This document shows, in pieces, positions 1 through 64,000 of a DNA stretch of 64,000 bases. Numbering within the stretch: position 1 is the stretch's first letter; every line of letters begins with the position of its first letter. The position numbers and the translations under genes were made by a program. The stretch is from assembly GCA_964436175.1 (NCBI GenBank), contig CAYTBX010000001.1:24306-88305 (forward strand), in the 5' to 3' direction. The stretch is from an uncultured Candidatus Saccharibacteria bacterium (GTDB lineage Bacteria > Patescibacteriota > Minisyncoccia > UBA6257 > UBA11618). Below the pieces are notes generated by a model, which worked only from the letters and a program-made list of their open reading frames with translations, had not been told where the DNA came from and did not search any database.

Positions 1-986
1 ATAAGCCTGCTTTGGGGCGCGGGCATTCCCAAGTGCGCGTAGCCTTCGGGCGTTACCACGCGGCCAGCGGATGTGCGGTGTAAAAACCCGAGCATGATAA
101 GAAACGGCTCGACTACTTCCTCGATATTTTCCGCATTGTCGTTCATTGCGGCCGCCACGGAATTAATACCAACCGGCCCGCCGTTGAATTTTTTAATAAT
201 CAATTCCATGTAGCGCCTATCGAGCAGCTCTAAGCCCAATGGATCAATATCCAACATATCGAACGTCTTTTTTACCACGTCATCCGTAATCGTTTTCGCG
301 CCGTGCACCTCGGCATAGTCGCGCACGCGCTTTAATAATCGGTTTGCCGCACGTGGGGTAAAGCGCGAAGCGAGGGCGACCCGCGCGATTGCCGCATCGT
401 CTAAATTCATTTCCAAAATCCCCGCCGAGCGGCGCACAATCTGCTCGATTGCCGGATTATCGTAATAGTCGAGCTTAAACGAAGCCCCAAAGCGGGACCG
501 TAATGGGCCAGAGATAAGATGTACGCGCGTGGTTGCCGCGATTACCGTAAACGCCGGTAAGTCGAGTGAAACCGTACGTGCGCCCGGCCCCTTGCCGATT
601 ATCAAGTTGAGCTTACGGCTTTCCATGGCGGGATATAAAACTTCTTCAATGTTTTTATTAATACGGTGCGCCTCGTCGATAAATAAAACATCACGCTCTT
701 CGAGGTTGCTAAGCACCGCCGCTAAGTCCCCCATCTTTTCGAGCGCGGGGCCGGACGTAACCTTTAGCCCGCACCCGAGTTCGTTCGTTACGAGGTGTGC
801 CAAAGTAGTCTTTCCTAAGCCAGCCTGCCCGTAAAAAAGAAGATGATCACACGCCTCGTTGCGGGCCTTAGCAGCCGCCAAAATGACGCGTAGATTCTCT
901 TTAATCTTGTCTTGGCCGACGTAATCACCCCACCCAGAGGGACGGAGGGCGGAGTCAACGGTAAGATGCTCTTTTTGGTTATCCAC
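1..986 (-). CDS. ruvB: Holliday junction branch-migration helicase RuvB; the 3' end runs off the window edge and the start is probably the GTG near 986
   Basis: My own minus-strand translation gives ...LRPSGWGDYVGQDKIKENL...HLLFYGQAGLGKTTLAHLVTNELG (Walker A) and ...VLFIDEAHRINK..., matching the RuvB AAA+ core. It is absent from the ORF track because the frame is open to the window edge. Confidence 0.85.
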   Translation of the reverse strand, partial: MDNQKEHLTVDSALRPSGWGDYVGQDKIKENLRVILAAAKARNEACDHLLFYGQAGLGKTTLAHLVTNELGCGLKVTSGPALEKMGDLAAVLSNLEERDVLFIDEAHRINKNIEEVLYPAMESRKLNLIIGKGPGARTVSLDLPAFTVIAATTRVHLISGPLRSRFGASFKLDYYDNPAIEQIVRRSAGILEMNLDDAAIARVALASRFTPRAANRLLKRVRDYAEVHGAKTITDDVVKKTFDMLDIDPLGLELLDRRYMELIIKKFNGGPVGINSVAAAMNDNAENIEEVVEPFLIMLGFLHRTSAGRVVTPEGYAHLGMPAPQSRL

Positions 987-994
987 GGTGGTGC

Positions 995-1024
995 TTGACA
1001 AATTGAAATTGGGTATGCTATACT
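995..1024 (+). promoter_or_regulatory. Near-consensus sigma70-type promoter TTGACA-N18-(TGc)TATACT, reading rightward into a non-coding region
   Basis: ttgaca at 995-1000 and tatact at 1019-1024 with a TG extended -10. No plus-strand ORF lies downstream. Confidence 0.5.
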
Positions 1025-1044
1025 GTTGGCTGTTCACCCTTGAG

Positions 1045-1218
1045 AATAGTGATCTGCGGGCGACCCAGACGCAAGTCTGGAAAGAACAATTTTTAGTATA
1101 CGGATGGTCTGGCTCCGGCTGGATCTCTCCTCGAAATCGTTCTAACCTTTTTCCCTCGTGAAAAAGATTTCTATAGTTCTCGGCTCAACGAGACAACGCC
1201 CGCAGATCACTATTTTTT
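1045..1218 (+). ncRNA. Candidate structured small RNA of about 175 nt whose 5' and 3' ends form a perfect 18-bp stem followed by a U-run; a 6S- or Y-like RNA is one possibility
   Basis: aatagtgatctgcgggcg (1045-1062) is the exact reverse complement of cgcccgcagatcactatt (1197-1214), which is followed by tttt. Internal hairpins include ccagac-GCAA-gtctgg (1065-1080, a GNRA loop), a nested gaaatc/tttttc..gaaaaa/gatttc hairpin (1133-1171) and tctcg-gctcaa-cgaga (1178-1193). It lies directly downstream of the promoter at 995-1024. Confidence 0.35.
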
Positions 1219-1231
1219 CGTTATAGTTTTC

Positions 1232-2635
1232 TTAGAAAGCAATTAACCCCGTCGCAGCCTCGATTTCGGCTACCGTCGTTATACCATGGAGGGCTTTTAT
1301 AATGCCATCCTGTTGCATTGTAACCATACCGCGTGCGACAGCGAAGGCGTATAAATCCCCCGCACCCGTACCGGCGGCTATTATTTTTTCCGCATCTGCA
1401 TTTACGGGAAAGAGCTCGAAGATAGCGATGCGGCCGCGATAACCCGCGCCGTCACATGCCGTGCACCCCACCGGGTCGCATAGCCCCTCAGCCGAAAGCC
1501 CTTCGCGGGAAACCCGCGCGGGAAGCAATGTTAAATAGTTTTTTATTTTTTCCACAAGCCCCGCGTCCACACCTGCGGGCTTTTTGCATTTTTCGCACAG
1601 TCGCCGTACCAAGCGCTGGCCCATTATAAGGTTAATAGCCGGACCGATAGTCTCTTTTTGCACACCCATGTCGCTTAGACGCGGTATTGCGCCCGCCGCG
1701 TCGTTGGCGTGTACCGTAGAAAAAACTTGGTGACCCGTAAGCGCGGCCTGCATGCCGATGCCAGCCGTTTCCGCATCGCGGATTTCGCCCACAAGGATAA
1801 TATCCGGATCCTGCCGCACGATGGCGCGGAGCCCCGTCGCGAAGGAATACCCCTTATCCTCGTCCACCTGCGTCTGCTCGATACCCGCGACCGCGTATTC
1901 TATGGGGTCTTCAATAGTGACGACCTTATTGCCCGGCTGCGCGACCTTCTTAAGGAACGAGTAGAGCGTCGTCGTCTTACCTGAGCCCGTAGGACCGGTG
2001 TTTAAGATCATGCCGTTCGGGACGCTGAGCTCACGCATGACGATAGCGAAGTCGTCTTGCCGCAACCCTAAGGAACCGATATCCGTTTGGAGCGCCGCAG
2101 GGTCTAAGAGACGCATAACAAGCGTTTCGCCGTACTGCGCAGGGACGGAAGAAACGCGCACTTCAATCTGGGCGTTTTCGGTGCGTACCGAGAACCGCCC
2201 ATCCTGCGGCTTGTCCGCATTCAGCTTCATGCGGGAAAGAAGCTTGATACGCGACGAAAGCATTTTGTAGTACGACAACGGCACCGAACCCGCATCGTTC
2301 ATTATGCCGTCGATGCGCAAGCGCATAAGAACCGAAGCTTCCTGCGGCTCCATGTGGATGTCCGAGGCGCGCAAGCGCACACCTGCGAGCAGAAGTAATT
2401 CCATAAACGAGGCGATGAGGCCGTTTTCGAAATCGAACGATGCGAAAGCGGCCTTCACGTCCGCAAATGTCGCCATGCTCGGCGCGAGTTCCTGCTCGCG
2501 TTCCGGTGAAACGCTTATCACACCCGCAACTTCTGCCTGTGGAGCCGATGCCGCACGGCGCTCGGCCTCGCGCTTCTCACCGCGCTCCTCGTGCTCGCGC
2601 GCAAGCCGCGCCAACTGTTCGTCTATAAGGGACAT
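1232..2635 (-). CDS. pilB: PilB/GspE-family secretion/pilus assembly ATPase
   Basis: 467 aa with Walker A LNTGPTGSGKTTTLYSFL, and typical GspE motifs including a C-terminal Cys tetrad (CEKC...CTAC). Confidence 0.85.
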   Translation of the reverse strand: MSLIDEQLARLAREHEERGEKREAERRAASAPQAEVAGVISVSPEREQELAPSMATFADVKAAFASFDFENGLIASFMELLLLAGVRLRASDIHMEPQEASVLMRLRIDGIMNDAGSVPLSYYKMLSSRIKLLSRMKLNADKPQDGRFSVRTENAQIEVRVSSVPAQYGETLVMRLLDPAALQTDIGSLGLRQDDFAIVMRELSVPNGMILNTGPTGSGKTTTLYSFLKKVAQPGNKVVTIEDPIEYAVAGIEQTQVDEDKGYSFATGLRAIVRQDPDIILVGEIRDAETAGIGMQAALTGHQVFSTVHANDAAGAIPRLSDMGVQKETIGPAINLIMGQRLVRRLCEKCKKPAGVDAGLVEKIKNYLTLLPARVSREGLSAEGLCDPVGCTACDGAGYRGRIAIFELFPVNADAEKIIAAGTGAGDLYAFAVARGMVTMQQDGIIKALHGITTVAEIEAATGLIAF

Positions 2636-2723
2636 ATATATGCATTACGGTAGCATTGCCAACTTCGATAATCCAGATCGAGGAGCTTTTTTTATATTTT
2701 TAAATGCCGTACCCTCCGTATAT

Positions 2724-3245
2724 ATGTCCGGACATAATAAGTGGTCCCAGATAAAACACCAGAAGGGCGCGACCGACAAGAAAAAGAGCGTTGTTTTCTC
2801 GAAGATACTAAAGGCTATTACGATAGCCGCGCGCGGCGAACCAAACCCCGCTTTTAATCCCCGCCTGCGGAGCCTTATAGAAGAAGCACGAGCAAACACG
2901 GTGCCGAACGAAAATATCGAACGTGCAATACAAAAAACACAGGATACCGACGCACTAGAAGAAATGACACTCGAAGCATACGGTCCGAACGGTATCGCAA
3001 TCCTTATCAATACAATCACTGACAGTACTACCCGCACGGTTAACGAAGTGCGCCACCTCCTTGAAAAGAACGGTGGCAAACTCGGCGAAATAGGCAGCGT
3101 ACGCTGGGCGTTCGACGGAACAGAAGCGAAGTTTCCTCTCGAGGGAAGTGATGAAGACCGTGCAGTAATGGAAAAACTGGAAGACCTTCTCGATGACCGC
3201 GACGATGTGCAGTCTGTTTTTACCAACCTAGCGCCTAGAGCCTAA
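2724..3245 (+). CDS. yebC: YebC/PmpR (TACO1) family protein, unusually short at 173 aa
   Basis: MSGHNKWSQIKHQKGATDKKKS...NPRLRSLIEEARANTVPNENIERAIQK. The long ORF from 2304 is an artefactual N-extension that overlaps pilB. Confidence 0.75.
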   Translation: MSGHNKWSQIKHQKGATDKKKSVVFSKILKAITIAARGEPNPAFNPRLRSLIEEARANTVPNENIERAIQKTQDTDALEEMTLEAYGPNGIAILINTITDSTTRTVNEVRHLLEKNGGKLGEIGSVRWAFDGTEAKFPLEGSDEDRAVMEKLEDLLDDRDDVQSVFTNLAPRA

Positions 3246-3739
3246 TGCCTAGCGCCTCCGTCCGCATCCTCGGCATCGACCCTGGTAGTTCGCGCATCGG
3301 TTTCGGCCTGATAGAAAAAAAGGGATCAGTACTCTCCCTTATTAAAACCGGAGTTGTCGAAATCCCCAAAGGCGAGGCGGCGGAAAAATTGAACGCGCTC
3401 GCAACCGAATTCAAAAAACTTATTGCGGAATCCAAGCCCGATGCTATCGGCATCGAAAAGCTATTTTTCTCTAAGAACGTGAAAACAGGCATCGAAGTAG
3501 CGCAAGCACGCGGACTCTTATTACATCTTTCAAGTGCGTGCGCGCCCGTTTACGAATTCACTCCCCAGCAGGTGAAAGTCGCGACGACGAATTACGGCGG
3601 TGCGGATAAAAAAGCGGTAGCGCGAATGGTCGCGATGATCCTTAACGTGCCCCCGCTCCGTATCCTCGACGACGCGACGGACGCGCTCGCTATAGCTATA
3701 GCCGCTGCAGGGATGCACCGCATAGATAAAACTTCTTGA
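3245..3739 (+). CDS. ruvC: Holliday junction resolvase RuvC
   Basis: ILGIDPGSSRIGFGLIE ... DATDALAIAIAAAG. Its start overlaps the yebC stop. Confidence 0.9.
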   Translation: MPSASVRILGIDPGSSRIGFGLIEKKGSVLSLIKTGVVEIPKGEAAEKLNALATEFKKLIAESKPDAIGIEKLFFSKNVKTGIEVAQARGLLLHLSSACAPVYEFTPQQVKVATTNYGGADKKAVARMVAMILNVPPLRILDDATDALAIAIAAAGMHRIDKTS

Positions 3740-3763
3740 CACTACAGAGTACTCGTATATACT
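3736..3763 (+). promoter_or_regulatory. sigma70-like promoter TTGACA-N16-TATACT for the small acidic ORF; the -35 element overlaps the ruvC stop
   Basis: ttgaca at 3736-3741 and tatact at 3758-3763. Confidence 0.4.
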
Positions 3764-3795
3764 TCCCCCAAAAGGTCGTTATAGAGCGTTATTTT

Positions 3796-3984
3796 ATGGA
3801 ATTTATTACTGGAATTACTACCCCTGTCTGCCCTACCGAATACTTCGTGAACGTGGACGGACTTGATGACGTTGACGGCCTCGAAGACGATTTGGAAAAC
3901 GACGATGATCTCGACGAAGCGGACGATGATCTCGACGAGACCGACGACGACGAGGATGATGATGACGACGAAGAGGAAATATAG
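3796..3984 (+). CDS. Small (62 aa) extremely acidic protein with its own promoter and terminator
   Basis: MEFITGITTPVCPTEYFVNVDGLDDVDGLEDDLENDDDLDEADDDLDETDDDEDDDDDEEEI. The C-terminal 40 aa are almost entirely D and E. Confidence 0.5.
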   Translation: MEFITGITTPVCPTEYFVNVDGLDDVDGLEDDLENDDDLDEADDDLDETDDDEDDDDDEEEI

Positions 3985-4007
3985 TCCCTCCTACAACGAT
4001 TAAGAAG

Positions 4008-4047
4008 CGTCCTGCATGCGGTATACTGGTATGCAGGACGTTTTGTT
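4008..4047 (+). terminator. Rho-independent terminator
   Basis: cgtcctgcat (4008-4017) pairs with atgcaggacg (4031-4040), followed by ttttgtt. Confidence 0.7.
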
Positions 4048-4052
4048 CGTGA

Positions 4053-6449
4053 TTGCGAAATACATATATGAATATGAAAATAAAATTCAAACCTTTTTTA
4101 AAGAAGGCATATAAGCCAGCTCTTATAGGAGCTGTCGCTGCCCTTTTTGCGGGCGCGCTTTATGCCGTAGCCGTCGTGCGATCCGTCCCCGACGTAACGC
4201 TCCTTTCGCAGAACCGTATCGCCGAATCGACAAAGCTCTACGACCGCACCGGTAAAGTACTTTTATACGAACTCTATGGCGAACAGCGCCGCACGGTCGT
4301 TACTCCCGACCAGATTCCCGACATAGTACGCAATGCAACGATCGCGGTCGAAGACCGTAATTTCTATAACCATGCCGCCATCGACTGGAAAGGTATCGCA
4401 CGGGCAATGCTCACAAATATACGGAACGTCGGCGTCGTGCAGGGAGGCTCGACGATTACCCAACAGCTTGCGAAGAAGGCGTTCCTTACGGACGACAGAA
4501 CTATATCCCGTAAGATTAAGGAACTCGTCATAGCGTACAACCTCGAAAGGCGGTATTCGAAAGACGAAATCTTAAACCTCTACCTTAACCAGATCCCCTA
4601 CGGCGCGAATGCGTACGGCATCGAGGCGGCATCGAAGACGTACTTCGGCAAGAGCGCCATGGAACTTACGGTGGCGGAAACCGCCCTCCTTGCGAGCCTC
4701 CCTAAGGCACCGAGTTATTACTCCCCCTGGGGAACGCACGTAGCGGACCTCATGGCACGCAAAGACCGCACGATAGGCCAGATGACGGAAGCAGGGTTCT
4801 TAACCGAGGAACAAAAAAATAAAGCCCTTAAGGAAGAAATTATATTCCTTCCGCAATTCACCAACATTAAGGCTCCGCACTTCGTAATGCTCGTGCAGGA
4901 ATACCTTTCGAACGCCTACGGCGATGACTTCATGCGTACGGGCGGTCTTAAAGTCACGACGACGCTCGACTGGGCGCTGCAGCAGGCGGCGGAAAAGGCA
5001 GTAGCGGACGGCGCGAGGCGTAATACCGAATTATATAAAGGAACGAATGCGGCGCTCGTGGCAGCCGACTCGGAAACCGGCCAAGTACTCGCGCTCGTGG
5101 GGTCGCGCGGCTATTTCGACGAAGCGATAGATGGCAACTTCGACGTCGCCTCGCAAGGACTCCGCCAACCCGGCTCGTCTATAAAGCCATTTGCATACCT
5201 CGCCGCCTTTAAAAAAGGGTTTTCTCCCGATACCGTCCTCTTCGACGCGGAGACGGAATTTGATACAACGGGCGTTGCCGACCGGAGCTACAAGCCGCAG
5301 AACTTCGACCACCAGTTCCGCGGGCCGGTATCGATGAGGAACTCACTCGCACAATCCGTAAACGTCACGTCCGTAAAAACGCTCTACCTCACGGGTATCG
5401 ACAACGTACTTACGCTCGTGCGTGCTATGGGTATATCGACATTAAGCGAACGCAACCGTTACGGCCTCACGCTTGCCTTGGGCGGCGGCGAAGTAAAGCT
5501 TATCGATATGATTAAGGCGTATTCCGTCTTAAGCCAAGACGGCGTATTGCACGAACAAGCGACAATACTCTCCGTGGAAGATAAGAATGGTAAAACGCTC
5601 GAGTCGTACAAGGACGCAAAAGAACAAGTCGTAAACAGCGGGTACGTCCGCATGGTGAACGATATACTCTCAGACACCGCCGCGCGGTCGCCGCTATTCC
5701 AAAGCAGTATGGGCCTTACTATATTCCCTAACCATGAAGTAGCGATGAAAACCGGTACTACGAACGACTACCGCGACGCGTGGACCTTCGGCTACACCCC
5801 ATCCCTCGTCGTCGGCGTCTGGGCCGGTAATAACGACAATACGCCCCTACAACAAAGCGGCGGCAGTATCTTAGCAGCCGTACCCATCTGGAGCGCCTTC
5901 ATGAAAGAAGCTTTGAAGAATGCCCCCTTCGAGCCATTCCCCCGCCCGAACGCGACGATTACCGATAAGCCAGTATTGAATGGCGAATATATGGTGAATA
6001 ACGAAGTGCATACCATCCTCTACTACGTAAACAAGAAGGATCCGCTAGGGGCCCCGCCGCAGAACCCGCAAGCCGACTCGCAATTCAAGAATTGGGAAGA
6101 GGGTATAATCAGCTGGCTTAACGCGCATCCGGATTTTCTTATGAATCGCGGCGGCATGAACACCCCGTCCGCGTCCGGAATCGAACTCATAAATATCAAA
6201 AACGGTGACTTCGTTATGCAATCCCCGTTTACGGTAAACGCGCGATTAACAGCGGCGGCGGATATTATGGGAATCGAAACATACTTAAACGACGTACTCG
6301 TACGGAAAGACGCCGTACCCCCGAACAAGAGCTACGACTACTCGGTAACGGTAGCCGCACCGCTGGAAGCCCAGAATAAGTTCGCGGTAAAAATCTTCGG
6401 TGCACAAGGAATACTCGAATCGAAAGAAATAGTTATTTTCAGGCGATAA
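4053..6449 (+). CDS. Class A penicillin-binding protein (transglycosylase + transpeptidase, PBP1A-type)
   Basis: 798 aa with an N-terminal TM segment; GT51 motifs (EDRNFYNHAAID, GGSTITQQLAKKAFL) and transpeptidase SxxK (GSSIKPF), KTG (AMKTGTT). Confidence 0.9.
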   Translation: MRNTYMNMKIKFKPFLKKAYKPALIGAVAALFAGALYAVAVVRSVPDVTLLSQNRIAESTKLYDRTGKVLLYELYGEQRRTVVTPDQIPDIVRNATIAVEDRNFYNHAAIDWKGIARAMLTNIRNVGVVQGGSTITQQLAKKAFLTDDRTISRKIKELVIAYNLERRYSKDEILNLYLNQIPYGANAYGIEAASKTYFGKSAMELTVAETALLASLPKAPSYYSPWGTHVADLMARKDRTIGQMTEAGFLTEEQKNKALKEEIIFLPQFTNIKAPHFVMLVQEYLSNAYGDDFMRTGGLKVTTTLDWALQQAAEKAVADGARRNTELYKGTNAALVAADSETGQVLALVGSRGYFDEAIDGNFDVASQGLRQPGSSIKPFAYLAAFKKGFSPDTVLFDAETEFDTTGVADRSYKPQNFDHQFRGPVSMRNSLAQSVNVTSVKTLYLTGIDNVLTLVRAMGISTLSERNRYGLTLALGGGEVKLIDMIKAYSVLSQDGVLHEQATILSVEDKNGKTLESYKDAKEQVVNSGYVRMVNDILSDTAARSPLFQSSMGLTIFPNHEVAMKTGTTNDYRDAWTFGYTPSLVVGVWAGNNDNTPLQQSGGSILAAVPIWSAFMKEALKNAPFEPFPRPNATITDKPVLNGEYMVNNEVHTILYYVNKKDPLGAPPQNPQADSQFKNWEEGIISWLNAHPDFLMNRGGMNTPSASGIELINIKNGDFVMQSPFTVNARLTAAADIMGIETYLNDVLVRKDAVPPNKSYDYSVTVAAPLEAQNKFAVKIFGAQGILESKEIVIFRR

Positions 6450-6465
6450 TGAAGCAGAGCTACGA

Positions 6466-7578
6466 TCAGACCCTGATCGGCATCACGATATAGAGGAACG
6501 AAGAATCGTCCGCAGGCCTAATCATCGCCGGACGGTTACTGCCGTTCAGTTTTAAGACAACGGACTCCCCCTGCATCGACTTCAAGCCATCTAAAAGATA
6601 CCGCCAGTTAAAGGGAATATCCGCTATCTGCGTACCCGTAACGCGCGCAGGGATGAGGTATTTGTTTTCGCCGAGGAATTGGTTAACCGAATGGACGGTA
6701 ACCGTCTTCCCCTCCGCATCGGTTGAAAGGCGCACGTCGTTCGTTTTACCGCTAAAATTACTTACTAATTTTACGGCGTTCATAAGGTGTGCGCGGTCGA
6801 GCGAGACCTCCGTCTCAGCGTCTTTCGGGATGATTTGTTCGTAATCGGGATACGTGCCGTCGATAAGGCGCGACATCACCTCCACGTCGTCGGATTTAAA
6901 GAGCATCTGGTTGCCGTCACAATGCACCAGGAGGGGCGCGGTGCGCGATATAACCCGTAAGAGCTCCTGCGCAGTACGGAGCGGCACTATGGCCCGAAAT
7001 CCGGCCTCGAACGTATGCTTGAATTTATTTCCGTCGACGATCTTCTCCGCTAAGCGGAAACTGTCGGTGGCGACGAGCTTTAATACCGTCATCTGGAAGT
7101 CGAACAGCACGCCGCTGATTTCCGGACGAATATCCGAGATATGCGCCGCGCTTATTACCTGCTGTAAGGCATCTTGAAAAACGACAGGATCTATTTCCAT
7201 ATATGCGCCCCCATCCGCCATGCGCGGAATAAGGGGGAAATCCTCGGCTGCCGCCCCCTGCATCTTCGCCTCGTAATTATCGGTCTTCACAACGAAGCTG
7301 GACCCCTCGCTTTCGAGATTAATGCGGTCGTGCGCCGTATTATTTACGATGCTGTAAAAAGTAGCGAATGGGACGGATAAGGCCCCCTCTTCCGTGATCT
7401 TCCCCGATATGAGCTTCGTTATAGCGAGCTCGAGGTTTGTGGTTGTAAGTTGGATCTTCGTACCTACCGTACGCACGAGTACGTTTTTCAATATCGGTAA
7501 GTTAGACGAATCAGCTACCGCTCGTTCGGCAGCTAACAGTCCGTTTTTTAGGTTGTCACGGAAGAGTATCAGTTTCAT
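6466..7578 (-). CDS. dnaN: DNA polymerase III beta sliding clamp
   Basis: 370 aa with the typical DnaN N-terminus MKLILFRDNLKNGLLAAERAV, located immediately downstream of dnaA. Confidence 0.9.
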   Translation of the reverse strand: MKLILFRDNLKNGLLAAERAVADSSNLPILKNVLVRTVGTKIQLTTTNLELAITKLISGKITEEGALSVPFATFYSIVNNTAHDRINLESEGSSFVVKTDNYEAKMQGAAAEDFPLIPRMADGGAYMEIDPVVFQDALQQVISAAHISDIRPEISGVLFDFQMTVLKLVATDSFRLAEKIVDGNKFKHTFEAGFRAIVPLRTAQELLRVISRTAPLLVHCDGNQMLFKSDDVEVMSRLIDGTYPDYEQIIPKDAETEVSLDRAHLMNAVKLVSNFSGKTNDVRLSTDAEGKTVTVHSVNQFLGENKYLIPARVTGTQIADIPFNWRYLLDGLKSMQGESVVLKLNGSNRPAMIRPADDSSFLYIVMPIRV

Positions 7579-7784
7579 ATATTCTCTTTATATATAGTTA
7601 GTAGTAGTAGTAAGCGAGTCGGATAGGTGGATAACTTCTTTTTCTCTTGTATATAGTGGTGTTATTCGCATAGTCTTCCTGTGGATTATTTCGCGGTTGC
7701 TGCGGGGATAACTTTTGCGGACTATGGTAATCATGCGAAGTATGTGGTTGTTTGGCAACATGTTATCCGTACATTATCCACAGG
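7579..7784. other. Candidate oriC: a DnaA-box cluster plus an AT-rich tract in the dnaA-dnaN spacer
   Basis: Perfect TTATCCACA at 7774-7782. Near-boxes ggTGGATAA at 7626-7634, TGTGGATtA at 7680-7688, gGgGGATAA at 7704-7712 and TTATCCgtA at 7763-7771. AT-rich atattctctttatatatagttagtagtagtag at 7580-7612. Confidence 0.6.
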
Positions 7785-9185
7785 TTATACATACGCTTTA
7801 TTCAGCATTTCCCTGATAGAAAGTATTTTTTGGCTAAGCGTCTGGTTGCGCGTCATTTCCTGCGATATTTTCTCGTACGCGTAGAGTACGGTCGTGTGGT
7901 CGCGCTTGCCTAGTTTTTCACCAATAAAGGGGTATGAGAGGTCGAGGATATCGCGCAGGAGATAAATGGCAATCTGGCGGGGCTCCACAACCTGTTGCTT
8001 GCGCGAATGGCTCATAATGTCCGCCGTCGGTACTTCGAAGAAATCCGAAACGGTTTGGATTATGACGTCGGGGTGGATATTTTTCTGCGGGGTCTTTATG
8101 ACTTCGGCGATAATTTGCTCGGCGAGTTTTGGCGTTATGATGAGATTTTTAACCTGCTGGTAAAAAAGTATCCGGTTTAATATTCCTTCGAGCTCGCGGA
8201 ATCCCTTTTTAACTTTATTTACGATTTCGGCGATTACTTCGTCAGATAGCTCGGCCTTTTTCTCCGCGAGCTTGGCACGGAGCACGGCCGCCTTAAGTTC
8301 GAAATCGGGGTAGCCGATATCGACTATCATCCCCCCTTCGAACCGCGAGCGCAGGCGTTCTTCGAGTATAGGGATAAACTTCGGCGAACGGTCCGATGAT
8401 ATGATGATCTGTTTACGCTCTTCGTAGAGTGCGTTGAATGTGTGAAAGAATTCTTCTTCGGTACGCGCCTTACCGGCGATGAACTGAATATCGTCGATGA
8501 TAAGGACGTCGATTGCGCGGTACTTTTCCTTAATCGAATCCATGCGCTTATTCTTCATCGCCCAGATGACATCGTTTGTGAATTTTTCTGACGTCACGTA
8601 CCGTGCGCGGACTTTGCTGTGGTAGAGCTTTACCACTTCGTTGCCTAAGGCCTGCATTAAGTGGGTTTTACCCACACCAACACCGCCATATATAAAGAGC
8701 GGATTGTATTTAGTACCTATTTCTTTAATGATTCCCGTCGCCGCGGCATACGCCATTTCGTTGGACGACCCCACGATGAAGGAATTAAGCGTGTGGTGCG
8801 GATTAAGGTTGGTGTTCGGGTCGATAATGAGCTCGTTGAACGCCAGCTGCGAAGAAGAGTCGGTGTACGGCCGGTCACCGCTCGCTTTTTTTGCGCCGTG
8901 AGCGAGCTTCGCGGAATCTTTCGTAAGAATATATTCTACTTTGCGTATACCACTGTCGATTGTACGGAGCGTACCGAAGATCGTGTTGTGATATTTATTT
9001 TCTACCCACTCGCGGGCGAAATTATTCGGCAGTCCGACGGTAACCGTGCCGTCTTTTTTTTCCAGAATAGAACTATTCTTAAACCACGTTATGAAATTAG
9101 GTCGCGATATTTGCAACTCGACTTCGCCGAGTACTTTCTGCCAAAGCTCGTTGCAATCCATGGTACTCATTGTAGAGTCGGGCAC
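7785..9185 (-). CDS. dnaA: Chromosomal replication initiator DnaA
   Basis: GGVGVGKTHLMQALGNE (Walker A), IDDIQFIAGK, and a C-terminal DNA-binding helix region KRDHTTVLYAYEKI. Confidence 0.95.
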   Translation of the reverse strand: MPDSTMSTMDCNELWQKVLGEVELQISRPNFITWFKNSSILEKKDGTVTVGLPNNFAREWVENKYHNTIFGTLRTIDSGIRKVEYILTKDSAKLAHGAKKASGDRPYTDSSSQLAFNELIIDPNTNLNPHHTLNSFIVGSSNEMAYAAATGIIKEIGTKYNPLFIYGGVGVGKTHLMQALGNEVVKLYHSKVRARYVTSEKFTNDVIWAMKNKRMDSIKEKYRAIDVLIIDDIQFIAGKARTEEEFFHTFNALYEERKQIIISSDRSPKFIPILEERLRSRFEGGMIVDIGYPDFELKAAVLRAKLAEKKAELSDEVIAEIVNKVKKGFRELEGILNRILFYQQVKNLIITPKLAEQIIAEVIKTPQKNIHPDVIIQTVSDFFEVPTADIMSHSRKQQVVEPRQIAIYLLRDILDLSYPFIGEKLGKRDHTTVLYAYEKISQEMTRNQTLSQKILSIREMLNKAYV

Positions 9186-9220
9186 TTCCCTGTCAATAAT
9201 GACGTAACGGAAAAAACGTG

Positions 9221-9249
9221 TTGATAAGCGGGTCCGAATCTGCTATAAT
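9221..9249 (+). promoter_or_regulatory. Consensus sigma70 promoter TTGATA-N17-TATAAT for the rpmH operon
   Basis: ttgata at 9221-9226 and tataat at 9244-9249, 6 nt before the rpmH ATG. Confidence 0.6.
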
Positions 9250-9255
9250 GGCCGC

Positions 9256-9408
9256 ATGAGTCAAACCTACAATCCGCACAAGAAAAAGCGCCGCAGGACG
9301 CACGGTTTTTTGAAGCGTATGTCTTCTTCTATGGGCGCGCGCGTTATAACCAAGCGCCGCCGTAAGGGAAGGAAATCTCTCGCGGTTACCGCGGTGCATG
9401 CTCGCTAA
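9256..9408 (+). CDS. rpmH: 50S ribosomal protein L34 (50 aa, below the ORF-track size cutoff)
   Basis: My own translation: MSQTYNPHKKKRRRTHGFLKRMSSSMGARVITKRRRKGRKSLAVTAVHAR. Confidence 0.9.
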   Translation: MSQTYNPHKKKRRRTHGFLKRMSSSMGARVITKRRRKGRKSLAVTAVHAR

Positions 9409-9712
9409 GAAGAACCGCCTGCCGGTGCAGGAGGCGCTTTTGCGCCACGGCCGCACGGTGCGCAAGCCCGCGTTTACGGTAAAAATCTTTAAGGCTTGTT
9501 TCCCCTACGCTCGTTTCGGCATAGTCGTCGGGCGGCGTGTTGCGAAGTCTGCCGTGGGCAGGAATAAAATCCGCCGCATGGCGTTTACGGCGGTGCAGCA
9601 AGCTATGGCCGCGTGGCCGGTTGCCGATTATCTCGTAATTGCGCATCCGGCGGCTGCGGCATACGAAGCTAAACAATGGCATGACGAACTTATTCCATCT
9701 TCTCTTAATTGA
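9398..9712 (+). CDS. rnpA: RNase P protein component
   Basis: 104 aa basic protein in the canonical rpmH-rnpA-yidC order; its start overlaps the rpmH stop. Confidence 0.8.
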   Translation: MLAKKNRLPVQEALLRHGRTVRKPAFTVKIFKACFPYARFGIVVGRRVAKSAVGRNKIRRMAFTAVQQAMAAWPVADYLVIAHPAAAAYEAKQWHDELIPSSLN

Positions 9713-10331
9713 TCCGCTCCTCGCGCTGCTGCTTTTTTTGCACGCGAACGTGACGTTCGGCGACCTCGGGTCCGCGATTATTTTACTTACCGTTATCGTG
9801 CGCTTGGTGCTCTACCCCCTCTTCTATAAGAGTCTTAAACAGCAGCACGTCTTAAAAAGGATCCAGCCGCATATTCAAGACATTCAGACGAAGTATAAAG
9901 GTAATCGCGAAGAGCAGGGTAAAGCCTTGATGGCGCTCTATAAGGAACATGGCGTAAACCCCTTGATGAGTCTTGGGCTTATCTTCGTCCAGTTGCCGAT
10001 ATTGATCGCCCTCTACCAAGTTTTTCTTATGCCTCTACCGGAGCTTTCGCAATCGTTTTTAGGATTGATAACGCTCGACGAGCGGAGTATCCTTTTGGTT
10101 GTCATTGCGGCGCTTCTGCAGTATTTACTGGGCGTAATGAGTATGGCTGGCAATAAGGACGATAAAAGTCCCGCGGCGCAGACGGCGCGCAATATGGTGA
10201 TGATCGGGCCCGTTATCACCGTCGCGGTCTTATGGTCGCTCCCTGCCGCTATCGGCATCTACTGGGTAACGACGACGCTTTTCTCGATAGCTCAGCAGCT
10301 GCACGTGGAACGGCGTTTTCCTAAATCCTGA
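9681..10331 (+). CDS. yidC: Membrane protein insertase YidC/Oxa1, short monoderm-type (an alternative start at 9639 is possible)
   Basis: LYPLFYKSLKQQHVLKRIQPHIQDIQTKYKG...ALMALYKEHGVNPLMSLGLIFVQLPILIALY. Confidence 0.85.
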   Translation: MTNLFHLLLIDPLLALLLFLHANVTFGDLGSAIILLTVIVRLVLYPLFYKSLKQQHVLKRIQPHIQDIQTKYKGNREEQGKALMALYKEHGVNPLMSLGLIFVQLPILIALYQVFLMPLPELSQSFLGLITLDERSILLVVIAALLQYLLGVMSMAGNKDDKSPAAQTARNMVMIGPVITVAVLWSLPAAIGIYWVTTTLFSIAQQLHVERRFPKS

Positions 10332-10338
10332 TTATCTT

Positions 10339-10773
10339 ATGGAACATATTAAACAAGCTCTTAACGAACTTTTGCGGGTAGCCGGATTTTCCGGCCCCGT
10401 TGTCGAGCTCGACCCCGCGGGCGCGCGATTTTCGATATTTTTGGATGAGGGCGAATGGCTTAAGGAGTGGATCCCCCGCCTCGTTGCCGACCTCGGCTTC
10501 ATTGCGCGTACCATCGGCCGCAAGGCGGGCGTGCACGGCATGGTATACGTGGACGTGAATAACTACCGTAAGGAGCGGGAGCATTTGATTGTGGAAATCG
10601 CGAAGGCGGCAGCCCGGAAAGTTTTAATAACGAAGGCGGACGTGCAGCTCCCCCCAATGAATGCCTACGAGCGCCGTTTGGTGCACACGGAGCTCGCCAC
10701 TCGCCCGGACGTAAAGACGGAAAGCTTGGGCGATAAGCGCGATAGGCGCGTGATTGTTAAGCCGCTACTTTAG
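10339..10773 (+). CDS. jag: Jag/KhpB-like RNA-binding protein (KH + R3H)
   Basis: The R3H motif MNAYERRLVHTELA; it follows yidC as in many genomes. Confidence 0.8.
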   Translation: MEHIKQALNELLRVAGFSGPVVELDPAGARFSIFLDEGEWLKEWIPRLVADLGFIARTIGRKAGVHGMVYVDVNNYRKEREHLIVEIAKAAARKVLITKADVQLPPMNAYERRLVHTELATRPDVKTESLGDKRDRRVIVKPLL

Positions 10774-10807
10774 CGAGTTATTAGTTTATAGTTTTTAGTG
10801 GTTAGTT

Positions 10808-10838
10808 AAAAAAACGGCGAACGCCGTTTTTTTGTTTT
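10808..10838. terminator. Bidirectional terminator hairpin
   Basis: aaaaaaacggcg-aa-cgccgtttttttg. Confidence 0.6.
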
Positions 10839-11044
10839 ATTCATGCAGTGCTTAGTAAGCCGGCGCGCACGTGCTTTTCGGAAACATGCTCTTTTTCTCC
10901 TGCGGAAAAAAGGCATTCGCTCTCACCCTAATAAATTCGCTAAAAGGCGAATTACCCTGAGCTATTAGGGCTCCGAGATGTTCCTCAAAACACGTCCACG
11001 CCGTCTTTCCCGAATGTCGATATTTTTCCAAAATTAAAAAAAAA

Positions 11045-11090
11045 GAAGCCCCGCACGCAAACGAAGCGGGGCTTCTTTTTGCGTGCGGGG
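11045..11090 (-). terminator. Rho-independent terminator for the Cys-rich gene (alternative pairings are possible)
   Basis: Minus-strand reading: gaagccccgc-ttcgtttgcgt-gcggggcttc followed by tttttttt. Confidence 0.6.
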
Positions 11091-11684
11091 CTAAGAGATT
11101 TCGAGGTTTCCGAACACTACTGCTCCGGGTAGGATTTTCCCGCCGAACGGGCCTAGTGGGGCCGGTGCGAGCCTGTCGGATACGCATGCCGGGCATGCGC
11201 AGATGCAATGCTTGTCGCAATGCGTTCCGAATTCAGCGCAGTAATGGAAGGTTTTGTGGCCGCAATCCACGGAGCAGTTTTCGGGAACGATTTCTCCCGA
11301 GGCTGCGCGTGCGGGCAAGTTTTGGAGAAATCTGCCGCTATAGGTGAACAGTTGCGGGGATTCGAACTTGGCCGACCAGTTGATGATCGCTTGCAGTTGG
11401 TCGTGCCGGCGCGGATATGCCACGCCGAAATACTTTCCCGCCGCGTCCTTGTGTAAGGCGATCTTGCACAGGAACGTACAGCCGTCCATTTCTTTCGGAT
11501 CGCTGAAAGTGAAGCAGACTTTGTACTCCGGCTGGAGGGGGCCGCCGACATACTGGTTCTGATACCAGATGACGCCGCCCATCTCTGCGCGTAGCCGGAA
11601 TTTCGGGTGCAACGGCGTGTGCCGCTTACGGTAGTCGAGTCGCCAAGCGGCGAACGACGCCATCCACTGTTTTAGCCATTTCAT
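11091..11684 (-). CDS. Hypothetical W- and Cys-rich protein with a C-terminal Cys cluster
   Basis: 197 aa with C-terminal ...CSVDCGHKTFHYCAEFGTHCDKHCICACPAC; it has its own promoter and terminator. Confidence 0.5.
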   Translation of the reverse strand: MKWLKQWMASFAAWRLDYRKRHTPLHPKFRLRAEMGGVIWYQNQYVGGPLQPEYKVCFTFSDPKEMDGCTFLCKIALHKDAAGKYFGVAYPRRHDQLQAIINWSAKFESPQLFTYSGRFLQNLPARAASGEIVPENCSVDCGHKTFHYCAEFGTHCDKHCICACPACVSDRLAPAPLGPFGGKILPGAVVFGNLEIS

Positions 11685-11754
11685 GGCAAGTCTCCCTTGA
11701 TTGGATTGTGCGGAAAATTATCCGCTTCAGACACAAGACAATCTTGTGAATGCT

Positions 11755-11790
11755 GAATATAATATAGCACTTTTAGTGCTATTATGTCAA
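11755..11790 (-). promoter_or_regulatory. Minus-strand promoter (TTGACA-N18-TATATT) with a palindromic candidate operator inside the spacer
   Basis: On the plus strand, tgtcaa lies at 11785-11790 and aatata at 11761-11766. The palindrome atagcac-tttt-agtgctat lies at 11763-11781. Confidence 0.4.
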
Positions 11791-11794
11791 GTAA

Positions 11795-12661
11795 TTATAA
11801 CGCCAGCTTCCAGACGGAGTCGTCGGTTTTGTTGGTGAAGAATAATACGTTTCCCATGAGGGCGGGGTTTTGGATGTCGAGGGATTCCGATGTTCCGCTC
11901 CAGAGTTCCGTTACCTTAGGGGTTTTAAAATCTATCTTCATGATGCGGTCGGTCGAGACGAACTTGTTTTTGAGGTAATCGTCCGGCAGGGTTACTCCCT
12001 CGGGCGCACCCTGCGGCACACCGCAGTACATTACGGGGCCAGTATCCATAATGAAACATTTGGACGGCAGCGTAGCTATGCGGAGCGGGGTCGTTGTCTT
12101 CGTTTTCGTATCAATAAAAGAAAGCGTGAGCGCTCCGGCTTGATCCGCGCTCATGGTAAAAACATAGCGGCCGTTTTTAGACCAGCGTGCCATAAGGCCG
12201 AAGGCCGGCCCTGCCACGCGCGAAACAGTCTTCGTTGCCGTATTGATAGTCCATAAAGATGTTCGCACGAGGTTCGACGGCCGCTCGATTATAAACGTAT
12301 CGTTTTTGCCGTAGGGGTATGAGCGACTATCTTTCGGCGCGAAAAAGAGTTTTTCGGGATTTAATTCACGGATCGTAGAAGTGGCGAGGTATGCGAGCTG
12401 TTCTTCGGTATTTAAAACTTTTACGGGGTCGGCTGAAATTTCATCCAAAGAAACGGGCATCGGTTTTTTCTCCGGTAGTCCGGGGAGGTTCGGTAAAGAA
12501 AGCGACGTAATAGGCGTGTTTGCCTCAGGTGTTTCAGTTACTGCTCCCTCCGTAGGTGGAACGTACGTATGCGGTTCGAGTGCCTGCATGCCGTAATACG
12601 CCACCGTGCCGAAAAGCGCCACGAGTACGACGGTTACGGATATGAAAAGCCACTTACTCAT
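11795..12661 (-). CDS. Membrane-anchored hypothetical protein; the last gene of the T4SS-like operon
   Basis: 288 aa with an N-terminal TM segment (WLFISVTVVLVALFGTVAYY) and a Thr/Lys-rich extracytoplasmic domain. Confidence 0.55.
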   Translation of the reverse strand: MSKWLFISVTVVLVALFGTVAYYGMQALEPHTYVPPTEGAVTETPEANTPITSLSLPNLPGLPEKKPMPVSLDEISADPVKVLNTEEQLAYLATSTIRELNPEKLFFAPKDSRSYPYGKNDTFIIERPSNLVRTSLWTINTATKTVSRVAGPAFGLMARWSKNGRYVFTMSADQAGALTLSFIDTKTKTTTPLRIATLPSKCFIMDTGPVMYCGVPQGAPEGVTLPDDYLKNKFVSTDRIMKIDFKTPKVTELWSGTSESLDIQNPALMGNVLFFTNKTDDSVWKLAL

Positions 12662-13656
12662 TGTTTATTTTTCGCGTTCAACTGCTCTATTAGACCACTC
12701 CTTTTTTGTTGGAGGTCTTGGAGTTGGAGTGCTTCCGATGTTCCAAATGTCGTATTACTAAACGAATACCAGCTCTTCGGCGCATCTGCAGCGGCCTTTT
12801 TCGTCTCTAGTTTTTTAATCTGGATATTCAGCGATTCTATTTCATAGGAAGATGTCGGTTTGCTTGCCGGCTTCATTTGATCCAGATTCATTTGGTACAT
12901 ATCACGAAGAAGATTGTCTCCGCTTCCCGGCTGGGGTTTCAGATTTTTTGATTGAGCCTCAAGTGAGGATAGGTTTTTTTTAAGCGTAGCAAGGCGCTTG
13001 TTTTCCTCCGCACTCCTTTTTTCTGCGGGCGTTTCTTCGATTGTGCTGATGATATCTTCGGTAAGAGTTCTATTGTTTTCGATATCGTCTAACATCTTTG
13101 TTTGTTCGGGGGAGAGATCATCTGTTGATGGCGCATAAGGATTTCTAGCAGTATTTGAAGGTGCTTGGTCCGCTGCTTTTTGCGGTCTTATCATCGTAAC
13201 GTTCGGCAGGGCGAGAATAGTGAGCGCGGGGTTAATAGTATTCAAAACTGCGTACGATCCCATAAGGAGCGCCATGCCAGTCGCGACGTTCCAGAATATC
13301 CCCATCGCCTTCTTTTTCTGGTCTATGACGCCGCTCCAGCTATAGAGTACTCCCCCGTAGACGATGCGCACGAAAGCTACGGTGCCGGCGAGAATGAAGG
13401 CGAGATTATACATCTCTTGAAGGAATGCGGCGAAGTTGGTTTGCCGTTGCTGTACGAGCCCGCCTAACGATTCACATAATATGTAATCGCCGTTGAATTG
13501 GGGGCCGCACCGTTCGGTCGCTGTGGATCCGTATTGCGTAAAGGGATCTTCTTGCCTTGGTCCGACAAAGTTGGAGTCATATTGCGACTGTGCGTAGGCT
13601 GTAGCCCCAATTACGAGGCCGTAGAATAGTAATAATGCCGTAAGTATCCGTTTCAT
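12658..13656 (-). CDS. Pilin-like/VirB2-like membrane protein with a long C-terminal coiled-coil tail; the assignment is speculative
   Basis: A signal peptide followed by two hydrophobic helices (FILAGTVAFVRIVYGGVLY; GIFWNVATGMALLMGSYAVL) and a roughly 180-aa charged coiled-coil tail. Confidence 0.45.
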   Translation of the reverse strand: MKRILTALLLFYGLVIGATAYAQSQYDSNFVGPRQEDPFTQYGSTATERCGPQFNGDYILCESLGGLVQQRQTNFAAFLQEMYNLAFILAGTVAFVRIVYGGVLYSWSGVIDQKKKAMGIFWNVATGMALLMGSYAVLNTINPALTILALPNVTMIRPQKAADQAPSNTARNPYAPSTDDLSPEQTKMLDDIENNRTLTEDIISTIEETPAEKRSAEENKRLATLKKNLSSLEAQSKNLKPQPGSGDNLLRDMYQMNLDQMKPASKPTSSYEIESLNIQIKKLETKKAAADAPKSWYSFSNTTFGTSEALQLQDLQQKRSGLIEQLNAKNKQ

Positions 13657-14219
13657 TATTTTGGTGCGGTCATGCGTGCGAATTCCATTGGATTTTTTTT
13701 ATTTTCCGCGCTCGCGGTTACGGTATCTCCGTTATCCTCCCATGTGACCGTAAGCCCGCTTTCGCTTAGGATATTCCAGAAATAGGGAATTATAGAAAAC
13801 TCTTGCGGTTTCGTGCCCTCCTTTTTTCGTATAAGGATTTCTGGGCGCACCACAGGGATAGTGATGAATGCGTCGAGCGGCTGATTTTCATACTTCCCTA
13901 CGTTTACGCGCAGCTCGAGAAAGTCTTGCCCCGTGACGGGCGCTGCCGTGCGCGCGCTTGCGACTCCCTTGCCGCCCGCGATGCGGTCTTCGCCCGCATA
14001 CCAATTGATGTCGTACGGGGCGAGGCTTATGACCTTGCCTTTATCCACGAGGATTGCCGAGAGGTTGATCGCGGTGCCCGCAACCGGCAGCGCCTTGCCG
14101 GCATACGCGACGGGGGCGTACGACGAGGCCTTCCACGTAACGATAAGCTCCGGCGTGGCATATGAGAACCCCGGCAGGAGTATCCCGAATACCAGTATCG
14201 TTTTTTGGATTATTTTCAT
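13656..14219 (-). CDS. Secreted hypothetical protein; start taken at the internal ATG (MKIIQKTILVFGILLPGFSYA)
   Basis: A signal peptide is present. The longer ORF reaching 14471 would overlap the upstream gene. Confidence 0.5.
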   Translation of the reverse strand: MKIIQKTILVFGILLPGFSYATPELIVTWKASSYAPVAYAGKALPVAGTAINLSAILVDKGKVISLAPYDINWYAGEDRIAGGKGVASARTAAPVTGQDFLELRVNVGKYENQPLDAFITIPVVRPEILIRKKEGTKPQEFSIIPYFWNILSESGLTVTWEDNGDTVTASAENKKNPMEFARMTAPK

Positions 14220-14227
14220 GGCGTAGT

Positions 14228-14647
14228 TTATACGGCCTGCGTTGTTTTTGCGGCTTTCGCGGCAAGCGCCCGTTTGCTCATGGCGCGTCTCGGATTTTTT
14301 ATTGCGGGTGTAATGCTTTCCGCTATGGCTGCCTGTTTGGGGTGTCGGTCGAGCCATATGGTCGCGAGCATCGCTATCGTCCGTATCGGGAGCGTATTCA
14401 TTATCGGAACGAATTCGAAGAGATTTCCCACGAGCGTACGTTCGGCGCCCACTCCTTTCATAGTAGCCCACAGCCAGAGCACTACGGAAGCAGCAATGTT
14501 AATAAAAAATTTAACGAGCTCCCCTACGCCGAACAGCGCGTCGAGAAATGTGGCAAAAAAGTCCGCGATGTCGAAGAGAATGCATACGCCGACCATAACG
14601 GCTCCTTCGATACCGTTTATTTTAGGTTGCTCCGTTATTTCTTCCAT
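14228..14647 (-). CDS. Small polytopic membrane protein of the T4SS-like locus
   Basis: 139 aa with 3-4 hydrophobic helices; it overlaps the VirB4 stop. Confidence 0.5.
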   Translation of the reverse strand: MEEITEQPKINGIEGAVMVGVCILFDIADFFATFLDALFGVGELVKFFINIAASVVLWLWATMKGVGAERTLVGNLFEFVPIMNTLPIRTIAMLATIWLDRHPKQAAIAESITPAIKNPRRAMSKRALAAKAAKTTQAV

Positions 14648-16335
14648 GCGGCGTCTTTCGGGTTCGTGGTTATTACTTTGTCTTCGGGTGATGACGCGAG
14701 CACTTGGATGACGGCATGCTTCGTGCCCGCGAAAAAGAGCCCCTGCCCCACAGGCGTTTCGAGAAGTAGGCTCTTCTCCCCTTCGGATAGGTTGAACGTC
14801 TTTTGGAGCACGTCCATCATCGCGGGCGATTGTTTAAGGAGTAGCTGGAGCGAGGAGTTCGTAATAATAGGGCGGCCGTAGGGCGATAAAAGAAAGTCTT
14901 CGACGTCCTGCGTGATGGTCGTTACGCCCAAGTAGTATTTACGTGCGCGCTTTACGAGCCCGAAGAGGAATAGGGCGCCCTCGGGGTAGCGCATGAGCCA
15001 CCACGCTTCGTCGACGATCATGACGCGTTTTTTTATCTTTCCGCGCACGACGTTCCATATGAAGTTGAGTACGAGGTACATAGCGATAGGCCGCAGGCCT
15101 TCTTCGAGGTCGCGAAGGGAAAAGACGATGAGCCGGTTACCGAGGTCAACGTTTGTGGGGAAATTCGTGAAGCCCGAATAGCTACCCTCCGTGAAGCGGT
15201 ACAGGCGTTCAGCGATGGACTTACCGCCCTCCATGCTTTCGAGGACGGTCTTCAGATCCGCGAGTACGGGTGCAGTTTTTTTGGAAAAGTCTTTACCAGG
15301 GACGATGTCTTTTAGTGCGTAGGTCTCTGTGATGCCGCGGTCGAGCATTGCCTCCTCTTCAGGCGTTATCTCCCCCACCATCATCTTTACGAGGCCGGCT
15401 ACAGTGACGACGTGCGACTTCAGGGCGTCGTCGTCGCTTTCGTCTTCGGGGACGTTCGGTATGTCGAACGGATTAATATGTTCGGTTGAGGCTAGAGAGA
15501 CATTCACGAAACTGCCGCCAACGGACTCGGCAAGCGCTTTGTATTCGTGTTCGGGGTCGATGATTATCACGTCCACCCCTGTCATCATTAAGCGGAGTGC
15601 CTCGAGTTTGGCGGCATACGACTTGCCGCCGCCGGACTTGGAGAATATAACCATGTTCGCATTCTCAAGGCTGAAGCGGTCGAATATCACGAGCGTGTTA
15701 TCCGTGCGGTTTACGCCGTAGAGTATCCCCGTGTCACCCGTAAGGTCGGTTGCGACGAATGGGAATAAAGACGACGCGGGGCCGGAGTTCATCGGCGTAT
15801 GTACTGCGAGCCGGTCCGCGGCTATGGGGAGCGTGGAGTTCCAGCCCTCCATTTGCTCGAAGGTTGCCTGCTTCGCATACACCAGCCGAGTTTCGAGCAT
15901 ATTCACGATACGGCCCTCGAGTATTTCTAGATCCTTTAGGGTGTCGGCATAGAACGTTATATAGAGGCCGACCATAAAGAGGCGTTCGCGCGCCTGCTGG
16001 AGCGAGTCGCGCAGACCTTCCACGTCTTGGTATGCGGTTTCGAGTAAGGGGTTACGCACTAACCCCTTTTCTTCTTGGTCCATCAGCTGTGCTTCGATCT
16101 GCGCAGTTTTTCTTTTCAGTTTTTTTAGGGTTTCTGCGGTATCTGCCGGATGCATGAAGATGCTTACGTCCATGAGTTCTGGTGCGTTAACGATTGGGCT
16201 GAGCCAGCCGGTAGAAAGGTAGCGCGGGTAGTTGGAAACGAAAACCGTGCGGGCGAACTTCTTCCCTACCTTCATGTGGTCCGGCGCTATCGTAATTTCC
16301 GGCGGGGCGATGATATCTGCGAGATCTTTTTTCAT
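14635..16335 (-). CDS. virB4: VirB4/TrbE/CagE-family type IV secretion ATPase (ATPase portion)
   Basis: Walker A VIFSKSGGGKSYAAKL, Walker B MIVDEAWWLM, and the conserved mid-region ARTVFVSNYPRYLSTGWLSPI. Confidence 0.85.
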   Translation of the reverse strand: MKKDLADIIAPPEITIAPDHMKVGKKFARTVFVSNYPRYLSTGWLSPIVNAPELMDVSIFMHPADTAETLKKLKRKTAQIEAQLMDQEEKGLVRNPLLETAYQDVEGLRDSLQQARERLFMVGLYITFYADTLKDLEILEGRIVNMLETRLVYAKQATFEQMEGWNSTLPIAADRLAVHTPMNSGPASSLFPFVATDLTGDTGILYGVNRTDNTLVIFDRFSLENANMVIFSKSGGGKSYAAKLEALRLMMTGVDVIIIDPEHEYKALAESVGGSFVNVSLASTEHINPFDIPNVPEDESDDDALKSHVVTVAGLVKMMVGEITPEEEAMLDRGITETYALKDIVPGKDFSKKTAPVLADLKTVLESMEGGKSIAERLYRFTEGSYSGFTNFPTNVDLGNRLIVFSLRDLEEGLRPIAMYLVLNFIWNVVRGKIKKRVMIVDEAWWLMRYPEGALFLFGLVKRARKYYLGVTTITQDVEDFLLSPYGRPIITNSSLQLLLKQSPAMMDVLQKTFNLSEGEKSLLLETPVGQGLFFAGTKHAVIQVLASSPEDKVITTNPKDAAWKK

Positions 16336-16339
16336 GATG

Positions 16340-17032
16340 TTATTCTTGCGGGATGACGTGGCGTTCTACTGTTTCGGGGTTGTAGAGGTTGTATAATAAT
16401 TCCGCGAGCTCGTCTTCTTCGAGCGGCACGGCGCGGAGGCCTATCTGGGACAGACCGCTCGCCACTTGTTCGGTGCGCTGTGCGAGTGCGGCGAAGGCGC
16501 TATCCCCCACTACGCTCTGCGAGCTTCGCGGGGCAGGCCCCACTTCGGTTTGTGGTGTTGCGGTATCTGTCGGGTCATCTACTTTTTTCCGCTTGAAGAA
16601 TCCGGCGATGGCGTCGAATATTGCGCGTTGGTTTGCGGGTAATACGGAGTCGTACGGCACGATCACGAAGAACGTTTTTTCCATAATCGGGTTGTCTGCT
16701 ACGAGGGACGCCACGAAGTCTTTATATCCACTCACGAGGCCTTTTAATAAGTCGTTGGTCTCCCCGCGCTCTATGCCCGCAAGTTCGTTTATATACCCGT
16801 CGATATTTATTTTGCGGGAGTGTATGAAAATCTGCACGGAGAAGTCGAGTCCGTTCAAAAAATTCTGGTACGCGCCTATCGCGGCGTTCTGTTCGTCCTC
16901 CGAGCGGAGCTCGAAGTTCATGCCGGATACGAGTATCACGGCACGCAGGCCGCCGTCCCGCAATACTATGCAGTTGCGCTCAATGCGTTCCGCTTCGAGA
17001 AGGTTTTGGGTTGCGAGGGATTCTTCTGCCAT
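16340..17032 (-). CDS. Probable N-terminal domain of VirB4, encoded as a separate ORF
   Basis: 230 aa. NCIVLRDGGLRAVILVSGMNFELRSEDEQNAAIGAYQNFLNGLDFSVQIFIHS resembles the CagE/TrbE N-terminal region. It is separated from the ATPase ORF by 4 nt in a different frame, and the two ORFs together total about 796 aa. Confidence 0.5.
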   Translation of the reverse strand: MAEESLATQNLLEAERIERNCIVLRDGGLRAVILVSGMNFELRSEDEQNAAIGAYQNFLNGLDFSVQIFIHSRKINIDGYINELAGIERGETNDLLKGLVSGYKDFVASLVADNPIMEKTFFVIVPYDSVLPANQRAIFDAIAGFFKRKKVDDPTDTATPQTEVGPAPRSSQSVVGDSAFAALAQRTEQVASGLSQIGLRAVPLEEDELAELLYNLYNPETVERHVIPQE

Positions 17033-17042
17033 ACCGTTAATT

Positions 17043-17519
17043 CTATCTGTAGTCTATCCGTTTAGCGACCGCGCGGTCGCCGTCCGTGCGGCGTACGATT
17101 TCCCCGCGGTCTTGCGCCGGCAGGCTGCGGCTAAAAAACCCGTTGACTGATGTTTCGCGCCCCGCGACCGGACGCGTCCCCGCTGTCATGCCGAGCCCGA
17201 GCCGAGCGAGTAATCCCGTAGGCGCCTGCTTCTTTACACCGTCCGTTTTTTGCCATGTATACGTGCGGCCGCCGGTATAGTAGCGGATAGCGGCAATCGT
17301 TACCGTCATGAGTGGCCTGCCGTTGTATTTTACGAGCGCGAATGCGAGCGCGGCAGTGCCTATAAAGACCGACGTTATAAGCCAAAGCCATGTCACGAGT
17401 ATGAAGAACGATACGAATATCGTGAGGAATCCCCCTGCGATATAAAAGAATTGTTTGAGCGTTAAGGGGCCTACGATGCGGTCCTCGACGTCTATGTATT
17501 GGGGTACTTGAAATTGCAT
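17043..17519 (-). CDS. PrgI/VirB3-like small membrane protein
   Basis: MQFQVPQYIDVEDRIVGPLTLKQFFYIAGGFLTIFVSFFILV, an N-terminal motif plus two TM helices, positioned immediately upstream of VirB4. Confidence 0.55.
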   Translation of the reverse strand: MQFQVPQYIDVEDRIVGPLTLKQFFYIAGGFLTIFVSFFILVTWLWLITSVFIGTAALAFALVKYNGRPLMTVTIAAIRYYTGGRTYTWQKTDGVKKQAPTGLLARLGLGMTAGTRPVAGRETSVNGFFSRSLPAQDRGEIVRRTDGDRAVAKRIDYR

Positions 17520-17523
17520 GGTA

Positions 17524-18246
17524 TCAGGTGAACCACTTCGATTGCGGGAGCTTCGGCTTTGTCCGATCCCCTTCGGGTGCGTTCCTTGTTGTACCCGCAA
17601 TGTTAAGCGGCGTGCGTAACTGGCTGTAGTGGACTACGCGCTCGATCACGACACGCGGAGAAGCGGCGCTCTCCACGCCCGTATCCGTCTGTGGCGAGTA
17701 GCTGAAGGATCTCGCCCCGCTTTGTGCGACTGCTGCGCGCGGCTCTTCGTGTAATATAAAGGGCTGCGCGGCTGCCGGTGCGGGGGTGGGTTCGGGCGCG
17801 TTTTCCGTGGCCGCTTGTACGGGGTTTGCGGGTATCGGTGGCTGTGGCGCTGGTATGGGGCGCGGCATTGCTTCGCTCGCCGGATGCGGCGCTGTTGCCG
17901 GGGCGTTGAATCCTAAAAGAGCCGTGTTCACGCCGCCATAACGAAGTGCCGGGGCAATGGGTTCTATTATTTCTTTCGCTATTGCCTCGGTAATATTTTT
18001 AGCCAGGTCTGCGTCCGCGTTCATTTCTTTCGCGAGCTCCGCCTTAAAGCTCTCCGGCGGCAGGTCTTGCGTCACGAGGCGCAGTACTAAGAGGGGTAGA
18101 ACGCGCTCCTGCTCGTCGGACAATATAAAGCGCGCGGCAATCGCTTTAATGATTGCACTCGTGTCGTCTGAAGCGATCCATTCCTTAATCTCCGGCTGGA
18201 GCGTTTTGAATATGACGTAGAGACGGGCGATTTGTTCAAGTGTCAT
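17524..18246 (-). CDS. Hypothetical soluble protein with a Pro/Ala-rich linker
   Basis: 240 aa with no TM segment; translationally coupled to its neighbours. Confidence 0.5.
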   Translation of the reverse strand: MTLEQIARLYVIFKTLQPEIKEWIASDDTSAIIKAIAARFILSDEQERVLPLLVLRLVTQDLPPESFKAELAKEMNADADLAKNITEAIAKEIIEPIAPALRYGGVNTALLGFNAPATAPHPASEAMPRPIPAPQPPIPANPVQAATENAPEPTPAPAAAQPFILHEEPRAAVAQSGARSFSYSPQTDTGVESAASPRVVIERVVHYSQLRTPLNIAGTTRNAPEGDRTKPKLPQSKWFT

Positions 18247-21200
18247 AGATTTTGTCCGTTAGTTCCGCGTGACTGCCCTGATTGATTATCGTTCTTATTC
18301 TTTTCGTCCCGCAAGAAGCTCCGTATCGGTTCGGGGATTACTGGTGTTGGTGGGGGCGTAAGAGGTCCTTGGTAGGCTATGCGTTTCGGTTGATCCGCCG
18401 GCATGAATTTCGGGATGACGCTGATTTGGTTTTCATTTACATTTCGTTCACGCTCCACCATGGTCTTTATCGGCTCTGGTATAGGCGTGGGCTTTTGTTC
18501 CGGTGGCACAAGAGGTCCTTTGTATTCTATTTTATTTTTCGGCTCCCATTCCGCATCGATCGGTTCTGGTGGCTGCCATCCCCTACCTTCGGTTTTAATC
18601 CGTTCATTTTCCTGTTTTACGAGGACATCGAGCTCGGGCGGCGTTACGGGTGTTCCTGCTGGCTTTGTCTCGGGTTGTGGATTAGTCGCAGCTTCCAGGC
18701 TCGCTAGATACTCCTCGCTTAGATCTGCGGCTTGGGGAGTTTTTGCCGTTTCCGGTGTTTCACTTTGGGTTTGCTTAGCCGATTTTCTGAACATTTCGTC
18801 TATCGTAGCTCCGATATCAGGGCCTTTTGAGTTCGCTGGCTCCGTTTCTTCGGGTTCCGTGTACTGAGGTTTATTAGCTGCCGGCTTCGGTTGCGGAGTG
18901 GCTGTGGGAGGTGGTGTTACTGGCTGTGCCGGTTGTTGTGGCGCCAACGTATATGTCGGTGCTGCCGCAGCCGCTCCTCCGGCAGCCGGATCGGGGGGTG
19001 CGGGCGGATTTTGAGGAGGCTTCTGCGGTCCGGCACTCGGCGGATTGCTCCCTCTGTCGTCGTCCTCCCACCATCCTTTTTCTTTTACTTTCGTTTCTTG
19101 CTTTTCCGTTTTCTCTTTCTGCTCTTTCTTCTCTTTTTGCTTTTCTTTGTCGGGGTTGCGCAAGCGATAATCCGTTTCGATTACGCGGAAGGCGTCTTTG
19201 CCTTCGGGCATTCTGACTATAGCCCAGCTTGAATTAGTTGTATTTTCTACGATAGGCTCTGCAAGTGTATCAAGGCGTGCAAGAGTTGCTGGGTCGGCGA
19301 ATGCGTTAAGGTATTCATCTCGTAAAGTCTCAAGAACAGCCCGTTGCTGTTCGGTGTCCGGTTCTTTTTGGAGTTGGCCGATATGTATTCCTTGGAGCTT
19401 GCCGAATATGCGCTTATTACGCAGGATATCCGGATGGATCAGAGATATATCTTTTTCCTTAGAAAAGTTTTTCTTTGCGAAGTCGCTAAGATCCTTTTCG
19501 GTAAATATATATTCACCGGTAATAGCATCCTTTTTATCGATGGTTTTAAGGAATTCATCCCGCTGTTTTCCCTTGTCGGCATCGCTGATGTATTTTAAGT
19601 GGTCATTCGTAAGATTGCGGACAACATCCTTATTACCAAGCAGTTGCGGGGTTAGTGCTGCTGCCGCTTCTTTTTTCGCAAACGTTTTCCCCATGTACTT
19701 ATCGAATTCCGCACTGCCTATTTTCTCCCGTAGGCGGATGATGGTGTCTGAAAACGCATCCCGATGCTCTTTGCTCTTCGGTAGTTTTGCTAGTTGATCG
19801 CCAGAAAGGCGCCTCACCACCTCAAGGTCCTCAAGTGCCTCCACTGGCAGGTCATCCCCATCTTCTGGCTTAAAGGCTTTAATAGCATCATCAAACTTCT
19901 TGCCGTCTTCTTTGTTGACGTATTCATCACCCTCCTTTTCTATATTCAAGCCGAATTTGCTGTAGAGGTGAGGCGCCTTCTTTAATATATCCGCGACAAA
20001 ACCGTAGCGTTTGAGGGCGGGAATGAATTCGTCTAATTTTTCCTGCGATACGTTTTTTTCGTCATCGCTGTTGTTCAGGAGTCCGCGCGCAACGCCTTCT
20101 TTCGCGAAGGCCGCCATGCGTTCGGAACTTAGCTTGATATCGGGATTATAAATAGCATTTCTTAGTTGTACATCGCCCATGCCCTTAGCTTCGGTTTCGA
20201 AGTTGCCGAGATTCTTACTCGTCCCTGCGGCGAATTTATTGATTTGCGGCGCAAAGCGGCTAATGAGAGGAATGCGTTGCAAGAATCCTGCAAGTTGGTT
20301 TCCGCGGTTATTTTCTTTCGTTCCGTCTCCGCCGCCGCTCAAGTACTTGCGGCCCGCCCATGCGGGGGCGCCCGTTGCCGCGCCTATTGCCCAGCCCTTT
20401 AATCCCTGCGCCCATTTGAGGGCGATTTCGCCGCCTGCGCAGCCGATGTTTCGCGATTCGGTGATTCCCAAAAAGAGCATGGTGAGGACGAGGACCATAT
20501 TCGTAATGGTTTGAAAGGGCGCTGCCATGAGCGAGAGCGTTCTCGTGGCGGTGAGCCCCCCTGGTAATCCCTTCGCCTGCTCGAATGAATTCAGTAGCGT
20601 ATTAATGTCGATAGCTTGCGAAGACCCGAACCCAACCTGCGCCTTGATCTGCACGAACATAATGACGATGTACATGGAAAACGTCGCGGCGGGCAGGTAT
20701 GTTAGCTGGCAGGTAAATTTTCCGTACCACTTGCCGTAGTAGCTCCGCGTATTGGGGAAGGAATAACAGAGGATGGCGAGGGGCATTACTATAATGAGCC
20801 CCGATAGCTGCGCGAAGCGCCATATGGTTGTGAGCCCCACCATGAGCATGCCGAGCGCGGCGAACGCGGTGAAGAGTGCGACGAAAAAGACGGAAAGTAT
20901 GCCTTCTAGTATGCCGTCGCCCTTGAGTGATTCGTATGCCTGTAGTCCGTCGCTCGTTACGAGGAGCTTTTGGGGGTTGAATGCCGAGGCGAGCGTTTCG
21001 GTAAATTGCTTCATACCCTCCCATGACCCCGCCACACCTCCTCCGCCGAGCGCGGCGTTCACGAAAAAGTTAGTGAGCATGTTCGATATGTCTATAAGGA
21101 ACCCCGCGATAGAGAAGCTGAAGTTAACGAGCACCGCTGCGAGGATGAAGTTCTTTATAAGGTTCTTCATGCCGTAGCTTTCGTAGCCGAGCATGGTGGC

Positions 21201-21692
21201 GTAGGCGATTACGACGATGCCTATCGTGAACCCGAGGTTCGCGAGGTCGCGGCAGAAGCGCCAGCCGAGCTGTACGACTTCGCTATCGAGGATAGTGGTA
21301 TTGAGATAGAGACCGAACGTAACGAGGACACTCGCAAGCGTGAAAGCCGTTGAGCCGATGAAGCCGGCGATATAGCTGACGGCAAAAAGCACGTAGCCGA
21401 TACCCTTGAGGCCGATCCAGCCGATGAACGACCCGCCGATGCCGGCAGCTGCCTCTGCGATCTTAGGGACTATACCGCTTATGAGCGGTCCGGTGCCGGA
21501 CCCGGTCACCGTTTGCGCGAGCGGGATAGCGATGCTTGAGGGGATGAGTCCGCCGGTAAATGCACTGATCGCTCCGCCAGCAGCTGCTTGTCCTATTGTC
21601 GGTGCTTGCGTTTGCGCATGCGTTGAAAGCGCCGCCCCGAAAAGAAGGGTGGTTGTCGTTATCGTAAGGATTGTTTTTAGGAACTTATGCAT
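18243..21692 (-). CDS. VirB6/TrbL-like polytopic membrane protein with a roughly 550-aa hydrophilic C-terminal extension
   Basis: 1149 aa. A signal peptide and many TM helices occupy the first ~600 aa. The C-terminus has a KE-rich block (KEKQKEKKEQKEKTEKQETKVKEK), a Pro-rich block, and a ~35-aa tandem repeat (YKGPLVPPEQKPTPIPEPIKTMVERERNVNENQ / YQGPLTPPPTPVIPEPIRSFLRDEKNKNDNQ). Confidence 0.65.
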   Translation of the reverse strand: MHKFLKTILTITTTTLLFGAALSTHAQTQAPTIGQAAAGGAISAFTGGLIPSSIAIPLAQTVTGSGTGPLISGIVPKIAEAAAGIGGSFIGWIGLKGIGYVLFAVSYIAGFIGSTAFTLASVLVTFGLYLNTTILDSEVVQLGWRFCRDLANLGFTIGIVVIAYATMLGYESYGMKNLIKNFILAAVLVNFSFSIAGFLIDISNMLTNFFVNAALGGGGVAGSWEGMKQFTETLASAFNPQKLLVTSDGLQAYESLKGDGILEGILSVFFVALFTAFAALGMLMVGLTTIWRFAQLSGLIIVMPLAILCYSFPNTRSYYGKWYGKFTCQLTYLPAATFSMYIVIMFVQIKAQVGFGSSQAIDINTLLNSFEQAKGLPGGLTATRTLSLMAAPFQTITNMVLVLTMLFLGITESRNIGCAGGEIALKWAQGLKGWAIGAATGAPAWAGRKYLSGGGDGTKENNRGNQLAGFLQRIPLISRFAPQINKFAAGTSKNLGNFETEAKGMGDVQLRNAIYNPDIKLSSERMAAFAKEGVARGLLNNSDDEKNVSQEKLDEFIPALKRYGFVADILKKAPHLYSKFGLNIEKEGDEYVNKEDGKKFDDAIKAFKPEDGDDLPVEALEDLEVVRRLSGDQLAKLPKSKEHRDAFSDTIIRLREKIGSAEFDKYMGKTFAKKEAAAALTPQLLGNKDVVRNLTNDHLKYISDADKGKQRDEFLKTIDKKDAITGEYIFTEKDLSDFAKKNFSKEKDISLIHPDILRNKRIFGKLQGIHIGQLQKEPDTEQQRAVLETLRDEYLNAFADPATLARLDTLAEPIVENTTNSSWAIVRMPEGKDAFRVIETDYRLRNPDKEKQKEKKEQKEKTEKQETKVKEKGWWEDDDRGSNPPSAGPQKPPQNPPAPPDPAAGGAAAAAPTYTLAPQQPAQPVTPPPTATPQPKPAANKPQYTEPEETEPANSKGPDIGATIDEMFRKSAKQTQSETPETAKTPQAADLSEEYLASLEAATNPQPETKPAGTPVTPPELDVLVKQENERIKTEGRGWQPPEPIDAEWEPKNKIEYKGPLVPPEQKPTPIPEPIKTMVERERNVNENQISVIPKFMPADQPKRIAYQGPLTPPPTPVIPEPIRSFLRDEKNKNDNQSGQSRGTNGQNL

Positions 21693-23053
21693 CTCTGTAA
21701 TAGCGTTTGCAGTTCGGGTAGGCGCGTTGCCGAACGGGCCGTAAGGCTAGCGCGGTCTGCCTTAGTTTTTGCGGCGTACGCCTCCGCTTGCGACTTATTG
21801 ATAAGGCGGCCTACGCCCGCGGGGCCTGTCATATAGCTCGCGAGCACATCGAGGTCGGTGCTCGTTTCGTTCATGAGCGTGTTTTTGGCGTTCGTGAGAG
21901 GTGTCGTATTTTGCTGTAATTGGCTAATTGCTGTCGTAATATCCTCAAGCGCCTTTTGTTCCACGGCGAGTGCGGTTATGGTGGTCTCCCTGCCGCTCGT
22001 TCCCCTGCCAGCTTGGCAATTATTAAGTTCACTCGTTTTGTTAACGAGGGTCTGCTGCGTCGTTTGCAGGGCGAGCAAGTCCGTCTGTGCGGCTAAGAGG
22101 GGCGTTAGGGTATCTTCGATTTGCGCCATGTAGCTCACCTTTACGGCGGTCGCGTTACCCGCCTTGTATCCTTCGAGTGCGCGGCAGGCGTTTAAGGCGT
22201 CGCCCGTAAGGCCTGAGCATGGCGCGGCGTTCGTCGGTTGCCTGGGCACGTAGCCGATTTGCGGGGCGTTCGCGGATACCACGCCCTGGAAGCCGTTTAC
22301 GCCTTCGCGTATGACGCGGTTTATAAGCGCGTCTGAAATCGCGGCGATATACGCCGCCATGCTCTTGGAATTAACGATATAGTCGAGGTCGGCGCCGATT
22401 ACTTTCGCGGCGGCGGCGCCAAGCTGCATACCCGGTGTCACGATATAGCAGCGGCCGAATTCGTCGCACTTCTGTTGGCCCAAAAAGCCGTTGTTGGCCT
22501 GCACCTGCTGGTTGGCGGCGAAGCGCTTATCGGCTATGCGCGTTTCTTTTTCGTCCATGGCAAGAAGAAGCCCCCCGTAGAAGTTGTTTCGCGGTTGCCA
22601 TTGCTCGCGGTACGCCACGAAGCCGCCGGTTGAAAAGTTGGCGTAGAAGCCCGCCATATTACGCACTATTTGGTCTAAGGTGCACCGTACTTGGCCGGAG
22701 AAACGCGGTGGCTGAAGCACGGCGATTTGGAGTTGTATGCCGAAGGGTTTGCAGATGCCGGCGAGTTTCATTTCCGCGAGGATATCCCCTGTTACGATGT
22801 TGCCGTATTGCGCGAGGAACGCGTTCCAGTCCTGTATGAATAATGGCTTTCCGCCACCTTGGATCCAGTTGACCATTTGGTCAACGACCATGTCGAAAAA
22901 GCGTTTTTTTATGGTTTCTTGTATAGCTTCGGCTGCTAAGGCGACGGCGGTTTCTGCGCCGAATTGGGCGTGCGCTTGTTGTACGGGAAGCGCGGGCAAG
23001 GCGCTTATAAGGGCGAGTGCTATAGCGAGTGGGGCGAGGAAGCGGCGTTTCAT
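21677..23053 (-). CDS. Secreted hypothetical protein of the T4SS-like locus
   Basis: 458 aa with a signal peptide (MKRRFLAPLAIALALISALPA), several Cys, and a Q/T-rich helical C-terminus. Confidence 0.55.
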   Translation of the reverse strand: MKRRFLAPLAIALALISALPALPVQQAHAQFGAETAVALAAEAIQETIKKRFFDMVVDQMVNWIQGGGKPLFIQDWNAFLAQYGNIVTGDILAEMKLAGICKPFGIQLQIAVLQPPRFSGQVRCTLDQIVRNMAGFYANFSTGGFVAYREQWQPRNNFYGGLLLAMDEKETRIADKRFAANQQVQANNGFLGQQKCDEFGRCYIVTPGMQLGAAAAKVIGADLDYIVNSKSMAAYIAAISDALINRVIREGVNGFQGVVSANAPQIGYVPRQPTNAAPCSGLTGDALNACRALEGYKAGNATAVKVSYMAQIEDTLTPLLAAQTDLLALQTTQQTLVNKTSELNNCQAGRGTSGRETTITALAVEQKALEDITTAISQLQQNTTPLTNAKNTLMNETSTDLDVLASYMTGPAGVGRLINKSQAEAYAAKTKADRASLTARSATRLPELQTLLQRCISS

Positions 23054-23799
23054 TTGATCGTTTCCAGTAACTTGAGCGCGAGCATGGCGTAGATCGGGTC
23101 ATTTTCATAATCCGCAACCGCCTCGAAAATACGCTGCTTGCCGAGCGCGCGGCGGATCGCCTGCGTATACTCCGTAATGAGCGCCGGCGGCACGGCGAGG
23201 GCGCGCAGGGATGTCGCTTCCGCCTCGTAACGCTTCGCAAATATTTTCATCTGGCTTGCGACGGGGTCGTCTATGGGCGGCGGAGGCTCCGATTCCGTTT
23301 TTCCCGTAATGCTCGCGGCTGCGGCGCGGTATGCGGTAGTGGATTGTGCGTCGTCCACCGTTAGCTCCGCTTGGGTTATTTCAGGAAAGAAGTAGGCGGT
23401 ATTAAAACTCTTCATGGACTCCGTGACTGCGGCTTCCGCCATGCCGTCCGCACCCATAACGGTAAGGTTGTCCCCCACGGGCCCTTCGGGGTTTTTATCG
23501 ACGATGTTTTTACCGATGAGGGAGGCGAGGTTTGCCGTAAGGTTAGTGCTCGCGCTCACATTCGCTTGTGGGGTTGCTATAGCCGTTGTTTCAACTGGCG
23601 CTTCTGCGGTGGTCGGCACTGGTTCGCCGATGGCGTTTTGTAATGGGTCTGGTTTGCGAGCGGCTTCTATAGAACCCTCTTTTTCCGCAGTGGAATGTAT
23701 TTTATCGCGCGCGACAGTATTGCCGAACACGACAACGCCGGTGAAAATGCCCGCGGATACGAAAAACAACAGGCCTGCTTTTGCTTTGAGCCCTAACAC
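23050..23799 (-). CDS. Bitopic membrane protein with VirB8-like topology (GTG start); the first gene of the operon
   Basis: 249 aa with an N-terminal TM segment (LLFFVSAGIFTGVVVFG) and an extracytoplasmic domain. Confidence 0.45.
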   Translation of the reverse strand: MLGLKAKAGLLFFVSAGIFTGVVVFGNTVARDKIHSTAEKEGSIEAARKPDPLQNAIGEPVPTTAEAPVETTAIATPQANVSASTNLTANLASLIGKNIVDKNPEGPVGDNLTVMGADGMAEAAVTESMKSFNTAYFFPEITQAELTVDDAQSTTAYRAAAASITGKTESEPPPPIDDPVASQMKIFAKRYEAEATSLRALAVPPALITEYTQAIRRALGKQRIFEAVADYENDPIYAMLALKLLETIK

Positions 23800-23835
23800 C
23801 CTCTTAGGATAGCGCAGAAAATACGATAGAAGTTA

Positions 23836-24255
23836 GTGGATAACTGGTCATGCGAGCGCCCCAGCCGTAATCTTTTCTCGTCGGACCGTAAGCACTGCGG
23901 CAACCCGCTGCACCGCATGCAAATGCAACCTCTATCGTCGTCTAAGGCGACAGTAAAAATCGAACTCGCCCTCCGCGCGAAGCGCTGCGGAACTCACACA
24001 GCGATTTTTACTCGCCTTATTCCGCCTCTTTCGGGCATTTGCTATGCGTCTCCGCTTAGGTTGCCTTAGTGCTCACGGTCCGCCTCGTAACGCCCTAAAA
24101 AGCCTCATTTTACTAGCTTTTCAGCCGCTATGCTTGACATTTTGATAAATAAGGTGGTATTATAATATCGTGCAGTAGAGACAGTTCTTCACATGGTTTT
24201 CGGCTTAATTGCCGACCCGCTCCCACGGGTTACTCGGGAAAAAAGGAACCTTGCT
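23836..24255 (+). repeat. Copy A of a ~400-bp diverged direct repeat, a bidirectional regulatory module
   Basis: Aligns with 31515-31919 in the same orientation with short indels. It has a conserved block 1 (23836-24075) and block 2 (24131-24255), the latter comprising a promoter plus a ~85-nt leader ending in an AAGGAA SD. Confidence 0.7.
24134..24166 (+). promoter_or_regulatory. Promoter TTGACA-N18-TATTAT(aat) inside repeat copy A
   Basis: ttgaca at 24134-24139 and tattat at 24158-24163, overlapping tataat at 24161-24166. Confidence 0.5.
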
Positions 24256-24714
24256 ATGGAATCGTATCCGCTACCCAATCAGGTTTTTGAGTTGTCGATC
24301 GAAGTCCCATTCCCTGGTATTGATGTGGCGCATGCTAATGGCCATATCCATACCACATGGCGATTCGTCGGGGACGAAATTACCCAAGCAGAAACGAGAT
24401 GCTTTAAGCTCGTTTCGATCGGCGCTCAAAAAGACTTTAGCACAGCAAAGCAAGAGCTTCGTGGTCACGGATATCTGCCCCCTGCTCAATATGTTGAGGC
24501 TTTTCGGGCGAGGTTTCCCAAGAACGACAAGAAGGGGTCGATCAACGTCGGTGATTCGGTGTTTATTGATCCATGCGGTCGACCTTGCTTCGCTACGATC
24601 AGGCAGGGTAACTACATCGATCTTCAAGAGATCCATGCGGGCCCCGTCGACAATCCGAAGCCTTACTGGTTTCCCGATAGCGATCGATATCTCGTAGAAG
24701 TGAGAGACGCCTAG
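24256..24714 (+). CDS. Hypothetical protein (152 aa) expressed from the conserved leader
   Basis: The SD aaggaa lies 7-8 nt upstream. The ORF-track start at 24193 is a conserved upstream ATG that lacks an SD. Confidence 0.55.
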   Translation: MESYPLPNQVFELSIEVPFPGIDVAHANGHIHTTWRFVGDEITQAETRCFKLVSIGAQKDFSTAKQELRGHGYLPPAQYVEAFRARFPKNDKKGSINVGDSVFIDPCGRPCFATIRQGNYIDLQEIHAGPVDNPKPYWFPDSDRYLVEVRDA

Positions 24715-24764
24715 GGGGTCTAGGCACGCGAACAATCTCACGCGTAACAAAAATGAGAAACAAT

Positions 24765-24800
24765 AACCCCTTGCCGGTTTCGGCGAGGGGCTTTTCTTTT
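24765..24800. terminator. Terminator hairpin between two convergent genes
   Basis: aacccc-ttgccg-gtttc-ggcgaggggcttttcttttttt. Confidence 0.5.
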
Positions 24801-24801
24801 T

Positions 24802-25617
24802 TTAATGCGTTAGCGCGGAGATTTTTTGGATTGTTTCGATGGCGAGGTTTTCGGGGCGTTCGGTGCCGAGGAGACCAGCTTGGGTTAAGAGGGTGAGGGC
24901 TTTTTCTTTAGGGATGTTGAAGCCGTCTGCAAGGTTATTGAGAATTGTTTTGCGGGGTTGTTGAAAAAGGATGCCGACCGTTTCGTAGTAGTTCGCGAGG
25001 GCTATGCCCGTAAGTGAGTCGGCTTTGGTTTCGATTGCGATGATTGCGGAGTCGATTGAGGGTGGTGGGTTGAAGTCCGTTGGTTTTAATTTCATTGCTA
25101 TGTGCGGCGTGCCCCAGATTTGCACGCATGCGGAGAGCCTATTCATGTCTGGGGCTGTAGAGCAGATGCGCAGGGCAACTTCTTTTTGGATGGTGAAGAC
25201 GGTGCGGAGGGGTTTGTTTTGCATATCGCCTACTATGCGGAGTAAATAACCCGTGATGTAGTACGGGATGTTGCCGGCGAGGACGTAGGGCGTTTTAAGA
25301 TCCGCGATGATGGGCGCGAGGTCTTTGAGTGCGTCCCCTTCCGTGACGGTAAGGCGATCAGCTAATTCTTGGGTCGTTCCGACACTGCGGTATTTTTCTT
25401 TAAGTAGTTCTGCGAGCTCGCGATCTTTTTCTATGACGATAATTTTTTTCGCGGGCGATGCGATAAGTAAATCAGTGAGCTCCCCGTGGCCCGGACCTAC
25501 TTCAATGACGGTGTCTTCCTCGGTAATCTTTAGTGATTCAACAACTGTTAAGAGCGCCTTTTTGTTTATCAAAAAATGCTGCCCGAGGGATTTTTTTGCT
25601 TTAGGTTCGGAGTTCAT
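24802..25617 (-). CDS. rsmA: 16S rRNA (adenine1518/1519-N6)-dimethyltransferase
   Basis: LGQHFLINKKALLTVVESL...IEVGPGHGELTDLL. Confidence 0.9.
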   Translation of the reverse strand: MNSEPKAKKSLGQHFLINKKALLTVVESLKITEEDTVIEVGPGHGELTDLLIASPAKKIIVIEKDRELAELLKEKYRSVGTTQELADRLTVTEGDALKDLAPIIADLKTPYVLAGNIPYYITGYLLRIVGDMQNKPLRTVFTIQKEVALRICSTAPDMNRLSACVQIWGTPHIAMKLKPTDFNPPPSIDSAIIAIETKADSLTGIALANYYETVGILFQQPRKTILNNLADGFNIPKEKALTLLTQAGLLGTERPENLAIETIQKISALTH

Positions 25618-25776
25618 CTTTAAAATAGGCCGCAGGCGGTTTCGCGGTATTTACGAGCGAGAAACGGGATCTTTCGACGAGGAATACCGAGGTATTCCGA
25701 GGAGAAAATCGCGGTTCGCAGCCGGAAATAACCGGAAGCGGCGCGGATTTTTCCTAAGCTATTTTTAAGATGAGCT

Positions 25777-27576
25777 CTAGTCATAGTCGAGCCACATTTC
25801 TTCTTCGTCGGGCATGCCTTGGCGGTTAGCTCGATTGGACGAAACTTTATTATTTACGAATTCTACCAAGTCGCCGGATATCTCGTAGAGGAATCTTGAC
25901 GGGACGTTTGAGAACGACATATGCAAATGCTTCGCCGCGCGGGTGATGGCTACGTACATAAGCCGCCGTTCTTCCTCCATTTCACCGCCACTTGATAATG
26001 CGCGGTGGTGCGGCAAGGTGCCCTCGCCTACGCCCGCAACGAACACGCTTTCGAATTCGAGCCCCTTCGACATGTGGATGCTCATGAGGTTTACGCCCGT
26101 CTTCCCGCTCGGGTTGTCGTGGCTCTGCGCTAAGGTTGCTTGCTCTAAAAACGCAGCAAGGCCGTCTTTAGCGAAGTCGCGCGCGAAGGTGAGGAGTCCT
26201 TGTACGTTTTCAATGCGCTCCTGCGAATTCTTGTAATTGTTCTTTAAGTAATCGAGGTAGTTGGTATTCGATACGAAGTAGTCGATGATTTCGCTTGGCG
26301 ACGCGGAGCCCATTTTAGGGAGAGCGTCTATAAGGAGGCGGCTTTTGCCTTTGGAAAAGTTCTTGTCGAGCCTATCGGCACTTACGCTATCTAGCGGATT
26401 CGCCGCCAAGCGCAAGCCCGCCACGATATCTTTAATTTCTTTACGTTCGTAAAAGCGGATGCCGCCGAACATGCGGTATGGCACGCCTGCGGATATGAGC
26501 GCTTGTTCTATTGGCCGTGACTGGGCATTCGTGCGGTAGATAACAGCCATGGATTCGAGCGACTTACCCTTTCTCCAGTTCGTGATCGCCGTTTTTACTA
26601 TCCACTCCGCTTCCATATATTCGTTTTCCGCGGCGAAGACTTGTATCTTTTCGCCCTGCGCGTTTTTCGTCCAGAGGTTTTTCTTGCGCTGGGTTTTGTT
26701 GTGACCTATTACGTCGTTTGCGGCTTCCAAGATTAACGGCGTCGAGCGGTAGTTTTCTTCGAGCATGACGATCTTTGCGGCCGGCCAGTCGCGTTCGAAG
26801 TTAAGGAAGTTGCGGAAGTCCGCGCCGCGGAAGGCGTAGATGGACTGCGCGTCGTCCCCCACTACGCTTAAGTTGCCGTGGCCGCCGGCGAGGCAACGCA
26901 CGAGCTCGTACTGCGCGGCGTTGATGTCTTGGTATTCGTCGATTAGTACGTGGTCGTATTTGCCGCGGTAGAGTTCGAGTACCTCGGGGTAATTACGGAA
27001 TAATTGTACGGGCTTTTCGATGAGGTCATCGAAGTCGAACGCGTTATTTTCCTTAAGGAGGTTTTCGTAGTCCTCGTAGCAGGCGCGGGCGGTATCGGGG
27101 TCTAGGTCGCGCGTCCCTTTAGCCGCCATTTCGGGTGCTATGAATTCGCTCTTCACTTTACCCATGAGTCGCGACAATACGGCGGGGCCGCACGTCTCTT
27201 TAGGCAGGTTGCGGTTCTTGCCGATTTTTTTAAGGAGCGAGCCAGTATCGTCTTCGTCGAAGATGGTAAAGCCTACGCTGCGGCCTAAGCGGCGCGCTTC
27301 GGCGCGCAGGAGGCGTGCGCCGAACGAGTGGAACGTGCCGATGAAAAGTTCTTTCGGGGCGCCTGCGCGTTTCTTCATTTCTTCCGCCGCCTTGTTCGTA
27401 AAGGTGATAGCGAGGATGCGCGCCGGCGGCACCTTCAAGTCGTTCAAAAGATAGTGGAGACGCTGCGTAAGGGTATGCGTTTTGCCGCTTCCGGCGCCCG
27501 CAGCAATAAGGAGTGGCCCTCCCTTGTGGTAGGCCGCTTCTGCTTGCCGGTCGTTCATATTTTTGCTAGTATTCAT
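25777..27576 (-). CDS. uvrD: UvrD/PcrA-family SF1 DNA helicase (short form, 599 aa)
   Basis: AGAGSGKTHTLTQR, ILAITFTNKAAEEMKKR, VLIDEYQDIN. Confidence 0.85.
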   Translation of the reverse strand: MNTSKNMNDRQAEAAYHKGGPLLIAAGAGSGKTHTLTQRLHYLLNDLKVPPARILAITFTNKAAEEMKKRAGAPKELFIGTFHSFGARLLRAEARRLGRSVGFTIFDEDDTGSLLKKIGKNRNLPKETCGPAVLSRLMGKVKSEFIAPEMAAKGTRDLDPDTARACYEDYENLLKENNAFDFDDLIEKPVQLFRNYPEVLELYRGKYDHVLIDEYQDINAAQYELVRCLAGGHGNLSVVGDDAQSIYAFRGADFRNFLNFERDWPAAKIVMLEENYRSTPLILEAANDVIGHNKTQRKKNLWTKNAQGEKIQVFAAENEYMEAEWIVKTAITNWRKGKSLESMAVIYRTNAQSRPIEQALISAGVPYRMFGGIRFYERKEIKDIVAGLRLAANPLDSVSADRLDKNFSKGKSRLLIDALPKMGSASPSEIIDYFVSNTNYLDYLKNNYKNSQERIENVQGLLTFARDFAKDGLAAFLEQATLAQSHDNPSGKTGVNLMSIHMSKGLEFESVFVAGVGEGTLPHHRALSSGGEMEEERRLMYVAITRAAKHLHMSFSNVPSRFLYEISGDLVEFVNNKVSSNRANRQGMPDEEEMWLDYD

Positions 27577-27623
27577 GTATTAATAGCTTACGCGGAAAAC
27601 TGAATTTTTTAAGAAATAAGACC

Positions 27624-28238
27624 GTGATAACGGTTCTTTTCTTGTTGCTCGTGACCGTCACGAACGCCGTTCTTCCCGCGGCCGCGGCGCTTCAAGTTGC
27701 AGGAGCTGCGGGGCTTGGTGGTCCGTCCGCGGATTCCCCGCTTTCGAGCGCTTTCGTCGGCGCGGATTTTATTCCGTACGATGATGCTCCGCTACGTGCC
27801 GAGTCCGTAATGCATGATGCATTGGCGGAGAGTTCTGGTCAAACGGTGTATGTGGGTAACGGCATGGATATGCAAGATTTCGTGCATAGATTCTCCTTGC
27901 CCGCGCGCGGCATCAACTGGGGTATCCTCCATCAGCATAATGGGGTGGATATCGCGGGCGTCTGCGGGTCTGGCGTATATGCGGCGGCCGCGGGGCAGGT
28001 TATCGAAGTAAAGAACGGCTGGGGTGGTGGCTACGGCAACTACGTCGACATCGACCATGGTAACGGCGTTATAACACGCTATGCCCATGCCGAGTCCGTT
28101 CTCGTAAAGACGGGGCAAATGGTCGCGGGCGGCGACATGGTTGCGCGTATGGGCAATACCGGCAACTCTACCGGATGCCATGTGCATTTCGAGGTGCTTG
28201 GGCAGGCGGCGGTAACGAATCCTTTCGCAGTGAAATGA
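27624..28238 (+). CDS. Secreted M23 (LytM) family peptidoglycan endopeptidase
   Basis: A signal peptide; HNGVDIAG...GYGNYVDIDHGNGVITRYAHAES...GNTGNSTGCHVHFEV. Confidence 0.85.
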   Translation: MITVLFLLLVTVTNAVLPAAAALQVAGAAGLGGPSADSPLSSAFVGADFIPYDDAPLRAESVMHDALAESSGQTVYVGNGMDMQDFVHRFSLPARGINWGILHQHNGVDIAGVCGSGVYAAAAGQVIEVKNGWGGGYGNYVDIDHGNGVITRYAHAESVLVKTGQMVAGGDMVARMGNTGNSTGCHVHFEVLGQAAVTNPFAVK

Positions 28239-28378
28239 TGGAGACGGCTACCGGCGTTTCGCGCGGCGTCGTCTTAACGGTAGTCCTTCTTGCCTCTCTT
28301 TCGTTCGCGCTTGGCTACCTCTGGGGCAAGAGCGGGTCCGTGGTGCCTATCGTGATTGAGAAGTGCTCGGATGCGTGA
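28235..28378 (+). CDS. Possible small (47 aa) single-TM protein translationally coupled to the peptidase (ATGA overlap)
   Basis: MMETATGVSRGVVLTVVLLASLSFALGYLWGKSGSVVPIVIEKCSDA. Confidence 0.3.
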   Translation: MMETATGVSRGVVLTVVLLASLSFALGYLWGKSGSVVPIVIEKCSDA

Positions 28379-28721
28379 TAGGCTTGAATCTATATTTATG
28401 ACACACGACGATTCTAAAAAATACGAAGCTATTTTGCTTGAGTTGCAGGCTACTTTATCGAAAGAGATAAAAGACGTAATACGCGGCGGTAACGATATGG
28501 GTGAGATGGGTAACCGCGACGAGGAGGCAGACGAGACGGAAGAATCGGGAATCGCCCATGCTGAGCAGATTGCGCTGAAGGGGCGGCTGCATGCAGTGCT
28601 CGACGCCTTAGAGCGAATAAAGGTGGGAACGTATGGTACATGTCTTAAGTGTCATGCGGTAATCGGCCACGATGTGCTCGACGCCGCGCCAGAGTCCTTA
28701 TATTGTGCGGAGTGTAAATAA
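28356..28721 (+). CDS. DksA/TraR-family C4 zinc-finger protein
   Basis: C-terminal GTYGTCLKCHAVIGHDVLDAAPESLYCAECK (a CxxC-x17-CxxC arrangement) preceded by a coiled-coil region. Confidence 0.6.
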   Translation: MRSARMRDRLESIFMTHDDSKKYEAILLELQATLSKEIKDVIRGGNDMGEMGNRDEEADETEESGIAHAEQIALKGRLHAVLDALERIKVGTYGTCLKCHAVIGHDVLDAAPESLYCAECK

Positions 28722-30259
28722 TGAACGCGCGCTTTTCCCGTGTGTATTCGGGAGAACTTGCAGGTATTGATGCGCGGTGCGTGGAGGTGGAGGTCGACTT
28801 ACATGTCGGCCTCCATTCTTTTTCCATAGTCGGTTTGGCGGATAAGGCCTTGAGTGAGGCGCGTGAGCGCGTGGGTGCGGCTATTAAGAATAGCGGTGCG
28901 AAGCCCCCGTCGCAGGAGAACCGGAAGATCGTCGTAAATTTGGCGCCGGCGGATGTTAAGAAAACCGGATCCCAATACGACCTCGCAATCGCCATAGGCT
29001 ATTTAGTGGCAACGGAACAGGTGGGGAAATTTGAAACTAAAGATAAGGTTTTTTTGGGCGAGCTTGCGCTCGACGGTGGGGTGCGTGCTGTTACGGGTGT
29101 TTTGAACGTTGCATGCATGGCACGCGATAAGGGGTTTAAGGAACTTTACGTGCCGGCCGCGAATGCAGAGGAGGCGGCGCTTGCGCATGGTATCGCAGTA
29201 TTTCCCGTACGCACTCTTACGGAACTTATGGCGCACCTCGAGGGCCGCGCGCGTATATCCCCCGCAACCCACTCCGTAGATTTTTCTGCACCTGTTGTAA
29301 GCGTGGATATTGCGGACGTGCGCGGGCAGGCTTCTGCAAAACGCGCTTTGCTTATCGCCGCGTGCGGCGGCCACCATATTTTAATGAGCGGCTCCCCGGG
29401 TAGTGGGAAGACCATGCTCGCGCAAGCGTTTGCCGGGCTCTTGCCCGCGCTCACGCACGCGGAGGCGGTGGAGGTGACGCGTATTTATTCTGCCTCCGGC
29501 GCATTAGCCGGTAGGCATGCCGTAACCGAACGGCCGTTCCGTGCCCCGCACCATACGGCGTCCGCCGCTGCGGTGGTTGGTGGTGGCTCCCATCCCCGCC
29601 CTGGCGAGATTAGCTTGGCCCATAAGGGCGTGCTTTTTCTCGACGAGTTGCCGGAGTTCCGGCGCGATGTTTTGGAATCCCTACGCGAGCCGCTCGAAGG
29701 CGGGCGGGTGACTATCGCGCGCTCGACAGGTTCCTTAACGCTCCCCGCCCGCTTTATCCTCGTTGCCGCTATGAACCCGTGCCCGTGCGGTTATTACGGC
29801 GATACGCGTAAGGACTGCGCGTGCGGCGCGCATGAGATAGCGCGATACAAAAAGAAAGTTTCAGGGCCGATACTCGACCGTATCGACCTGCAAGTGCAGG
29901 TGCCGCATATAGAGCTTGCGGACTTGTCCCGCGCGCCTGTCTCACAAAGCCCAAGGGCTAGCGTGGGAGGAGATACGAAGAGTATGCGCGAAACCGTCAC
30001 GCGCGTACGTGCCGCGCAAACGGCGCGGCAGGGTGTATTGAATGGCGCACTTTCCTCTAAAAACGTTTCTGAGGGCGTCACGCTCGATGCGCTTGCGCAG
30101 GCGTTTTTCGCGAAGGTGTGGAAAAGCGCCACGCTCTCCGCGCGCGGGTATTACCGCCTGCTCAAAGTCGCGCGCACGATAGCGGATATAGAAAGCGCCC
30201 CGTCCGTTTCCGAAGCCCACGTCGCCGAAGCCTTTGCTTACCGTCTTCGTGAAAAGTAG
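28721..30259 (+). CDS. comM: ComM/YifB Mg-chelatase-like AAA+ protein
   Basis: Lon-like N-terminus IVVNLAPADVKKTGSQYDLAIAIGYL, Walker A ILMSGSPGSGKTMLA, Walker B VLFLDELPEF. Confidence 0.9.
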   Translation: MNARFSRVYSGELAGIDARCVEVEVDLHVGLHSFSIVGLADKALSEARERVGAAIKNSGAKPPSQENRKIVVNLAPADVKKTGSQYDLAIAIGYLVATEQVGKFETKDKVFLGELALDGGVRAVTGVLNVACMARDKGFKELYVPAANAEEAALAHGIAVFPVRTLTELMAHLEGRARISPATHSVDFSAPVVSVDIADVRGQASAKRALLIAACGGHHILMSGSPGSGKTMLAQAFAGLLPALTHAEAVEVTRIYSASGALAGRHAVTERPFRAPHHTASAAAVVGGGSHPRPGEISLAHKGVLFLDELPEFRRDVLESLREPLEGGRVTIARSTGSLTLPARFILVAAMNPCPCGYYGDTRKDCACGAHEIARYKKKVSGPILDRIDLQVQVPHIELADLSRAPVSQSPRASVGGDTKSMRETVTRVRAAQTARQGVLNGALSSKNVSEGVTLDALAQAFFAKVWKSATLSARGYYRLLKVARTIADIESAPSVSEAHVAEAFAYRLREK

Positions 30260-30260
30260 C

Positions 30261-30357
30261 GTGAGTGGGTAGTGAGTAGTGGGTAGTTTAAAAAACCGGC
30301 AAAAGCCGGTTTTTTAACGTCGTCGTTTCTACTCACTAACCACTACCCACTACTCAC
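30261..30357. repeat. Compound inverted repeat (about 97 nt) built from short GTGAGT/GGGTAGT-type units, enclosing a terminator core
   Basis: gtgagtagtgggtag (30272-30286) is the exact reverse complement of ctacccactactcac (30343-30357); the outer arms extend imperfectly. Confidence 0.6.
30291..30315. terminator. Perfect bidirectional terminator core
   Basis: aaaaaa-ccggc-aaaa-gccgg-tttttt. Confidence 0.7.
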
Positions 30358-30361
30358 TCGA

Positions 30362-31510
30362 TTACAATTTCAGTAGATCGAGAGCCTTCACTAATCCGTT
30401 ATTGGAAGTATTAATGATGACGTAGTCGCCGAAGATGCCGTAGCTGAAGAGCGCTCCGTCGGTTGCAAGCGAAACGAAGCGGTCGATGTATTTGTCGCGC
30501 GCTTGGCCGGTGCGGAACGTTGCGGGGGCACCAGGGTCAGCGAGAAAGAGGTTTTTGTAGGAGCTCGTCTCGACGGCTTGCAAACGGCTGGCGAGAGTCG
30601 CTGCGTCTATTTGTGAGGCAGGGTTAATTTTGGCTATATAGCCGGGCCATGCGCCGCGGTCGTCGTAAAAGAGATACGCGGAAAAGACGGGGTCGAATGC
30701 GGCGGTGAGTATTCCGTCTAAGCCGTTCGTCTTCGCTTCCGGCATAAGGGCTTCCATTACGGTAGCGAAGCTCATTGGCGCACCAGCGTTAAGTATCGAG
30801 ACTTCCGTAAGTGTGCCGCTTGCGGATTTCGTTTTTGCCGCCTCAGCTGCAAGCGCTGCAGTGATGGAGGTTGCAGTGCCATCGGTTTCAATCTTTAGTA
30901 AGCTCGCTTGCGCTCCCCCGAGCGGGGTTATCGCGGGCGCTACGGGTGTGGGTGGTGTTACTGGCGCGACGAGGCCTGCGGAGCTTGGCTCAGGTGTTAC
31001 AGCTTCTGCCGCTGCTTCTTGTACGGGCTCACTCGGCATCATGGCGCGGTATGCGGGTAGGCCGTATTTGTACGTTACCCAGCCAATGCCGACCACGAGG
31101 ATAAGCATAAAGAGCCAGAGTAAAAGCCTGCCGGATTTCATTTCGCGCACGTCGGGCATGGGCGCAGGGGCCGGCGCTGTTTGCACGGGGAACTGTACGG
31201 GTGCGGCTATGGGTGCGGATTGCACTGGTTGCGGTGGCGTTGCCATCGGCGGCGGTGGCGTAATCGGTTGCGCTACGGCTTCGCCCGTGGCTTGCATGGA
31301 GCGTATATCGCTTTCCATGGTGCGCACCATAACTTCCGGCGTAGTCGGCGGCGGCGGTACGGTGTTCGACTGGGGCGCTGCCTGCGCCTGCCCCTCGAAG
31401 CCCGAAGGGCGAAGTGGGGGCATTGGCACGCTCGGCGGTACGCTATTGTTCTGCGGCAATGTTGCGGGGTTTAATTCATCCATAGTTTTTAAAAGTATAG
31501 CATTATGCAT
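30362..31510 (-). CDS. Bitopic membrane protein with a Pro-rich cytoplasmic N-terminal region
   Basis: 382 aa with a P/Q/A-rich first ~130 aa, a single TM segment (LLLWLFMLILVVGIGWV), then an extracytoplasmic domain. It is transcribed divergently from repeat copy B. Confidence 0.55.
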   Translation of the reverse strand: MHNAILLKTMDELNPATLPQNNSVPPSVPMPPLRPSGFEGQAQAAPQSNTVPPPPTTPEVMVRTMESDIRSMQATGEAVAQPITPPPPMATPPQPVQSAPIAAPVQFPVQTAPAPAPMPDVREMKSGRLLLWLFMLILVVGIGWVTYKYGLPAYRAMMPSEPVQEAAAEAVTPEPSSAGLVAPVTPPTPVAPAITPLGGAQASLLKIETDGTATSITAALAAEAAKTKSASGTLTEVSILNAGAPMSFATVMEALMPEAKTNGLDGILTAAFDPVFSAYLFYDDRGAWPGYIAKINPASQIDAATLASRLQAVETSSYKNLFLADPGAPATFRTGQARDKYIDRFVSLATDGALFSYGIFGDYVIINTSNNGLVKALDLLKL

Positions 31511-31514
31511 GGCT

Positions 31515-31919
31515 GTGGATAACTAAATTGCTCGCAAACCCTTCGTGCCGCGGCAACCCGTTGCGGCGTATGCAAATCCGGCCTCTCTCGTCGTAAAAGC
31601 CGACAGAAAAAATAGAACTCGCCCTTGTCCGCCTGCGGGCGGACTGCGGAACTCAAACAACAATTTTTTCTCGGCTTTTATCTCCTCCTTCGGGGATTTG
31701 CTATCCGCCTCCACTCAGGTTGCCTTAGCACGAAGGGCTTGCTTCACCCCATCCAAAACTTTCAAAAAAAGCTTTATTTAAAGGCATTTCAGTGCATTTA
31801 CTTGACAAAGTAGTACTTAGGGTGGTATTATAATAACGTGCAGTTGAGACAGTTCTTCACATGGTTTTCGGCTTTTGCCGACCCGCTCCCACGGGCTACT
31901 CTGGAAAAAGGAATGTAAG
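31515..31919 (+). repeat. Copy B of the ~400-bp diverged direct repeat, a bidirectional regulatory module
   Basis: Block 1 at 31515-31745 and block 2 at 31800-31919 match copy A; see the main finding. Confidence 0.7.
31802..31834 (+). promoter_or_regulatory. Promoter TTGACA-N18-TATTAT(aat) inside repeat copy B
   Basis: ttgaca at 31802-31807 and tattat at 31826-31831. Confidence 0.5.
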
Positions 31920-32183
31920 ATGAATCTCCAAGAAGTGCTTGCGTTTCTCGTTCAGTGCGTTGCCTCCAAAACGAACATTGATGTTACTCTCAGTAATGAC
32001 AAGGTGTTCTCGGGTCTGTATTTAGGACGAGATGAGATTGGACTTGTCATAATTCACCGCAATGACAACCTGTCGAAGCTCTTATTTGCGGACATTAGAG
32101 CTTTGACCATTTCACGTCCGCTGCCGCGAGTCGAAAAGCGCGTCCGAAGTTTTTGTATCTTACCTTTTTCGAATAGTTTCTGA
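31920..32183 (+). CDS. Small protein (87 aa) with a possible Sm-like/Hfq-like fold; a tentative call
   Basis: N-terminal helix LQEVLAFLVQCVASK followed by a beta-rich segment NIDVTLSNDKVFSGLYLGRDEIGLVIIHRNDNLSKLLFADIRALTIS (compare Hfq [25 protein letters not shown]). A conserved leader and SD lie upstream. Confidence 0.35.
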   Translation: MNLQEVLAFLVQCVASKTNIDVTLSNDKVFSGLYLGRDEIGLVIIHRNDNLSKLLFADIRALTISRPLPRVEKRVRSFCILPFSNSF

Positions 32184-32238
32184 GAAAAAGAAAAAGAACG
32201 CACGATAACTCGCCGTGCAACAAGAGCGAGATTATATA

Positions 32239-32275
32239 TATGGCCATCCCTAGCGGAAGGCCATATTTTTTTAGA
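32239..32275 (+). terminator. Terminator hairpin
   Basis: tatggcc-atccctagcggaa-ggccata-ttttttt. Confidence 0.5.
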
Positions 32276-32481
32276 AAAATTATGACACGCAAAAAAAGCC
32301 GGCGTGGATATGCTTATCGGGAACATCTCGGAGGCGGCGTAGCTCTGGGCACCGCCTTTTTAGGCGGTTGCGCCGCTGAGAGCGAGGGAAGTTTTTTCGC
32401 AGGAAAAAAACTATCCCGTTTCCCGAGAAGTATATGCGCGCCGGCTTTTAAATATCCCCTACGGATAATCCGTAACGCTTT

Positions 32482-34536
32482 TTATAATCCCTTTAAACTC
32501 AACCCCACTTTGCCGTCTTCGAGGCGGATTATCTTCGCCTGTACCACGTCGCCTAAGTGGACGACTTCTTCCACGCTCTTTACGTAGCCGTTCTTGAGCT
32601 CTGAGACATGGATCATGCCGCTCCTGCCGTTGCCCCATTCGACGATCGCGCCGAATTCCAAAATGCGTTCAACCGTACCTTCGATGATATCCCCTACCTT
32701 ATACTCGTGGGCAATGTCGTCTACGCAGTTCTTGGCCGCGAGCGCGGAATCTTTATCGTGCGCGTAGATGAAGACGTCGCCCGTCTGGCGGATATCCATA
32801 TTGATAATACCCGTGGCCTCGATAATGCCTTTGATGATTTTACCGCCGGGGCCGATAATGTCGCCAATCTGCTCGGGGTTAATCATGACCTTCATTACGA
32901 CCGGTGCGTATTTCGAAATGTCCGTGCGTGGAGCGGTGATCGCCTTTTCCATCGCCGTCATTATGTGGAGTCGTGCGCGCTTTGCTTGCTCGAGCGTGCG
33001 GCCAATAATTTCGGGCGTTACGCCGTCTACCTTTACGTCCATCTGCACGGCGTTTACGCCGTCTTTAGTACCCGCTACTTTAAAGTCCATGTCGCCGTAG
33101 TGATCTTCCGGCCCTTGGATGTCGGTCAAGATTTTATAAATGCCGTTCTTTTCGTCGCTCATCATGCCCATGGCGATGCCGGCCGCCATTTTCTTAATAG
33201 GTACGCCCGCGTCCATGAGCGCTAAGCAGCCGCCGCAGACGGATGCCATGGAAGACGATCCGTTAGACGACAAAATTTCAGAAACGATACGCACAGTGTA
33301 CGGGAATTCGTCTTGTGTGGGGATTAGCCGCCACAGTGCTTTTTCCGCCAAGTTGCCGTGGCCTATTTCGCGGCGTCCCGGCCCGCGGAAACTCCCCGTC
33401 TCCCCCGTGCAGTACGGCGGGAAGTTGTAGTGGAGCATAAAATTCTTCTCACCTGTAAAGAAGATGTTTTCTACGAGTTGGTTCGTGTCCGGCGGGGCGA
33501 GTGTCACGGTTGCGAGTGCTTGCGTGTTGCCGCGGATGAATAGTGCCGAACCGTGGATGCGCTCCAAGACGCCCACTTCGGCGTGCAAGTCGCGCACTTC
33601 GTCGAGCTTGCGGTGGTCGGGGCGTTTTTCTTCGCCGTCTTTTGCGCCGCAGATATTTTTGTGCACGAGCTCGTCCACGTAGTCTTCGAATACGCGACCG
33701 GCGTCGTTCAAGTCATCCGAAGACGCTTCGGATTCCTTTAAGAAAGTCATCAAGTCTTTTTGGATATGCGACACATTCGCCACGCGGTCTATTTTAGAGA
33801 CGACGTACATTGCAGGCTCCAGCTTATCCGCGAGAAAACCGCGTACTTTTGCCACGAGTTCCGGTGCGGGGGTTTTAAGCAGTACCTCCGCCTTCGGCTT
33901 ACCGATTTGCGCTACGATCGTTTTTTGGAATTCTACGAGCTTCTTGATCTCCGCCATCGCGGCAGTGAAATCGCCGACGATTTCCGCTTCGGGTACGTCG
34001 AGCCCTTCGAGCTCGATCATGTTTATCTTATCTGCCGTGCCTGCGACGAATGCCGTCCAGTTATCTTTTTTAATTTGCACGCCTGCTACCGGCCCGTTCC
34101 ACGGAATGTCAGACATGGCGAGCGCCGCGGAGGCGGCTACGAGTCCCAGCGTTACGGGGCTGGAATCCTCTTCGTACGAAAGTACGGTGATGACTACCTG
34201 TATGTCGCGGCGTACGCGCTGGTCGAAAAGCGGGCGTATCGTGCGGTCGATAATGCGGGCGGAAAGAATCGCGTTTTCGCTCGCTCTCCCCTCGCGGCGC
34301 ATGTAGCGGCCACCGAGTATTTTACCCGCAGCGTAAAAACGCTCCTCGAATTCTACGGAGAGCGGCAAGTAGTCGCGCGGCGAATCTTCACCCGTCATGA
34401 CGGCCGTTGCAAGTACTGTGGTGCCGCCCCATGTGCCGATCACCGCCGCGTTCGCCTGCTCGGCAAGACGCGAGGTTTCGATGACGAGCTTCTTTCCGTC
34501 TATTTCTGTTTCGAATTTCTTCCGGTTCAGATCCAT
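32482..34536 (-). CDS. pnp: Polyribonucleotide nucleotidyltransferase (PNPase)
   Basis: 684 aa with two RNase PH-like domains plus C-terminal KH and S1 domains (IIGPGGKIIKGI; GDIIEGTVERILEFGAIVEW). Confidence 0.95.
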   Translation of the reverse strand: MDLNRKKFETEIDGKKLVIETSRLAEQANAAVIGTWGGTTVLATAVMTGEDSPRDYLPLSVEFEERFYAAGKILGGRYMRREGRASENAILSARIIDRTIRPLFDQRVRRDIQVVITVLSYEEDSSPVTLGLVAASAALAMSDIPWNGPVAGVQIKKDNWTAFVAGTADKINMIELEGLDVPEAEIVGDFTAAMAEIKKLVEFQKTIVAQIGKPKAEVLLKTPAPELVAKVRGFLADKLEPAMYVVSKIDRVANVSHIQKDLMTFLKESEASSDDLNDAGRVFEDYVDELVHKNICGAKDGEEKRPDHRKLDEVRDLHAEVGVLERIHGSALFIRGNTQALATVTLAPPDTNQLVENIFFTGEKNFMLHYNFPPYCTGETGSFRGPGRREIGHGNLAEKALWRLIPTQDEFPYTVRIVSEILSSNGSSSMASVCGGCLALMDAGVPIKKMAAGIAMGMMSDEKNGIYKILTDIQGPEDHYGDMDFKVAGTKDGVNAVQMDVKVDGVTPEIIGRTLEQAKRARLHIMTAMEKAITAPRTDISKYAPVVMKVMINPEQIGDIIGPGGKIIKGIIEATGIINMDIRQTGDVFIYAHDKDSALAAKNCVDDIAHEYKVGDIIEGTVERILEFGAIVEWGNGRSGMIHVSELKNGYVKSVEEVVHLGDVVQAKIIRLEDGKVGLSLKGL

Positions 34537-34554
34537 GTAGTTTTTATTTAAAAA

Positions 34555-35175
34555 TTATTCTCCGTAGGTTTCGCGGTCTTCGGGCGAGGTGGGCGTAGTA
34601 GGCGCTTCCCCTGCGGGCATCGGCATACCCGCGCGCTTCGCGGATGTACGCGCTGTAGTGCGTCGTACGCGGCCGGCTCCTAGTATTACGCCGGGGAATT
34701 CGTCGAGCGTGACGAACGTATCAGCGACTTCCTTTAGCTTGCTTGAGGTGCTGCGCGAGAACGCCGCTACTTCTACTGTCTTTCCTAGCCCCCACTTCAA
34801 GTACTCCACGAGCGGACAGAAGTCTCCATCGCCTGTCACAAGTACAATAGCGTCGAACGAATCCGCCATGCGGATAGCGTCTACCGCCATGCCTACGTCC
34901 CAATCCGCTTTCTTCGCGCCACCGGCGAATATCTGAATGTCTTTTACGCGAAGTTCTACACCCGCCTTTATAAGTGCATCGAAAAATGCTGCCTCCCCTT
35001 CGGTGGTTTCCGTTTTAACAACGTAGCCAATAACGCGGATAAGCTTGCGGCCTGCCGTTACTTCTTTTACGAGTTCCTTGTAGTTAACGCGGGACTGGAA
35101 GAGGTTCTTAGCGGAGTGGTACAGGTTCTGTACGTCTATAAAAATACCGACGCGGTGTTCTTTATTGCGCGTCAT
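34555..35175 (-). CDS. NYN-domain (LabA-like) protein
   Basis: [18 protein letters not shown] ... [31 protein letters not shown]. Confidence 0.7.
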
Positions 35176-35389
35176 GGCGTGCTGCGTACTTTATGAGACG
35201 GCGGCGCTTGCCGACCATCTGTAGGAGGCCGCGGCGCGAGTGGTGATCCTTTGCGTGCTTCTTCAAGTGCGCGGTAAGTTCTTCGATCTGCTTCGTAAGG
35301 AGCGCGATCTGTACTTTAGTCGAGCCGGTGTCCGTTTCGTGCTTCTTCGTTGCGTTGACTACGGTTTTTTTCTGTCTGACTGTGAGCAT
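35162..35389 (-). CDS. rpsO: 30S ribosomal protein S15
   Basis: ...[19 protein letters not shown]. The pnp-rpsO adjacency is canonical. Confidence 0.85.
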
Positions 35390-35394
35390 ATGTT

Positions 35395-36489
35395 TTATTT
35401 TTTTAATTCCGCCATTTTAAGCATAATCCGCTTTTCCGCGGGCTTGATCGCTTCGATAATGAACGTGCCTGCTTGACCTACGGTCACTGCCTTTTCCATT
35501 TCGTCCGTTCCCCCGAAGTCGGCGGCGCGGATCAACCCTTGGAAGTCGGCATCGATCTTAACGACGGCGCCGAGCTGGTTGAAGCGGTGTACCGTCCCCT
35601 GCACTTCTTGCCCTTCTTTGTACTTCGCTTCAACGCTGTCCCATGGGTTGGCTTTGAGCGCCTTCAGCGAAAGGGACACGCGCCCGTCTTTTATTTCGAC
35701 GATCTGCGCTTTGAGCACGTCGCCTACCGCGACCGCTTCGCGCGGGTCTTCGATGAGGCGGTGGTCGAGCTCCGAGATGTGGATTAAGCCCTCGACGTTC
35801 ATATTATCCTCGAACTTAACGAATACGCCGAAGTCCGCGACGCCCGAGACGACAACCTGTACAGTCTGCCCTGGTGTGTACTTAGCGAGCTGCTCCTTCA
35901 TGTTTTCGTCGAGTACGCCGCGTTCGGAGACGATGAGCTTGCTGGTGCGGGCGTTGAAGTCGATAACCTTAACGGTAATTTCCTGCCCGACGAATTTCTT
36001 AAGTTCGTCTAAGATCTTCAAGCGGTCGCCGTCCGTCACGCGCGGGTAGTGGTCCGGCGTAAGCTGGGAGACGGGCAAGAAGGCCTTGATGTCGTTTAAC
36101 ATGCCAACAAGGCCGCCGGTGTTCGCGCTCACGATCATGAGCTTGATAGGCAACCCTTGATCCTGCATGTCTTGGATCTCCTGCCATGCCTTGTGCTTGC
36201 TCGTTTCGTTGATAGAAAGCTCGGCATACCCCTCTTCGTTTTCGGCGTCCACGATCTTCGCGAGGATGGTGTCGCCGGGCTTAATGACCTTGATTACGTC
36301 GTACGCGTTCATCAATTCTAGGCCGTACACGATACCCGTGCCCGCGCGGCCGAGGTCGAAGAAGTGCGCGTGCTGGGTTTTGCCGATGTAAGCGGCGTTG
36401 ATAAGCTCCCCGTTTTTTAAGGGTGCGAATGCTCCTGGCTCCTTAAAAAGGGCCGTGAGCGGCGAATTTGCTTTTACGATATGCGGCAT
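35395..36489 (-). CDS. rpsA: 30S ribosomal protein S1 (short four-S1-domain form)
   Basis: 364 aa with repeated S1 domains ([21 protein letters not shown]; [20 protein letters not shown]; [21 protein letters not shown]). Confidence 0.9.
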
Positions 36490-36572
36490 AAGTGTTGGTT
36501 AATTATATGTGCCTCGTATGATTAAGACCCCTTTATAATAGCAGGGTTTCCCTAAAATGGCAAGATTTTGGC

Positions 36573-37055
36573 TTATGCCAAAAATAATATAAGGATGGTC
36601 GTTACGATGGAGGTTGCCGTAAGGGCGAGGGCTACGCGGAGGGCGTGGTATTTGTTGTGCGCCACTTTCGCTAAGTTGTAGGCGTTGTTATAGAGGGCTT
36701 TCGCGACATCGTCGTCCGTAAGCGCCATGCCGGTTTTGATATACGTTTCTTTTTTATACGCCGCAATGCTTTCGAAATACGTCATATCCCCCTTCTCCGG
36801 CTTGCCGCCGCGCGGGTAGATAACGGTAATGACGCTTTTGAGCGCTACGAGTATTAAAAGTACGGCGACGGCGAATACTGCACCCCACATCGGTGTTGCT
36901 CCCCCGCTCGCCTTGATAGTGTTGATGCGTGTAAGAAGCGCAGCGGTCGAGATACCTAAAACATACAACGTGGATACCGCCTTCGCGTCCGCCTGCTTTA
37001 TCAAGTCCGCAATCTGCCCCGCAGAGAATTTAGCGAAATCATTTTGTGCTGCCAT
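36573..37055 (-). CDS. Small 2-TM (plus a C-terminal hydrophobic helix) membrane protein, SLATT-like effector architecture; a speculative assignment
   Basis: Start taken at the internal ATG (MAAQNDFAKF...). An N-terminal amphipathic helix; TM1 STLYVLGISTAALLTRI; TM2 MWGAVFAVAVLLILVALKSVITVIY; a ~70-aa soluble segment; then a terminal hydrophobic helix ALRVALALTATSIVTTILILFLA. Confidence 0.45.
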   Translation of the reverse strand: MAAQNDFAKFSAGQIADLIKQADAKAVSTLYVLGISTAALLTRINTIKASGGATPMWGAVFAVAVLLILVALKSVITVIYPRGGKPEKGDMTYFESIAAYKKETYIKTGMALTDDDVAKALYNNAYNLAKVAHNKYHALRVALALTATSIVTTILILFLA

Positions 37056-37061
37056 ATATGT

Positions 37062-37090
37062 AGTATAACAAACTCGAAAATCGAAATCCG
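37062..37090. repeat. Four tandem 7-bp TCGAAA-type direct repeats in the divergent promoter region
   Basis: actcgaaa-atcgaaa-tccgaaa-ctcgaaa, lying between the starts of the two divergent unknown genes. Confidence 0.45.
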
Positions 37091-37187
37091 AAACTCGAAA
37101 CAAAAATATGGACAATTTATAAAAAACAGCGTATTGTAGTGACGGCTCTTGCCTATCATCAATCACACGTATTTCAGGAGATTTGTC

Positions 37188-37892
37188 ATGGCGCGTTCAG
37201 TTCCCCTTACCGAGGGTCGGGCAACTATGCTTATGTATCAGTTGCTCGATATGCTTACGGATATCGGCGATGGCAATGAGATCGGCGATCGCTTCGTTTC
37301 CTGTCTTTACGGGCATAAGCCGGCATTCCTTTCTTTATGCGGGGCTTCTACCGATCGATCCCAAAAGATCATTACTGAGCACGCGCGTCGGGATATCATT
37401 GCGGAATTTCTGCCGGTTGTTGGTTCCCTTATGGGATTTAATTCCCAACTGAGCGATTCGTACTACCTAGACGTCCGTTCCGGATGGCTGGATAACGAAA
37501 TCGGCTGCGCCGGTAATCGGTCTAACCGATTCGTTATGCGCAAATTGCCGTACGTCGCATACCGTTCTTTGCGGCGTACGCGCCTTATCCATTTGGTCCG
37601 GCGCATCAATCAGGAAGTTGATTTTCCGGATGCCACGGTTTGGGACGTACTTGCCATCCTACGTTCGTGTAGGCAACGCTTGCCGAGCAAGTGCGCGATT
37701 TGCGTTATGCCTGAATGTTCGTGGTTCTGCCCGAAGTACGAGCGTTATGACAGAGACGCACCGCGTTCGTGCATGATGTTTTTCTTGGACGGCAGAAAGC
37801 TCGATATCCGTAACGTGAGCGAGAACGCATTCGTTCCGAAGCAGACGCTCTTCTTGAGTTACGTCACTTCGACCGTCGACTTGCTCGCGTAA
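37188..37892 (+). CDS. Hypothetical Cys-rich soluble protein (234 aa)
   Basis: A C-terminal Cys cluster SCRQRLPSKCAICVMPECSWFCPKY; I recognise no family. Start taken at the internal ATG (MARSVPLTEG). Confidence 0.5.
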   Translation: MARSVPLTEGRATMLMYQLLDMLTDIGDGNEIGDRFVSCLYGHKPAFLSLCGASTDRSQKIITEHARRDIIAEFLPVVGSLMGFNSQLSDSYYLDVRSGWLDNEIGCAGNRSNRFVMRKLPYVAYRSLRRTRLIHLVRRINQEVDFPDATVWDVLAILRSCRQRLPSKCAICVMPECSWFCPKYERYDRDAPRSCMMFFLDGRKLDIRNVSENAFVPKQTLFLSYVTSTVDLLA

Positions 37893-37908
37893 GCAGTCCG
37901 GCTTTCGT

Positions 37909-37939
37909 GGCCGTATCCCGATCGGGATACGGCCGTTTT
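37909..37939. terminator. Perfect palindromic bidirectional terminator
   Basis: ggccgtatccc-gatc-gggatacggcc followed by gtttt. Confidence 0.6.
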
Positions 37940-37944
37940 CATAT

Positions 37945-38796
37945 TTAAAAAAGCGTGGGCGGGATTATTTTCTTTTTCGGCGAAGAAGTCTTGCGTTCCG
38001 GTAGGCCGCTTACGGTTATATGTGAAACGGCATCTGGCGCTGGATGAGTGTCTTTTTCAACGGCCGCTACGTATGCGCAGTAGTCGCAGGCGGCGTCCGC
38101 CTTCGGGATTTCGTTTTTATCGAGGCAGGCTTTGGCGTCTATGAGCGCCTTGTCTACCCAGTCGGAATTGCCCGTATAGGCGATGAGTGTTATATCGAAG
38201 TCGAGTTTGCCGTCGAAAGCCTTTCTATCAGTCTTCCCGTTGCAGTACACGAAGTAGCCGGTGTTAGACACCGTAAAGCCGTTTTGCCGCAGGAGCCATT
38301 GGTATATTTCCATTTGGCGCTTGTAGCCGTCGTGCCAGTCCTTATCCAGGGCATTAATCTCTTCTTCTTTCGCCGTCGCCTTGTAGTCCACCACCATGTA
38401 CTCCCCTGCGGCGTTCAGCCATAAATCGTCTATCGCGCCGAAGACGTAAAAATTAGTGGGGGCGTGGAGCGTGCCCACGCCTGTGAAGTTATGCCGCCAC
38501 TCGTCGAGCTTTTCGTGCTTAGCCGGTACGGCATCGATTCCGTACTTTTCCATAAGCGGGTGTTTCACGCCCGTCGCGCGGTGTATGTCGAATTCCTTTT
38601 TAAGTAAGTGGTCTACGGCGGAGTTCAAGGCGAACGGGAATCCGGGCGGCCGGCCGATGCCGATGCGCCTATCAAGATAGAAGCACCGCGGGCATTGCAT
38701 GAAGAGGTCAATCTTCGAGCGTGATAATTTGAAGGCTTCGCGTGAAGCCGGCTCGTATGTCCCTTTCGTGCGCTTGGCGGTGTAATATATCGACAC
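37945..38796 (-). CDS. PD-(D/E)XK nuclease, Cas4/RecB-like with a four-Cys cluster
   Basis: An N-terminal CPRC; a GAIDDL...MVVDYKAT core consistent with a D...D/ExK active site; a C-terminal C-x13-CDYC. Confidence 0.6.
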   Translation of the reverse strand: MSIYYTAKRTKGTYEPASREAFKLSRSKIDLFMQCPRCFYLDRRIGIGRPPGFPFALNSAVDHLLKKEFDIHRATGVKHPLMEKYGIDAVPAKHEKLDEWRHNFTGVGTLHAPTNFYVFGAIDDLWLNAAGEYMVVDYKATAKEEEINALDKDWHDGYKRQMEIYQWLLRQNGFTVSNTGYFVYCNGKTDRKAFDGKLDFDITLIAYTGNSDWVDKALIDAKACLDKNEIPKADAACDYCAYVAAVEKDTHPAPDAVSHITVSGLPERKTSSPKKKIIPPTLF

Positions 38797-39189
38797 TTAA
38801 TTAAATGTAATTAAGAAATTATACATACCCATGCCGCAGAGGCCTTGGAGTTCCGCTCCCGCCGCTTGGGGTGGCACGGGGATGTCCGTCATGCCAGTCA
38901 TTGGTAGATTGCTGCGGTAGCCGATAGCAGGGATTATAAGTGACGACGAGCAGTCGAATGTGCCTTTAGTGTTCATGCGGATGATCGTTGGCACGCCGGC
39001 TTTGGCTAATGTTGTTTGTGGTGCGTAGCCGCCCTTCGCGCTGATTTCGATTATTTGTGTGCCGTCTACGACGCTTACGTTATTTAATCCTGCTAAAAGG
39101 TCATTTGGATTATTTGTTGTGCGTGCGAAAAGAATTGTGCCTACAATAAGGACAATAGCGATGCCGATAGAAAGAAGAATTGTTTTCAT
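38797..39189 (-). CDS. Membrane-anchored cupredoxin-like domain protein
   Basis: N-terminal TM segment, then IIEISAKGGYAPQ...TFDCSSSLIIP...LCGMGMYNFLITF (the CGMGM-type C-terminal motif seen in copper-locus cupredoxin-like proteins). Confidence 0.55.
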   Translation of the reverse strand: MKTILLSIGIAIVLIVGTILFARTTNNPNDLLAGLNNVSVVDGTQIIEISAKGGYAPQTTLAKAGVPTIIRMNTKGTFDCSSSLIIPAIGYRSNLPMTGMTDIPVPPQAAGAELQGLCGMGMYNFLITFN

Positions 39190-40205
39190 ATAGTAAGAAT
39201 AGGCGGAATGACGCCGAATGCAACGAGGGCGCTTATCAGGTTGAAAATAGCGAAGAATATAACAATAAGCCCCGCGGTTTTAAAGAATATTCCTGATTGC
39301 GCTTTTGTGTGCAGCCCCAGTGCGCCAAAAGAGAGAAGTGCGAGTACGGGTAACGTGCCGAGCGCGAACGAGAGCATGGTAAGCGAACCCGCCCAAAAGC
39401 TGCCAGTCGAAAGCGAATAGAGTTGCATCGATTGCGTGAATCCGCAGGGTAAAAAAAACGTGGCGGTGCCGAGGAGTGCGGGTGTTAATGAGTGGTTAAT
39501 GTCTTTAAGTGCATGGGCGCGCCTACTTATAAAGCGTGGCGTGACAAGTTGAAATTTTTTTATCCACGGGAAGATATCGAGCAGATTTATACCGAGAATT
39601 AATAAGACGATTGCGACGGCGATTCCCATGGCGAATGCGCCGGTTGGGCCGATTTGGAACGTTGCGCCGAGCGTGCCGATTATGCCGCCTAAGACGAAGA
39701 ACGATACGAGGCGTGCGGCATGGAAGAGGATTTGCGGCCGGATACGGTCCCCTGCCTTCGCGAAGTTGGCGCTTATGGAAAGCGTGAGCCCGCCCACGAC
39801 CGCCATGCAGGTGGAGACGGATGCGACGAGCCCGATTGCGAACGCCGTGCCGTACGTTACCTGCGACGCGGTGATGAGGTTAACGATACCGAGTTTTTGA
39901 AGGGCAATGAAGATCGCGATGAAGGCGCCGGCGGCGGGTGCGGCGATTATAAAGTCGCGCCACCGCGCACCGTGCTTTTGCCGTTCTATCGAAACCGAAT
40001 AGCCGTGGGGCGCGAGTATGGTAGTAAGTTCACGTGCAAGCTCTTCTGGTTTTGTGTCCCCGAAGTCACCCGTAACTTCGAGGGTGTGCGTGGCGAGCGA
40101 TGCCCGTGCTTTTACTACCCCCCGTACGCCCGTTAGCTCGCTTTCCGTGAGCAGTACGCACGAGGCGCAGTGCATACCGCTTATGTGGAATAGGTATGTT
40201 TTCAT
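39186..40205 (-). CDS. HMA (heavy-metal-associated) domain fused to a polytopic DsbD/CcdA-like membrane domain
   Basis: N-terminal GMHCASC metal-binding motif, then roughly 8 TM helices with membrane-embedded Cys (STCMAVVGG; FFLPCGF). Confidence 0.5.
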   Translation of the reverse strand: MKTYLFHISGMHCASCVLLTESELTGVRGVVKARASLATHTLEVTGDFGDTKPEELARELTTILAPHGYSVSIERQKHGARWRDFIIAAPAAGAFIAIFIALQKLGIVNLITASQVTYGTAFAIGLVASVSTCMAVVGGLTLSISANFAKAGDRIRPQILFHAARLVSFFVLGGIIGTLGATFQIGPTGAFAMGIAVAIVLLILGINLLDIFPWIKKFQLVTPRFISRRAHALKDINHSLTPALLGTATFFLPCGFTQSMQLYSLSTGSFWAGSLTMLSFALGTLPVLALLSFGALGLHTKAQSGIFFKTAGLIVIFFAIFNLISALVAFGVIPPILTI

Positions 40206-40209
40206 GGGT

Positions 40210-42510
40210 TTATATTTTCTTGGCTTTCAATCGAAGCGAGTTAGCGACCACGGAGACGGAGGAAAGCGCCATGGCTGCGCCGGCGAATACCGGCGAGAGC
40301 GTTAACCCGAAAGCGGGGTATAAGGCGCCCGCGGCAAGCGGAATGCCTACTACGTTGTACGCGAATGCCCAGAAGAGGTTTTGGCGGATGCCGCGCATAG
40401 TGAGCCGCGAAAGACGAATTGCCTTTACGAGTTTGCTAATGTCGCCATGCAGGAGGGTGATGCCGGCCGTCTCGATTGCCACGTCCGTGCCCGTTCCCAT
40501 GGCGATACCGACGTTCGCTTGCGCGAGTGCTGGTGCGTCGTTTACGCCATCCCCTACCATAGCGACAATACGCCCTGCTTTTTGCAACTCTCTTATTTTT
40601 TTAAGCTTTTCATCCGGAAGGACTTCAGCGATCACTTCGTCTATTCCTACTGCGCGGGCAATTGCGTTTGCAGTATTTTCAGTATCGCCGGTAAGTATGA
40701 TGGTTTTTATGCCCATCTCGTGGAGGCTGCGCACTGCCTCAACCGCCTCTGCTTTTACGCTATCCGCAATCATTACAATTGCGAGTACTTCTTTTTCGTT
40801 TGCGAGTAGTATTGGCGTTGATCCTTTTTGCGTTTCCGTTTCGATATGGCTCACATCGAAAGAAATTGCACGCTCGTTCATAAGGGCGGCATTGCCGGCA
40901 AAGTAGCGCGTGCCATTAATGCTTCCCGTGAGCCCTTTGCCTTTTAAGGCTTCGAAATTCGTAGCGGCTCGTAGCTGGATACCGTTCGTTTTCGCGTATT
41001 CCGTTATGGCGTGAGCTATCGGGTGTTCGGACTTCGCTTCAAGCGATGCGAGGATAGCGATTAATTCATTTTTTTCAACGTTCCCATACGTGCGGATATC
41101 CGTGAGTTCCGGTTTGCCTTTCGTGATGGTGCCGGTCTTATCCATGACGACGGTGTTTGCCTTGTGGAGCGTTTCGAGCGTTGCCGCGTCTTTTATTAGG
41201 ATGCCTTCTTCTGCTCCCTTGCCTACGCCCACGATTATTGCGGTCGGTGTCGCGAGCCCCAAAGCGCAGGGGCAGGCAATAACGAGAACGCCAACGAATG
41301 AGGCGAGGCCGTACGAAAGTGCGAGCGCTCCGCCGAGTGCAGGCGTGCCGATAATAATCCATGCGGCGAGCGATACGAATGCTATGCCGAGAGTTATCGG
41401 TACGAAGACGGCTGATAGTTTGTCTGCAAGCGCCTGAATGGGCGCGCGGCTCCCCTGCGCCTCTTGCACCATAAGGACGATGCGGGCGAGTAAAGTCTCC
41501 TTACCAACCTTAGTTGCCGTAAACGTAAAAGACCCCGTGGTATTAATAGTGCCGGCAACGACCGCGTCGCCCGCGCCTTTTTTGACGGGCATTGGCTCGC
41601 CGGTCACCATCGACTCGTCGACGAACGATTCCCCTTCCGTAACCGTACCGTCTACAGGAATACGCGCGCCTGGTTTTACGATTATACGGTCGCCGTGCAC
41701 TACTTCGCCTACGGGCAGTTCTATTTCTTTGCCGCCACGGATTACGAGCGCGGTTTTTGCTTGGAGGTTAAGTAGTTTTTCGAGTGCTGCGCCGGTTTTT
41801 AATTTTGCCCGCGCCTCGAGATATTTGCCGAGAGTTATAAAAGCGATAACAACGATAGTGACGTCATAGTAGGTTTGGTCCGTATCGATAAGGCCCTTAA
41901 GCGGCTCTTCGAATGCGGAGAGGATAAAGCTGTATAGGTATGCGACGGACGTGCCGATGCCGATAAGCGTATCCATGTTCGCGGCTCCGTAGCGCAGGAA
42001 GCGATAGACACCCATAAGATATGGCGTGCCGATCACAAACATCATGTACGTCGCCATCAAGGGCAAGAGGTGGTGAAAGAATTCTTTTGTGATTTCTGCG
42101 GGTGGGGCGATGAACCCGAATGCGGCGAGCATATCCCACCCCATAACGAAGATACTAAATAGGGTGAGCGGAATAGACGCAATCACCATATTTTTCATAC
42201 TCCTGAGTTCGGCAATCTTTTCACTTTTCGATTGGCCGAGTCCCGTATGCGCTGCATGCTCGCTTGCAGACATACCCATAGACTCTGCGGATTGCGCTGC
42301 GGGGCTTACGAGCGAATAACCGAGCGGTTCTAGCAGTTTTGAAAGGTCTGCGGTAGTTACCTTCGATTCGTCGAACGAGATTTTCGCCGTTTCGGTGGCG
42401 TAGCTGACTTCTGCCGACGCTACCCCTTCGGCCTTTTTGAGCGTTTTTTCGATAATCGCCGAACACGATGCGCAGTGCATCCCCTTTACTTTGTATGTTT
42501 CCGTGTGCAT
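40210..42510 (-). CDS. copA: Copper-translocating P1B-type ATPase
   Basis: HMA GMHCASC, the TM6 CPC motif ([11 protein letters not shown]), phosphorylation site DKTGTIT, and [10 protein letters not shown]. Confidence 0.9.
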
Positions 42511-42511
42511 A

Positions 42512-42778
42512 TTATTTGCGCTTAAGACGATACACCGTGAGTATCTCTTCCCGTGCCTTAGCTCCATCACCTTTTTTTATTTGGTCGAGGGCGCATGTAC
42601 TTAAATGATTTTCCATCAGTACGTCCTCAATGCCGGAAAGAGCCTGTTTTACGGCGGACGTCTGGGTAATAACATCGATGCAATATGCCCCCTTTTCGAC
42701 CATATCCTGCAACCCGCGTACCTGCCCCCCCACAATCTTCAGGCGCCGCATTATTTTGCTTTTCGATTTTTCGAGCAT
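42512..42778 (-). CDS. csoR: CsoR/RcnR-family metal-sensing transcriptional repressor
   Basis: 88 aa: ...[35 protein letters not shown]...HLSTCA. It sits immediately upstream of copA. Confidence 0.8.
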
Positions 42779-42787
42779 GCTTTATTA

Positions 42788-42804
42788 ATACCCTCTAGGG
42801 GTAT
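42788..42804. promoter_or_regulatory. Candidate CsoR operator, a GC-core inverted repeat
   Basis: ATACCC-tctag-GGGTAT, about 10 bp upstream of the csoR start. Confidence 0.4.
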
Positions 42805-42826
42805 ATCTCGTCAAGTGAGAGGATAT

Positions 42827-44374
42827 TTATCGTACCGTAAAGCTAAACATCATACCCGTTTCTAGATGCTCGGAAATATGGCAATGCGCCATCCATGTGC
42901 CAGGGTTTGAAGTATCAAGTACGATATCAACTGTTTCGCCGGCGGGGACAAGTACCGTGTCTTTCCATGCGAGATTCGTTTCTTGTATACCGTTACGATT
43001 TACGATAAGAAATCGTTGGCCGTGAAAATGGATCGGGTGTTGCATCGGGTGCATGGAATTCGGGTCGTTAAATATCCGGATTTTCACCGGTATATCTTTT
43101 TTGAATGTCCAGTCGATAGCATTGTTTTCCTTGCTGGTTGCTTGGTCAATAATTTTCCATTTAACCATAGCCGTATTCGACATGGCATTCATCATTTGAT
43201 TCGTGTCATCCCACTCAATGCCGTCAGGAGATGTTCTCATCATCGATCCGCCCATCATCCCACCCGACATCATTCCCCCGCCGCCCATCATCCCTCGCAT
43301 GCCTCCATCGAGAGTGAGGGTTATTCGCTTTGTCGGCTCTGCTATAAAGAACGTGCGAAACGGATTGATGCTTGTTATCGTTTCTTGGTTAGTTTGTAAC
43401 GTATTAAACATTTGCTCGTATGAGGTGCGTGCCCGATCGCTCGTGACGGTAATAGTTCCTAATGCGTATGTCTTCTCTGGCGTTCTGTTTTCGATAGCGT
43501 ATATTCCGGCTTGTGGCACAAAAATATCCACAATAGCCCTTTCTGAAGGGCTGAGAATGACGCTTTCAACAAACATAGCTTTTTCGTACGCTCCGTTATC
43601 ACCTCCGACAAGTTTTAATTTCAGGCCATTGATCGTGAAATTGAACGGGCGAGCATTCGCGGCATTTATAACATACAGGCGGATTACCTCCCCTGCTTTT
43701 GCCATAAGATCAAATTTTTCTTTTCCATTTACAAGCATCACATTGCCGTAATGGCCCATAAGCGAATGGCTGATTATATTTTTATCGAGTGCAATTTTTC
43801 CGTTTTCAAGAGGTATGTCAGAAAGAAACAGAGGCACTTCTCGATTTACCGGTGGAAAAGAAGCGGGGTTGGTAGGCGTAACGATAAACGCACCGTAGAG
43901 CCCCAGCCCTTGTCCATACACCTCCTTCGCATGCGGATGGTACCAGTACACACCCGCGTCGGGGAATGCGAGTTTGTATGAAAATGACTCGCCCGGCTTC
44001 ATTTCTTTTTGCTGTAGTTGTGATCCGTCAAAGGCATTTTCCATGCGCACGCCATGAGAATGAAGGAGCGCGGGCATATCCGTGGCGTTTTTAAAATTAA
44101 TGGTAATTTCTGCGCCTTGGACAACTTTAATGGTCGGTCCGGGGATCGATCCGTTATAGGCAAGCATAGTTTGTTCTCTGCCATCTATAACTTTAACGAT
44201 GTAGTCTGCGGTAAGGTTGTAGATAGCGCCATTTTTAAGTTCAACAACAGCACTTTCTGTTGCAATAGATGCGGGATCGCTGGGTTGGCCTGCAAATAGA
44301 TAATATCCTCCGCCTAAAAGGAGTGCGCCAATGATTGGGTATAGAATCGTCTTATTTTTCATTTTTGTTTTCAT
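42827..44374 (-). CDS. Multicopper oxidase (CueO/laccase-like) with a Met-rich segment
   Basis: HWHG-type copper sites (HPIHFHGQRF; WMAHCHISEHLETGMM) and a Met/Gly-rich insert MRGMMGGGGMMSGGMMGGSMM. Confidence 0.85.
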   Translation of the reverse strand: MKTKMKNKTILYPIIGALLLGGGYYLFAGQPSDPASIATESAVVELKNGAIYNLTADYIVKVIDGREQTMLAYNGSIPGPTIKVVQGAEITINFKNATDMPALLHSHGVRMENAFDGSQLQQKEMKPGESFSYKLAFPDAGVYWYHPHAKEVYGQGLGLYGAFIVTPTNPASFPPVNREVPLFLSDIPLENGKIALDKNIISHSLMGHYGNVMLVNGKEKFDLMAKAGEVIRLYVINAANARPFNFTINGLKLKLVGGDNGAYEKAMFVESVILSPSERAIVDIFVPQAGIYAIENRTPEKTYALGTITVTSDRARTSYEQMFNTLQTNQETITSINPFRTFFIAEPTKRITLTLDGGMRGMMGGGGMMSGGMMGGSMMRTSPDGIEWDDTNQMMNAMSNTAMVKWKIIDQATSKENNAIDWTFKKDIPVKIRIFNDPNSMHPMQHPIHFHGQRFLIVNRNGIQETNLAWKDTVLVPAGETVDIVLDTSNPGTWMAHCHISEHLETGMMFSFTVR

Positions 44375-46431
44375 ATTTTCAATTTCGGTTCCACTCGTTT
44401 TAGGAGTACGGCGTTCGTCGCGACTATGATGGACGACACGGACATAAGCAGTGCGGCGATTTCTGGACGGAGCGACCAGCCGAGGGATGTGTAGAAAACA
44501 CCAGCGGCAACGGGGATGGCAAGCACATTATAGATCGCCGCCCAAAAGAGATTCTGTTTCATTTTTTGCACGGTCGATTTGCTTAAGCGGATTGCCGCGA
44601 CGATGTCGTACGGGTCGGATTTCATGAGTACGATACTCGCCGTTTCTATCGCCACGTCCGTTCCCGCGCCTATCGCGATGCCGATATTCGCTTGCGCAAG
44701 CGCGGGCGCGTCGTTTACGCCATCCCCCACCATAGCGACGAACTTGCCTTCGTCTTGCAATTTTTTAACATAACTCGCTTTGTCTTCGGGCATGACTTCC
44801 GCAAATACGCGATCAATGCCGAGCTCCTTGCCAACGGCCTCTGCTGTTTTTTTATTGTCCCCGGTGATCATCGCGGTTTCTATGCCGAGCTTTTTCAATT
44901 CCATAATTGTTTTTGCTGATGAGGTGCGCACTTCGTCAGAAATACCGATAATACCCACGGCAACGCCATCAACCGCGATAATGCTTAATGTTTTTCCCCC
45001 TGCGAGCAATGTTTCAATTTCTTTTTGGATGTCCGTGGTTGCGATGCCCTTGTCGCGTAATAACCGCTCTGTCCCGACAAGAACTGTTTTTCCACCGATA
45101 ACCGCTTCAAGTCCCAGTCCCGCAAGCGAAGCAAAGTTGCTGATAACGGATATTTGGACACTCCTTTTTTCCGCTTCCGCAAGTATCGCCGCCGAAAGCG
45201 GGTGGCTTGATTTCGTTTCAACGCTTGCGGCATAGCGCAGGATATCTTCTTCTTTCAGCGCGTCGGTCGCAATCACATCCGTCACTTTCGGCTTGCCTTC
45301 TGTGAGCGTTCCCGTCTTATCAAGTACGATGGCGTTTATTTTTGATGCGCCCTCGAGCGTCGCGGCATCTTTTATAAGAATATTATGTTTTGCACCCAGA
45401 CCGGTCCCCACCGCAACCGCTGTCGGCGTGGCAAGCCCCAATGCATCAGGGCAGGCAATAACAATCGTTGCAATAGCAAAGGTGAGAGCCACGGTGAATG
45501 TTGCGCCCGCAATAATATACCAACCGAAAAAGGCAAGAATGCCCGAAGCAACCGCAACCACGACAAGATAAGCAGCCGCTTTGTCCGCAATCCGCTGGCC
45601 AGGCGCTTTGGAATTTTGCGCCGTTTCTACCATCTTAATAATCGAGGCCAGTACGGTATCCGACCCGACTTTCGTGGCGCGAAATTGCACCGAGCCGCTT
45701 TGGTTGATGGAACCGCCAATGACTCTATCGCCCATGCCTTTTGAAACTGGTAATGATTCGCCGGTAACGAGCGCTTCGTCAATTGACGTCTCGCCTTCTG
45801 TTATTTCGCCATCAACGGGAACTTTGTCGCCGGGCTTTAGTATCACGATATCATTCAAGATTACTTCCGCGCTCGCGATAAGCATTTCTTTGCCGTTGCG
45901 CATCACGCGCGCTTGCGGGGGCACAAGGTCAAATAATGCGCGAAGGGACTCCGATGTGCCACGACGTGACTTCATTTCCATCCAATGTCCGAAGAGCACA
46001 AAGGTAACGAGAAGCGCCGCGGCTTCATAAAACACTTCGCCACCGCCAATCATAGCAAGCGTGATACTGCCAAGATATGCCGCCAAAACGCCCGTCGCCA
46101 CTAAAACCGCCATATTAAGCTTTTTCGCTTTAAGTGAATAATAAGTACCGGTAATGAAAATAGATCCCGTCCAAAAAACAATCGGGGTAGTGAGAATGAA
46201 AAGAAGTAGATTAATCGGAATAGGCGACCAAAGAGAAAGCCCAAATACATTTACCCCTACCGGCGAATAAAGAAAAATCGGGATAGAAAGCACAAAAGAA
46301 ATCCAAAACCGGCGGCGCATATCCGCCTCCATCTGCTTTGCCATGGCGGGGTCCGTCATCGCGCTTTCGTGATCCATAGCCGACATTGCAGACATAGAGC
46401 GGTTTTTTGGATTGTGGTTTTCGTGATTCAT
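44371..46431 (-). CDS. P1B-type heavy-metal ATPase without an HMA domain; it has a His/Met-rich N-terminus and an unusual CPD TM motif
   Basis: [17 protein letters not shown], and TM6 VIACPDALGLATP (CPD rather than CPC/CPH). The N-terminus reads MNHENHNPKNRSMSAMSAMDHESAM. Confidence 0.85.
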   Translation of the reverse strand: MNHENHNPKNRSMSAMSAMDHESAMTDPAMAKQMEADMRRRFWISFVLSIPIFLYSPVGVNVFGLSLWSPIPINLLLFILTTPIVFWTGSIFITGTYYSLKAKKLNMAVLVATGVLAAYLGSITLAMIGGGEVFYEAAALLVTFVLFGHWMEMKSRRGTSESLRALFDLVPPQARVMRNGKEMLIASAEVILNDIVILKPGDKVPVDGEITEGETSIDEALVTGESLPVSKGMGDRVIGGSINQSGSVQFRATKVGSDTVLASIIKMVETAQNSKAPGQRIADKAAAYLVVVAVASGILAFFGWYIIAGATFTVALTFAIATIVIACPDALGLATPTAVAVGTGLGAKHNILIKDAATLEGASKINAIVLDKTGTLTEGKPKVTDVIATDALKEEDILRYAASVETKSSHPLSAAILAEAEKRSVQISVISNFASLAGLGLEAVIGGKTVLVGTERLLRDKGIATTDIQKEIETLLAGGKTLSIIAVDGVAVGIIGISDEVRTSSAKTIMELKKLGIETAMITGDNKKTAEAVGKELGIDRVFAEVMPEDKASYVKKLQDEGKFVAMVGDGVNDAPALAQANIGIAIGAGTDVAIETASIVLMKSDPYDIVAAIRLSKSTVQKMKQNLFWAAIYNVLAIPVAAGVFYTSLGWSLRPEIAALLMSVSSIIVATNAVLLKRVEPKLKI

Positions 46432-46435
46432 AGAA

Positions 46436-47098
46436 TTATGCGTGGTCGTTAGTAATGCGTGAAAGTTTAATAAAATTATGCCACTCCCGCCGGCCGGGAA
46501 AAAACATCGGCGTACGCTTTTTGTATATGCGATACTCTTCCCCGAACTGCGCGAGCACGCGTTTTTCTTCCCGATATGCCAATGCCGTATAGGCGATTAC
46601 GATAATCGGAAACAGCGCGACTGAAAAAACAGTAGGCCAATGCACGACGCCTTCCCCAAAAAGCCCGATAAAAAGTCCGGTATATTGCGGATGCCTCACG
46701 AATCCGTATAAGCCATCTGTCGCGAGCATATTTTTCTCTCGTGCCTGATAGATTTCGCGCCACCCTTCGGCAAATAAGCCGATGCCGAAAAATAAGAGTG
46801 CGTAGCCGATGACCATGAATATCAGCATACCGGCCTCCCCTTGGCCGAGAAGCGTTGACCAGAGATTGGCGTTTAACACCGTACGGTCCAGCCCAAAGAA
46901 ACGGACGAGCAGGTAAATCGTCAAGGGGAAGCCGTACATTTCGGCATAGAGGGCTATGATGAATGCCTGCACGAGCCCTGCCCCCGCCCATTCGCGCCAT
47001 GTTTTTGGGGCGAAGTAACGGTACAAAAACCATGACGCGACGACAATCATGACGATCGCTATGACCCATGTTCCCGAGTGCGCAATAGATTCTGTCAT
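46436..47098 (-). CDS. Membrane methyltransferase of the ICMT/PEMT family
   Basis: GLYGFVRHPQYTGLFIG...AYREEKRVLAQFGEEYRIYKKRTPMF. Confidence 0.65.
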   Translation of the reverse strand: MTESIAHSGTWVIAIVMIVVASWFLYRYFAPKTWREWAGAGLVQAFIIALYAEMYGFPLTIYLLVRFFGLDRTVLNANLWSTLLGQGEAGMLIFMVIGYALLFFGIGLFAEGWREIYQAREKNMLATDGLYGFVRHPQYTGLFIGLFGEGVVHWPTVFSVALFPIIVIAYTALAYREEKRVLAQFGEEYRIYKKRTPMFFPGRREWHNFIKLSRITNDHA

Positions 47099-47123
47099 AT
47101 ATGCCGGTTACAGGCTGTTATTA

Positions 47124-47321
47124 TTACTTCTTTTCATGATTATTATGGCCACCATGCATGAATGTGTGCATAAAGAAACATCCAAGCAGGAATGCGAACG
47201 GCAGGTACGGCACAAGATGCTGCCCATGATCAAGGGCAATATACAGCCCCGCGACTGCTAAAAGGATGATGATAAGGTACCGCATTTTTGAATGATTATT
47301 ATTACCCTCATGATTGTGCAT
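47124..47321 (-). CDS. Small His-rich membrane protein
   Basis: MHNHEGNNNHSK... with a TM segment and a C-terminal HGGHNNHEKK. Confidence 0.4.
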   Translation of the reverse strand: MHNHEGNNNHSKMRYLIIILLAVAGLYIALDHGQHLVPYLPFAFLLGCFFMHTFMHGGHNNHEKK

Positions 47322-47325
47322 GGTT

Positions 47326-47592
47326 TTATTTTCTTATTAAGCTGGAGTTATGCATCCAGACGATATACCACGCGAATACCCACGCGAACGCAAACATATA
47401 GACTGCGCCGAGAATTACGCTTCCGGCATTGATCCATGCAAAACCGGGCATGGTTTCAAATAATGCATGATGCAATGCCACCCCTGCTTCTGTTCGCCAC
47501 GGAATAAATCCTCCGAGAAGGCAGAGCGCATAGGAAACTTCCGCACCTAATACGCATTTCCACCCGTATGATCGTAGTGATAATTGATTCAT
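47326..47592 (-). CDS. Small polytopic membrane protein
   Basis: 88 aa with three hydrophobic segments. Confidence 0.4.
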   Translation of the reverse strand: MNQLSLRSYGWKCVLGAEVSYALCLLGGFIPWRTEAGVALHHALFETMPGFAWINAGSVILGAVYMFAFAWVFAWYIVWMHNSSLIRK

Positions 47593-47599
47593 TTTTATA

Positions 47600-47854
47600 T
47601 TAGTTGGTTAAGTCTTTTTTCTTTTCCTCAAATTCACCCTTATTTATTTCCCCTTTTGCATACCGCTCTTGCAGGATTTCGAGTGCAGATGCCTTATGAT
47701 GCGGTTTTTCATGGCGGCCGCTTCCGCCAGCTATTGTTCGGACTACCCACACGAAGGCGTATATGACGAGTGCCCACCAGGCGATCATGAATAGAAAACC
47801 CCCGAAACCGAACATTCCCGCTACTCCGTCGTACCCGTATGTCCAATTCATCAT
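47600..47854 (-). CDS. SHOCT-domain membrane protein (paralog 1)
   Basis: A TM segment followed by ASALEILQERYAKGEINKGEFEEKKKDL. Confidence 0.6.
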   Translation of the reverse strand: MMNWTYGYDGVAGMFGFGGFLFMIAWWALVIYAFVWVVRTIAGGSGRHEKPHHKASALEILQERYAKGEINKGEFEEKKKDLTN

Positions 47855-47867
47855 ATGATTCAGTTTT

Positions 47868-48296
47868 TTATTTGTTTTGTTTTATCGCGACTTTTACAAC
47901 TTTTTCTTTCGTTCCCGCGATAACCGGCATAGTGACAATAAGCACGCCGTCCTCGTACTTCGCCTCGGTTTTTTTGGCATCAACCGACTGCGGCAAGCGC
48001 ACGGAGCGGGAAAACGAGCCGCGACGGATCTCCTTGCTATAATAATCTTTTTTATCTGTTTCTTTTTCTTCCTCGCGCCTGCCCGAAATAGTGAGTATTT
48101 CGCCCTCCAGTGATATTTCGATATCTTCCGGCTTAATCCCTGGCAAGCTCATTTTAGCCATAACCGTATCCTTTTCTTCGTATACGTCGATGGCGAGATC
48201 CCATCCCAACTTGCGAAACGCCGGCAGGGACGGAAACGAATGATCGCCAAAGAATTTTTCTATTTCGTTAAACGGTTCCCATTTAATAAGTGTCAT
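47868..48296 (-). CDS. Hsp20/alpha-crystallin small heat-shock protein
   Basis: AIDVYEEKDTVMAKMSLPGIKPEDIEISLEGEILTISGRR...GVLIVTMPV. Confidence 0.9.
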   Translation of the reverse strand: MTLIKWEPFNEIEKFFGDHSFPSLPAFRKLGWDLAIDVYEEKDTVMAKMSLPGIKPEDIEISLEGEILTISGRREEEKETDKKDYYSKEIRRGSFSRSVRLPQSVDAKKTEAKYEDGVLIVTMPVIAGTKEKVVKVAIKQNK

Positions 48297-48478
48297 AGAG
48301 CGTATATATAATTAGTTGTTAGTTGCTATGAATGCGCGTAATCGACCTTTTATATATACAGCATCCTCCTGCTTGCGGGTGCGTGTCTATATAATGCAGG
48401 TATTATGCCCGATACAGGTAAAAATACCGCTTGCAATGCGGGTTATTATGACTGCTCCGCACGACAGAATTATCGTCG

Positions 48479-49204
48479 TTACAGGAACTTCTTTCGTATT
48501 TCTTCCGCCCGCTTCTTTTCCGTAATGTCCGCAAGCACTTGGATCCAAAAAAGCATGCCGTCCCGCCGCACGGGAAAGATCGTGGTGAGAAGATTAAATA
48601 CCGAACCGTCTTTTTTCTTATCGATAATCTCGTCCGACTGGAACATATGTTCTGCGTCGAGCGCTAGCCGCATACGGCGATATACTTCGGCGGACGTTTC
48701 GCCGCTTTGGAATATGCGCGGATTCTCTCCGCGCACTTCATGGAGTGCGTAGCCAAACTGTTTTTCCCATGGCATATTTACGTATATGATTTCCCGTGCG
48801 GCGTTTGCAATAAGAATCGGCTCTGCGGAAGCATCCGCAACCATACGCATAAATTCGCTGCCGCGTGCAGTGTCAGTAGCACGCGCCCCTTTCGGGGCGC
48901 GCTTTAAGGCAAGCAGGCGGGGTAGGGCATCTTGCATCGCCGCTTCGCGCTGCTTGAAACGCTCTAAAAGCCGTTCGGGATTTTCAGCAATCCAATACTT
49001 GTACCGGCGCATCACGTAAAAATTCATTAAGCCTTCGATTCGTAGCTTTTCAACGATCACCTCAACACTTGTCCGGGGCAATTGTACCTTTTCCGCGATA
49101 TCGGAAACATGACACTCACCCAAAGCCAAAGCCGCAAGGTATACTCGGGCTTCTTTTGCCGAAAATCCCAAGCCCTCAAGAACTGTCTGTAGATGCATTG
49201 CCAT
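48479..49204 (-). CDS. TrmB-type HTH regulator with a C-terminal PAS domain
   Basis: VLEGLGFSAKEARVYLAALALGECHVSDIAEKVQLPRTSV, then a PAS-like ILIANAAREIIYVNMPWEKQFGY... Confidence 0.6.
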   Translation of the reverse strand: MAMHLQTVLEGLGFSAKEARVYLAALALGECHVSDIAEKVQLPRTSVEVIVEKLRIEGLMNFYVMRRYKYWIAENPERLLERFKQREAAMQDALPRLLALKRAPKGARATDTARGSEFMRMVADASAEPILIANAAREIIYVNMPWEKQFGYALHEVRGENPRIFQSGETSAEVYRRMRLALDAEHMFQSDEIIDKKKDGSVFNLLTTIFPVRRDGMLFWIQVLADITEKKRAEEIRKKFL

Positions 49205-49234
49205 GCGCGTATAGTACTCCGTATTAGGCGCTTT

Positions 49235-52200
49235 TTATAGCCGTATCTTCCGCGCCGTTTTGCTTAAGAGTATCGGCATGAAGAAGAGCGATGTGATGGT
49301 TGAGGTGGCGAGCCCGCCTAATGTGACAATAGCGAGTGGATTAAGGAATTCTTTGCCCGGGGCGTTGCCGTTTATCACGAGCGGAATAAGGCCGAGTGCC
49401 GTGGTTGCCGAAGTCATAAGTATCGGCACGACACGCTCCCGCACTGCTTCGATGATTATCTCGTCGGTTAAATACCGTTCTCCGGCGCGAGTTATGTCGA
49501 GCATTCTTGTAAGGAGGATGATGCCGTTACGGGATACGATGCCGGCAAGAGATACGAAGCCGACAAGATGCCCGAGGTTAATGCTTTCACCCGTAAGCCA
49601 TACAGCGATAAGCCCCCCGAAGAGCGCGGTGGGGATGTTAACCATAATCTGCCCGACGAGGATCCATGACGGGAAGGAGCGATAAAGCATGAGCCCGATA
49701 AGCACGATGACGATAGCAAATAAGATCATGAGTCGCGTGCTATTTTCCTTTTGGCTTTTGTATGTCCCTTCATACGACAGAGTTGTATTTTCAGGAAGCG
49801 GGGTTTCTGCGAGGGACTTTTTAAGCGCATCGATGGCTCCCACGATATCCCCGCCTTCGTAGTTTGCGCTCACGACGACGACTCGTTTGCCGCCTTCGTG
49901 GCTTACCCGCGTTCTCCCTTCGTTGAATTCTATGGTTCCTACGGAGCCGATTGACCCGCCTAATTCTTCGAATGGCGTGTCTCGAAAACCCGAAAACGAA
50001 TTCCTGCTTTCATTATCGAGTTTCGTGACAACGGGAATGCGTCGCAGACCGTCGAGCATTTCCCCAACTTTATTACCAAGGAACCCCGATTCTATTTCTT
50101 CACCAAGCGTGCCGGGCGATGCGCCAATGGCCGCGAGCGCCTGCATGTCGGGATATACGCGAATCTCCGGCACTTTTACATCGCGTGACAGTTGCGGATT
50201 CGTGACGCCGGAAATTTTTTGGAGCGCGGCAACAACATCTGCGCCGTACGACCGTATGGTTTCGATATCTGTCCCGTATACTTTTATAACGATCGGCGCC
50301 CGCACGCCGGAAAGCAGTTCTTCGACGCGGTGCGTAATCGGCTTACCAATCGAAAATTGCGCGCCAGAATACGCATCGAGCACGTTTTGTATGCGCGGCA
50401 CATATTCGTCTATTTTTTCCGCGCTACCTGCCACGAGCACGACCTGTATCTCGCTCGTATTCGACCCGCTATCATGCGGATCGGCGCCCGCGCGCCCTGT
50501 AATATGGCTTACGCGCGCTACGAACGGCAGGGATTTTATAGCGTCTCCTACCGTCTGCGCATATAAGCTTGTCGTTTCAAGGCCCGTGCCGGTCGGCAAT
50601 ACGGCGCTGATTGTAAGGGAGTCTTCATTGAACGAAGGTATACCCTCTTTTCCCATGAATCCATACAGTACGCCCGTTACGGCAAGTAGCAGGGCAAGGA
50701 GCGTCCCGATTATTTTCCATTCCCCTATGATGCGTCGCAATATGCGGTCAATGCCGAGTTCGAACCAGAGCGCTACGCGGGCGGGTTTTTCCTCATATTC
50801 GTTTTTGCTTCCTAATAAAGAAGCAAGCGCCGGAACCACGGTGAAAGATGCTAATAAGGATGCGATGAGGGATATGGTGTAGGCGAGTGCGAGCGAAGAT
50901 AAGAGGCGCCCTTCAACCCCCGGCAGGAAAAAAACCGGAGCGAATACGAGCAGGATGAGAATCGTCGCCTCGATTACCGACCCTTGGATTTCTTGCATGG
51001 CGTGGGTAATGACCGATATTCTCGTTTCGCCTTCGCGCCGTTTTTCGCGTAATCGCTTACCGATATTTTCAACGCCTATGATGCCGTCATCGACCAGTCC
51101 CCCGATGGCTATCGCGATACCGCCTAAGGTCATAACATTCACTGACAGTCCGAGAGCGTAGAACACGATTGCGGTGAGGAGTACGGATGTGGGGATAGTG
51201 AGGAGGATTATGATCGTCGGGCGGATTTTTGCCAGAAAAAGGAAGACGATGATGCCGACGATGATAAATGCGTCGCGCAACGATCCTTCTACATTTTTTA
51301 ATCCGGCAGAGATAAACCATTCTTGGCGGAATAAATCGGTGTTTATGGCGATGCCTTGCGGCGCACTGGCACGCATTTCCGCTACGAGATCGTCTATTGC
51401 TTCCGTAACTTTTAAGGTTTCAGCGTCTGGCTGTTTGAATACGCGCATGACAACGCCCTGCGCACCGTCAATTGCTGCTGTGCCGCGCACGGTACTCGCC
51501 CCTTGTACAAACGATGCAATTTCGCCGAGGCGCACGTGCGCACCATTCTTGGCGAGTATAGGCAGTGCCGCCAAATCTTCAAATGATTCTGGCGTCACAA
51601 AAATACGGATCGGGTATTCGCGGTCTTTCTGTACTAAGAGTCCCCCTGATGTATTTGCCAGATTTATCCGCATAAGGTCATTGACCATTTCTTGCGTGAT
51701 TCCTAAGCGCGTCATCATGTCGGCATTCAGTCGTACCTGCCACTCGGCAACATCCCCGCCCATTACGATGACATCGGAAACGCCTTTTGTTCTGAGTAGG
51801 TTGGGCCGTAGTGTCCAATCTGCATAGGTGCGCAGGTTGGTGCTGCTCACGCCCGATCCTGTTACGCCTATCCATACGATTTCGCCCATCACCGAGCTTA
51901 TAGGGCCCAGAGAAACTTTTGCCTTGTCAGGAAGCGCGACACGCGTAATGCGTTCTTGTATTAGTTGGCGGTTGCGGTAAATATCTGCCCCCCATGAGAA
52001 TTCGATATTCACGATAGCGAGGCCGAACGATGCGACGCCGCGCACGCGGTCGACGCCCGGCGTGCCGAGCACCGCGCTTTCAAGCGGCGTGAGTACTAAG
52101 CGCTCGATTTCTTCGGGCGCTAAGCCGTCTGCTTCGGCAAAAATGGCAACGGTCGGCTTATTGATGTCGGGAAGAACATCAACCTTCATTGCCGTTATGG

Positions 52201-52288
52201 CAAAAACTCCCCCGATTGCAATGCATGAGGCAAGCGCAATGGTTGTCCATGCGTTAAACACGGCCCATTCTATGATTTTCTTGAACAT
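49235..52288 (-). CDS. cusA: RND efflux pump, heavy-metal CusA/CzcA type
   Basis: 1017 aa with 12 TM helices and two large loops; the N-terminus MFKKIIEWAVFNAWTTIALA is typical of the HME-RND family. Confidence 0.85.
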   Translation of the reverse strand: MFKKIIEWAVFNAWTTIALASCIAIGGVFAITAMKVDVLPDINKPTVAIFAEADGLAPEEIERLVLTPLESAVLGTPGVDRVRGVASFGLAIVNIEFSWGADIYRNRQLIQERITRVALPDKAKVSLGPISSVMGEIVWIGVTGSGVSSTNLRTYADWTLRPNLLRTKGVSDVIVMGGDVAEWQVRLNADMMTRLGITQEMVNDLMRINLANTSGGLLVQKDREYPIRIFVTPESFEDLAALPILAKNGAHVRLGEIASFVQGASTVRGTAAIDGAQGVVMRVFKQPDAETLKVTEAIDDLVAEMRASAPQGIAINTDLFRQEWFISAGLKNVEGSLRDAFIIVGIIVFLFLAKIRPTIIILLTIPTSVLLTAIVFYALGLSVNVMTLGGIAIAIGGLVDDGIIGVENIGKRLREKRREGETRISVITHAMQEIQGSVIEATILILLVFAPVFFLPGVEGRLLSSLALAYTISLIASLLASFTVVPALASLLGSKNEYEEKPARVALWFELGIDRILRRIIGEWKIIGTLLALLLAVTGVLYGFMGKEGIPSFNEDSLTISAVLPTGTGLETTSLYAQTVGDAIKSLPFVARVSHITGRAGADPHDSGSNTSEIQVVLVAGSAEKIDEYVPRIQNVLDAYSGAQFSIGKPITHRVEELLSGVRAPIVIKVYGTDIETIRSYGADVVAALQKISGVTNPQLSRDVKVPEIRVYPDMQALAAIGASPGTLGEEIESGFLGNKVGEMLDGLRRIPVVTKLDNESRNSFSGFRDTPFEELGGSIGSVGTIEFNEGRTRVSHEGGKRVVVVSANYEGGDIVGAIDALKKSLAETPLPENTTLSYEGTYKSQKENSTRLMILFAIVIVLIGLMLYRSFPSWILVGQIMVNIPTALFGGLIAVWLTGESINLGHLVGFVSLAGIVSRNGIILLTRMLDITRAGERYLTDEIIIEAVRERVVPILMTSATTALGLIPLVINGNAPGKEFLNPLAIVTLGGLATSTITSLFFMPILLSKTARKIRL

Positions 52289-52299
52289 GGGTTATGGTG

Positions 52300-54069
52300 T
52301 TATTCGTCGTGCGAATGGGGTTGCGACTCGTTTTGTACTGTACTGCCGGATTGCGGCGGCGGGGATGCGGCCGGTGCGCCCGCTCCCGTAATCGCGTCGA
52401 GTTTCATCCCCGGCGTTAGTGCCGTGTTCGTACCCGTTATCACGAGATAGCGGAACCCGCGCTCGAGACCGCTCCGAATCTCCACATATTCTCCAAGCTG
52501 CCTGCCCGGCACTATCGTTTGCTTCCGTACGGTATTTTCTTCGGTAACGATCCATACGAACGGCTTTGCTTCTGCAAATTGCACCGCCCGCCGTTCTACG
52601 AAAACGCCTTTTTTCGATGCCGTGGGGATGATGCGTACAGAAGCGCCTATAGGGAACGGCGTTTCGTACGGCAGGGATATTTCCGCTTGATATCCCCCCT
52701 TCTCGTCGATTACCGGACTTATGCCACGCAACGTCCCTTCGACGGAAGCTGATTCCGGCCGCCATGCAACCGTGAGCGGATCGCCCGCTTTCAAATCTTT
52801 CCATGCGGAGGGGACGGTAAAGAAAATAAGCTTTTCGGGATTGGAACTAGATACCGAGCCAATTTCGTCCTCGATCGTCACATACGATCCGGGCGTTTTG
52901 CGTATAGTAGCCATAACGCCGTTCCGGGGCGCGAATATCGGTATGATGCCGCCTGCCGATATGGCAAGTTTTTTTGCGAGCAGCTGTGCGCCTGCCGCCT
53001 CGTTTTGCGCTACGGCACTCGCTTTTTGCAATTCGAGATTTTGGCGTGCGAGGTCGTTATCGAGTTCTGCCATTTGACGCGCCAAATCGATTTCGATTTG
53101 ATACCGCTCGCGATCCTTCCCCGCTTTTTCAATGGCAATTTGGGTTGCCACATCTGACAATTCCTTGAATTCAACGCCTAAGGCGGAACTATCTCGAATG
53201 ATATCCGTCAGTTGATCGGCTGTAATTCCTTCCGTAGATGTAAGCGTCGCTGAAAGCAGAGCATTTGTCTTACTGAAAAATTCTTGGATGTCTTGCAATG
53301 AAGCCGTTCGTTCGCGCACTTTCCGCGCATAGGCAAGAAAGTAGCTTTCATAATTAATGAGCAGTTGGGAATCGCTTGCTCCTATGCCTGGCCGAAGATA
53401 GAGCGTGCTAAAAAACGGCGACAAGGGATTGGAAGACCCGAGACTTATTAATTGGTAGGTTTCCGTAAGCGACGAGGCGGCAAAATCCTGTATTTTCGCG
53501 TCGAATAGTTTCTTTTTGGCGTCGATTGCCACTATCTCGCTTATGAACGATGCGGATGCCGTTCCGCCGCCCGCGCCGAAAAATGCCTGTTGTTTTTCGG
53601 TAATCTTTTTCGTGCGTTCGGTGATATCCGCAAACGTCAGTTTCGTTTTTTGGGCGATTTCGCGCGCAGTCTGGAGGTCGAGCTCGGCTTTGAGCGCTGC
53701 CGCTTCTTGCGCGGCAAGCTGTTGCTGCTGTTCGGCGGAGATGCCGACGACCCGCACGTAGCCCAAAACATCCCCTGCGGCTACTTCTTGCCCGATACGC
53801 GCGTTCCACGAACTTATAACGCCCTCGCGCGAGGCGTGCACGGATGCGATATCGTTCGAGGCGACTACGCCGTAAAAACTACCAAGTCCTTCCTGCGCGA
53901 TGCCGTCCGGATCGGTATCGCCTACGGCGCGTACTACGATACCCGCGGGCGTATTTGCGGTAACGGCAGGCGCTTCGTCGTGCGCCGCATCGGCGAGCAC
54001 GACGGATGTTACACCGATAGCAGATCCTGATAAGGCGATCCCCACAAAAATAATACGCTGGTATATCAT
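52300..54069 (-). CDS. RND periplasmic adaptor (membrane fusion protein) with a long coiled-coil
   Basis: An N-terminal TM segment, the biotinyl/lipoyl-like hairpin GVISSWNARIGQEVAAGDVLGYV, and a beta-barrel C-terminus. Start taken at the internal ATG (MIYQRIIFVG). Confidence 0.7.
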   Translation of the reverse strand: MIYQRIIFVGIALSGSAIGVTSVVLADAAHDEAPAVTANTPAGIVVRAVGDTDPDGIAQEGLGSFYGVVASNDIASVHASREGVISSWNARIGQEVAAGDVLGYVRVVGISAEQQQQLAAQEAAALKAELDLQTAREIAQKTKLTFADITERTKKITEKQQAFFGAGGGTASASFISEIVAIDAKKKLFDAKIQDFAASSLTETYQLISLGSSNPLSPFFSTLYLRPGIGASDSQLLINYESYFLAYARKVRERTASLQDIQEFFSKTNALLSATLTSTEGITADQLTDIIRDSSALGVEFKELSDVATQIAIEKAGKDRERYQIEIDLARQMAELDNDLARQNLELQKASAVAQNEAAGAQLLAKKLAISAGGIIPIFAPRNGVMATIRKTPGSYVTIEDEIGSVSSSNPEKLIFFTVPSAWKDLKAGDPLTVAWRPESASVEGTLRGISPVIDEKGGYQAEISLPYETPFPIGASVRIIPTASKKGVFVERRAVQFAEAKPFVWIVTEENTVRKQTIVPGRQLGEYVEIRSGLERGFRYLVITGTNTALTPGMKLDAITGAGAPAASPPPQSGSTVQNESQPHSHDE

Positions 54070-54137
54070 GCGCCTATTCCACCAATGCGCCACAAAAATA
54101 ACACTTTTTTGAAGAAAGGATATTGTCATACGGAAGT

Positions 54138-55025
54138 TTATTGGCTCGTTTCGCCGTGCATTCCTCCCACCGCATCCGTCTCCGCATGAGTATCCGTATT
54201 CTCCGCCGCGTTCGCATCACGGACTACTGCAAGGGTGAAAGGAAACATCCGTACAACGCCATTCGTTTTGAATTGCGCGAATAAAGTGTATGTTCCGGAT
54301 ACGGGCACATCTAGGCTAAAATCAACATCCGTATCCACGCCTTCATGGGTTACTGGATGTACGTGCACGAAGTTATCCGGATCGGCGTGGGAAATGGCAA
54401 CGACATGCCCTCGCGCACCAAGATACGGCTCTGCGATAAGCGGCTTATTGCCACGCATCAAGGAGAATGCGAGAGCGGCGCCAGACATAATAGGCCGTTT
54501 TACGGCTAGGGATGCCGTTACGTCGGAAACGGCAATTATATCTTTTTCTTGGGAGACTTTATTAGCGGGTGCGGGTGTTCCGATACTAAGCGGCATGCGC
54601 ACTACCTGTGGTTCTTCTTCAACCGGATCGCTGTCGAAATATGCCTGATACGCCGTGTTATTTTTGAATTCAACATCCGTCTCCCATGTGCCGTTAGCGT
54701 ATGAAGGATGCACATGTTGGTACGAGGAAAAATCATCGCTTACGATAATCAAGTGGATTTTTTTCTCATGCGCTATTTTGATATCGTTTTCCCCAAACGG
54801 ATGTCCGTCTTTGCCGTAGAATTCGAACGATATCTTCTGCGTTCCGGGCGCAAGGAGCGGATTTTTGATCACGATGCGGGTTCCGGCGAGGCGGGCGCCA
54901 AGCGATGGCGTTGTTTCGGGTGCTGTGTGGGCAGTTTCGTCCGGCACGGCGCTGGTTATAAGGTACTGATATGCTCCAAATGCGATAAGCGCTATTACTA
55001 TAACGACAAATACTATTTTTTTCAT
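54138..55025 (-). CDS. Secreted protein with two tandem domains, each carrying an H-V-H-P motif; putative periplasmic metal binding
   Basis: A signal/anchor; SSYQHVHPSYANGTWETDVEF and DNFVHVHPVTHEGVDTDVDF. Confidence 0.5.
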   Translation of the reverse strand: MKKIVFVVIVIALIAFGAYQYLITSAVPDETAHTAPETTPSLGARLAGTRIVIKNPLLAPGTQKISFEFYGKDGHPFGENDIKIAHEKKIHLIIVSDDFSSYQHVHPSYANGTWETDVEFKNNTAYQAYFDSDPVEEEPQVVRMPLSIGTPAPANKVSQEKDIIAVSDVTASLAVKRPIMSGAALAFSLMRGNKPLIAEPYLGARGHVVAISHADPDNFVHVHPVTHEGVDTDVDFSLDVPVSGTYTLFAQFKTNGVVRMFPFTLAVVRDANAAENTDTHAETDAVGGMHGETSQ

Positions 55026-55074
55026 ACGGATTGAATACGATTAAGGGTTAATAAGCAACGCCTATAATCCCTTT

Positions 55075-55461
55075 TTATATCCGTATGTTATTGTCCCTAA
55101 TAAAAATAAGCCGTTCGGGTAAAAGCCCGATTATGGAAAACGGAGGGATATCGTTCCCTTCATATACGAATGCTGGTATCGAATAAGCGATGGGCGCCGG
55201 CATTGTCGCGGGCAATAATGCTGTATGAACGGCGTCATCGTTATGGCTCCGAATTACGCTGTGATCAATGCATCGCGCGGAATGCGTGCCTGACTCTGTA
55301 TGTGAAGAAGGTGTGGAATCGCCTGCGGCATAGACTACGGAAGGCGTGATATGGAGCACGCAGAAAAATAAGACGAATAGAACGCCGGAGGAAAAAAACC
55401 TAAGTAATCCATGCATATGGCTCTGACGAAACATTTGCCTGATATGGTACTGCATCCGCAT
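55075..55461 (-). CDS. Hypothetical His-rich small membrane protein; low support
   Basis: One TM segment; HTESGTHSARCIDHSVIRSH. Confidence 0.3.
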   Translation of the reverse strand: MRMQYHIRQMFRQSHMHGLLRFFSSGVLFVLFFCVLHITPSVVYAAGDSTPSSHTESGTHSARCIDHSVIRSHNDDAVHTALLPATMPAPIAYSIPAFVYEGNDIPPFSIIGLLPERLIFIRDNNIRI

Positions 55462-55557
55462 ATAATACGCAATTGTTGTGGAAACTCTATAACATCCTTG
55501 CTTCGCTTAGATATCAAATAAAAATATCCCTGACAGGATGTTAGGGATATTTTTATC

Positions 55558-55788
55558 TTAGGATTCGAGGTCGTGCTTTCGCGACTTAAATTCTTCTTTG
55601 TCTATCTCTCCTTTAGCATACCGTTCCTCGAGGATGCGGATAGCGGACTTTCCTTTCCTGTGTCCACCCGATGCTTCTTGTACTATCCGGACGATTACCC
55701 ATATGACCGCCGCCCAAAAAGCGATCATAATGATAAATCCTAAAAATCCCGAGCCCATAAAGTTGTCTCCGTAGAAGCCGTACATCAT
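55558..55788 (-). CDS. SHOCT-domain membrane protein (paralog 2)
   Basis: SAIRILEERYAKGEIDKEEFKSRKHDL; a paralog of the gene at 47600-47854. Confidence 0.6.
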   Translation of the reverse strand: MMYGFYGDNFMGSGFLGFIIMIAFWAAVIWVIVRIVQEASGGHRKGKSAIRILEERYAKGEIDKEEFKSRKHDLES

Positions 55789-55827
55789 ATGATTAATGTA
55801 TCTGCTGTTGGCTCTTGCTTGTCAATT

Positions 55828-56304
55828 CTATACTTCGCCGTGGCGGCCACCGCGGCCGAATCCTTTATCCTTACTGCCGCCCATCCCCCATCCCCTGCCT
55901 TCGTTATCAGTATCCTTTTTTACGTGTTTCGGTTTTACAACCTGCGCCTCCATGAAGGCTATCCGCTTGTCCGCCTGCGCTTGGGTAATAACGCCTTGCG
56001 TTACGAGCGCTTGCAGTTTAGCTTTCGCCTCCTGTATGCGCGCGGTCTTCATTTTTTTTGCTAAGTCTTCCTTCGTGATGCCGTGCGCGGTCGCCACGTC
56101 GAAGAGGCTTTTACCTTCGGCCCATGCGGCCTTTACTTCGTCGACGCCTACGCCGAGGAGCAAGGCTTCTTTGGCGAAGCGGGCGCTAATGGCCTCCGGC
56201 GTACCTTTCAGGCCCGCGTTTACGCCGTGCGCCGAGGCGACTCCGGCGGTGAATATGCCCGCGCTAAGCAGCGGGAAGAACGAATATATAAGTGCTCTTT
56301 TCAT
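55828..56304 (-). CDS. Secreted helical hypothetical protein
   Basis: A signal peptide followed by a Lys/Ala-rich helical body. Confidence 0.45.
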   Translation of the reverse strand: MKRALIYSFFPLLSAGIFTAGVASAHGVNAGLKGTPEAISARFAKEALLLGVGVDEVKAAWAEGKSLFDVATAHGITKEDLAKKMKTARIQEAKAKLQALVTQGVITQAQADKRIAFMEAQVVKPKHVKKDTDNEGRGWGMGGSKDKGFGRGGRHGEV

Positions 56305-56387
56305 AATAAATATAGCTTTGCGTTAATTATATGCTGTGCGGTGACTGGCCTCACATGTATTGTTACGGGTATATCATTCGATATATT

Positions 56388-57086
56388 TCAAAAACCATTC
56401 GCGCGTACGCCGCGTGCCTTGATAGATTCTTTTTCTTCGATACCGAAAACGGTTATCGTGTCCCCTATTTTAAAGGTCATGCCCGCGGGTAGATGTGTTT
56501 CGGGCGCTACGAGAACTAAGGATGTTGCGTCTTCGATGTTCCGTAATACAAAGCCGCCTTCGACGAGGCTGTCTATAGTTCCGTGCCGCACGTTTCGCGC
56601 CCTACCCACGCTGAACTGGCGGTAGAGCTGGCCACCCATGCGCAGGCCGCCATGGCGTGCCGCGCGGAACGGGGCACGGTGGAAGGGCGCTACGAATACG
56701 CTTGCCGTGATAACCATAACGAGTACGGCGATAAGCGAATACAAAAGCGGCGCACGATACGCAAACGAATAGCGGCGTACGAGCGTTTCGAGGATGGCGA
56801 TAAAAAGGAGGGAGAGCGCCGCAAGCGCCACGGGGATGGCGCGGAGAAACGGCATGAGTCCGCGCGTGCCGTAGAGGGGTGCTGTCCATGCGCCTGTTTC
56901 GCGCATGGAAAATACGGCGAAGCTCGCGAGGTAGAGCGTGACGCAGAATACGATAAGGACGCCGATGGCGAAGAGCACGCCGGTAAGTACGAAGTGCCAC
57001 TTAGGACGCATGGCGGTTTTGCCGCTACGTATCGCTTCGAGTACCGTATTGCGTATCTCTTCGTTTTCTTTATGCATATGAAACAT
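56388..57086 (-). CDS. Membrane protein overlapping the ECF sigma gene; a candidate anti-sigma factor
   Basis: Its start overlaps the sigma stop by 17 nt; 4-5 TM helices. Confidence 0.45.
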   Translation of the reverse strand: MFHMHKENEEIRNTVLEAIRSGKTAMRPKWHFVLTGVLFAIGVLIVFCVTLYLASFAVFSMRETGAWTAPLYGTRGLMPFLRAIPVALAALSLLFIAILETLVRRYSFAYRAPLLYSLIAVLVMVITASVFVAPFHRAPFRAARHGGLRMGGQLYRQFSVGRARNVRHGTIDSLVEGGFVLRNIEDATSLVLVAPETHLPAGMTFKIGDTITVFGIEEKESIKARGVRANGF

Positions 57087-57633
57087 TTTTCGCCTCCGCT
57101 ATTTTTTTAAGCGCGGCTTTACCCCGCGCGATGCGCACGCCGACGGTGGAGATGGGTATTTGGAGGATCTCCGCGATCTCCGCGTACGCAAGCTCTTCGT
57201 AATAATAGAGTACCAGCGGCTCGCGATATTTGGCGTCGAGTTCGCCAAGACAGGTATCGAGCGCGTGCGTGAGTTCCTTTTCGCGTGCCTGCCTATCCGC
57301 GGTTTCGGGTGAGGTGAGGTGTGGGAAGAGCACGTCGAAGTCGAATACGGGTATGGTGATTTTGCCCGTGCGTCGCCTGATTTCGCTTATGAATTCGTTG
57401 TGCGCTATGCGGTAGATCCACGGGGAAAAAGTGCGACTAGCGTCGAACGCGCGCAGGTTCATGTAGGCCTTTATAAAAACGTCCTGCACGAGATCACGTA
57501 CGTCTTCTCGGTCGCGCAGAAATTTCCGGCCGTACCGCAAAAGCTTTGGTTCGAAGCGGTCAACGAGTATCCCGAAAGCGTCCGTATCTCCGTTTTGGGC
57601 GGCGCGCGCAAGCTCTTCGTCCGTATGGCTCAT
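57070..57633 (-). CDS. ECF-type sigma-70 family factor
   Basis: Region 2 (DLVQDVFIKAYMNLRAFD...PWIYRIAHNEFISEIRRR) and a region 4 HTH (LAYAEIAEILQIPISTVGVRIARG). Confidence 0.85.
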   Translation of the reverse strand: MSHTDEELARAAQNGDTDAFGILVDRFEPKLLRYGRKFLRDREDVRDLVQDVFIKAYMNLRAFDASRTFSPWIYRIAHNEFISEIRRRTGKITIPVFDFDVLFPHLTSPETADRQAREKELTHALDTCLGELDAKYREPLVLYYYEELAYAEIAEILQIPISTVGVRIARGKAALKKIAEAKNVSYA

Positions 57634-57677
57634 AAGTATAGTACGGTTACCGTACCCCTTTTATTACAACTGCCGTT

Positions 57678-58067
57678 TTATGCGCGAGTTAAATACGCGG
57701 CTACGGTTGCTGCGGCACCTGAGGCAAAGGCGCCCCATGCGAGGTCTGCGAGTGTGGCGATTACTGGCCAGCCTTCTATCGTCGCTTGGTTTGTAAGGTC
57801 ATAGGCGGCATAGGCACAGAGCCCGAACAGGGCGCCGGTTAGGAATATTTTAAAGAGCGGCTCCCCTGCCGTAGGGCGTACTACGAAGTAAACGAGACCT
57901 ACGGCATATAAGAGGTAGAAGATAATTGCCGGACCTGGCTTCACTGCATTAAAAAGAAAGCCGAGTTTTTCTGCATAGAATCCGCGAGCTAAATAACCGA
58001 GCCAAACGGCATCGAGCGCTACGAGCGGCACAAGCGCCGCAAAATACATTTTTATAAATAATTGCAT
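57678..58067 (-). CDS. Hypothetical polytopic membrane protein
   Basis: 129 aa with four hydrophobic segments. Confidence 0.45.
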   Translation of the reverse strand: MQLFIKMYFAALVPLVALDAVWLGYLARGFYAEKLGFLFNAVKPGPAIIFYLLYAVGLVYFVVRPTAGEPLFKIFLTGALFGLCAYAAYDLTNQATIEGWPVIATLADLAWGAFASGAAATVAAYLTRA

Positions 58068-58145
58068 ATGGTTGGAGCATACAACAAAAACGCCGGCCAG
58101 TGGTACTGGTCGGCGTGGTTCGGCGTTTTAGCGGGGACTTCCGGA

Positions 58146-58631
58146 TTATTCGTGTTCTGTGGGTGGCTCGTACGCCATGTTTTTTCTCAGTACGGATTTA
58201 CTCTTGTTTCCAAAAGCGACGAGGGATCGAGCAACGAACAAGGCGATCGTTTCGCTCTGTGTGAGTGGCTTGCTTCGTTTTGATTTTGCGCCGATGCGAA
58301 TGAGTCGTTTTTTGGAAAATGTGCGCTTTATTCCGATTTCGCGTGGCGGTCTGATACTGAGACAACCCCATTCGCACGGGCGATTACTCGCGATACGAAC
58401 AGTCGTCTCCCAATGCCATTCCGTCCATTTTTCCCCGACGCTCAGAATGCCATTGAGAGCGCGGGTATTTTTAGGTGTGGGCGCCCATCCGATTGTCCGT
58501 ATATTCATGAAGCGCACGAGTCCTCCTGTATCACGGTTGATTACAGGGTCTGGAAATTTCGATCGTTTAGCCTTTCTTCCGTTGGTTTTTGATTTGTAAC
58601 CTGAGCGGATCGGGTGCAGCCCGATTGCCAT
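58146..58631 (-). CDS. Hypothetical basic protein; it is uncertain which strand is coding here
   Basis: 161 aa, K/R-rich, containing CEWGC; I recognise no family. Confidence 0.25.
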   Translation of the reverse strand: MAIGLHPIRSGYKSKTNGRKAKRSKFPDPVINRDTGGLVRFMNIRTIGWAPTPKNTRALNGILSVGEKWTEWHWETTVRIASNRPCEWGCLSIRPPREIGIKRTFSKKRLIRIGAKSKRSKPLTQSETIALFVARSLVAFGNKSKSVLRKNMAYEPPTEHE

Positions 58632-58718
58632 GGGCGTACTCCTTTATGTGTGTGGGTAAATCAACGAGCTGATTGTGACTGGGTCAGCATAGCCGAATAG
58701 CCCCGCTCAATCAAGTCG

Positions 58719-59318
58719 TTATTCCGCCTTCATGCGCACCATGCCGTGCGGCTCCATTTTGTACGTTACGATTTCACCCGTTGCTACTTCCACGCCCGCT
58801 ACGTCGTTTTCATGGATATTCTCGATATGCTTCATAAGGGCGCGGATAGTGTTGCCGTGGCCGACGACGAGCACGTTCTTACCCGCTGCAAGTTCCGGCA
58901 GGATTTCGCGCTTGTAGTACGGTACGGCGCGGTCATGTACGGCCTTTAGGGTTTCGCCGTCAGGGATCGGTACGTCCCAGCCGCGGCGGATGGCGGTAAA
59001 GGCTTCGTCCCCTATCTCCTCTTTTATCTGCCATTTGTTCTTGCCGGTATAGACGCCGTAGTGCCGTTCGTTTAATTCGCGCGAAGAACGCGCGGGGATT
59101 TTTTTGCCGTACGTTTCTTCTATTCCACTGAGCGTTTCGTGCGTGCGCTTTAAAAGTGATGTGTGGGCGGAATGTATTTCGTGCTCTGTGAGCTTGGCTC
59201 CCGTCGCCTTAGCTTCTTCCTTGCCCTTAGGGCTAAGAGAAATATCCGTCCAGCCGGTCCACTGCCCCGTGCTGTTCCATTCACTCTCTCCATGCCGTAC
59301 AAAAAAGAGATGGCTCAT
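58719..59318 (-). CDS. gpmA: Histidine-phosphatase family phosphoglycerate mutase
   Basis: LFFVRHGESEWN (catalytic RHG). Start taken at the internal ATG (MSHLFF), which leaves the eno stop 1 nt upstream. Confidence 0.8.
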   Translation of the reverse strand: MSHLFFVRHGESEWNSTGQWTGWTDISLSPKGKEEAKATGAKLTEHEIHSAHTSLLKRTHETLSGIEETYGKKIPARSSRELNERHYGVYTGKNKWQIKEEIGDEAFTAIRRGWDVPIPDGETLKAVHDRAVPYYKREILPELAAGKNVLVVGHGNTIRALMKHIENIHENDVAGVEVATGEIVTYKMEPHGMVRMKAE

Positions 59319-59319
59319 G

Positions 59320-60597
59320 TTAGGAAAAAAGCGCGGATGGGTACTGAGCGCGACCATCTAATTCTTCTTCTATGCGGAGCAGTTCGTTGTATTTCGCCAC
59401 GCGGTCCGTGCGGCAGAGGGACCCCGTCTTTATCTGGCCGGCGCCGAGGGCAACCGCGAGGTGCGCGATGGTCGTATCTTCAGTTTCGCCCGAGCGGTGC
59501 GATATGATCGAGCGCCATCCGGCGGCTTTCGCCATGCAGACGGTTTCCATGGTTTCCGTAAGCGTGCCGATCTGGTTAACCTTTACGAGTACGGCGTTCG
59601 CCGCTTTTTGCTCGATACCCTTCTTTACGAACGCAGGGTTCGTTACGAGGAGATCATCCCCTACGATTTGTATAGGGAGTGTCTTCGTCATCTCTATCCA
59701 TCCTACCCAGTCGTCTTCGGCGAGGCCGTCTTCTATCGAGATGACGTGGTGCCGCTCTATGAGGCCTTTGTACCACGCGATCATTTCGCCGGAGGATAAG
59801 GTTTTATTTTCCGTCGCTAGGCGGTATTTGCCGTCTTTATATAATTCGGATGCCGCTACGTCGAGCGCAAGGCCGATGTCCTTACCCAGTTCGTATCCGG
59901 CTTTCGCAACGGCCTCGCCCACGAGCGTGAGCGCCTCTTCGTTGCCGTTTTTAACGGCCGGTGCGTAGCCGCCTTCGTCCCCCACTGTCGTGCCGTATCC
60001 TTTTTCGTGCAGGATCTTCCCGAGGGCGTGGAAGATTGCCGTGCCCATATGGAGCGCTTCGGAAAAGGACTTTGCGCCTATCGGCACCACCATGAATTCT
60101 TGGATGTCCGTGGAGCCTGCTGCGTGCTTGCCGCCGTTAATAATGTTCATCATCGGCATAGGTAAAAGGCGCGGGTCCGTAATTCCTTCGAGTTCGCCTA
60201 CGTAGCGGAAGAGCGATACACCTTGGGAGGCCGCCGCCGCTTTGGCCGTTGCAAGCGAAACGGCGAGTATGGCGTTTGCGCCGAGTTTCGATTTGTTCGC
60301 GGTGCCGTCCAAAGCCATGAGTGCCGTGTCGATTCCTTTTTGGTCCATCGCGTTCATGCCAGCGAGGGCTTTCGCGATTTCGTTATTGATATGGCTTACG
60401 GCTTTTAATACTCCCTTGCCGCCGTATATTTTTTTATCGCCATCGCGCAGTTCTATCGCTTCGTGGCTGCCGGTCGAGGCGCCGCTTGGCACCGCCGCGC
60501 GGCCCATAGCGCCGTTTTCGAGGGTTACGTCGGCTTCAACCGTGGGGTTGCCGCGTGAGTCGATTATCTGCCTGCCTTTTATGGATGAGATTTTCAT
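59320..60597 (-). CDS. eno: Enolase
   Basis: [24 protein letters not shown]...[15 protein letters not shown]. Start taken at the internal ATG. Confidence 0.95.
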
Positions 60598-60642
60598 AGG
60601 TAACGGAAATAGTACTCCCCTCAACGGGATTTGTGAAGAAAG

Positions 60643-60685
60643 AAAAAGCGGCACGTGGAGTTCCGTGCCGCTTCGGGTTTTTGCT
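60643..60685. terminator. Terminator hairpin (gcggcacg/cgtgccgc stem), member 1 of a two-copy motif
   Basis: aaaaagcggcacg-tggagttc-cgtgccgc-ttcgggttttt. Confidence 0.5.
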
Positions 60686-60698
60686 TGAGAAGTGATGG

Positions 60699-61220
60699 CT
60701 ACACTTCGCCGAATGGAATTGATGAGACGGGTCGCCAATCCTTAACTGCTCCGCTCGTATTCCATAGCTGGATGCGGCTTGCGGTGAAACCGGCCTTGCT
60801 CGCGAGGCCTTCGGGGATGTATCCGTCTTTGATTTCGGTAATTTCCGAAGGCACGAGATCTCCGTACGCGAGACTGCAGTGCGGTAGATATGGGCCTTGC
60901 CGCACCCCGAGCATTTCTTGCGCGATCGCGTTCGCTTTCATGACCCGCTGACTTTGCGCGATGCTAAAGAACAGCTTTCGGTGGTAGCCGGTTTCCGAGC
61001 CGATGATACCGAATTGGATTTCGTACGGAGTAAGCCGTGCCGCGATCGCCGCTGTTTTTTCCGTGATGTCCGGCACGACTCCTTCGATTCCCCCGACGAG
61101 CGTGACGTGCGGCGGGAAGGTGGGCGTTCCGTAGATTTCCACGATTTTTGCCATTGTCGTGCGTAGCGCTTTATCTGCGGGTGATCCGCGCGGAGGCACG
61201 AGCCATAAGGAAAATTGCAT
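60699..61220 (-). CDS. 2H phosphoesterase (RNA 2',3'-cyclic phosphodiesterase ThpR/LigT-like)
   Basis: Two H-x-T/S-x motifs: PHVTLVGG and PHCSLAYG. Confidence 0.7.
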
Positions 61221-61313
61221 GACGAGCCCTTTTTCAGTTGGAGGTGTGCGGTTGGGTTAAAACGTTATATATATAGCTTATTTTTTGGGTTTACGTCAAG
61301 CTCTATTGGTATT

Positions 61314-61343
61314 TAAAAAACGGCACGGGAATTCCCGTGCCGC
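61314..61343 (-). terminator. Terminator hairpin (cggcacggg/cccgtgccg stem), member 2 of the motif
   Basis: Minus-strand reading: cggcacggg-aatt-cccgtgccg followed by tttttt. Confidence 0.5.
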
Positions 61344-61357
61344 TTCGCGTTTCCTGA

Positions 61358-62188
61358 TTAGGCTTTGAAGAGTTTTGCGAATTCTCCGTGCGGCATGCCG
61401 TAGTTGAAGCCGGGTTCGCGCTCCTGCAGCCTACCGCAGCGATCCTTGTCGTATTTCGGGGTTTTCTTTAATTGCACGAAGCATACGGCAGAATACCTTC
61501 CTTCGCGCGCCGTTTCCTCCGTTGCTACGACGCGGTGGCAGAGTGCTGTAAGCGCGCTATGCGAACGGAGCTGTAGCTGCATGGCGGGGATGATTACGGT
61601 TTCGCCCGATGATACGGGCATGTCGATCCATTCTTTGCCGAATGTAAGGCATTGAAGTCCTGCGGCACTTTCAAAGAGATGAAGCGTAAACCCGCTTTGG
61701 TCCGCGTGTGCTGTTGCCGTTTCGTCCCCTACCGTGCGGTTGCCGAAATAATGGATGAAGCGGATGAAAAAGGCGTCTTCGCCCGCATCCGTTTCTTCCG
61801 CCAAGTCTCCGATGCCGAACGCGGCTTCCGCATTACTGGCAAAATCGAGGATTATCGGTTTCATGATGTGGGCGAGAGCCTCTGCATCCCGTACGAATTC
61901 AGCGGCGGCATTACCCGTTCGTTCGGCGCGTTCTTCGAGCCACGCTCTCCCTCCAGCGGATACGTCGAAATTTTCCTTATGGTCGGCTTTATTACCGACG
62001 CCTTCTTTCAGCTCGTACCCTACCCCTGCCCCTGTATTGCTGTACGGAAGTCGTTGTTTGGTAGCGGGCGGCAATGCGCAGAAATCTTTCCATGAGGCGA
62101 CTGCTCGTTCTACGGCCTGCCGCAGGTCGGGCGGGTACGTTACGGCAACGAAGCCTTTTGTTTGTAGGTCGGTAATGGAACTGTCCAT
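61358..62188 (-). CDS. Fe(II)/2-oxoglutarate-dependent oxygenase superfamily protein (IPNS-like); a tentative call
   Basis: 276 aa with an HxD (HADQSG) and a distal His. Start taken at the internal ATG (MDSSITDL). Confidence 0.4.
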   Translation of the reverse strand: MDSSITDLQTKGFVAVTYPPDLRQAVERAVASWKDFCALPPATKQRLPYSNTGAGVGYELKEGVGNKADHKENFDVSAGGRAWLEERAERTGNAAAEFVRDAEALAHIMKPIILDFASNAEAAFGIGDLAEETDAGEDAFFIRFIHYFGNRTVGDETATAHADQSGFTLHLFESAAGLQCLTFGKEWIDMPVSSGETVIIPAMQLQLRSHSALTALCHRVVATEETAREGRYSAVCFVQLKKTPKYDKDRCGRLQEREPGFNYGMPHGEFAKLFKA

Positions 62189-62291
62189 GGTTTTCCTTGT
62201 GATAGGTTGTTTTCGAGTTTTGTTCTGCGGCAATCCTACCAGTCTGGAAAAATAAAAAAAGCGAGGATATCCTCGGTAAAAAAGGCCTCTT

Positions 62292-63005
62292 TTATAATGC
62301 GTCGCTTTGAATACTTTCCTCGAAAAAGAACGGCAGGTCTGGGGTGGAACCGTCCTTAATGGCACGTAAGACTGTCGCTATGCTTTTAATAGAATCGAAT
62401 TCCGCCGATTCGTTCTTGATGGCTTCGTCCACGGGTAACCACATGTTGTGGCCGAAGTCGGTATCCGGCAGCAGCTCCCCCGCCGAAGAATCGGCATAGG
62501 CTATGGGGAACATTACGTCCGAAAAAAGTTCGCCGGATTTGTACATGATGCGCCGTTCGCACCCGACGATACGGAACTGCGCATCGAGCCCCGTTTCTTG
62601 CTTAAGCTTCCTCGTCGCCGCTTCTTCGATAGGTTCGCCTTTGAAGACCACGCCGCCCATCACGCCGACTTTGCCGTACGAGGGGTTGGATGTGCGTAAT
62701 TGGTTTAAAATTTCCAGCGTGCCATCCGTTACGCGCGATACGATGGTGATGACGTTTATCTTAAAGAGGCTCGTTATTGCGTCGTTTTGCGGGTAGGGGT
62801 CGGCGACGTGCTTTATGCCCGTTTCCGAAAGCGCGTAGCCTTCGTCTGACTTCGTGACGAGTCCTTTTTTAACAAGGAATTGGAGGTGGTAATTGAAGAG
62901 GTCGTTTGGCACCTTGTCCGGCTGCATTTCGGCGTAGCGGAGCGTCTTCGCATTCTTCAGTTTCGCAATGATATGGTTTTGTATCGGGGAGAAATCTTGG
63001 AGCAT
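62292..63005 (-). CDS. Winged-helix HTH fused to a NUDIX hydrolase (NrtR-like architecture)
   Basis: Nudix box GGVVFKGEPIEEAATRKLKQETGL; an N-terminal wHTH IIAKLKNAKTLRYAEM...LQFLVKKGLV. Confidence 0.7.
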   Translation of the reverse strand: MLQDFSPIQNHIIAKLKNAKTLRYAEMQPDKVPNDLFNYHLQFLVKKGLVTKSDEGYALSETGIKHVADPYPQNDAITSLFKINVITIVSRVTDGTLEILNQLRTSNPSYGKVGVMGGVVFKGEPIEEAATRKLKQETGLDAQFRIVGCERRIMYKSGELFSDVMFPIAYADSSAGELLPDTDFGHNMWLPVDEAIKNESAEFDSIKSIATVLRAIKDGSTPDLPFFFEESIQSDAL

Positions 63006-63008
63006 GGG

Positions 63009-63245
63009 TTATTTATACGTCCCTTCATTCCTTCGCTCAATGGAGAGAATAAAAATGCCAGAGGAATCTTTGCGATATATGATTCGGATGTCGCCTTTTC
63101 GCACCCGAAAGATATCATCCCTGCCTTTTAATTTCTTGCTATCTAGTCCGCGCGTAGTTCCGGAAGACAGTTGTAGTAAAAGCTCCCGTATCCAACCCCG
63201 CTCTTTTTCCGTGAGTTTCGCGAGGGCTTTTTCGATTGCATCCAT
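63009..63245 (-). CDS. RelE/ParE-family type II toxin
   Basis: 78 aa: ...DDIFRVRKGDIRIIYRKDSSGIFILSIERRNEGTYK. Confidence 0.65.
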   Translation of the reverse strand: MDAIEKALAKLTEKERGWIRELLLQLSSGTTRGLDSKKLKGRDDIFRVRKGDIRIIYRKDSSGIFILSIERRNEGTYK

Positions 63246-63248
63246 TTT

Positions 63249-63467
63249 CTAAATACGGGACAGTAAGTCGGCGATGGCGACCCCTCCTTTCTTGATTTTC
63301 GTAAAATCAACAACAGGCTCCCACGCGTCATCGTCCCCTACGGGAGAAATTGTAAATACTGGCTTCGACTTTCTGATTATCGTAAACGATTCACCTTTCT
63401 CTACTTGGGAAATATATTTTTCGATATTCTCCCGTAATTCCTTAAGGCCGACGATTGGATGTTTCAT
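63249..63467 (-). CDS. Phd/YefM-family antitoxin
   Basis: 72 aa: IVGLKELRENIEKYISQVEKGESFTIIRKSKPVFTISPV. It lies 3 nt upstream of the toxin. Confidence 0.6.
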   Translation of the reverse strand: MKHPIVGLKELRENIEKYISQVEKGESFTIIRKSKPVFTISPVGDDDAWEPVVDFTKIKKGGVAIADLLSRI

Positions 63468-63516
63468 AGAGTAAGTTTATCTTAAGATAAACGTATGTCA
63501 AGGTGCGTTATAAGGT

Positions 63517-63948
63517 TTATCTCATGATATCGTCCAGCATCTCCCGCGTTGACGTATAACTTTTCCCGTTCTTAAGCGCTTCAGCGACTTCCCTGTCCCA
63601 GCGGGCGCGGATTTTTTTAGCGGTTTCTGGATTAAAAGTTTTGAGATATTTTTTAATAATTTCAGCAACTGTTTGATTATTAATATTCTTTTTTAGACAG
63701 TAAGGTGACCCGATCCAATCGGATAAGTTCTTAGTCCCCTTACTCGCATTGCATGCGGCACAGCAGAGCGCGATATTTTCTTCCGTCGGCGGACCGTCGT
63801 TATCGATATGCTCGAACGTTGCTTTGTCGGCGGGAGTGCCTTTGGCGTGTATATGAGATTGCATTTTGATGTCGCAATAAACGCAGTTTGTATCGCGCAG
63901 GCGGACTTTATTTTCAAGCCATTCGGGGATGTTGTAGTTATTTGCCAT
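63517..63948 (-). CDS. HNH endonuclease
   Basis: CVYCDIKMQSHIHAKG...FEHIDNDGPPTEENIALCCAACNASKG. Confidence 0.7.
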   Translation of the reverse strand: MANNYNIPEWLENKVRLRDTNCVYCDIKMQSHIHAKGTPADKATFEHIDNDGPPTEENIALCCAACNASKGTKNLSDWIGSPYCLKKNINNQTVAEIIKKYLKTFNPETAKKIRARWDREVAEALKNGKSYTSTREMLDDIMR

Positions 63949-64000
63949 TAAGGGAATTTTATTTTCCGGGGATCCAGTTTTTAATAATCATCGTATATGG

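Follow-up and report, generated by a model that had tools for sequence, protein, structure and literature searches.

Rod-shaped RNAs of ~215 nt, not previously described as a family, are the likely basis of a diverged intergenic repeat in Harrisonbacteria-like Parcubacteria

Conjugation-type T4SS clusters are found near oriC in Patescibacteria, and most of these clusters lack a relaxase (PMC12102498); separately, a bidirectional promoter geometry has been described in which positions -7 and -11 of two opposed -10 hexamers coincide reciprocally (PMC10268837). Our locus lies in the window (the whole 64,000-nucleotide stretch of DNA analyzed), where a monoderm-type T4SS-like operon at 11795-23799 carries PrgI, VirB4/TraG P-loop, TrbL/VirB6, and T4SS-pilin domains. 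A sequence-only reading of this DNA had reported two diverged direct copies with short indels, at 23836-24255 (copy A) and 31515-31919 (copy B). MAFFT confirmed that the copies are co-linear with short indels, and blastn aligned them at 75.8% identity over 368 nt (E = 4e-67). Each copy comprises a left part, block 1, and a right part, block 2, which holds a promoter and a leader; a 27-nt leader pattern occurs twice in the window versus 0 occurrences expected, and a full covariance-model scan with filters off returned exactly two copies of block 1. Both copies are noncoding, and block 1 has no reading frame that stays open across it in the two copies. A search of Rfam yielded no family matching either copy. 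The two copies are supported as a shared, selected noncoding module in which a promoter and a DnaA-box-like 9-mer accompany an RNA-level element (Table 1).

Table 1. Coordinates of features of the two repeat copies and their flanking genes in the window.
Feature	Position	Strand	Details
First gene of monoderm-type T4SS-like operon	23050-23799	-	Downstream of RNA copy A; GTG start
-10-like hexamer TATCCT	23806-23811	-	6 nt before GTG (23799) of first T4SS gene
DnaA-box-like 9-mer TTATCCACT	23835-23843	-	1 mismatch; 30 nt downstream of RNA copy A end
Structured RNA, copy A	23874-24093	-	~215-nt rod; covariance model (CM) R1, 230.7 bits on minus, 31 on plus
AT-rich linker, RNA to block 2 -35	24094-24133		Weak A-tract/hairpin/T-tract, AAAAGC...GCUUUUU
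Block 2 promoter, copy A	24134-24167		TTGACA 24134-24139, N18, TG-TATTAT 24158-24163 (plus)
Leader, copy A	24170-24255	+	Hairpins 24200-24215 (tcggc/gccga) and 24216-24229 (cccg/cggg); AAGGAA SD; gene start 24256
Orphan gene, 152 aa	24256-24714	+	Putatively driven by block 2 copy A; no Pfam match
Pro-rich membrane protein gene	30362-31483	-	Downstream of RNA copy B
Extended -10 TGCTATACT	31494-31502	-	Ends 10 nt before ATG 31483 of Pro-rich gene
Perfect DnaA-box consensus TTATCCACA	31514-31522	-	5 nt downstream of RNA copy B end
Structured RNA, copy B	31528-31752	-	~215-nt rod; CM R1, 237.6 bits
Block 2 promoter, copy B	31802-31835		TTGACA-N18-TG-TATTAT plus reciprocal TATAAT
Leader, copy B	31838-31919	+	Hairpins 31868-31881 and 31882-31895; 20-codon uORF from 31861; gene start 31920
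Orphan gene, 87 aa	31920-32183	+	Putatively driven by block 2 copy B; no Pfam match

The folded strand of block 1 is the minus strand of the window, opposite to the block 2 leader. Copy A alone folds with a minimum free energy of -108 kcal/mol (z = -6.4) on this strand, reproducing the consensus fold, versus -93 kcal/mol on the plus strand. In copy A, basal helices of ~25 bp lead into middle helices and a purine-rich internal loop; the basal stem is formed by CCGUGAGCAC/GUGCUUACGG in copy A and by CCCUUCGUGC/GCACGAAGGG in copy B. The rod also contains an invariant helix (AAGSCGAG-A5-6-U against A-U5-6-CUGUCGSCUU), the conserved loop strands UGARU and GAGUU, and a variable apical hairpin. The sequence-only reading had noticed a block 1 hairpin with entirely different stems in the two copies; the stems do vary, but this hairpin is only the apical stem of the ~215-nt minus-strand rod that spans block 1. 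Covariation in block 1 is far above controls. For nine copies aligned with MAFFT only, the RNAalifold consensus contained 62 pairs, of which 22 show double changes, and 95.1% of cells paired versus 37 to 44% when partners were slid. Among the 22 complete copies, 96.2% of cells pair (slid controls, ~40%) and 40 of the 62 pairs carry double changes, pairing and double-change values that 0 of 500 shuffles reached. The apical segment folds as a hairpin in all 22 copies with about seven different stem sequences, and 11 of the 16 pairs of helix P5 never vary. G·U and U·G cells outnumber A·C and C·A cells 92 to 17, and the wobble pairs U37·G209 and G97·U149 are nearly invariant in the 22-copy alignment, which shows selection on one folded strand; both the sequence and the fold of block 1 are shown to be kept by purifying selection that acts on the single strand. 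Structure-preserving variation had originally been assigned to the ~85-nt leader of block 2. Both leader hairpins were found as claimed and are conserved in four homologues, but none of their nine pairs shows a compensatory change across these four, with changes limited to the loops and to G-C to G-U replacements; the covarying structure is that of block 1.

CM R1 finds 25 copies scoring 108 to 239 bits (22 of them complete) in Harrisonbacteria/Parcubacteria metagenome-assembled genomes and in groundwater or lake metagenomes, and none in the 2.9 million viral contigs searched. Scanning relatives with a covariance model thus recovered the further homologous copies, and with them covariation beyond chance, on which the earlier proposal of a shared element had been made to depend. 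Each of these Harrisonbacteria-like ultra-small CPR/Patescibacteria carries two to three copies. RNA copy A shares 85% identity with L012a and RNA copy B shares 88% with its L019 orthologue, whereas the two RNA copies of the window are only 73% identical to each other; proteins flanking these orthologues are 60 to 86% identical, and in L060 the RNA is retained upstream of the first T4SS gene, though that protein is only 42% identical. These comparisons show two to three old paralogues per genome at conserved intergenic sites in the oriC-proximal T4SS region, and the rod family is previously undescribed. Syntenic sites lie upstream of the first T4SS gene (eight loci), virB4 (L012c, L040, and L050), the Pro-rich membrane protein gene, mraZ (L041 and L038), and lexA, and the synteny of the T4SS operon is kept in L007, L009, L011, and L012. 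Over its initial ~45 nt, the first T4SS gene is almost invariant at synonymous sites. The association with T4SS genes proposed from the window alone was thus borne out, but nothing ties the element to comM, the M23 peptidase, or uvrD, which lie between the copies and had been assigned to its regulon; the recurrent neighbors are the minus-strand genes directly 3' of the RNA, in relatives also mraZ and lexA. The start of the Pro-rich gene, given earlier as 31510, is most likely 31483 (MDELN...), as in all orthologues and the L001 gene call.

Copies within a genome are sometimes more similar to each other than to positional orthologues (L012c is 85 to 87% identical to L012b and L011b but 79% identical to L040), which suggests gene conversion or reinsertion. 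Such similarity would suit a DNA-level domesticated palindromic repeat or cassette boundary (MITE/ERIC/Correia-like, or the flank of a "minimal mobile element"), with small orphan genes exchanged by recombination and the RNA hairpin a by-product that at most stabilizes or processes neighboring transcripts. The element is multicopy and intergenic in every case, and in L012, L040/L061, and L050 a unit of ~1 kb, made up of a terminator, an orphan gene, the block 2 promoter, the RNA, and the box and accompanied by further conserved noncoding pieces, lies between a traC-like gene and virB4; these two genes abut, with no such unit, in the window, L009, and L011. The block 2 genes are different orphans in each genome, the diverged copies L030 and L035 sit directly against a gene whose 3' end resembles that of XerC/D-type tyrosine recombinases (judged by eye from LGH..TT..YTH in reverse translation), and in L058 the element upstream of the T4SS operon is reduced to its 3' half, so that the RNA is either dispensable there or decaying. 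We nevertheless consider a DNA repeat unlikely: the wobble excess and nearly invariant wobbles indicate selection on one strand, the element is better conserved than flanking proteins that are only 42 to 60% identical at orthologous positions, two to three copies per genome are few, the one filled-versus-empty comparison shows no target-site duplication, and viral contigs yielded no copies.

As a whole, the block 1 copies are best explained, with somewhat better than even confidence, as members of an undescribed ~215-nt minus-strand rod RNA family of Harrisonbacteria-like Parcubacteria. The RNA would be a unit of its own and not the 5' leader of the next gene, a view that rests on the DnaA-box-like 9-mer and the -10 hexamer between RNA and start codon, placed as for leaderless or very-short-leader mRNAs. 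The 9-mers of both copies were as first described, one perfect and one with a single mismatch, and a TT[A/T]TCC[A/C]C motif lies after the RNA in 19 of the 19 copies whose downstream gene is co-directional. This motif is missing in the five copies that face a convergent gene or contig end, and it lies on the gene side in L024, where the RNA is flipped relative to the gene. The first six bases of the copy B box can serve as a putative -35, 17 nt before TATACT. The hexamer before the first T4SS gene (TATCCT, TATTCT, or TACAAT) keeps its 6-nt distance to the GTG in seven of seven orthologues, which predicts a leaderless mRNA; the extended -10 TGCTATACT of the Pro-rich gene is conserved in L011, L012, L013, and L019, and no SD sequence precedes the ATG at 31483. 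In L041, a full TTGACC-N17-TATACT promoter separates the RNA from mraZ, and a -10 hexamer lies close to the start codon in the co-directional copies inspected. With a -10 in this position, the RNA is probably not the 5' leader of the downstream gene.

A cis-regulatory 5' leader, transcribed from upstream and acting on RNA polymerase or translation of long operons (T4SS, mid-operon virB4, mraZ/dcw), either as a riboregulator or by processive antitermination like EAR, put, and ops, would account for the 19 of 25 copies that lie ~45 to 160 nt upstream of a co-directional gene start. It would also fit the great length of several downstream operons (the 12-kb T4SS operon; mid-operon virB4 in L012c, L040, and L050; mraZ in L041 and L038) and the near-invariant synonymous sites at the start of the first T4SS gene, which would suit a regulatory 5' region. 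This reading is unlikely in view of the conserved -10 located 6 to 17 nt before start codons with no SD sequence, the complete promoter in L041, the flipped L024, and L023, L030, L035, and L039, which face convergent genes. The Pro-rich gene, moreover, is monocistronic; the rod has no multiway junction, terminator, or SD-sequestering platform; and the energies of duplexes that the RNA could form with mRNA 5' regions are within the range of shuffled controls.

For an independent RNA, the block 2 promoter is the most likely source of transcription in the window. The TTGACA-N18-TATTAT promoter claimed by the sequence-only reading is present in both copies with an upstream TG and scores 11/12, as for a strong sigma-70 promoter. 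In copy A, the minus strand carries a perfect TATAAT at 24164-24159 with -7 and -11 of the two hexamers coinciding reciprocally; this matches the arrangement in PMC10268837, making block 2 a candidate bidirectional promoter, and TATTATA is conserved in L007, L012, L019, and L023. The RNA would be transcribed leftward from this symmetric -10 (TATTAT plus, TATAAT minus), and the same promoter would drive the hairpin-containing leader and an unrelated orphan gene rightward. Relatives that lack block 2 have the RNA directly behind the pnp or ksgA stop codon or behind a tRNA; there it may be cotranscribed and released by processing at the ~25-bp basal helix. Invariance of the A/U helix and of the loop strands (UGARU, GAGUU, and the purine-rich bubble) may point to sequence-specific protein recognition, and as a best guess we propose a regulatory RNA, stable and bound by a protein, with a 3' boundary that would be set at the DnaA-box promoter. 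If so, upstream transcription would be tied to box-controlled T4SS, envelope, division, and SOS promoters. Against this proposal, a promoter scan returned no consensus minus-strand promoter upstream of either window copy, the leftward TATAAT has no convincing -35, and no partner protein or base-pairing target of the RNA was found. The half copy in L058 and the similarity of copies within one genome also count against it. In several relatives, moreover, a terminator-like hairpin with a T-tract separates the RNA from the block 2 promoter and would oppose leftward transcription into the RNA; the motif is clearest in L019, with the shape of a bidirectional terminator, and a terminator scan of the window did not call the linker at 24094-24133.

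Positions after pnp, ksgA, or a tRNA, favorable for cotranscription with a housekeeping gene and processing, are also what a lineage-specific 6S-like RNA might occupy, a rod that binds RNA polymerase by mimicking an open promoter. The shape is suggestive: the rod is ~200 nt long, is closed by a long stem, ends in a terminal stem, and has G-C pairs on either side of a ~13 x 13-nt internal loop. The window yielded no canonical 6S RNA; it covers only a small part of the genome, however, and one may lie elsewhere. As Rfam 6S models gave no match even at E <= 10, two to three copies cluster at specific promoters instead of one, and the diverged subgroup has not kept the bubble sequence, we regard this identity as very improbable. 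Equally remote is a strand-specific single-stranded DNA hairpin of the T4SS-like/competence machinery (oriT-like, single-strand-origin-like, or an Frpo-like ssDNA promoter) with the 9-mer as nick or recognition site. The nearby conjugation-type T4SS, a strand-specific hairpin with a conserved 9-mer abutting its base, and the unusual conservation of helix sequences such as P5 would all fit, and DNA tolerates G·T wobbles. Yet most Patescibacteria T4SS clusters have no relaxase, and none was seen among the window genes in a partial scan; copies also precede mraZ and lexA or lie between unrelated convergent genes, at three per genome, and in L024 the 9-mer tracks the neighboring gene and not the hairpin strand. 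By eye, there is no -35/-10 pair inside the stem, and in several copies the GCGA/GAGC basal flanks would allow tandem G·A pairs, which are more typical of RNA.

On the plus-strand side of block 2, copy A has the upstream ATG in frame with its gene, and in copy B this ATG opens a 20-codon uORF ending in ATGA, both as originally described. The uORF peptide is not what is conserved, as had been argued, with L019 lacking the ATG altogether (CCAATAT for CACATGG). The small genes that follow, likewise reported as unrelated, are orphans encoding a different protein in every genome.

Copies A and B align co-linearly with short indels (blastn, 75.8% identity over 368 nt, E 4e-67), bearing out the direct repeat that a sequence-only reading of this DNA had described; a repeat finder recovers blocks of both copies as its families D2, D3, and D6, and a 27-nt pattern from the leader occurs exactly twice in the window against zero expected. 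Each copy comprises block 1 (~230 bp) and block 2, a promoter with its leader on the plus strand before a small orphan gene. A covariance model (CM) scan with filters off and pattern searches of the window found exactly two copies of block 1; a further CM match of 21.6 bits is merely a long terminator-like hairpin. Six-frame translation of both copies gave stops in every shared frame, and block 1 was rejected as a gene. Rfam 15 gave no matches across the whole window at gathering thresholds, and at E ≤ 10 the two copies drew chance matches alone, to eukaryotic lncRNA and sRNA models, in agreement with the earlier statement that no known riboswitch could be recognized. A search for known RNA genes found no tRNA or tmRNA genes, and literature searches turned up no RNA motif reported for T4SS loci of Parcubacteria or Patescibacteria. 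Coordinates are collected in the table below; after the T4SS-like operon the gene order is ksgA, uvrD, M23 peptidase, comM, Pro-rich membrane protein, and pnp, followed by a gene encoding an NYN-domain protein, by rpsO, and by a gene for an S1-domain protein.

Positions of the features discussed, in the window and on contigs of relatives
Feature	Contig	Position	Strand	Remarks
Candidate independent ncRNA	window	979-1222	+	TTATCCACG at 979-987
dnaN and dnaA	window	6466-9185	-	
Three DnaA-box matches	window	7626-7782		in the dnaA-dnaN spacer (206 nt)
Second conserved non-coding element	window	10875-10999	+	inverted at about 32320-32349
Rejected CM match	window	11036-11100		
Monoderm-type T4SS-like operon	window	11795-23799	-	PrgI, VirB4/TraG P-loop, TrbL/VirB6, and T4SS-pilin domains
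Start of first T4SS gene	window	23757-23799	-	GTGTTAGGGCTCAAAGCAAAAGCAGGCCTGTTGTTTTTCGTAT
Copy A	window	23836-24255		
DnaA-box-like 9-mer, copy A	window	23843-23835	-	TTATCCACT
Block 1 RNA, copy A	window	24093-23874	-	
Block 2 -10, copy A	window	24158-24163	+	TATTAT; reads TATAAT at 24164-24159 (-)
Copy B	window	31515-31919		
DnaA-box-like 9-mer, copy B	window	31522-31514	-	TTATCCACA
Block 1 RNA, copy B	window	31752-31528	-	
197-aa ORF	window	36573-37166	-	
PD-(D/E)XK nuclease gene	window	37945-38796		
173-nt direct repeat	window	40415-40587 / 44588-44760		
Match to second conserved element	L012	17928-18053		94% identity over 126 nt
Match to second conserved element	L019	5878-6013		77% identity
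Extended rod	L039	2140-2480		CGCGAAGTGCGGACCGTGGAGTACG / CGTACTCCACGGCACGCACTTCGCG
GTGG-type repeats	L041	~1060-1200		
Half element	L058	560-1030		upstream of the T4SS operon

Related contigs are titled Candidatus Harrisonbacteria and Parcubacteria group, and L030-L050 came from groundwater of the Hainich wells. Contigs of relatives were chosen via homologues of the first T4SS gene, ranging from 37% to 100% identity. By blastn, block 1 is present at both syntenic positions in these relatives, with a third copy before virB4 in L012. The covariance-model scan that the sequence-only reading had envisaged did return further copies in relatives, and after CM R1 was built and DNA pattern scans were run on genome and metagenome collections, the total came to 25 copies, 22 of them complete. 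Pattern matches from these collections in Bacteroidales, Thermoguttaceae, Treponema, and others fail the CM and are chance matches; two pattern scans of viral contigs likewise gave chance matches only, all failing the CM, and a phage origin was rejected. Copy A is 85% identical to the first copy on L012 (L012a; letters denote separate copies on one contig) and copy B 88% identical to that on L019, against 73% between A and B; positional orthologues are usually closer to each other than paralogues are, and the exceptions suggest gene conversion. In L060, whose first T4SS protein is only 42% identical, the element is still found upstream of the T4SS operon. L058 is a natural disruption, in which the 3' half of the element and the box after it are kept and the 5' half is replaced by AT-rich palindromic sequence.

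A MAFFT alignment of nine copies, in the orientation of the window's minus strand, contains obvious compensatory changes, such as CCGUGAGCAC/GUGCUUACGG in copy A for CCCUUCGUGC/GCACGAAGGG in copy B, and RNAalifold predicts from it one long rod of 62 pairs, 22 with double changes. In this alignment, which was fitted to no model, 95.1% of cells pair, compared with 37-44% when the partners are slid, and none of 500 shuffles reached the observed covariation score. Over the 22 complete copies 96.2% of cells pair (slid controls, ~40%), double changes occur in 40 of the 62 pairs, and 0/500 shuffles match any measure, in an alignment that was fitted to the CM and is hence biased toward structure. When MAFFT was applied to all 22 copies, a diverged subgroup (L011a, L030, L039, and L035, which has two copies) was aligned wrongly in its basal half, and RNAalifold then recovered the central helix only; we therefore rely on the nine-sequence alignment as the check independent of the CM. 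Heavily covarying basal helices of ~25 bp lead through two middle helices and a purine-rich internal loop of ~13 x 13 nt to a near-invariant helix, AAGSCGAG-A5-6-U / A-U5-6-CUGUCGSCUU, in which 11 of 16 pairs never vary, and then to a variable apical hairpin flanked by the invariant loop strands UGARU and GAGUU. The apical segment folds as a hairpin in 22/22 copies with about seven different stem sequences. The diverged subgroup keeps the central helix and apex and differs in its basal half; in L039, ~25 further base pairs enclose the rod, so the hairpin is extended in that copy.

The minus strand is the folded strand: G·U or U·G fills 92 cells versus 17 for A·C or C·A, two wobble pairs are nearly invariant among the 22 copies, and the minus strand folds with the lower minimum free energy (MFE), -108 kcal/mol versus -93 for the plus strand. 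Block 1 is a new, narrowly distributed, covariation-supported structured element acting on one strand. It most likely works as RNA, because its G·U pairs are conserved, tandem G·A pairs may form at its base, and its placement is suited to co-transcription; a hairpin of single-stranded DNA is a very improbable form for it.

Repeats of a more familiar kind must also be weighed. ERIC/IRU, Correia, REP/BIME, and MITE-like elements are intergenic palindromic repeats that fold as RNA hairpins, and block 1 is like them an imperfect palindrome on the 100-200-nt scale, found solely between genes and in either orientation, often co-transcribed with its neighbors and sometimes travelling with promoters. 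Unlike them, it has a very low copy number, keeps orthologous positions across deeply diverged relatives, and shows strand-specific covariation with conserved G·U pairs; no terminal-repeat signature of the MITE/ERIC kind was seen at its copies. A repeat of this sort without strand selection is contradicted by the G·U to A·C ratio and the conserved wobbles. An element domesticated from such a repeat, or one marking a cassette boundary, is a different matter, and one we consider unlikely. A unit of ~1 kb, comprising a terminator, an orphan gene, block 2, the RNA, and the box, lies between a traC-like gene and virB4 in some lineages and is missing in others, and no target-site duplication was visible at the one filled-versus-empty junction compared. 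The orphan genes behind block 2 are different in every genome, with no Pfam family and no mutual similarity, as had been said of the two window proteins; if the element were a cassette boundary, it would mark where genomes swap small orphan genes.

6S RNA (RF00013 and lineage-specific families), which binds the sigma-70 holoenzyme and templates pRNA, is likewise a rod of ~200 nt whose 5' and 3' ends pair in a long closing stem, with a large internal loop, a terminal stem, and possible maturation from longer co-transcripts. Block 1 differs in having several paralogues per genome at specific promoter-proximal sites and an invariant A/U-rich helix. The 6S shape is a rod of ~180-200 nt with a large central bubble between closing and terminal stems; in the predicted rod of block 1 the purine-rich loop would take the place of the bubble, and its sequence is not conserved in the diverged subgroup. 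No 6S covariance model matched either window copy even at E ≤ 10. Identity with a 6S-like RNA is something to which we give very little credence.

The RNA copies lie upstream of the first T4SS gene at eight loci and of the Pro-rich membrane protein gene at five, sites that are orthologous in all relatives. Others precede virB4 (L012c, L040/L061, and L050), mraZ (L041 and L038, assigned from the N-terminal sequence and GTGG-type repeats at 10-nt spacing), and lexA (L034, by Pfam). Some directly follow the pnp stop codon (L011b, L012b, and L013) or ksgA (L009 and L011a), and one follows a tRNA (L041). The RNA is flipped relative to the neighboring gene in L024 and faces convergent genes in L023, L030, L035, and L039.

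After the RNA, TT[A/T]TCC[A/C]C occurs in 19/19 copies with a co-directional downstream gene, usually at a distance of 1-7 nt (30 nt in copy A), and is absent from the five with a convergent gene or a contig end ahead of them. This 9-mer tracks co-directional genes and, with the flipped RNA of L024, lies on the gene-facing side; it therefore belongs to the promoter side. Both window sites fit the DnaA-box consensus TTWTNCACA and are as first described, perfect in copy B and with one mismatch in copy A. DnaA acts as a transcription factor and also as a roadblock (PMC11317965), and the resemblance to such systems lies in a 9-mer matching TTATCCACA/TTTTCCACA at the upstream edge of the post-RNA promoters and in the clustering of the same motif between dnaA and dnaN; the difference is that each RNA-associated site has a single candidate box. 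The motif also stands before other promoters of the window, at 979 and before dnaN. With three box matches in the dnaA-dnaN spacer and a turn of the cumulative GC skew near 4-6 kb, the replication origin probably lies at this spacer, ~16 kb from RNA copy A. In L031 and L038, TTATCCCC fits an MraZ-type GTGG box as well as a DnaA box, and in L041 and L038 GTGG(G/A)(G/T)AA repeats follow downstream of the RNA at 10-nt spacing, which we take to be the arrangement of MraZ boxes; the 9-mer could therefore belong to a regulator other than DnaA. These repeats lie between a TTGACC-N17-TATACT promoter and a gene starting MFIGEYQ (mraZ-like), and they overlap the DnaA-box consensus in sequence.

Between the 9-mer and the start codon is a -10-like hexamer, 6-17 nt before the start across genes: in seven orthologues of the first T4SS gene, TATCCT, TATTCT, or TACAAT precedes the GTG by exactly 6 nt; in the Pro-rich gene, TGCTATACT precedes the ATG by 10 nt; and in L041 the full TTGACC-N17-TATACT promoter separates the RNA from mraZ. 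Unlike the block 2 genes, the post-RNA genes lack an SD sequence. From these features, the T4SS, Pro-rich, and mraZ mRNAs are probably leaderless or very short-leadered, with window starts predicted at about 23799 (T4SS) and about 31485 (Pro-rich), and the RNA would not be the 5' UTR of the genes that follow it. Copies co-directional with a downstream gene could be read as a 5' leader or antitermination element, a role that seems improbable to us. The position of a riboswitch or leader is not found, given the predicted -10 elements so close to the starts, the L041 promoter, and the flipped and convergent copies, nor is an expression platform, as there is no T-tract after the rod and the downstream genes lack an SD. 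Structured regulatory RNAs are known upstream of monoderm or F-type conjugation operons, namely the prgQ leader and Anti-Q of pCF10 and the traJ leader and FinP, and block 1 shares with them a place beside a divergent promoter, directly upstream of PrgI/VirB4-type T4SS genes. Unlike in those systems, neither an antisense partner nor an overlapping counter-transcript was seen, a promoter seems to separate the RNA from the T4SS gene, and copies also occur at mraZ, lexA, and non-T4SS sites. Duplexes of the RNA with the two downstream genes' 5' regions, and with the block 2 leaders, had energies within the range of shuffled controls. As a separate observation, the opening ~45 nt of the first T4SS gene are nearly invariant at synonymous sites even where the protein is only 42% identical, which suggests nucleotide-level constraint or a start codon further downstream.

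Block 2 carries in both copies the TTGACA-N18-TATTAT promoter initially reported, within the 16-18-nt sigma-70 spacing, matching at 11/12 positions and extended by an upstream TG. The promoter lies beside the RNA in L007, L012a, L019, and L023 as well (regex search), and a similar one was seen by eye in L012c, L035, L040, and L050. The two leader hairpins are present in copies A and B, and the upstream ATG is in frame with the gene in A and opens a 20-codon uORF ending in ATGA in B, all as first noted. Both hairpins are kept only in the window, L019, and L023, and across four homologues 0/9 leader pairs have a double change and two have G-C to G-U changes, so the proposal that the leader is kept as a structured RNA is not supported. 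The sequence-only reading is confirmed in its observation and partly supported in its interpretation.

A consensus sigma-70 promoter of the RNA's own was not found immediately upstream, in a scan of the window copies and on inspection of the flanks in relatives. The -10 of block 2 is symmetric, and its reciprocal -7/-11 arrangement on both strands makes it a candidate bidirectional promoter. According to the account of Warman et al. (2021) in PMC10268837, bidirectional sigma-70 promoters with a symmetric -10 have start sites 18 bp apart; block 2 resembles those described there in its reciprocally paired -7 and -11 and differs in lacking a convincing -35 on its leftward face. Transcription that began leftwards near 24152 or 31820 would give the RNA a 5' extension of ~60-70 nt; against it stand the weak leftward face and, in some relatives (L019), a terminator-shaped hairpin in between.

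We favor a self-contained, processed RNA that would bind protein and lie directly against DnaA-box-type promoters. The copies make up a new orphan family of structured RNAs in CPR bacteria, with links to promoters of T4SS, envelope, division, and SOS genes. To our knowledge, Patescibacteria have tiny genomes, few recognizable regulators, and almost no characterized non-coding RNAs, and an RNA of >200 nt with strong covariation and several copies against such promoters offers a testable handle on gene regulation there; the CM provides a means of annotating the family and seeking partner proteins. In Patescibacteria the T4SS-like machinery is thought central to the epibiotic lifestyle. T4SS clusters adjoining dnaA, mostly without a relaxase, have been described for the group (PMC12102498). 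More speculatively, and we regard this as distinctly unlikely, the RNA, the abutting candidate DnaA box, and the leaderless promoter could act together as a single switch, particular to ultra-small CPR bacteria. In it, upstream transcription would end at a DnaA-occupied box, a point marked by the rod, and the state of DnaA, hence of replication or the cell cycle, would pick between a polymerase that stops and releases a stable regulatory RNA and one that continues through and thereby occludes the leaderless promoters of T4SS, envelope, division (mraZ), and SOS (lexA) genes. Such an RNA-plus-initiator regulon would couple replication to host-contact machinery and explain mechanistically why T4SS genes are reported to cluster beside dnaA; a functional link between RNA and DnaA box, if proven, would make the finding highly interesting, and otherwise it is moderately so.

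Other elements of the window were recorded in passing. In the candidate independent ncRNA, the box-like motif is followed by TTGACA-N17-TGCTATACT and a non-coding stretch of ~175 nt; the multi-branched fold has a 21-bp closing stem and then a U-tract (MFE, -78.3 kcal/mol; z, -7.4), and Rfam returns nothing for it even at E ≤ 10. The second conserved non-coding element, which combines a terminator-like hairpin with a long-range stem (CCCUAAUA...UAUUAGGG), recurs inside the traC/virB4 insertion of L012 and just after pnp in L019, and is conserved far better than the neighboring proteins. The 197-aa ORF matches the Pycsar effector transmembrane domain (PF18967, E 1e-12) and may, with the PD-(D/E)XK nuclease gene beside it, form a small defense locus. 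The two copies of the 173-nt direct repeat (72% identity) fall within paralogous P-type (heavy-metal) ATPase genes on either side of a multicopper oxidase, and reflect ordinary gene paralogy.

Follow-up and report, generated by a model that had tools for sequence, protein, structure and literature searches.

Between the two repeat copies in the DNA analyzed here, a stretch of 64,000 nucleotides (the window), an ultra-small (CPR) bacterium carries ordinary core genes. The window is chromosomal DNA of a Harrisonbacteria-like organism (Paceibacteria, CPR) adjoining oriC, and the run from 24.8 to 31.5 kb appears to be a vertically inherited set of core genes within an origin-proximal block of synteny that spans at least 40 kb and is conserved throughout Paceibacteria. 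We regard such a block as the best explanation of the gene order and as somewhat probable, with the M23 endopeptidase and the Pro-rich membrane protein alone having a specific case for serving the neighboring T4SS-like apparatus. A preliminary description had read the same genes as functionally linked to this apparatus within one island bracketed by the repeats, an interpretation that is partly supported.

Gene content of the origin-proximal block

The proposed order of the block is rpsO-NYN-pnp-ProRich-(yraN)-dksA-like-comM-M23-(uvrD)-ksgA, followed by the T4SS-like operon and, past it, by jag-yidC-rnpA-rpmH-dnaA-dnaN-pbp1a-ruvC-yebC-pilB. The oriC region carries DnaA boxes at 7626-7782 and 9219, and the GC-skew minimum lies near it, at ~6-7 kb in the window. 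Neither a coupling protein nor a relaxase was found near the T4SS-like operon. The previously listed genes (uvrD/pcrA, M23 with its 47-aa peptide, the zinc finger, comM, and the Pro-rich gene) are all present where they had been placed, while ksgA/rsmA had been overlooked (Table 1).

Table 1. Features of the window, in order of position
Feature	Position	Strand	Support and details
dnaN, dnaA, yidC, jag (oriC region, flanking the other side of the T4SS operon)	6466..10773		Pfam
Patescibacterial T4SS-like operon, whole	11091..23799	-	Pfam; orthologous operons in 80 genomes
VirB4-like gene	14635-16335	-	T4SS operon member
VirB6-like gene	18243-21692	-	T4SS operon member
TraC-like, PrgI/VirB3-like, pilin-like genes		-	T4SS operon members
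Repeat copy A	23833..24248		DnaA-box-like motif 23835-23843 (-); rod-like hairpin ~23872-24089 (-); promoter 24134-24163 (+); conserved leader
Variable 152-aa ORF	24256..24714	+	downstream of copy A promoter and leader
ksgA/rsmA, 16S rRNA dimethyltransferase	24802..25617	-	Pfam RrnaAD E 5e-42; TIGR00755 184 bits, cut-off 171
Short PcrA/UvrD-type SF1 helicase, 599 aa	25777..27576	-	Pfam UvrD-helicase E 8e-79, UvrD_C
Exported M23 (LytM-type) endopeptidase	27624..28238	+	Pfam Peptidase_M23 E 8e-29; hydrophobic N-terminus
47-aa single-pass membrane peptide	28235..28378	+	ATG overlaps M23 stop codon (ATGA)
DksA-like C4 zinc-finger protein, 107 aa	28398..28721	+	CxxC-N17-CxxC; NF033459 E 5e-12; PDB 2kq9 E 5e-9
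ComM/YifB AAA+ Mg-chelatase-like helicase	28721..30259	+	TIGR00368 533 bits, cut-off 362; Pfam ChlI, Mg_chelatase, Mg_chelatase_C
Pro-rich bitopic membrane protein	30362..31510	-	start probably ATG at 31483
Repeat copy B	31514..31913		perfect DnaA box 31514-31522 (-); rod-like hairpin ~31524-31747 (-); promoter 31802-31831 (+); conserved leader
Variable 87-aa ORF	31920..32183	+	downstream of copy B promoter and leader
PNPase (pnp), housekeeping control	32482..34536	-	Pfam; far edge of the block

Gene order in relatives and in a housekeeping control

Conservation was counted in 59 genomes, non-redundant at species level, with the VirB6-like gene as anchor. Near this anchor we found ksgA in 59/59, M23 in 49/59, comM in 43/59, dksA-like in 36/59, and uvrD in 31/59 genomes. 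ORF clustering of 66 loci recovered the same families and no other family in more than eight of them, and pnp follows comM/dksA in 25 of the 35 loci with room for it. The synteny was also seen in 10 contigs reached via VirB6-like homologs, from 77% down to ~28% identity. The preliminary description had named gene order beside VirB4 in relatives as a check on its claim; the order is kept far beyond close relatives, in which the genes stay linked to VirB4.

The control consisted of PBP1a-anchored loci on the other replichore, on the far side of oriC, at matched divergence (median DnaA identity 57%, against 58% for T4SS-anchored loci). As one region that itself lies beside oriC, it does not separate general genome stasis from an origin-specific property; its order, pilB-yebC-ruvC-pbp1a-dnaN-dnaA, is kept in 66-86% of loci (ruvC 48/56, yebC 29/44, pilB 22/30, dnaN 52/62, dnaA 43/50). 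Since unrelated genes are equally conserved, order conservation cannot tell a functional unit from an inherited origin-proximal block, and adjacency alone is no proof that these genes function jointly with the T4SS.

The tightest linkage to the T4SS operon is that of ksgA, which lies immediately upstream on the same strand in every genome of the census. In the census uvrD, where present, immediately precedes ksgA and shares its strand. The two genes stand head-to-tail ahead of the operon, the gaps having medians of 38 and 52 nt, and the whole unit is transcribed oriC-ward, head-on to replication. Ancestral co-transcription of uvrD and ksgA with the T4SS operon is probable, and their linkage would reflect operon hitch-hiking rather than a common function. 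Some selection on the ksgA-T4SS and M23 adjacencies is likely, because ksgA exceeds the control baseline and the LysM-M23 ortholog lies on the strand opposite to the uvrD-ksgA-T4SS unit in 50 of 51 loci. For the uvrD helicase itself, the best NCBIfam model is PcrA (TIGR01073), at 601 bits under a cut-off of 911.

Proteins encoded between the repeats

The M23 endopeptidase retains both its HxxxD (HNGVD) and HxH (HVH) motifs and is predicted to be an active, exported enzyme. Its gene diverges from uvrD over a 47-bp spacer. Transcribed from this same short spacer, the enzyme could open the cell wall locally, like VirB1 or PrgK, which makes M23 one of only two genes that, judging from sequence, have a credible claim to serve the apparatus; a VirB1-like role for M23/LysM proteins had already been suggested (PMC12102498). 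The 47-aa peptide is 59-76% identical in the five closest relatives (L003-L007, tblastn) and had no family match in Pfam or NCBIfam.

The zinc-finger protein aligns with NF033459 over 3-106 of 113 positions, with a score below cut-off, and its best solved relative is PDB 2kq9. With PF01258 it scores 12.3 bits, against 30.2 bits for the ortholog in L082. It had been listed as a DksA/TraR-family zinc finger, with TraR named as the classic T4SS-associated member; it is a full-length DksA-type protein rather than a short TraR, and its stop codon overlaps the comM ATG as TAATG, so that the predicted translational coupling is to comM, not to the T4SS operon. In its 43 census loci comM is upstream of the VirB6-like gene and no more than 10 kb from it, on the same strand as the operon in 33 and on the opposite strand in 10. 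In seven loci yraN (UPF0102) stands immediately 5' of dksA-comM; yraN was not found within the 64-kb window. The dksA-like/comM pair, with yraN ahead in one subclade, may form a self-contained recombination operon. We know of no earlier description of a yraN-dksA-comM arrangement.

The Pro-rich protein has a C-terminal domain resembling the Mog1/PsbP-like sandwich. In the lineage of the window only, it would be the second gene with such a claim, because its 5' region carries the rod-like element and DnaA-box-like motif of the T4SS operon.

The repeat copies

The two 'module copies' are a true direct repeat of ~400 bp with 76-80% identity. The core is an unannotated rod-like structured element of ~220 nt followed by a DnaA-box-like motif; pairing in the hairpin is kept by compensatory changes although the copies in the same genome have diverged. 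Each copy holds one strong predicted sigma-70-like promoter that faces away from the Pro-rich and T4SS genes and toward a small variable ORF, at odds with the idea that the Pro-rich gene is transcribed from copy B. Neither ORF matched a family in Pfam, NCBIfam, or PADLOC, and no homolog was found among 91 loci for the 152-aa ORF or among the loci compared for the 87-aa ORF. Full-length repeats are restricted to the closest clade and the gene order is class-wide, so the repeats appear younger than the order. Rather than island borders, the modules are insertions into intergenic DNA that are specific to this lineage. Motifs of the form TTATCCAC[A/T], resembling DnaA boxes, are found immediately ahead of both the Pro-rich gene and the T4SS operon, on the 5' side, and at the ksgA/T4SS junction they occur in 29/72 loci against ~14% expected.

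Alternative explanations

The neighborhood could instead be a DNA-import and processing unit, held together by function, in which the T4SS-like machine takes in DNA from the host, M23 makes the opening in the wall, PcrA/UvrD and ComM (with YraN or DprA) see to the processing and recombination of the strand that enters, and transcription is adjusted by the DksA-like protein. We consider this unlikely, yet it would account for the class-wide linkage of comM, uvrD, and M23 to the operon, the retention of comM despite its flipped orientation, the seven yraN-dksA-comM loci, and a relative (L008) in which DprA-TopA lies upstream of M23-uvrD-ksgA-T4SS. The patescibacterial T4SS has been suggested to import DNA, and in an independent class, ABY1, comF, recG, and radA lie near virB4/T4SS (PMC12102498); ComM is reported to be a transformation-specific branch-migration helicase (PMC6158740). 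The apparent DNA-processing flavor of the neighbors (ComM, YraN, UvrD; DprA in one relative) is suggestive and, with the ABY1 genes, exceeds what an inert block predicts. However, the equal conservation of pnp, pbp1a, ruvC, yebC, and pilB removes the main argument for an import unit. About half of the genomes have no uvrD in the neighborhood and about a quarter no comM, all genes concerned are near-universal bacterial housekeeping genes, and ComM could serve just as well with ComEC and a type IV pilus acting before it, a PilB-like ATPase gene being present at 1232-2635.

Less probable again is that position rather than partnership keeps the genes together, with oriC proximity giving high replication-coupled dosage to mechanistically unlinked genes and the DnaA-box-like motifs possibly adding control. 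The block does bracket oriC on both sides, the TTATCCAC[A/T] motifs are putative DnaA sites, and the oriC-side location of the T4SS has been attributed to dosage, not function (PMC12102498). However, the head-on orientation of the T4SS, ksgA, and uvrD runs contrary to optimization of dosage or expression. CPR bacteria are also presumed to be slow-growing, which would make dosage effects weak. A mobile or accessory island at 11.1-32.2 kb, which two flanking direct repeats with variable small ORFs beside them might suggest, is very improbable and already refuted by the distribution data: copy A lies inside it, separating the T4SS operon from ksgA, the tested ORFs of 11-32 kb yielded neither an integrase nor a recombinase domain, G+C is unremarkable, the same gene order occurs in ~60 species without the repeats, and the T4SS is vertically inherited (PMC12102498). 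Under the preferred reading, an inherited core-gene block, a case for the claimed link to the apparatus survives for the divergent M23 gene and for the Pro-rich gene with its common 5' element, but not for the set as a whole, as housekeeping order is kept equally well.

Comparison with known systems

The T4SS/oriC/ksgA context was already published in 2025 (Quinonero-Coronel et al., PMC12102498), with T4SS genes in 2,417/3,035 patescibacterial assemblies. The operon here resembles that monoderm, MPF-FATA-derived cluster in its VirB4, TraC/TrsD-like, PrgI/VirB3-like, VirB6-like, and pilin-like members, in having no relaxase or coupling protein nearby, in its vertical inheritance beside dnaA, dnaN, rnpA, rpmH, and ksgA, and in the M23/LysM 'VirB1-like' proteins that go with virB4 in Paceibacteria. 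By contrast, the main text of that study does not give comM, dksA-like, uvrD, Pro-rich, or pnp as conserved neighbors, and its account contains neither the co-oriented uvrD-ksgA-T4SS string nor the repeat element. Like the VirB1, PrgK, and TraG(pIP501) hydrolases, M23 is an exported peptidoglycan hydrolase conserved beside apparatus genes; however, its enzyme class, endopeptidase, differs from the lytic transglycosylase, muramidase, and CHAP-domain types found there, its gene lies outside the operon and on the other strand, and M23/LysM proteins have a role in ordinary cell division too.

The T4SS-related DNA-uptake systems ComB of Helicobacter pylori and Ced of archaea share with the operon here a VirB4-based machine without relaxase or coupling protein, with recombination and competence genes (ComM, DprA, YraN) in the genome or nearby, whereas the patescibacterial T4SS is monoderm-type and its role in uptake is putative. 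In the one patescibacterium studied genetically, moreover, epibiotic growth required the T4SS genes but not comEC, according to work cited in PMC12102498. YraN is reported to co-evolve and interact with ComM (bioRxiv 10.1101/2024.02.06.579203), and this helicase-nuclease pair of natural transformation (see also PMC6158740) is matched by a ComM/YifB that passes an equivalog-type model and by the relatives with yraN; it differs in that the window lacks yraN and that a DksA-like gene, coupled to comM, sits between the two in relatives. The zinc finger places the DksA-like protein with F-plasmid TraR and chromosomal DksA, but it differs from TraR in its length, in the N-terminal coiled coil of DksA-like proteins, and in lying outside any tra or T4SS operon. 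The repeat element recalls Neisseria Correia elements and 6S-type rod-shaped RNAs in being a multi-copy, intergenic hairpin beside promoters, with conserved sequence in an internal bubble; unlike these, it has no Rfam match, and its same-genome copies are only ~76% identical yet keep their pairing.

Genes adjoining the T4SS operon

ORF listing and family searches recovered every gene that the preliminary description had placed between the two copies of the direct repeat, together with one that it had missed, ksgA (see the table). The helicase is a shortened protein, ~125 aa shorter than PcrA and scoring 601 bits with the PcrA model versus a cut-off of 911. The spacer between uvrD and ksgA (25618-25776) measures 159 nt, compared with a median of 38 nt in relatives; an inverted repeat, GGAATACC..GGTATTCC, lies within it. 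The T4SS operon consists of about eleven genes on the minus strand at 11.1-23.8 kb, among which Pfam identified VirB4-like, TraC-like, PrgI-like, VirB6-like and pilin-like products. The presence of VirB4, VirB3/PrgI, VirB6, TraC/TrsD-like and pilin components places it among the patescibacterial MPF-FATA-like T4SSs, and the tested large ORFs of the window showed no relaxase or coupling-protein (T4CP) domain. Parcubacteria MAGs are the source of the VirB6-like homologs, with Candidatus Harrisonbacteria as the closest named genome. At 6.5-10.8 kb lie dnaN, dnaA, yidC and jag, with DnaA boxes and the GC-skew minimum in the dnaA-dnaN spacer.

Positions of genes and sequence elements in the window and in homologous loci of related genomes (L numbers)
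Feature	Position	Strand	Remarks
ksgA/rsmA	24802-25617	-	TIGR00755, 184 bits (cut-off 171); passes the equivalog model
PcrA/UvrD-type helicase, short, 599 aa	25777-27576	-	UvrD-helicase and UvrD_C domains
Exported M23 endopeptidase	27624-28238	+	Pfam E = 8e-29; HxxxD and HxH intact
47-aa membrane peptide			ATG and M23 stop overlap as ATGA
CxxC-N17-CxxC protein, 107 aa	28398-28721	+	DksA-like
ComM/YifB	28721-30259	+	TIGR00368, 533 bits (cut-off 362)
Pro-rich bitopic protein	30362-31510	-	
Direct repeat, copy A	23833-24248		
Direct repeat, copy B	31514-31913		
DnaA-box-like sites, TTATCCACA	31514-31522, 23835-23843	-	
Promoter-leader-ORF stretches	24134-24714, 31802-32183	+	
Rod element, window	23872-24089, 31524-31747	-	
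Rod element, L004	268-445, 7670-7836, 16567-16744		
Rod element, L018	1027-1193		
Rod element, L012	2413-2580		
Rod element, L005	970-1145		
Rod element, L097	10722-10886		covariance-model match, 71 bits
Rod element, L044	1314-1430		covariance-model match, 41 bits

The small zinc-finger protein had been described as a DksA/TraR-family member with a TraR-like, T4SS-associated character. The first part stands, as its translation carries CLKC, 17 residues and CAEC, the C4 finger of this family, at the C-terminus. The second does not. TraR is ~73 aa long and encoded within a transfer operon, while DksA-like proteins of ~110 aa combine an N-terminal coiled coil with the finger. The window protein scored 12.3 bits with PF01258 (cut-off 24.9), compared with 30.2 bits for its positional ortholog in locus L082; it matched NF033459 over positions 3-106/113 (E = 5e-12, below the curated cut-off), and its residues 7-106 align with positions 10-108 of PDB 2kq9 (E = 5e-9). 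Because these alignments with small DksA-like proteins run end to end, the protein is of the DksA type and not a short TraR. A TraR-type identity was therefore ruled out for this full-length DksA-like protein, whose gene overlaps comM and no T4SS gene. In DksA-like proteins the acidic coiled-coil tip, DxxDxA, extends to the active site of RNA polymerase; the corresponding region here, RDEEADETEE, is acidic, with the canonical spacing not evident.

The ATG of comM overlaps the stop of the dksA-like gene as TAATG, and ComM has all three Pfam domains (ChlI N-terminal, Mg_chelatase AAA+ and C-terminal). A UPF0102/YraN gene directly precedes the pair in seven relatives (L039 at 2611-3003, L043, L082, L058, L069, L044 and L084), an arrangement of a Jorgensenbacteria-like subclade; yraN was not found in the 64-kb window. 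YraN has been reported as the cognate nuclease of ComM in transformation (bioRxiv 10.1101/2024.02.06.579203). The dksA-like gene and comM are a self-contained coupled pair, and the YraN gene adjoining them in these relatives characterizes the pair as a putative recombination operon of its own.

Gene order in relatives and in a control region

The check proposed for a link between these genes and the apparatus was conservation of their order beside VirB4 in relatives, and this was borne out. Ten contigs retrieved via VirB6-like homologs (77% down to ~28% identity) share, with local variants, the layout PNPase, a ~350-aa protein, ComM, DksA-like, M23, UvrD, KsgA and T4SS operon, followed by jag, yidC, rnpA, rpmH, dnaA and dnaN. 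A scan of species-representative genomes yielded 80 loci, which were then searched by tblastn with window proteins; the census covered 59 non-redundant loci whose sequence extends 9 kb or more upstream of the VirB6-like gene. There, ksgA lies directly upstream of the T4SS operon on the same strand in 59/59, and uvrD, where present (31/59), is on the same strand and always just 5' of ksgA. M23 occurs in 49 loci (opposite strand in 48), comM in 43 (same strand in 33, opposite in 10) and the dksA-like gene in 36, always just 5' of comM. De novo ORF clustering recovered the same families, plus the Pro-rich gene (34/66) and PNPase (24/66), with no other recurrent family in more than 8/66 loci. Spacing is tight, with medians of 52 nt between the ksgA stop and the following ORF on the same strand, 38 nt from uvrD to ksgA and 30 nt in the divergent M23-uvrD spacer. 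The linkage was thus found across relatives, and these genes did not turn out to lie apart from VirB4 in close ones; the conserved layout, the census and the short gaps together indicate that the linkage of these neighbours to the T4SS operon is real and old. Locus L008 (1-2264) carries DprA and topoisomerase I upstream of LysM-M23-uvrD-ksgA-T4SS, where comM is found elsewhere. DprA and TopA were ruled out as recurrent neighbours, being confined to this single lineage.

For a control we turned to the opposite flank of oriC and took PBP1a as the anchor, for which 80 metagenomic loci were fetched; median DnaA identity to the window was 57% in this set versus 58% in the T4SS-anchored one. Housekeeping genes kept the window-like order in most of the PBP1a-anchored loci: ruvC in 48/56, yebC in 29/44, pilB in 22/30, dnaN in 52/62, dnaA in 43/50 and yidC in 27/34. 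Two genomes of the T4SS set, looked up individually, agree; one has the same order, and the other has the same genes rearranged by inversion. The gene for PNPase, an enzyme of RNA decay, comes next after comM/dksA in 25/35 loci with room for it. The control rates (66-86%) are about the same as those of the 'accessory' genes (53%-83%), and only ksgA (100%) is clearly higher. As the control genes are equally conserved, gene-order conservation characterizes a whole origin-proximal block (at least 40 kb) and is no signature of T4SS function. The proposed functional link is supported in part: the physical linkage is real, while function is not separable from block-wide conservation of order. In these genomes, gene-order conservation alone cannot carry a functional claim, a useful caution for mining CPR neighbourhoods.

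The repeats and the proposed island

The two 'module copies' are real, forming a direct repeat of ~400 bp with 76-80% identity. They do not bracket a single functional island of ~11.1-32.2 kb, as had been proposed, since copy A is internal to that interval, separating the T4SS operon from ksgA, and the repeats are clade-restricted. By blastn and nhmmer, then a covariance model, the full-length repeat was confined to the closest clade (the window, L001, L003, L004 and L005; VirB6-like identity at least 50%) and was absent from L006 and L007, two loci that share the gene order. The repeats thus postdate the arrangement whose limits they had been taken to mark. A mobile or genomic island was likewise ruled out by the internal copy A, the repeat distribution, the lack of an integrase or recombinase domain in the tested ORFs of 11-32 kb, unremarkable composition and class-wide gene order. 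No tRNA or tmRNA that could serve as an integration target was seen in the window; G+C is 0.49-0.58, like the remainder of the window; and the order is found in 59/59 genomes, not in a patchy subset. The patescibacterial T4SS is vertically inherited and present in 2,417/3,035 assemblies (PMC12102498).

Just past the conserved block, the minus strand encodes a PycTM-type (Pycsar effector-like) two-TM protein (36573-37166; PADLOC E = 5e-21) and a Cas4-like PD-(D/E)XK nuclease (37945-38796), with no cyclase or CRISPR array seen near them. A metal-resistance/efflux stretch follows (39186-47098 and 48479-55025; G+C down to 0.47), encoding two HMA-domain P-type ATPases, a multicopper oxidase, a DsbD-like protein, a TrmB-PAS regulator, and an AcrB-family RND pump with an HlyD-like adaptor; such cargo is unusual in a reduced CPR genome.

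A rod-like element within the repeat

The core of the repeat is an imperfect rod-like hairpin of ~220 nt with 70 pairs. Over eight copies, 95.7% of the pair cells hold standard pairs and 20/70 pairs show compensatory changes; 0/500 shuffles reached the observed values, and sliding the partner columns lowered pairing to ~40%. Purine-rich internal loops, GAAGGAGGAG / ACGACGAGAGAGG, are conserved. With a mean MFE of -103 kcal/mol on the minus strand versus -90 on the plus strand, and a G-U to A-C ratio of 32:7 versus 23:16, the hairpin is predicted to fold better on the minus strand of the window, the sense strand of the T4SS and Pro-rich genes. Rfam 15 gave no match of the core at gathering scores, and matches at E up to 10 were at chance level. 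The element may represent a new RNA family of Paceibacteria.

Copies lie 5' of the Pro-rich gene in the window, L003, L004 and L005, always in sense orientation, and 5' of the T4SS operon in the window, L001 and L004 (sense), with decayed copies in L003 and L005; L004 has a further sense copy 5' of its VirB4-like gene. This third copy is carried, with an outward-facing promoter, by a ~1-kb insertion (L004 15797-16825) that splits the T4SS operon between the TraC-like and VirB4-like genes. Sharing of the element suggests, without proving, that the Pro-rich gene and the T4SS operon are controlled together. The copies in L097 and L044 retain the internal-loop motifs at other intergenic positions; the rod element is therefore a dispersed family, and the case for co-regulation is somewhat weakened because these distant copies lie elsewhere.

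Every repeat copy is followed by a DnaA-box-like TTATCCAC(A/T), which in the window lies immediately 5' of the Pro-rich gene and of the T4SS operon and is conserved in relatives. Only two DnaA boxes of the window are perfect, the one beside the Pro-rich gene and one in the dnaA-dnaN spacer; for comparison, boxes of the oriC region lie at 7626-7782 and 9219. At the ksgA/T4SS junction, DnaA-box-like motifs occur in 29/72 loci versus ~14% expected by chance, and DnaA might regulate the apparatus. Inside the repeats, the consensus scan detected no sigma-70 promoter on the minus strand that could serve the T4SS operon or the Pro-rich gene; an extended -10, TGCTATACT (31494-31502, minus strand), was noticed ahead of the Pro-rich start by eye only. 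On the far side of each copy, the same scan found a strong promoter pointing away, TTGACA-18-TATTAT with an upstream TG (11/12 hexamer positions). It is followed by a ~70-nt leader, ~95% identical between the copies, and then by unrelated ORFs of 152 and 87 aa. Neither ORF had a Pfam, NCBIfam or PADLOC (defence) match or a homolog in 91 related loci, and the leader had no exact match there. At the corresponding place, L003 has a 65-aa ORF and L001 a 128-aa ORF.

Candidate partners of the apparatus

The zinc-ligand motifs of the M23 protein (HNGVD and HVH) and its hydrophobic N-terminus are those of LytM-type endopeptidases, and by these residues it is an active enzyme. In 50/51 loci its gene neighbours the uvrD-ksgA-T4SS unit divergently, on the other strand and not as a member of the operon; as such a conserved partner it might serve the apparatus, although M23/LysM proteins have roles in ordinary cell division too. 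The Pro-rich protein, whose gene keeps its position in 34/66 loci, might serve it as well. A VirB8/PrgL-like identity for this protein (cytoplasmic N-terminal tail, one TM helix, extracytoplasmic NTF2-like domain) was ruled out by fold search.

In contrast to these candidates, ksgA and uvrD look like housekeeping genes riding on the transcription unit of the T4SS operon. Accessory helicases of the PcrA/UvrD type assist replication forks in passing transcription units oriented head-on. Together with ksgA and uvrD, the T4SS operon forms a ~16-kb unit (11091-27576, minus strand) that is transcribed toward the origin (oriC at ~7.6-9.6 kb), head-on to the rightward fork, and starts ~1.5 kb from jag. 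The convergent T4SS/jag arrangement is common to all relatives, and a PcrA/UvrD-type helicase heads the unit. For regulation of the apparatus, this conserved head-on unit beside oriC is a lead, as is the covarying ~220-nt element with its DnaA-box-like motif.

A unit for DNA import and processing around a relaxase-less T4SS would account for the recurrence of ComM, YraN and UvrD beside it, with DprA-TopA there in one lineage, and in class ABY1 comF, recG and radA lie near virB4 (PMC12102498). All of this is co-location, which is uninformative here because the control genes keep their order equally well, and we regard such a unit as unlikely. In its full form, the Paceibacteria neighbourhood would be a DNA-acquisition unit: host DNA would enter through the relaxase-less T4SS-like machine, with the wall opened by the divergent M23 endopeptidase and the incoming strand processed by PcrA/UvrD and a yraN-dksA-like-comM recombination operon, and DnaA boxes with a hitherto undescribed rod-shaped RNA, preceding both the apparatus genes and that of a Pro-rich membrane partner, would tie their expression to replication initiation; this is quite improbable. 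Should ComM, YraN, UvrD and M23 be true partners, they would suggest a role in DNA import and recombination and offer concrete knock-out targets. T4SS-like systems are nearly universal in CPR/Patescibacteria, and T4SS genes were essential for epibiotic growth in the single organism tested (cited in PMC12102498).

Dedicated hydrolases of the VirB1/PrgK-like kind are encoded inside the T4SS operon and required for its assembly, whereas the M23 gene here lies outside it. In Paceibacteria specifically, VirB1-like proteins that carry M23/LysM domains are reported to occur in association with virB4 (PMC12102498). That association, and a T4SS-like cluster beside dnaA, dnaN, rnpA, rpmH and ksgA, were published in 2025 (PMC12102498), and the window is another member of this kind. 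The searched text for the supplementary tables of that study gave no match to Mg_chelatase, UvrD, M23 or dskA. The present analysis makes modest additions to it: the fixed-neighbour status of comM, dksA-like, uvrD, pnp and the Pro-rich gene, the string of uvrD, ksgA and T4SS in one orientation, a synteny baseline, and a structured repeat with a DnaA-box-like motif.

Follow-up and report, generated by a model that had tools for sequence, protein, structure and literature searches.

To our knowledge, PycTM-type effectors have been described solely from anti-phage systems built on a cyclase, in which they are the output. Pycsar effectors by definition adjoin their cyclase. The literature places PycTM in the pJV1-SpdB3 3TM family, describes PucTM as assembling into a hexameric cylinder, and reports that the products of the cyclases activate PycTM and PucTM effectors. 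The window analyzed here, a stretch of 64,000 nucleotides (64 kb), carries a PycTM-family gene without a neighboring cyclase. In the window this gene has rpsA on one side and on the other an open reading frame called ORF B, followed by the gene for a PD-(D/E)XK (PDDEXK) nuclease. The three open reading frames are real (Table 1). The host of this backbone region is probably a Candidatus Harrisonbacteria-like lineage of the Candidate Phyla Radiation (CPR), an ultra-small bacterium from groundwater. An interpretation made from the sequence alone, here called the sequence-only reading, had suggested a possible defence or conflict module, at a site typical of acquired systems and with a membrane protein that recalls SLATT-type effectors.

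Table 1. Features of the PycTM-ORF B-nuclease region, with positions in the window.
Feature	Position	Strand	Remarks
PycTM-family (pJV1-SpdB3-like 3TM) membrane protein, orphan	36573..37055	-	160 aa from ATG; profile matches, hydropathy, orthologues
Extended -10 (TGT-TATACT on minus strand)	37062..37070	-	6 nt 5' of PycTM ATG; putative function
Four tandem heptads (ACTCGAAA ATCGAAA TCCGAAA CTCGAAA)	37072..37100	+	Strain-variable simple repeat between two promoters
ORF B sigma-70-like promoter TGGACA-17-TATTGT	37109..37137	+	Consensus scan
ORF B	37188..37892	+	234-aa soluble basic protein, lineage-restricted; hypervariable, dispensable
Palindromic hairpin, likely bidirectional intrinsic terminator	37907..37936	.	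Between convergent ORF B and nuclease gene
RecB/Cas4-like PD-(D/E)XK nuclease	37945..38796	-	283 aa; clade core gene, not CRISPR-associated

The membrane protein belongs to the PycTM family. It matches Pfam PF18967 (PycTM) with an E value of 5.6e-13 and 49.7 bits (cut-off 27.2), and the PADLOC PycTM model PDLC02364 matches its full length (residues 4-157, E = 2.7e-21). The PADLOC models for the CBASS "2TM Effector" also match, with E values from 3e-14 to 6e-4, and PycTM is the best-scoring family. In the Pfam scan at E <= 1 the protein gave PycTM, a chance match to TRL10 and nothing else, SLATT included. The sequence-only reading was thus right to assign it to an effector family of nucleotide-signaling defence and wrong in likening it to SLATT. 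Kyte-Doolittle hydropathy over 19 residues shows strong segments at about residues 50-83 and 138-160 (centers 59-74 and 147-151), and a weaker Ser/Thr-rich hydrophobic segment at about 26-42 was read by eye from the sequence, for a total of three. A start at a GTG at 37166 was dropped, as homologues share the ATG. Orthologues at the same locus are 59-97% identical. Neither this protein nor the nuclease matches any PDB sequence.

In its full-length profile match, its size of 160 residues and its three hydrophobic segments, the protein resembles the Pycsar and Pucsar effectors (PycTM and PucTM), and by this homology it would most likely form the same kind of oligomeric membrane pore. Like the CBASS 2TM and SLATT effectors, it is a small membrane protein of the type used as suicide effector in nucleotide-signaling systems. 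It differs from all of these in its surroundings. The PADLOC models for PycC and CD-NTase match none of the 54 smaller proteins of the window, and no CD-NTase or SMODS partner is present. The large proteins of the window contain no cyclase domain. No PycC, PucC or other cyclase lies in the flanks of about 15 related loci, and a more distant orthologue (L021) is likewise without one. The protein also differs from Pycsar effectors in being encoded by a vertically inherited, core-like gene beside rpsA under strong purifying selection. Its dN/dS is 0.03-0.10, including comparisons with three loci that have no ORF B (L007, L019 and L024), and the constraint is of housekeeping level with or without ORF B. 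Since no cyclase is adjacent and the constraint does not depend on ORF B, a gating signal, if there is one, would come from elsewhere, or the protein would have a constitutive role in the membrane. A conserved PycTM that is a core gene without a cyclase in a minimal CPR genome raises the questions of what gates PycTM and whether the family has roles outside Pycsar.

The position of the region is constant among related genomes. A search of genome contigs with the single PycTM sequence found one locus (L007), and a search of metagenome contigs found four. The block occupies the same place in each of about 15 related contigs, in the order pnp-NYN-rpsO-rpsA-PycTM, then ORF B and, further on, the PDDEXK nuclease gene. 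ORF B does not adjoin the nuclease gene in a distant clade, where pyrF and another gene intervene. The sequence-only reading had suggested looking for the same pair in other genomes, and the divergent PycTM and ORF B genes are indeed retained together in 10 distinct lineages from two subclades, down to 59% identity of PycTM and always in the same syntenic context. In the distant loci, the proteins are 72-76% (rpsA), 59-64% (PycTM), 64% (PDDEXK) and 22-31% (ORF B) identical to those of the window. The dN/dS of rpsA is 0.03-0.07, and that of the nuclease is 0.06-0.08. A deviation in GC content from the flanks, which would have been expected of an acquired island, was not observed. The GC and GC3 values of the three genes have z scores of -0.4 to +1.2 against the genes of the window, that is, within about 1.2 standard deviations, and so there is no compositional mark of acquisition. 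The PycTM and nuclease genes are inherited vertically, and the variable part of the chromosome here is the neighboring metal island.

On balance the evidence leans modestly toward a stretch of chromosome backbone that is inherited vertically and carries three transcription units independent of one another instead of a single module. In nature the three genes can be found apart: there are loci without ORF B, ORF B occurs without PycTM once (L010), and ORF B and the nuclease gene are split in the distant clade. The three-gene defence module proposed earlier does not agree with this distribution. On the other side, the divergent PycTM and ORF B genes have stayed together in 10 lineages, a long time for genes with no connection, and this counts against their independence. 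The back-to-back promoters that they share make co-regulation possible, and therefore a functional link is possible as well. The relatives examined all belong to one narrow clade, in which synteny and function are confounded. For annotation, the lesson is that a gene of an effector family, an uncharacterized gene and a nuclease gene may lie side by side through plain synteny.

ORF B encodes a protein with few relatives and no known family. Its ATG is preceded at a distance of 7 nt by AGGAG (37176-37180), and a TTG start at 37149 was dropped in favor of the ATG, from which the N-terminus is shared by homologues. Its pI is 8-9.9, and it has no signal peptide and no transmembrane segment. About 13 relatives were found in 1.8-5.8 billion proteins. 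In searches with up to 12 members of the family, none matched Pfam, NCBIfam, PADLOC or PHROGs, and a profile of the family matched no PDB sequence. The absence of a recognized family, as stated in the sequence-only reading, therefore holds for the window protein. The C-terminal cysteine cluster (CRQRLPSKCAICVMPECSWFC) to which that reading drew attention is present in the window protein; relatives less than about 50% identical have lost it, so it is not a feature of the family. An AlphaFold run with a 4-sequence alignment was unusable (pLDDT 51); the 12-sequence run used instead gave pLDDT 72 and pTM 0.74, with one of five models good, which amounts to medium confidence. Fold searches with this model gave weak but recurrent C-type-lectin-like matches and no cyclase-like fold. 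The C-type-lectin scaffold tolerates variation in ligand binding. Overall ORF B is a soluble basic protein unique to the clade, whose gene has its own conserved promoter, Shine-Dalgarno site and strong terminator.

The unexpected result is that the orphan PycTM gene has as its neighbor a dispensable, hypervariable orphan gene, ORF B, to which the extreme divergence is confined. Even where strains share 92-100% identity in the genes on either side, ORF B is only 40-60% identical. L017 has 98% identity in rpsA, 97% in PycTM and 40% in ORF B. L008 has 100% in PycTM over 50 residues and 43% in ORF B, and L002 has 96% in PycTM, 92% in PDDEXK and 60% in ORF B. The start codon of ORF B marks the exact point at which nucleotide identity drops, from 79-90% to 35-60%. 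The pS values are 0.71-0.78 for ORF B versus 0.30-0.58 for its flanks, and the dN/dS of ORF B is 0.18-0.32, or 3-4 times that of its neighbors. The variation is spread across the protein; the N-terminal helical region is the most variable and the C-terminal alpha/beta domain is better kept. The similarity matrices of ORF B and PycTM are incongruent. ORF B is absent from L007, L019 and L024-26, which represent three lineages, and L024, L019 and L007 have a clean junction in common.

These comparisons show ORF B evolving in a conflict-like manner, being hypervariable, polymorphic for presence and absence, and incongruent with its flanks. The gene is dispensable, and it probably exists as deep allelic lineages that strains almost identical elsewhere have exchanged or lost. 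That the alleles are ancient is supported, not proven, because dS is near saturation and inflated by the high dN, so that very fast evolution of this one gene is an alternative. The pattern would fit a strain-specific recognition or conflict factor. Other hypervariable single-gene loci under diversifying or balancing selection, such as specificity or sensor genes of defence systems and the CLec variable proteins of diversity-generating retroelements (DGRs), are similar: a single gene is extremely divergent while its flanks are conserved, it is polymorphic for presence and absence, and its allele history is incongruent, and the weak CLec-like fold is a further likeness to the DGR proteins. ORF B differs from DGR variable proteins in that its variation extends across the protein instead of lying in a C-terminal variable region, and in having no known domain. 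A DGR variable protein was rejected as an explanation, as the window contains no template repeat and no reverse transcriptase. ORF B offers a clean natural case in which the backbone is clonal except at one gene, which has deep alleles open to exchange as well as a null haplotype. Knowledge of phage or host conflict in CPR bacteria is very scarce, and even if ORF B and PycTM are unlinked, the locus is of use as a marker for diversifying selection among strains of this group.

A functional link between ORF B and PycTM is a tentative and unlikely alternative. ORF B would be a hypervariable cytoplasmic sensor that recognizes a phage or host ligand through its variable part. It would act on the PycTM pore itself, by gating or regulation, and so take the place of the cyclic-nucleotide step in a two-gene abortive infection system without a cyclase. 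The family membership of PycTM, the conservation of the divergent pair in 10 lineages and two subclades, the arms-race-like evolution of ORF B with its allele exchange and raised dN/dS, and the recurrent lectin-like fold signal are all consistent with this. However, PycTM is intact in the three lineages without ORF B, where its dN/dS is 0.03-0.07, and ORF B is kept without PycTM in L010. PycTM also hardly varies among strains with very different alleles of ORF B, showing no co-variation, and it behaves as a core gene and not like a defence gene with rapid turnover. Searches for known sensor domains in ORF B were negative. A role of ORF B as an obligate antitoxin that neutralizes PycTM was rejected, since strains without ORF B keep PycTM intact and under constraint. 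If the two genes are linked, they would be a messenger-free variant of nucleotide-signaling immunity. A more far-reaching and rather improbable form of this idea places ORF B first in a new class of hypervariable sensors inside the cell that gate a PycTM-type pore directly. The abortive infection system would be Pycsar-like and without a cyclic-nucleotide messenger; it would be kept in a streamlined CPR episymbiont genome, and the exchange of alleles among strains would diversify it. From the general idea of conflict put forward in the sequence-only reading, the divergent pair in 10 lineages and the conflict-like evolution of ORF B survive, while the island, a sensor or cyclase, and conserved heptads do not.

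It is also improbable that PycTM is the effector of a canonical Pycsar- or Pucsar-type system that has been split. Its pore would then be gated by a cyclic mononucleotide from a cyclase elsewhere in the roughly 1-Mb genome, with ORF B and the nuclease as bystanders. The strong full-length match to PycTM and the activation of PycTM and PucTM by cyclase products in the literature agree with such an arrangement, and the DNA examined is 64 kb of the genome. Against it are the adjacency to a cyclase by which Pycsar effectors are defined and the lack of a cyclase both within the 64 kb and in the flanks of the relatives, L021 included.

A 132-bp intergenic region separates the starts of the divergent genes, and each of them has a predicted promoter of its own there. 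The motif TTGCTATACT is kept 6-9 nt 5' of the PycTM ATG in all close relatives, including the junctions without ORF B, and the orphan PycTM gene would be transcribed from this extended -10 element. Because the element lies so close to the ATG in the window, a leaderless or nearly leaderless PycTM mRNA is predicted. The ORF B promoter occurs as TGGACT-17-TATTTT in the distant loci L011, L013 and L020, and as TCGACA-17-TATCGT in L008 and L017. The segment 37100-37199 is 79-87% identical where the coding sequence of ORF B is only 35-60% identical. A search of the whole 64-kb window against Rfam gave no match.

The tandem heptads between the two promoters are real, short, and modestly beyond chance. 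They had been placed at 37062-37090, and the array itself is confirmed 10 nt away (Table 1). Tandem Repeats Finder (TRF) gives it a period of 7, 4.6 copies and a score of 43, which is below the default threshold of 50. A two-heptad pattern has three overlapping matches at the array and one elsewhere in the window; shuffled controls have a mean of 1.0, and four matches were reached by one of 100 shuffles. Only three of the 11 ORF B loci carry the heptads (the window, L001 and L009). Operator repeats thus do not accompany ORF B wherever it is present, and the array is probably a simple repeat of the slippage type that varies among strains within the promoter region of the two genes, rather than a conserved operator. 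The proposal that the heptads are sites for a regulator is not borne out. It is very improbable that ORF B is a transcription factor that acts on the heptads and controls the divergent PycTM gene: the array does lie between the two promoters, and ORF B is basic with an N-terminal helical bundle in the model, but the heptads are missing from eight of the 11 loci, no HTH or other family that binds DNA was detected in any of the 12 members, variation in the protein is greatest at the N-terminus that would bind DNA, and the promoter and coding sequence of PycTM are kept in strains without ORF B.

The nuclease gene is a third unit, separated from ORF B by a hairpin. As the sequence-only reading had noted, the hairpin is a perfect palindrome, with a 13-bp stem (8 GC pairs; 26 nt of perfect self-complement), a 4-nt loop and a T-rich tail (TTTCATATTT). 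An acquired defence island consisting of a membrane effector, ORF B as sensor and a Cas4-like nuclease is scarcely credible: the three genes adjoin in the window, L001, L002 and L018 and two are members of families that occur in defence systems, but pyrF and another gene intervene before the nuclease in the distant subclade, PycTM and the nuclease are core genes with housekeeping rates and native composition, there is no match in phage DNA (BLAST), nor for PycTM or ORF B in viral contigs, no mobility genes flank the trio, and the variable insert is the metal island.

Under the backbone reading, the nuclease is probably a core DNA-processing protein of the clade, a predicted RecB/Cas4-like enzyme of the Fe-S type. 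The sole model that it passes is PF12705 (E = 4.5e-12), an assignment at the superfamily level, and it is below the cut-offs of the Cas4 models Cas_Cas4 PF01930 (15.0 bits, cut-off 22.7) and TIGR00372 (22.3 bits, cut-off 65). The PD-(D/E)XK core (D123/D124, D137-x-K139, Q161xxxY165) is invariant in six orthologues, as are C35, C38, C224, C238 and C241, and these cysteines at both ends are compatible with an Fe-S cluster. Solo, non-CRISPR Cas4/RecB nucleases are alike in their D...DxK and QxxxY motifs, their cysteines at both ends and their lack of neighboring cas genes. The protein of the window differs from them in its scores below the Cas4 cut-offs, in an N-terminal CxxC rather than a single cysteine, and in being a core gene of its clade. 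That a Cas4-like nuclease stands alone here is upheld, as is the statement that the 64-kb window has no CRISPR repeat-spacer-like array; there are no cas proteins in the window, save a weak Csa3-like match (8e-5) elsewhere in it. Orthologues of the nuclease are 64-92% identical and are present in all long relatives. In some strains the PycTM gene follows a nuclease gene after just 18 bp. As a separate observation, the PADLOC models for GajB match one UvrD helicase in the window.

The three genes between rpsA and the copper/metal genes may well be independent units of a vertically inherited backbone. The first (ORF A) would be an orphan pore protein of the PycTM type, PycTM being the membrane effector of Pycsar, a pyrimidine cyclase anti-phage system. 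ORF B would be a hypervariable, dispensable, clade-specific protein, likely involved in strain-specific recognition or conflict, and ORF C, a RecB/Cas4-like PD-(D/E)XK nuclease (PDDEXK), would be a core gene. The sequence-only reading had proposed an acquired defence or conflict module. Its observations are largely confirmed: all three ORFs exist as described, a perfect palindrome sits between the convergent ORF B and ORF C, and no CRISPR-like array is found in the window. Its interpretation is partly supported. The divergent starts of ORF A and ORF B are 132 bp apart, and AGGAG lies 7 nt 5' of the ORF B ATG.

Features of the region and of neighbouring parts of the window, in window numbering
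Feature	Position	Strand	Description
TraG/VirD4-like P-loop ATPase	14635-16335		
1148-aa protein	18243-21692		
ksgA-like gene	24802-25617		
157-bp structured element	25619-25776		intergenic
uvrD-like gene	25777-27576		
NYN-domain gene	34555-35175		RNase-like
ORF A (PycTM)	36573-37055	minus	160 aa from ATG
Extended -10 of PycTM	37062-37070	minus	TGn-TATACT, 6-9 nt before ATG
Tandem heptads	37072-37100		TRF period 7, 4.6 copies, score 43 (under TRF default threshold)
ORF B promoter	37109-37137		sigma-70-like, TGGACA-17-TATTGT
ORF B	37188-37892	plus	234 aa
Hairpin	37907-37936		perfect 26-nt palindrome, 13-bp stem, then T-rich tail TTTCATATTT
ORF C (PDDEXK nuclease)	37945-38796	minus	283 aa
Metal island	38797-46431		cupredoxin-like gene, HMA+DsbD_2, two P-type ATPases, CsoR-type repressor, multicopper oxidase

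Its profile matches place ORF A in the Pycsar transmembrane-effector family. It matches Pfam PF18967 (PycTM) with an E-value of 5.6e-13 (49.7 bits, cut-off 27.2) and the PADLOC PycTM model with 2.7e-21 over residues 4-157; PADLOC models of the CBASS '2TM effector' match too, down to 3e-14. No SLATT model matched in the Pfam scan, and the earlier assignment was thus right in kind and wrong as to SLATT. PycTM and PucTM have been placed among the 'pJV1-SpdB3 family 3TM' proteins, and PucTM has been reported as a hexameric cylinder (2026 preprint). The three hydrophobic segments of ORF A, seen by hydropathy and by direct reading of the sequence, fit the 3TM picture. Of the PycTM orthologues found, the most distant one (53% identity) occurs in a different context in related loci L021-23, where no cyclase is present; in L021 (3822-4797) it lies 8 nt downstream of a 162-aa gene of no known family and upstream of ZnuA, with a Y1 transposase-like gene nearby. 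In another related genome, L001 (GCA_034680565.1, 5513-7390), two additional genes of 321 and 291 aa with no Pfam or PADLOC match separate PycTM from rpsA, with a 4-nt overlap between the first of them and the PycTM stop; insertions thus also occur at the PycTM-rpsA junction.

The acquired segment is the metal island, not the trio. The nearest genome record to the window is a Candidatus Harrisonbacteria MAG (L007, about 88% nucleotide identity), which assigns the window to a bacterium of the Candidate Phyla Radiation (CPR). All ORF B relatives with readable context share one chromosomal place. The shared order is pnp-NYN-rpsO-rpsA-PycTM on one strand, ORF B on the other, and then genes toward PDDEXK; in a distant subclade (L011-L016, L020), a 243-247-aa gene of no known family and pyrF separate ORF B from the nuclease. 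Beyond the nuclease, the window and L007 have the metal island; L001, L024, L010, L013 and L016 lack it there and have MscL, DUF2177, BacA or sigma factors. Since the genes at this position differ between relatives, the metal island is the variable insert. Its cupredoxin-like and multicopper-oxidase genes are low in GC (z -1.7 and -2.1), and the GC and GC3 of the three ORFs are ordinary. The NYN-domain gene, flanked by pnp and rpsO, has a 14-nt overlap with rpsO; all relatives examined keep this placement, so that rpsA-rpsO-NYN-pnp is a fixed RNA-metabolism operon of the clade.

ORF C matches the PD-(D/E)XK superfamily model PF12705 (E 4.5e-12) and falls under the Cas4 cut-offs (PF01930, 15 bits vs 22.7; TIGR00372, 22 bits vs 65). 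Orthologues keep its RecB-type motifs and five Cys residues unchanged, and no cas proteins are detectable in the 64 kb.

The backbone genes and ORF B evolve at different rates. In distant loci, protein identity to the window is 72-76% for rpsA, 59-64% for PycTM, 64% for PDDEXK and 22-31% for ORF B. Nei-Gojobori dN/dS is 0.03-0.07 for rpsA, 0.03-0.10 for PycTM and 0.06-0.08 for PDDEXK. PycTM and the nuclease therefore show the behaviour of genes under strong constraint and vertical inheritance. ORF B, with dN/dS of 0.18-0.32, is a genuine coding gene under weaker constraint. It diverges strongly even in strains with flanking genes almost identical to those of the window: identity to the window's ORF B is 40% in L017 (PycTM 97%, rpsA 98%), 43% in L008 (PycTM 100% over 50 aa), 60% in L002 (PycTM 96%, PDDEXK 92%) and 42% in L018 (PycTM 90%, PDDEXK 87%). 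Nucleotide identity falls from 79-90% to 35-60% precisely at the start codon of ORF B, and the promoter and 5'UTR segment (37100-37199) is still 79-87% identical in L017, L008 and L009, the closest three strains. The similarity matrices of ORF B and PycTM are incongruent; the window's nearest relative is L001 by ORF B (72%) and L017, L007 and L008 by PycTM.

ORF B is wholly missing in three lineages (L007, L019, L024-26), which have one junction in common: the nuclease stop codon, ATTTGCTATACT, 6-7 nt and the PycTM ATG. L010 has ORF B without PycTM. Both subclades carry ORF B; it is therefore ancestral, and the haplotype lacking it is a deletion. Taken as a whole, the comparisons indicate that ORF B exists as deep allelic lineages and a null allele, exchanged between strains through recombination. 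Synonymous differences are near saturation (pS 0.71-0.78 vs 0.30-0.58 in the flanks), and because dS is saturated, very fast gene-specific evolution keeps a small probability as the source of the divergence.

At ORF B's exact place, L007 (5821-5976) has an 87%-identical copy, in opposite orientation, of a highly structured 157-bp element (RNA MFE -56.7 kcal/mol) that the window carries between the ksgA-like and uvrD-like genes. Within it lies a palindrome (GGAATACC..GGTATTCC), and its ends form imperfect inverted repeats (CTTTAAAATAG / CTATTTTTAAG). No Rfam family matches the element, whose appearance is that of a MITE-like mobile element or a small RNA.

The ORF B family is small, with about 13 proteins in total found by an exhaustive HMMER search (1.84 billion cluster representatives) and two indexed searches (5.8 billion clusters). 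Neither ORF B nor 11 relatives have a match in Pfam, NCBIfam, PADLOC, PHROGs or PDB sequences. The protein lacks a TM segment, and with a pI of 8-9.9 it is basic. The Cys cluster pointed out in the sequence-only reading is limited to the closest alleles and so is not a family feature. AlphaFold2 with 12 sequences gave one good model out of five (pLDDT 72, pTM 0.74), with a low-confidence, highly variable helical part (residues 9-64) and a confident alpha/beta domain (residues ~112-234). Foldseek found no match with E < 0.2 in the PDB or among viral models; lectin-like folds are near the top of the lists (all E >= 0.2), and no cyclase, nucleotidyltransferase, TIR or nuclease fold is among the matches. 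No DGR-type template repeat was found.

The heptads between the divergent genes are real, although they lie 10 nt to the right of where they had been placed, and they do not appear to be operator repeats. A two-heptad pattern has three overlapping occurrences at the array and one elsewhere in the window, a count reached by 1 of 100 shuffles. The array, between the PycTM extended -10 and the ORF B promoter, is limited to the window, L001 and L009. In L017 and L008 the segment is shorter, yielding a TCGACA -35 instead, and L002 and L018 have other insertions. Given this patchy distribution with indels, the array is a simple repeat that varies by strain within a spacer prone to indels. It is no conserved operator, though it may change expression locally. 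Versions of the ORF B promoter occur in distant loci, and the PycTM extended -10 is kept even at junctions lacking ORF B; its closeness to the ATG predicts an mRNA with little or no leader. In the distant subclade, a hairpin absent from the window's subclade lies just upstream of the Shine-Dalgarno in the ORF B leader (L011 ~5960-5990, L013 ~5920-5945, L020). Its stems vary by locus and stay paired (GCCCC/GGGGC, GCCC/GGGC, CGTCCC/GGGACG), and it may be a conserved regulatory stem.

PycTM and ORF B persist as a divergent pair in 10 distinct lineages. This favours the main rival explanation, a PycTM system without a cyclase in which ORF B would be the direct variable sensor, but persistence cannot be separated from plain synteny inside one narrow clade. 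Such a system is unlikely: PycTM is as constrained against genomes without ORF B (dN/dS 0.034 for L007, 0.057 for L024, 0.069 for L019) as elsewhere, and it hardly changes across widely differing ORF B alleles, which means that the two do not co-vary. The same constraint rules out ORF B as an obligate antitoxin, activator or chaperone of PycTM. An acquired three-gene defence island is unsupported, since the genes are separable (housekeeping genes part the nuclease from the pair in the distant subclade), no PycC (the Pycsar cyclase), CD-NTase or cas gene is detectable within 64 kb, and nothing related was found in phage and viral collections.

Many GajB matches in the first PADLOC run most likely came from the uvrD-like gene, an ordinary UvrD helicase. 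L001 also has an inverted duplication (13085-16711) of a CPDase/2'-5' RNA ligase gene and enolase on the same contig, possibly a genuine inverted repeat or else an artefact of assembly. In the window, the 1148-aa protein near the TraG/VirD4-like ATPase has no Pfam match, and the segment 14635-21692 may be a secretion or pilus-related cluster of a type typical of CPR episymbionts.
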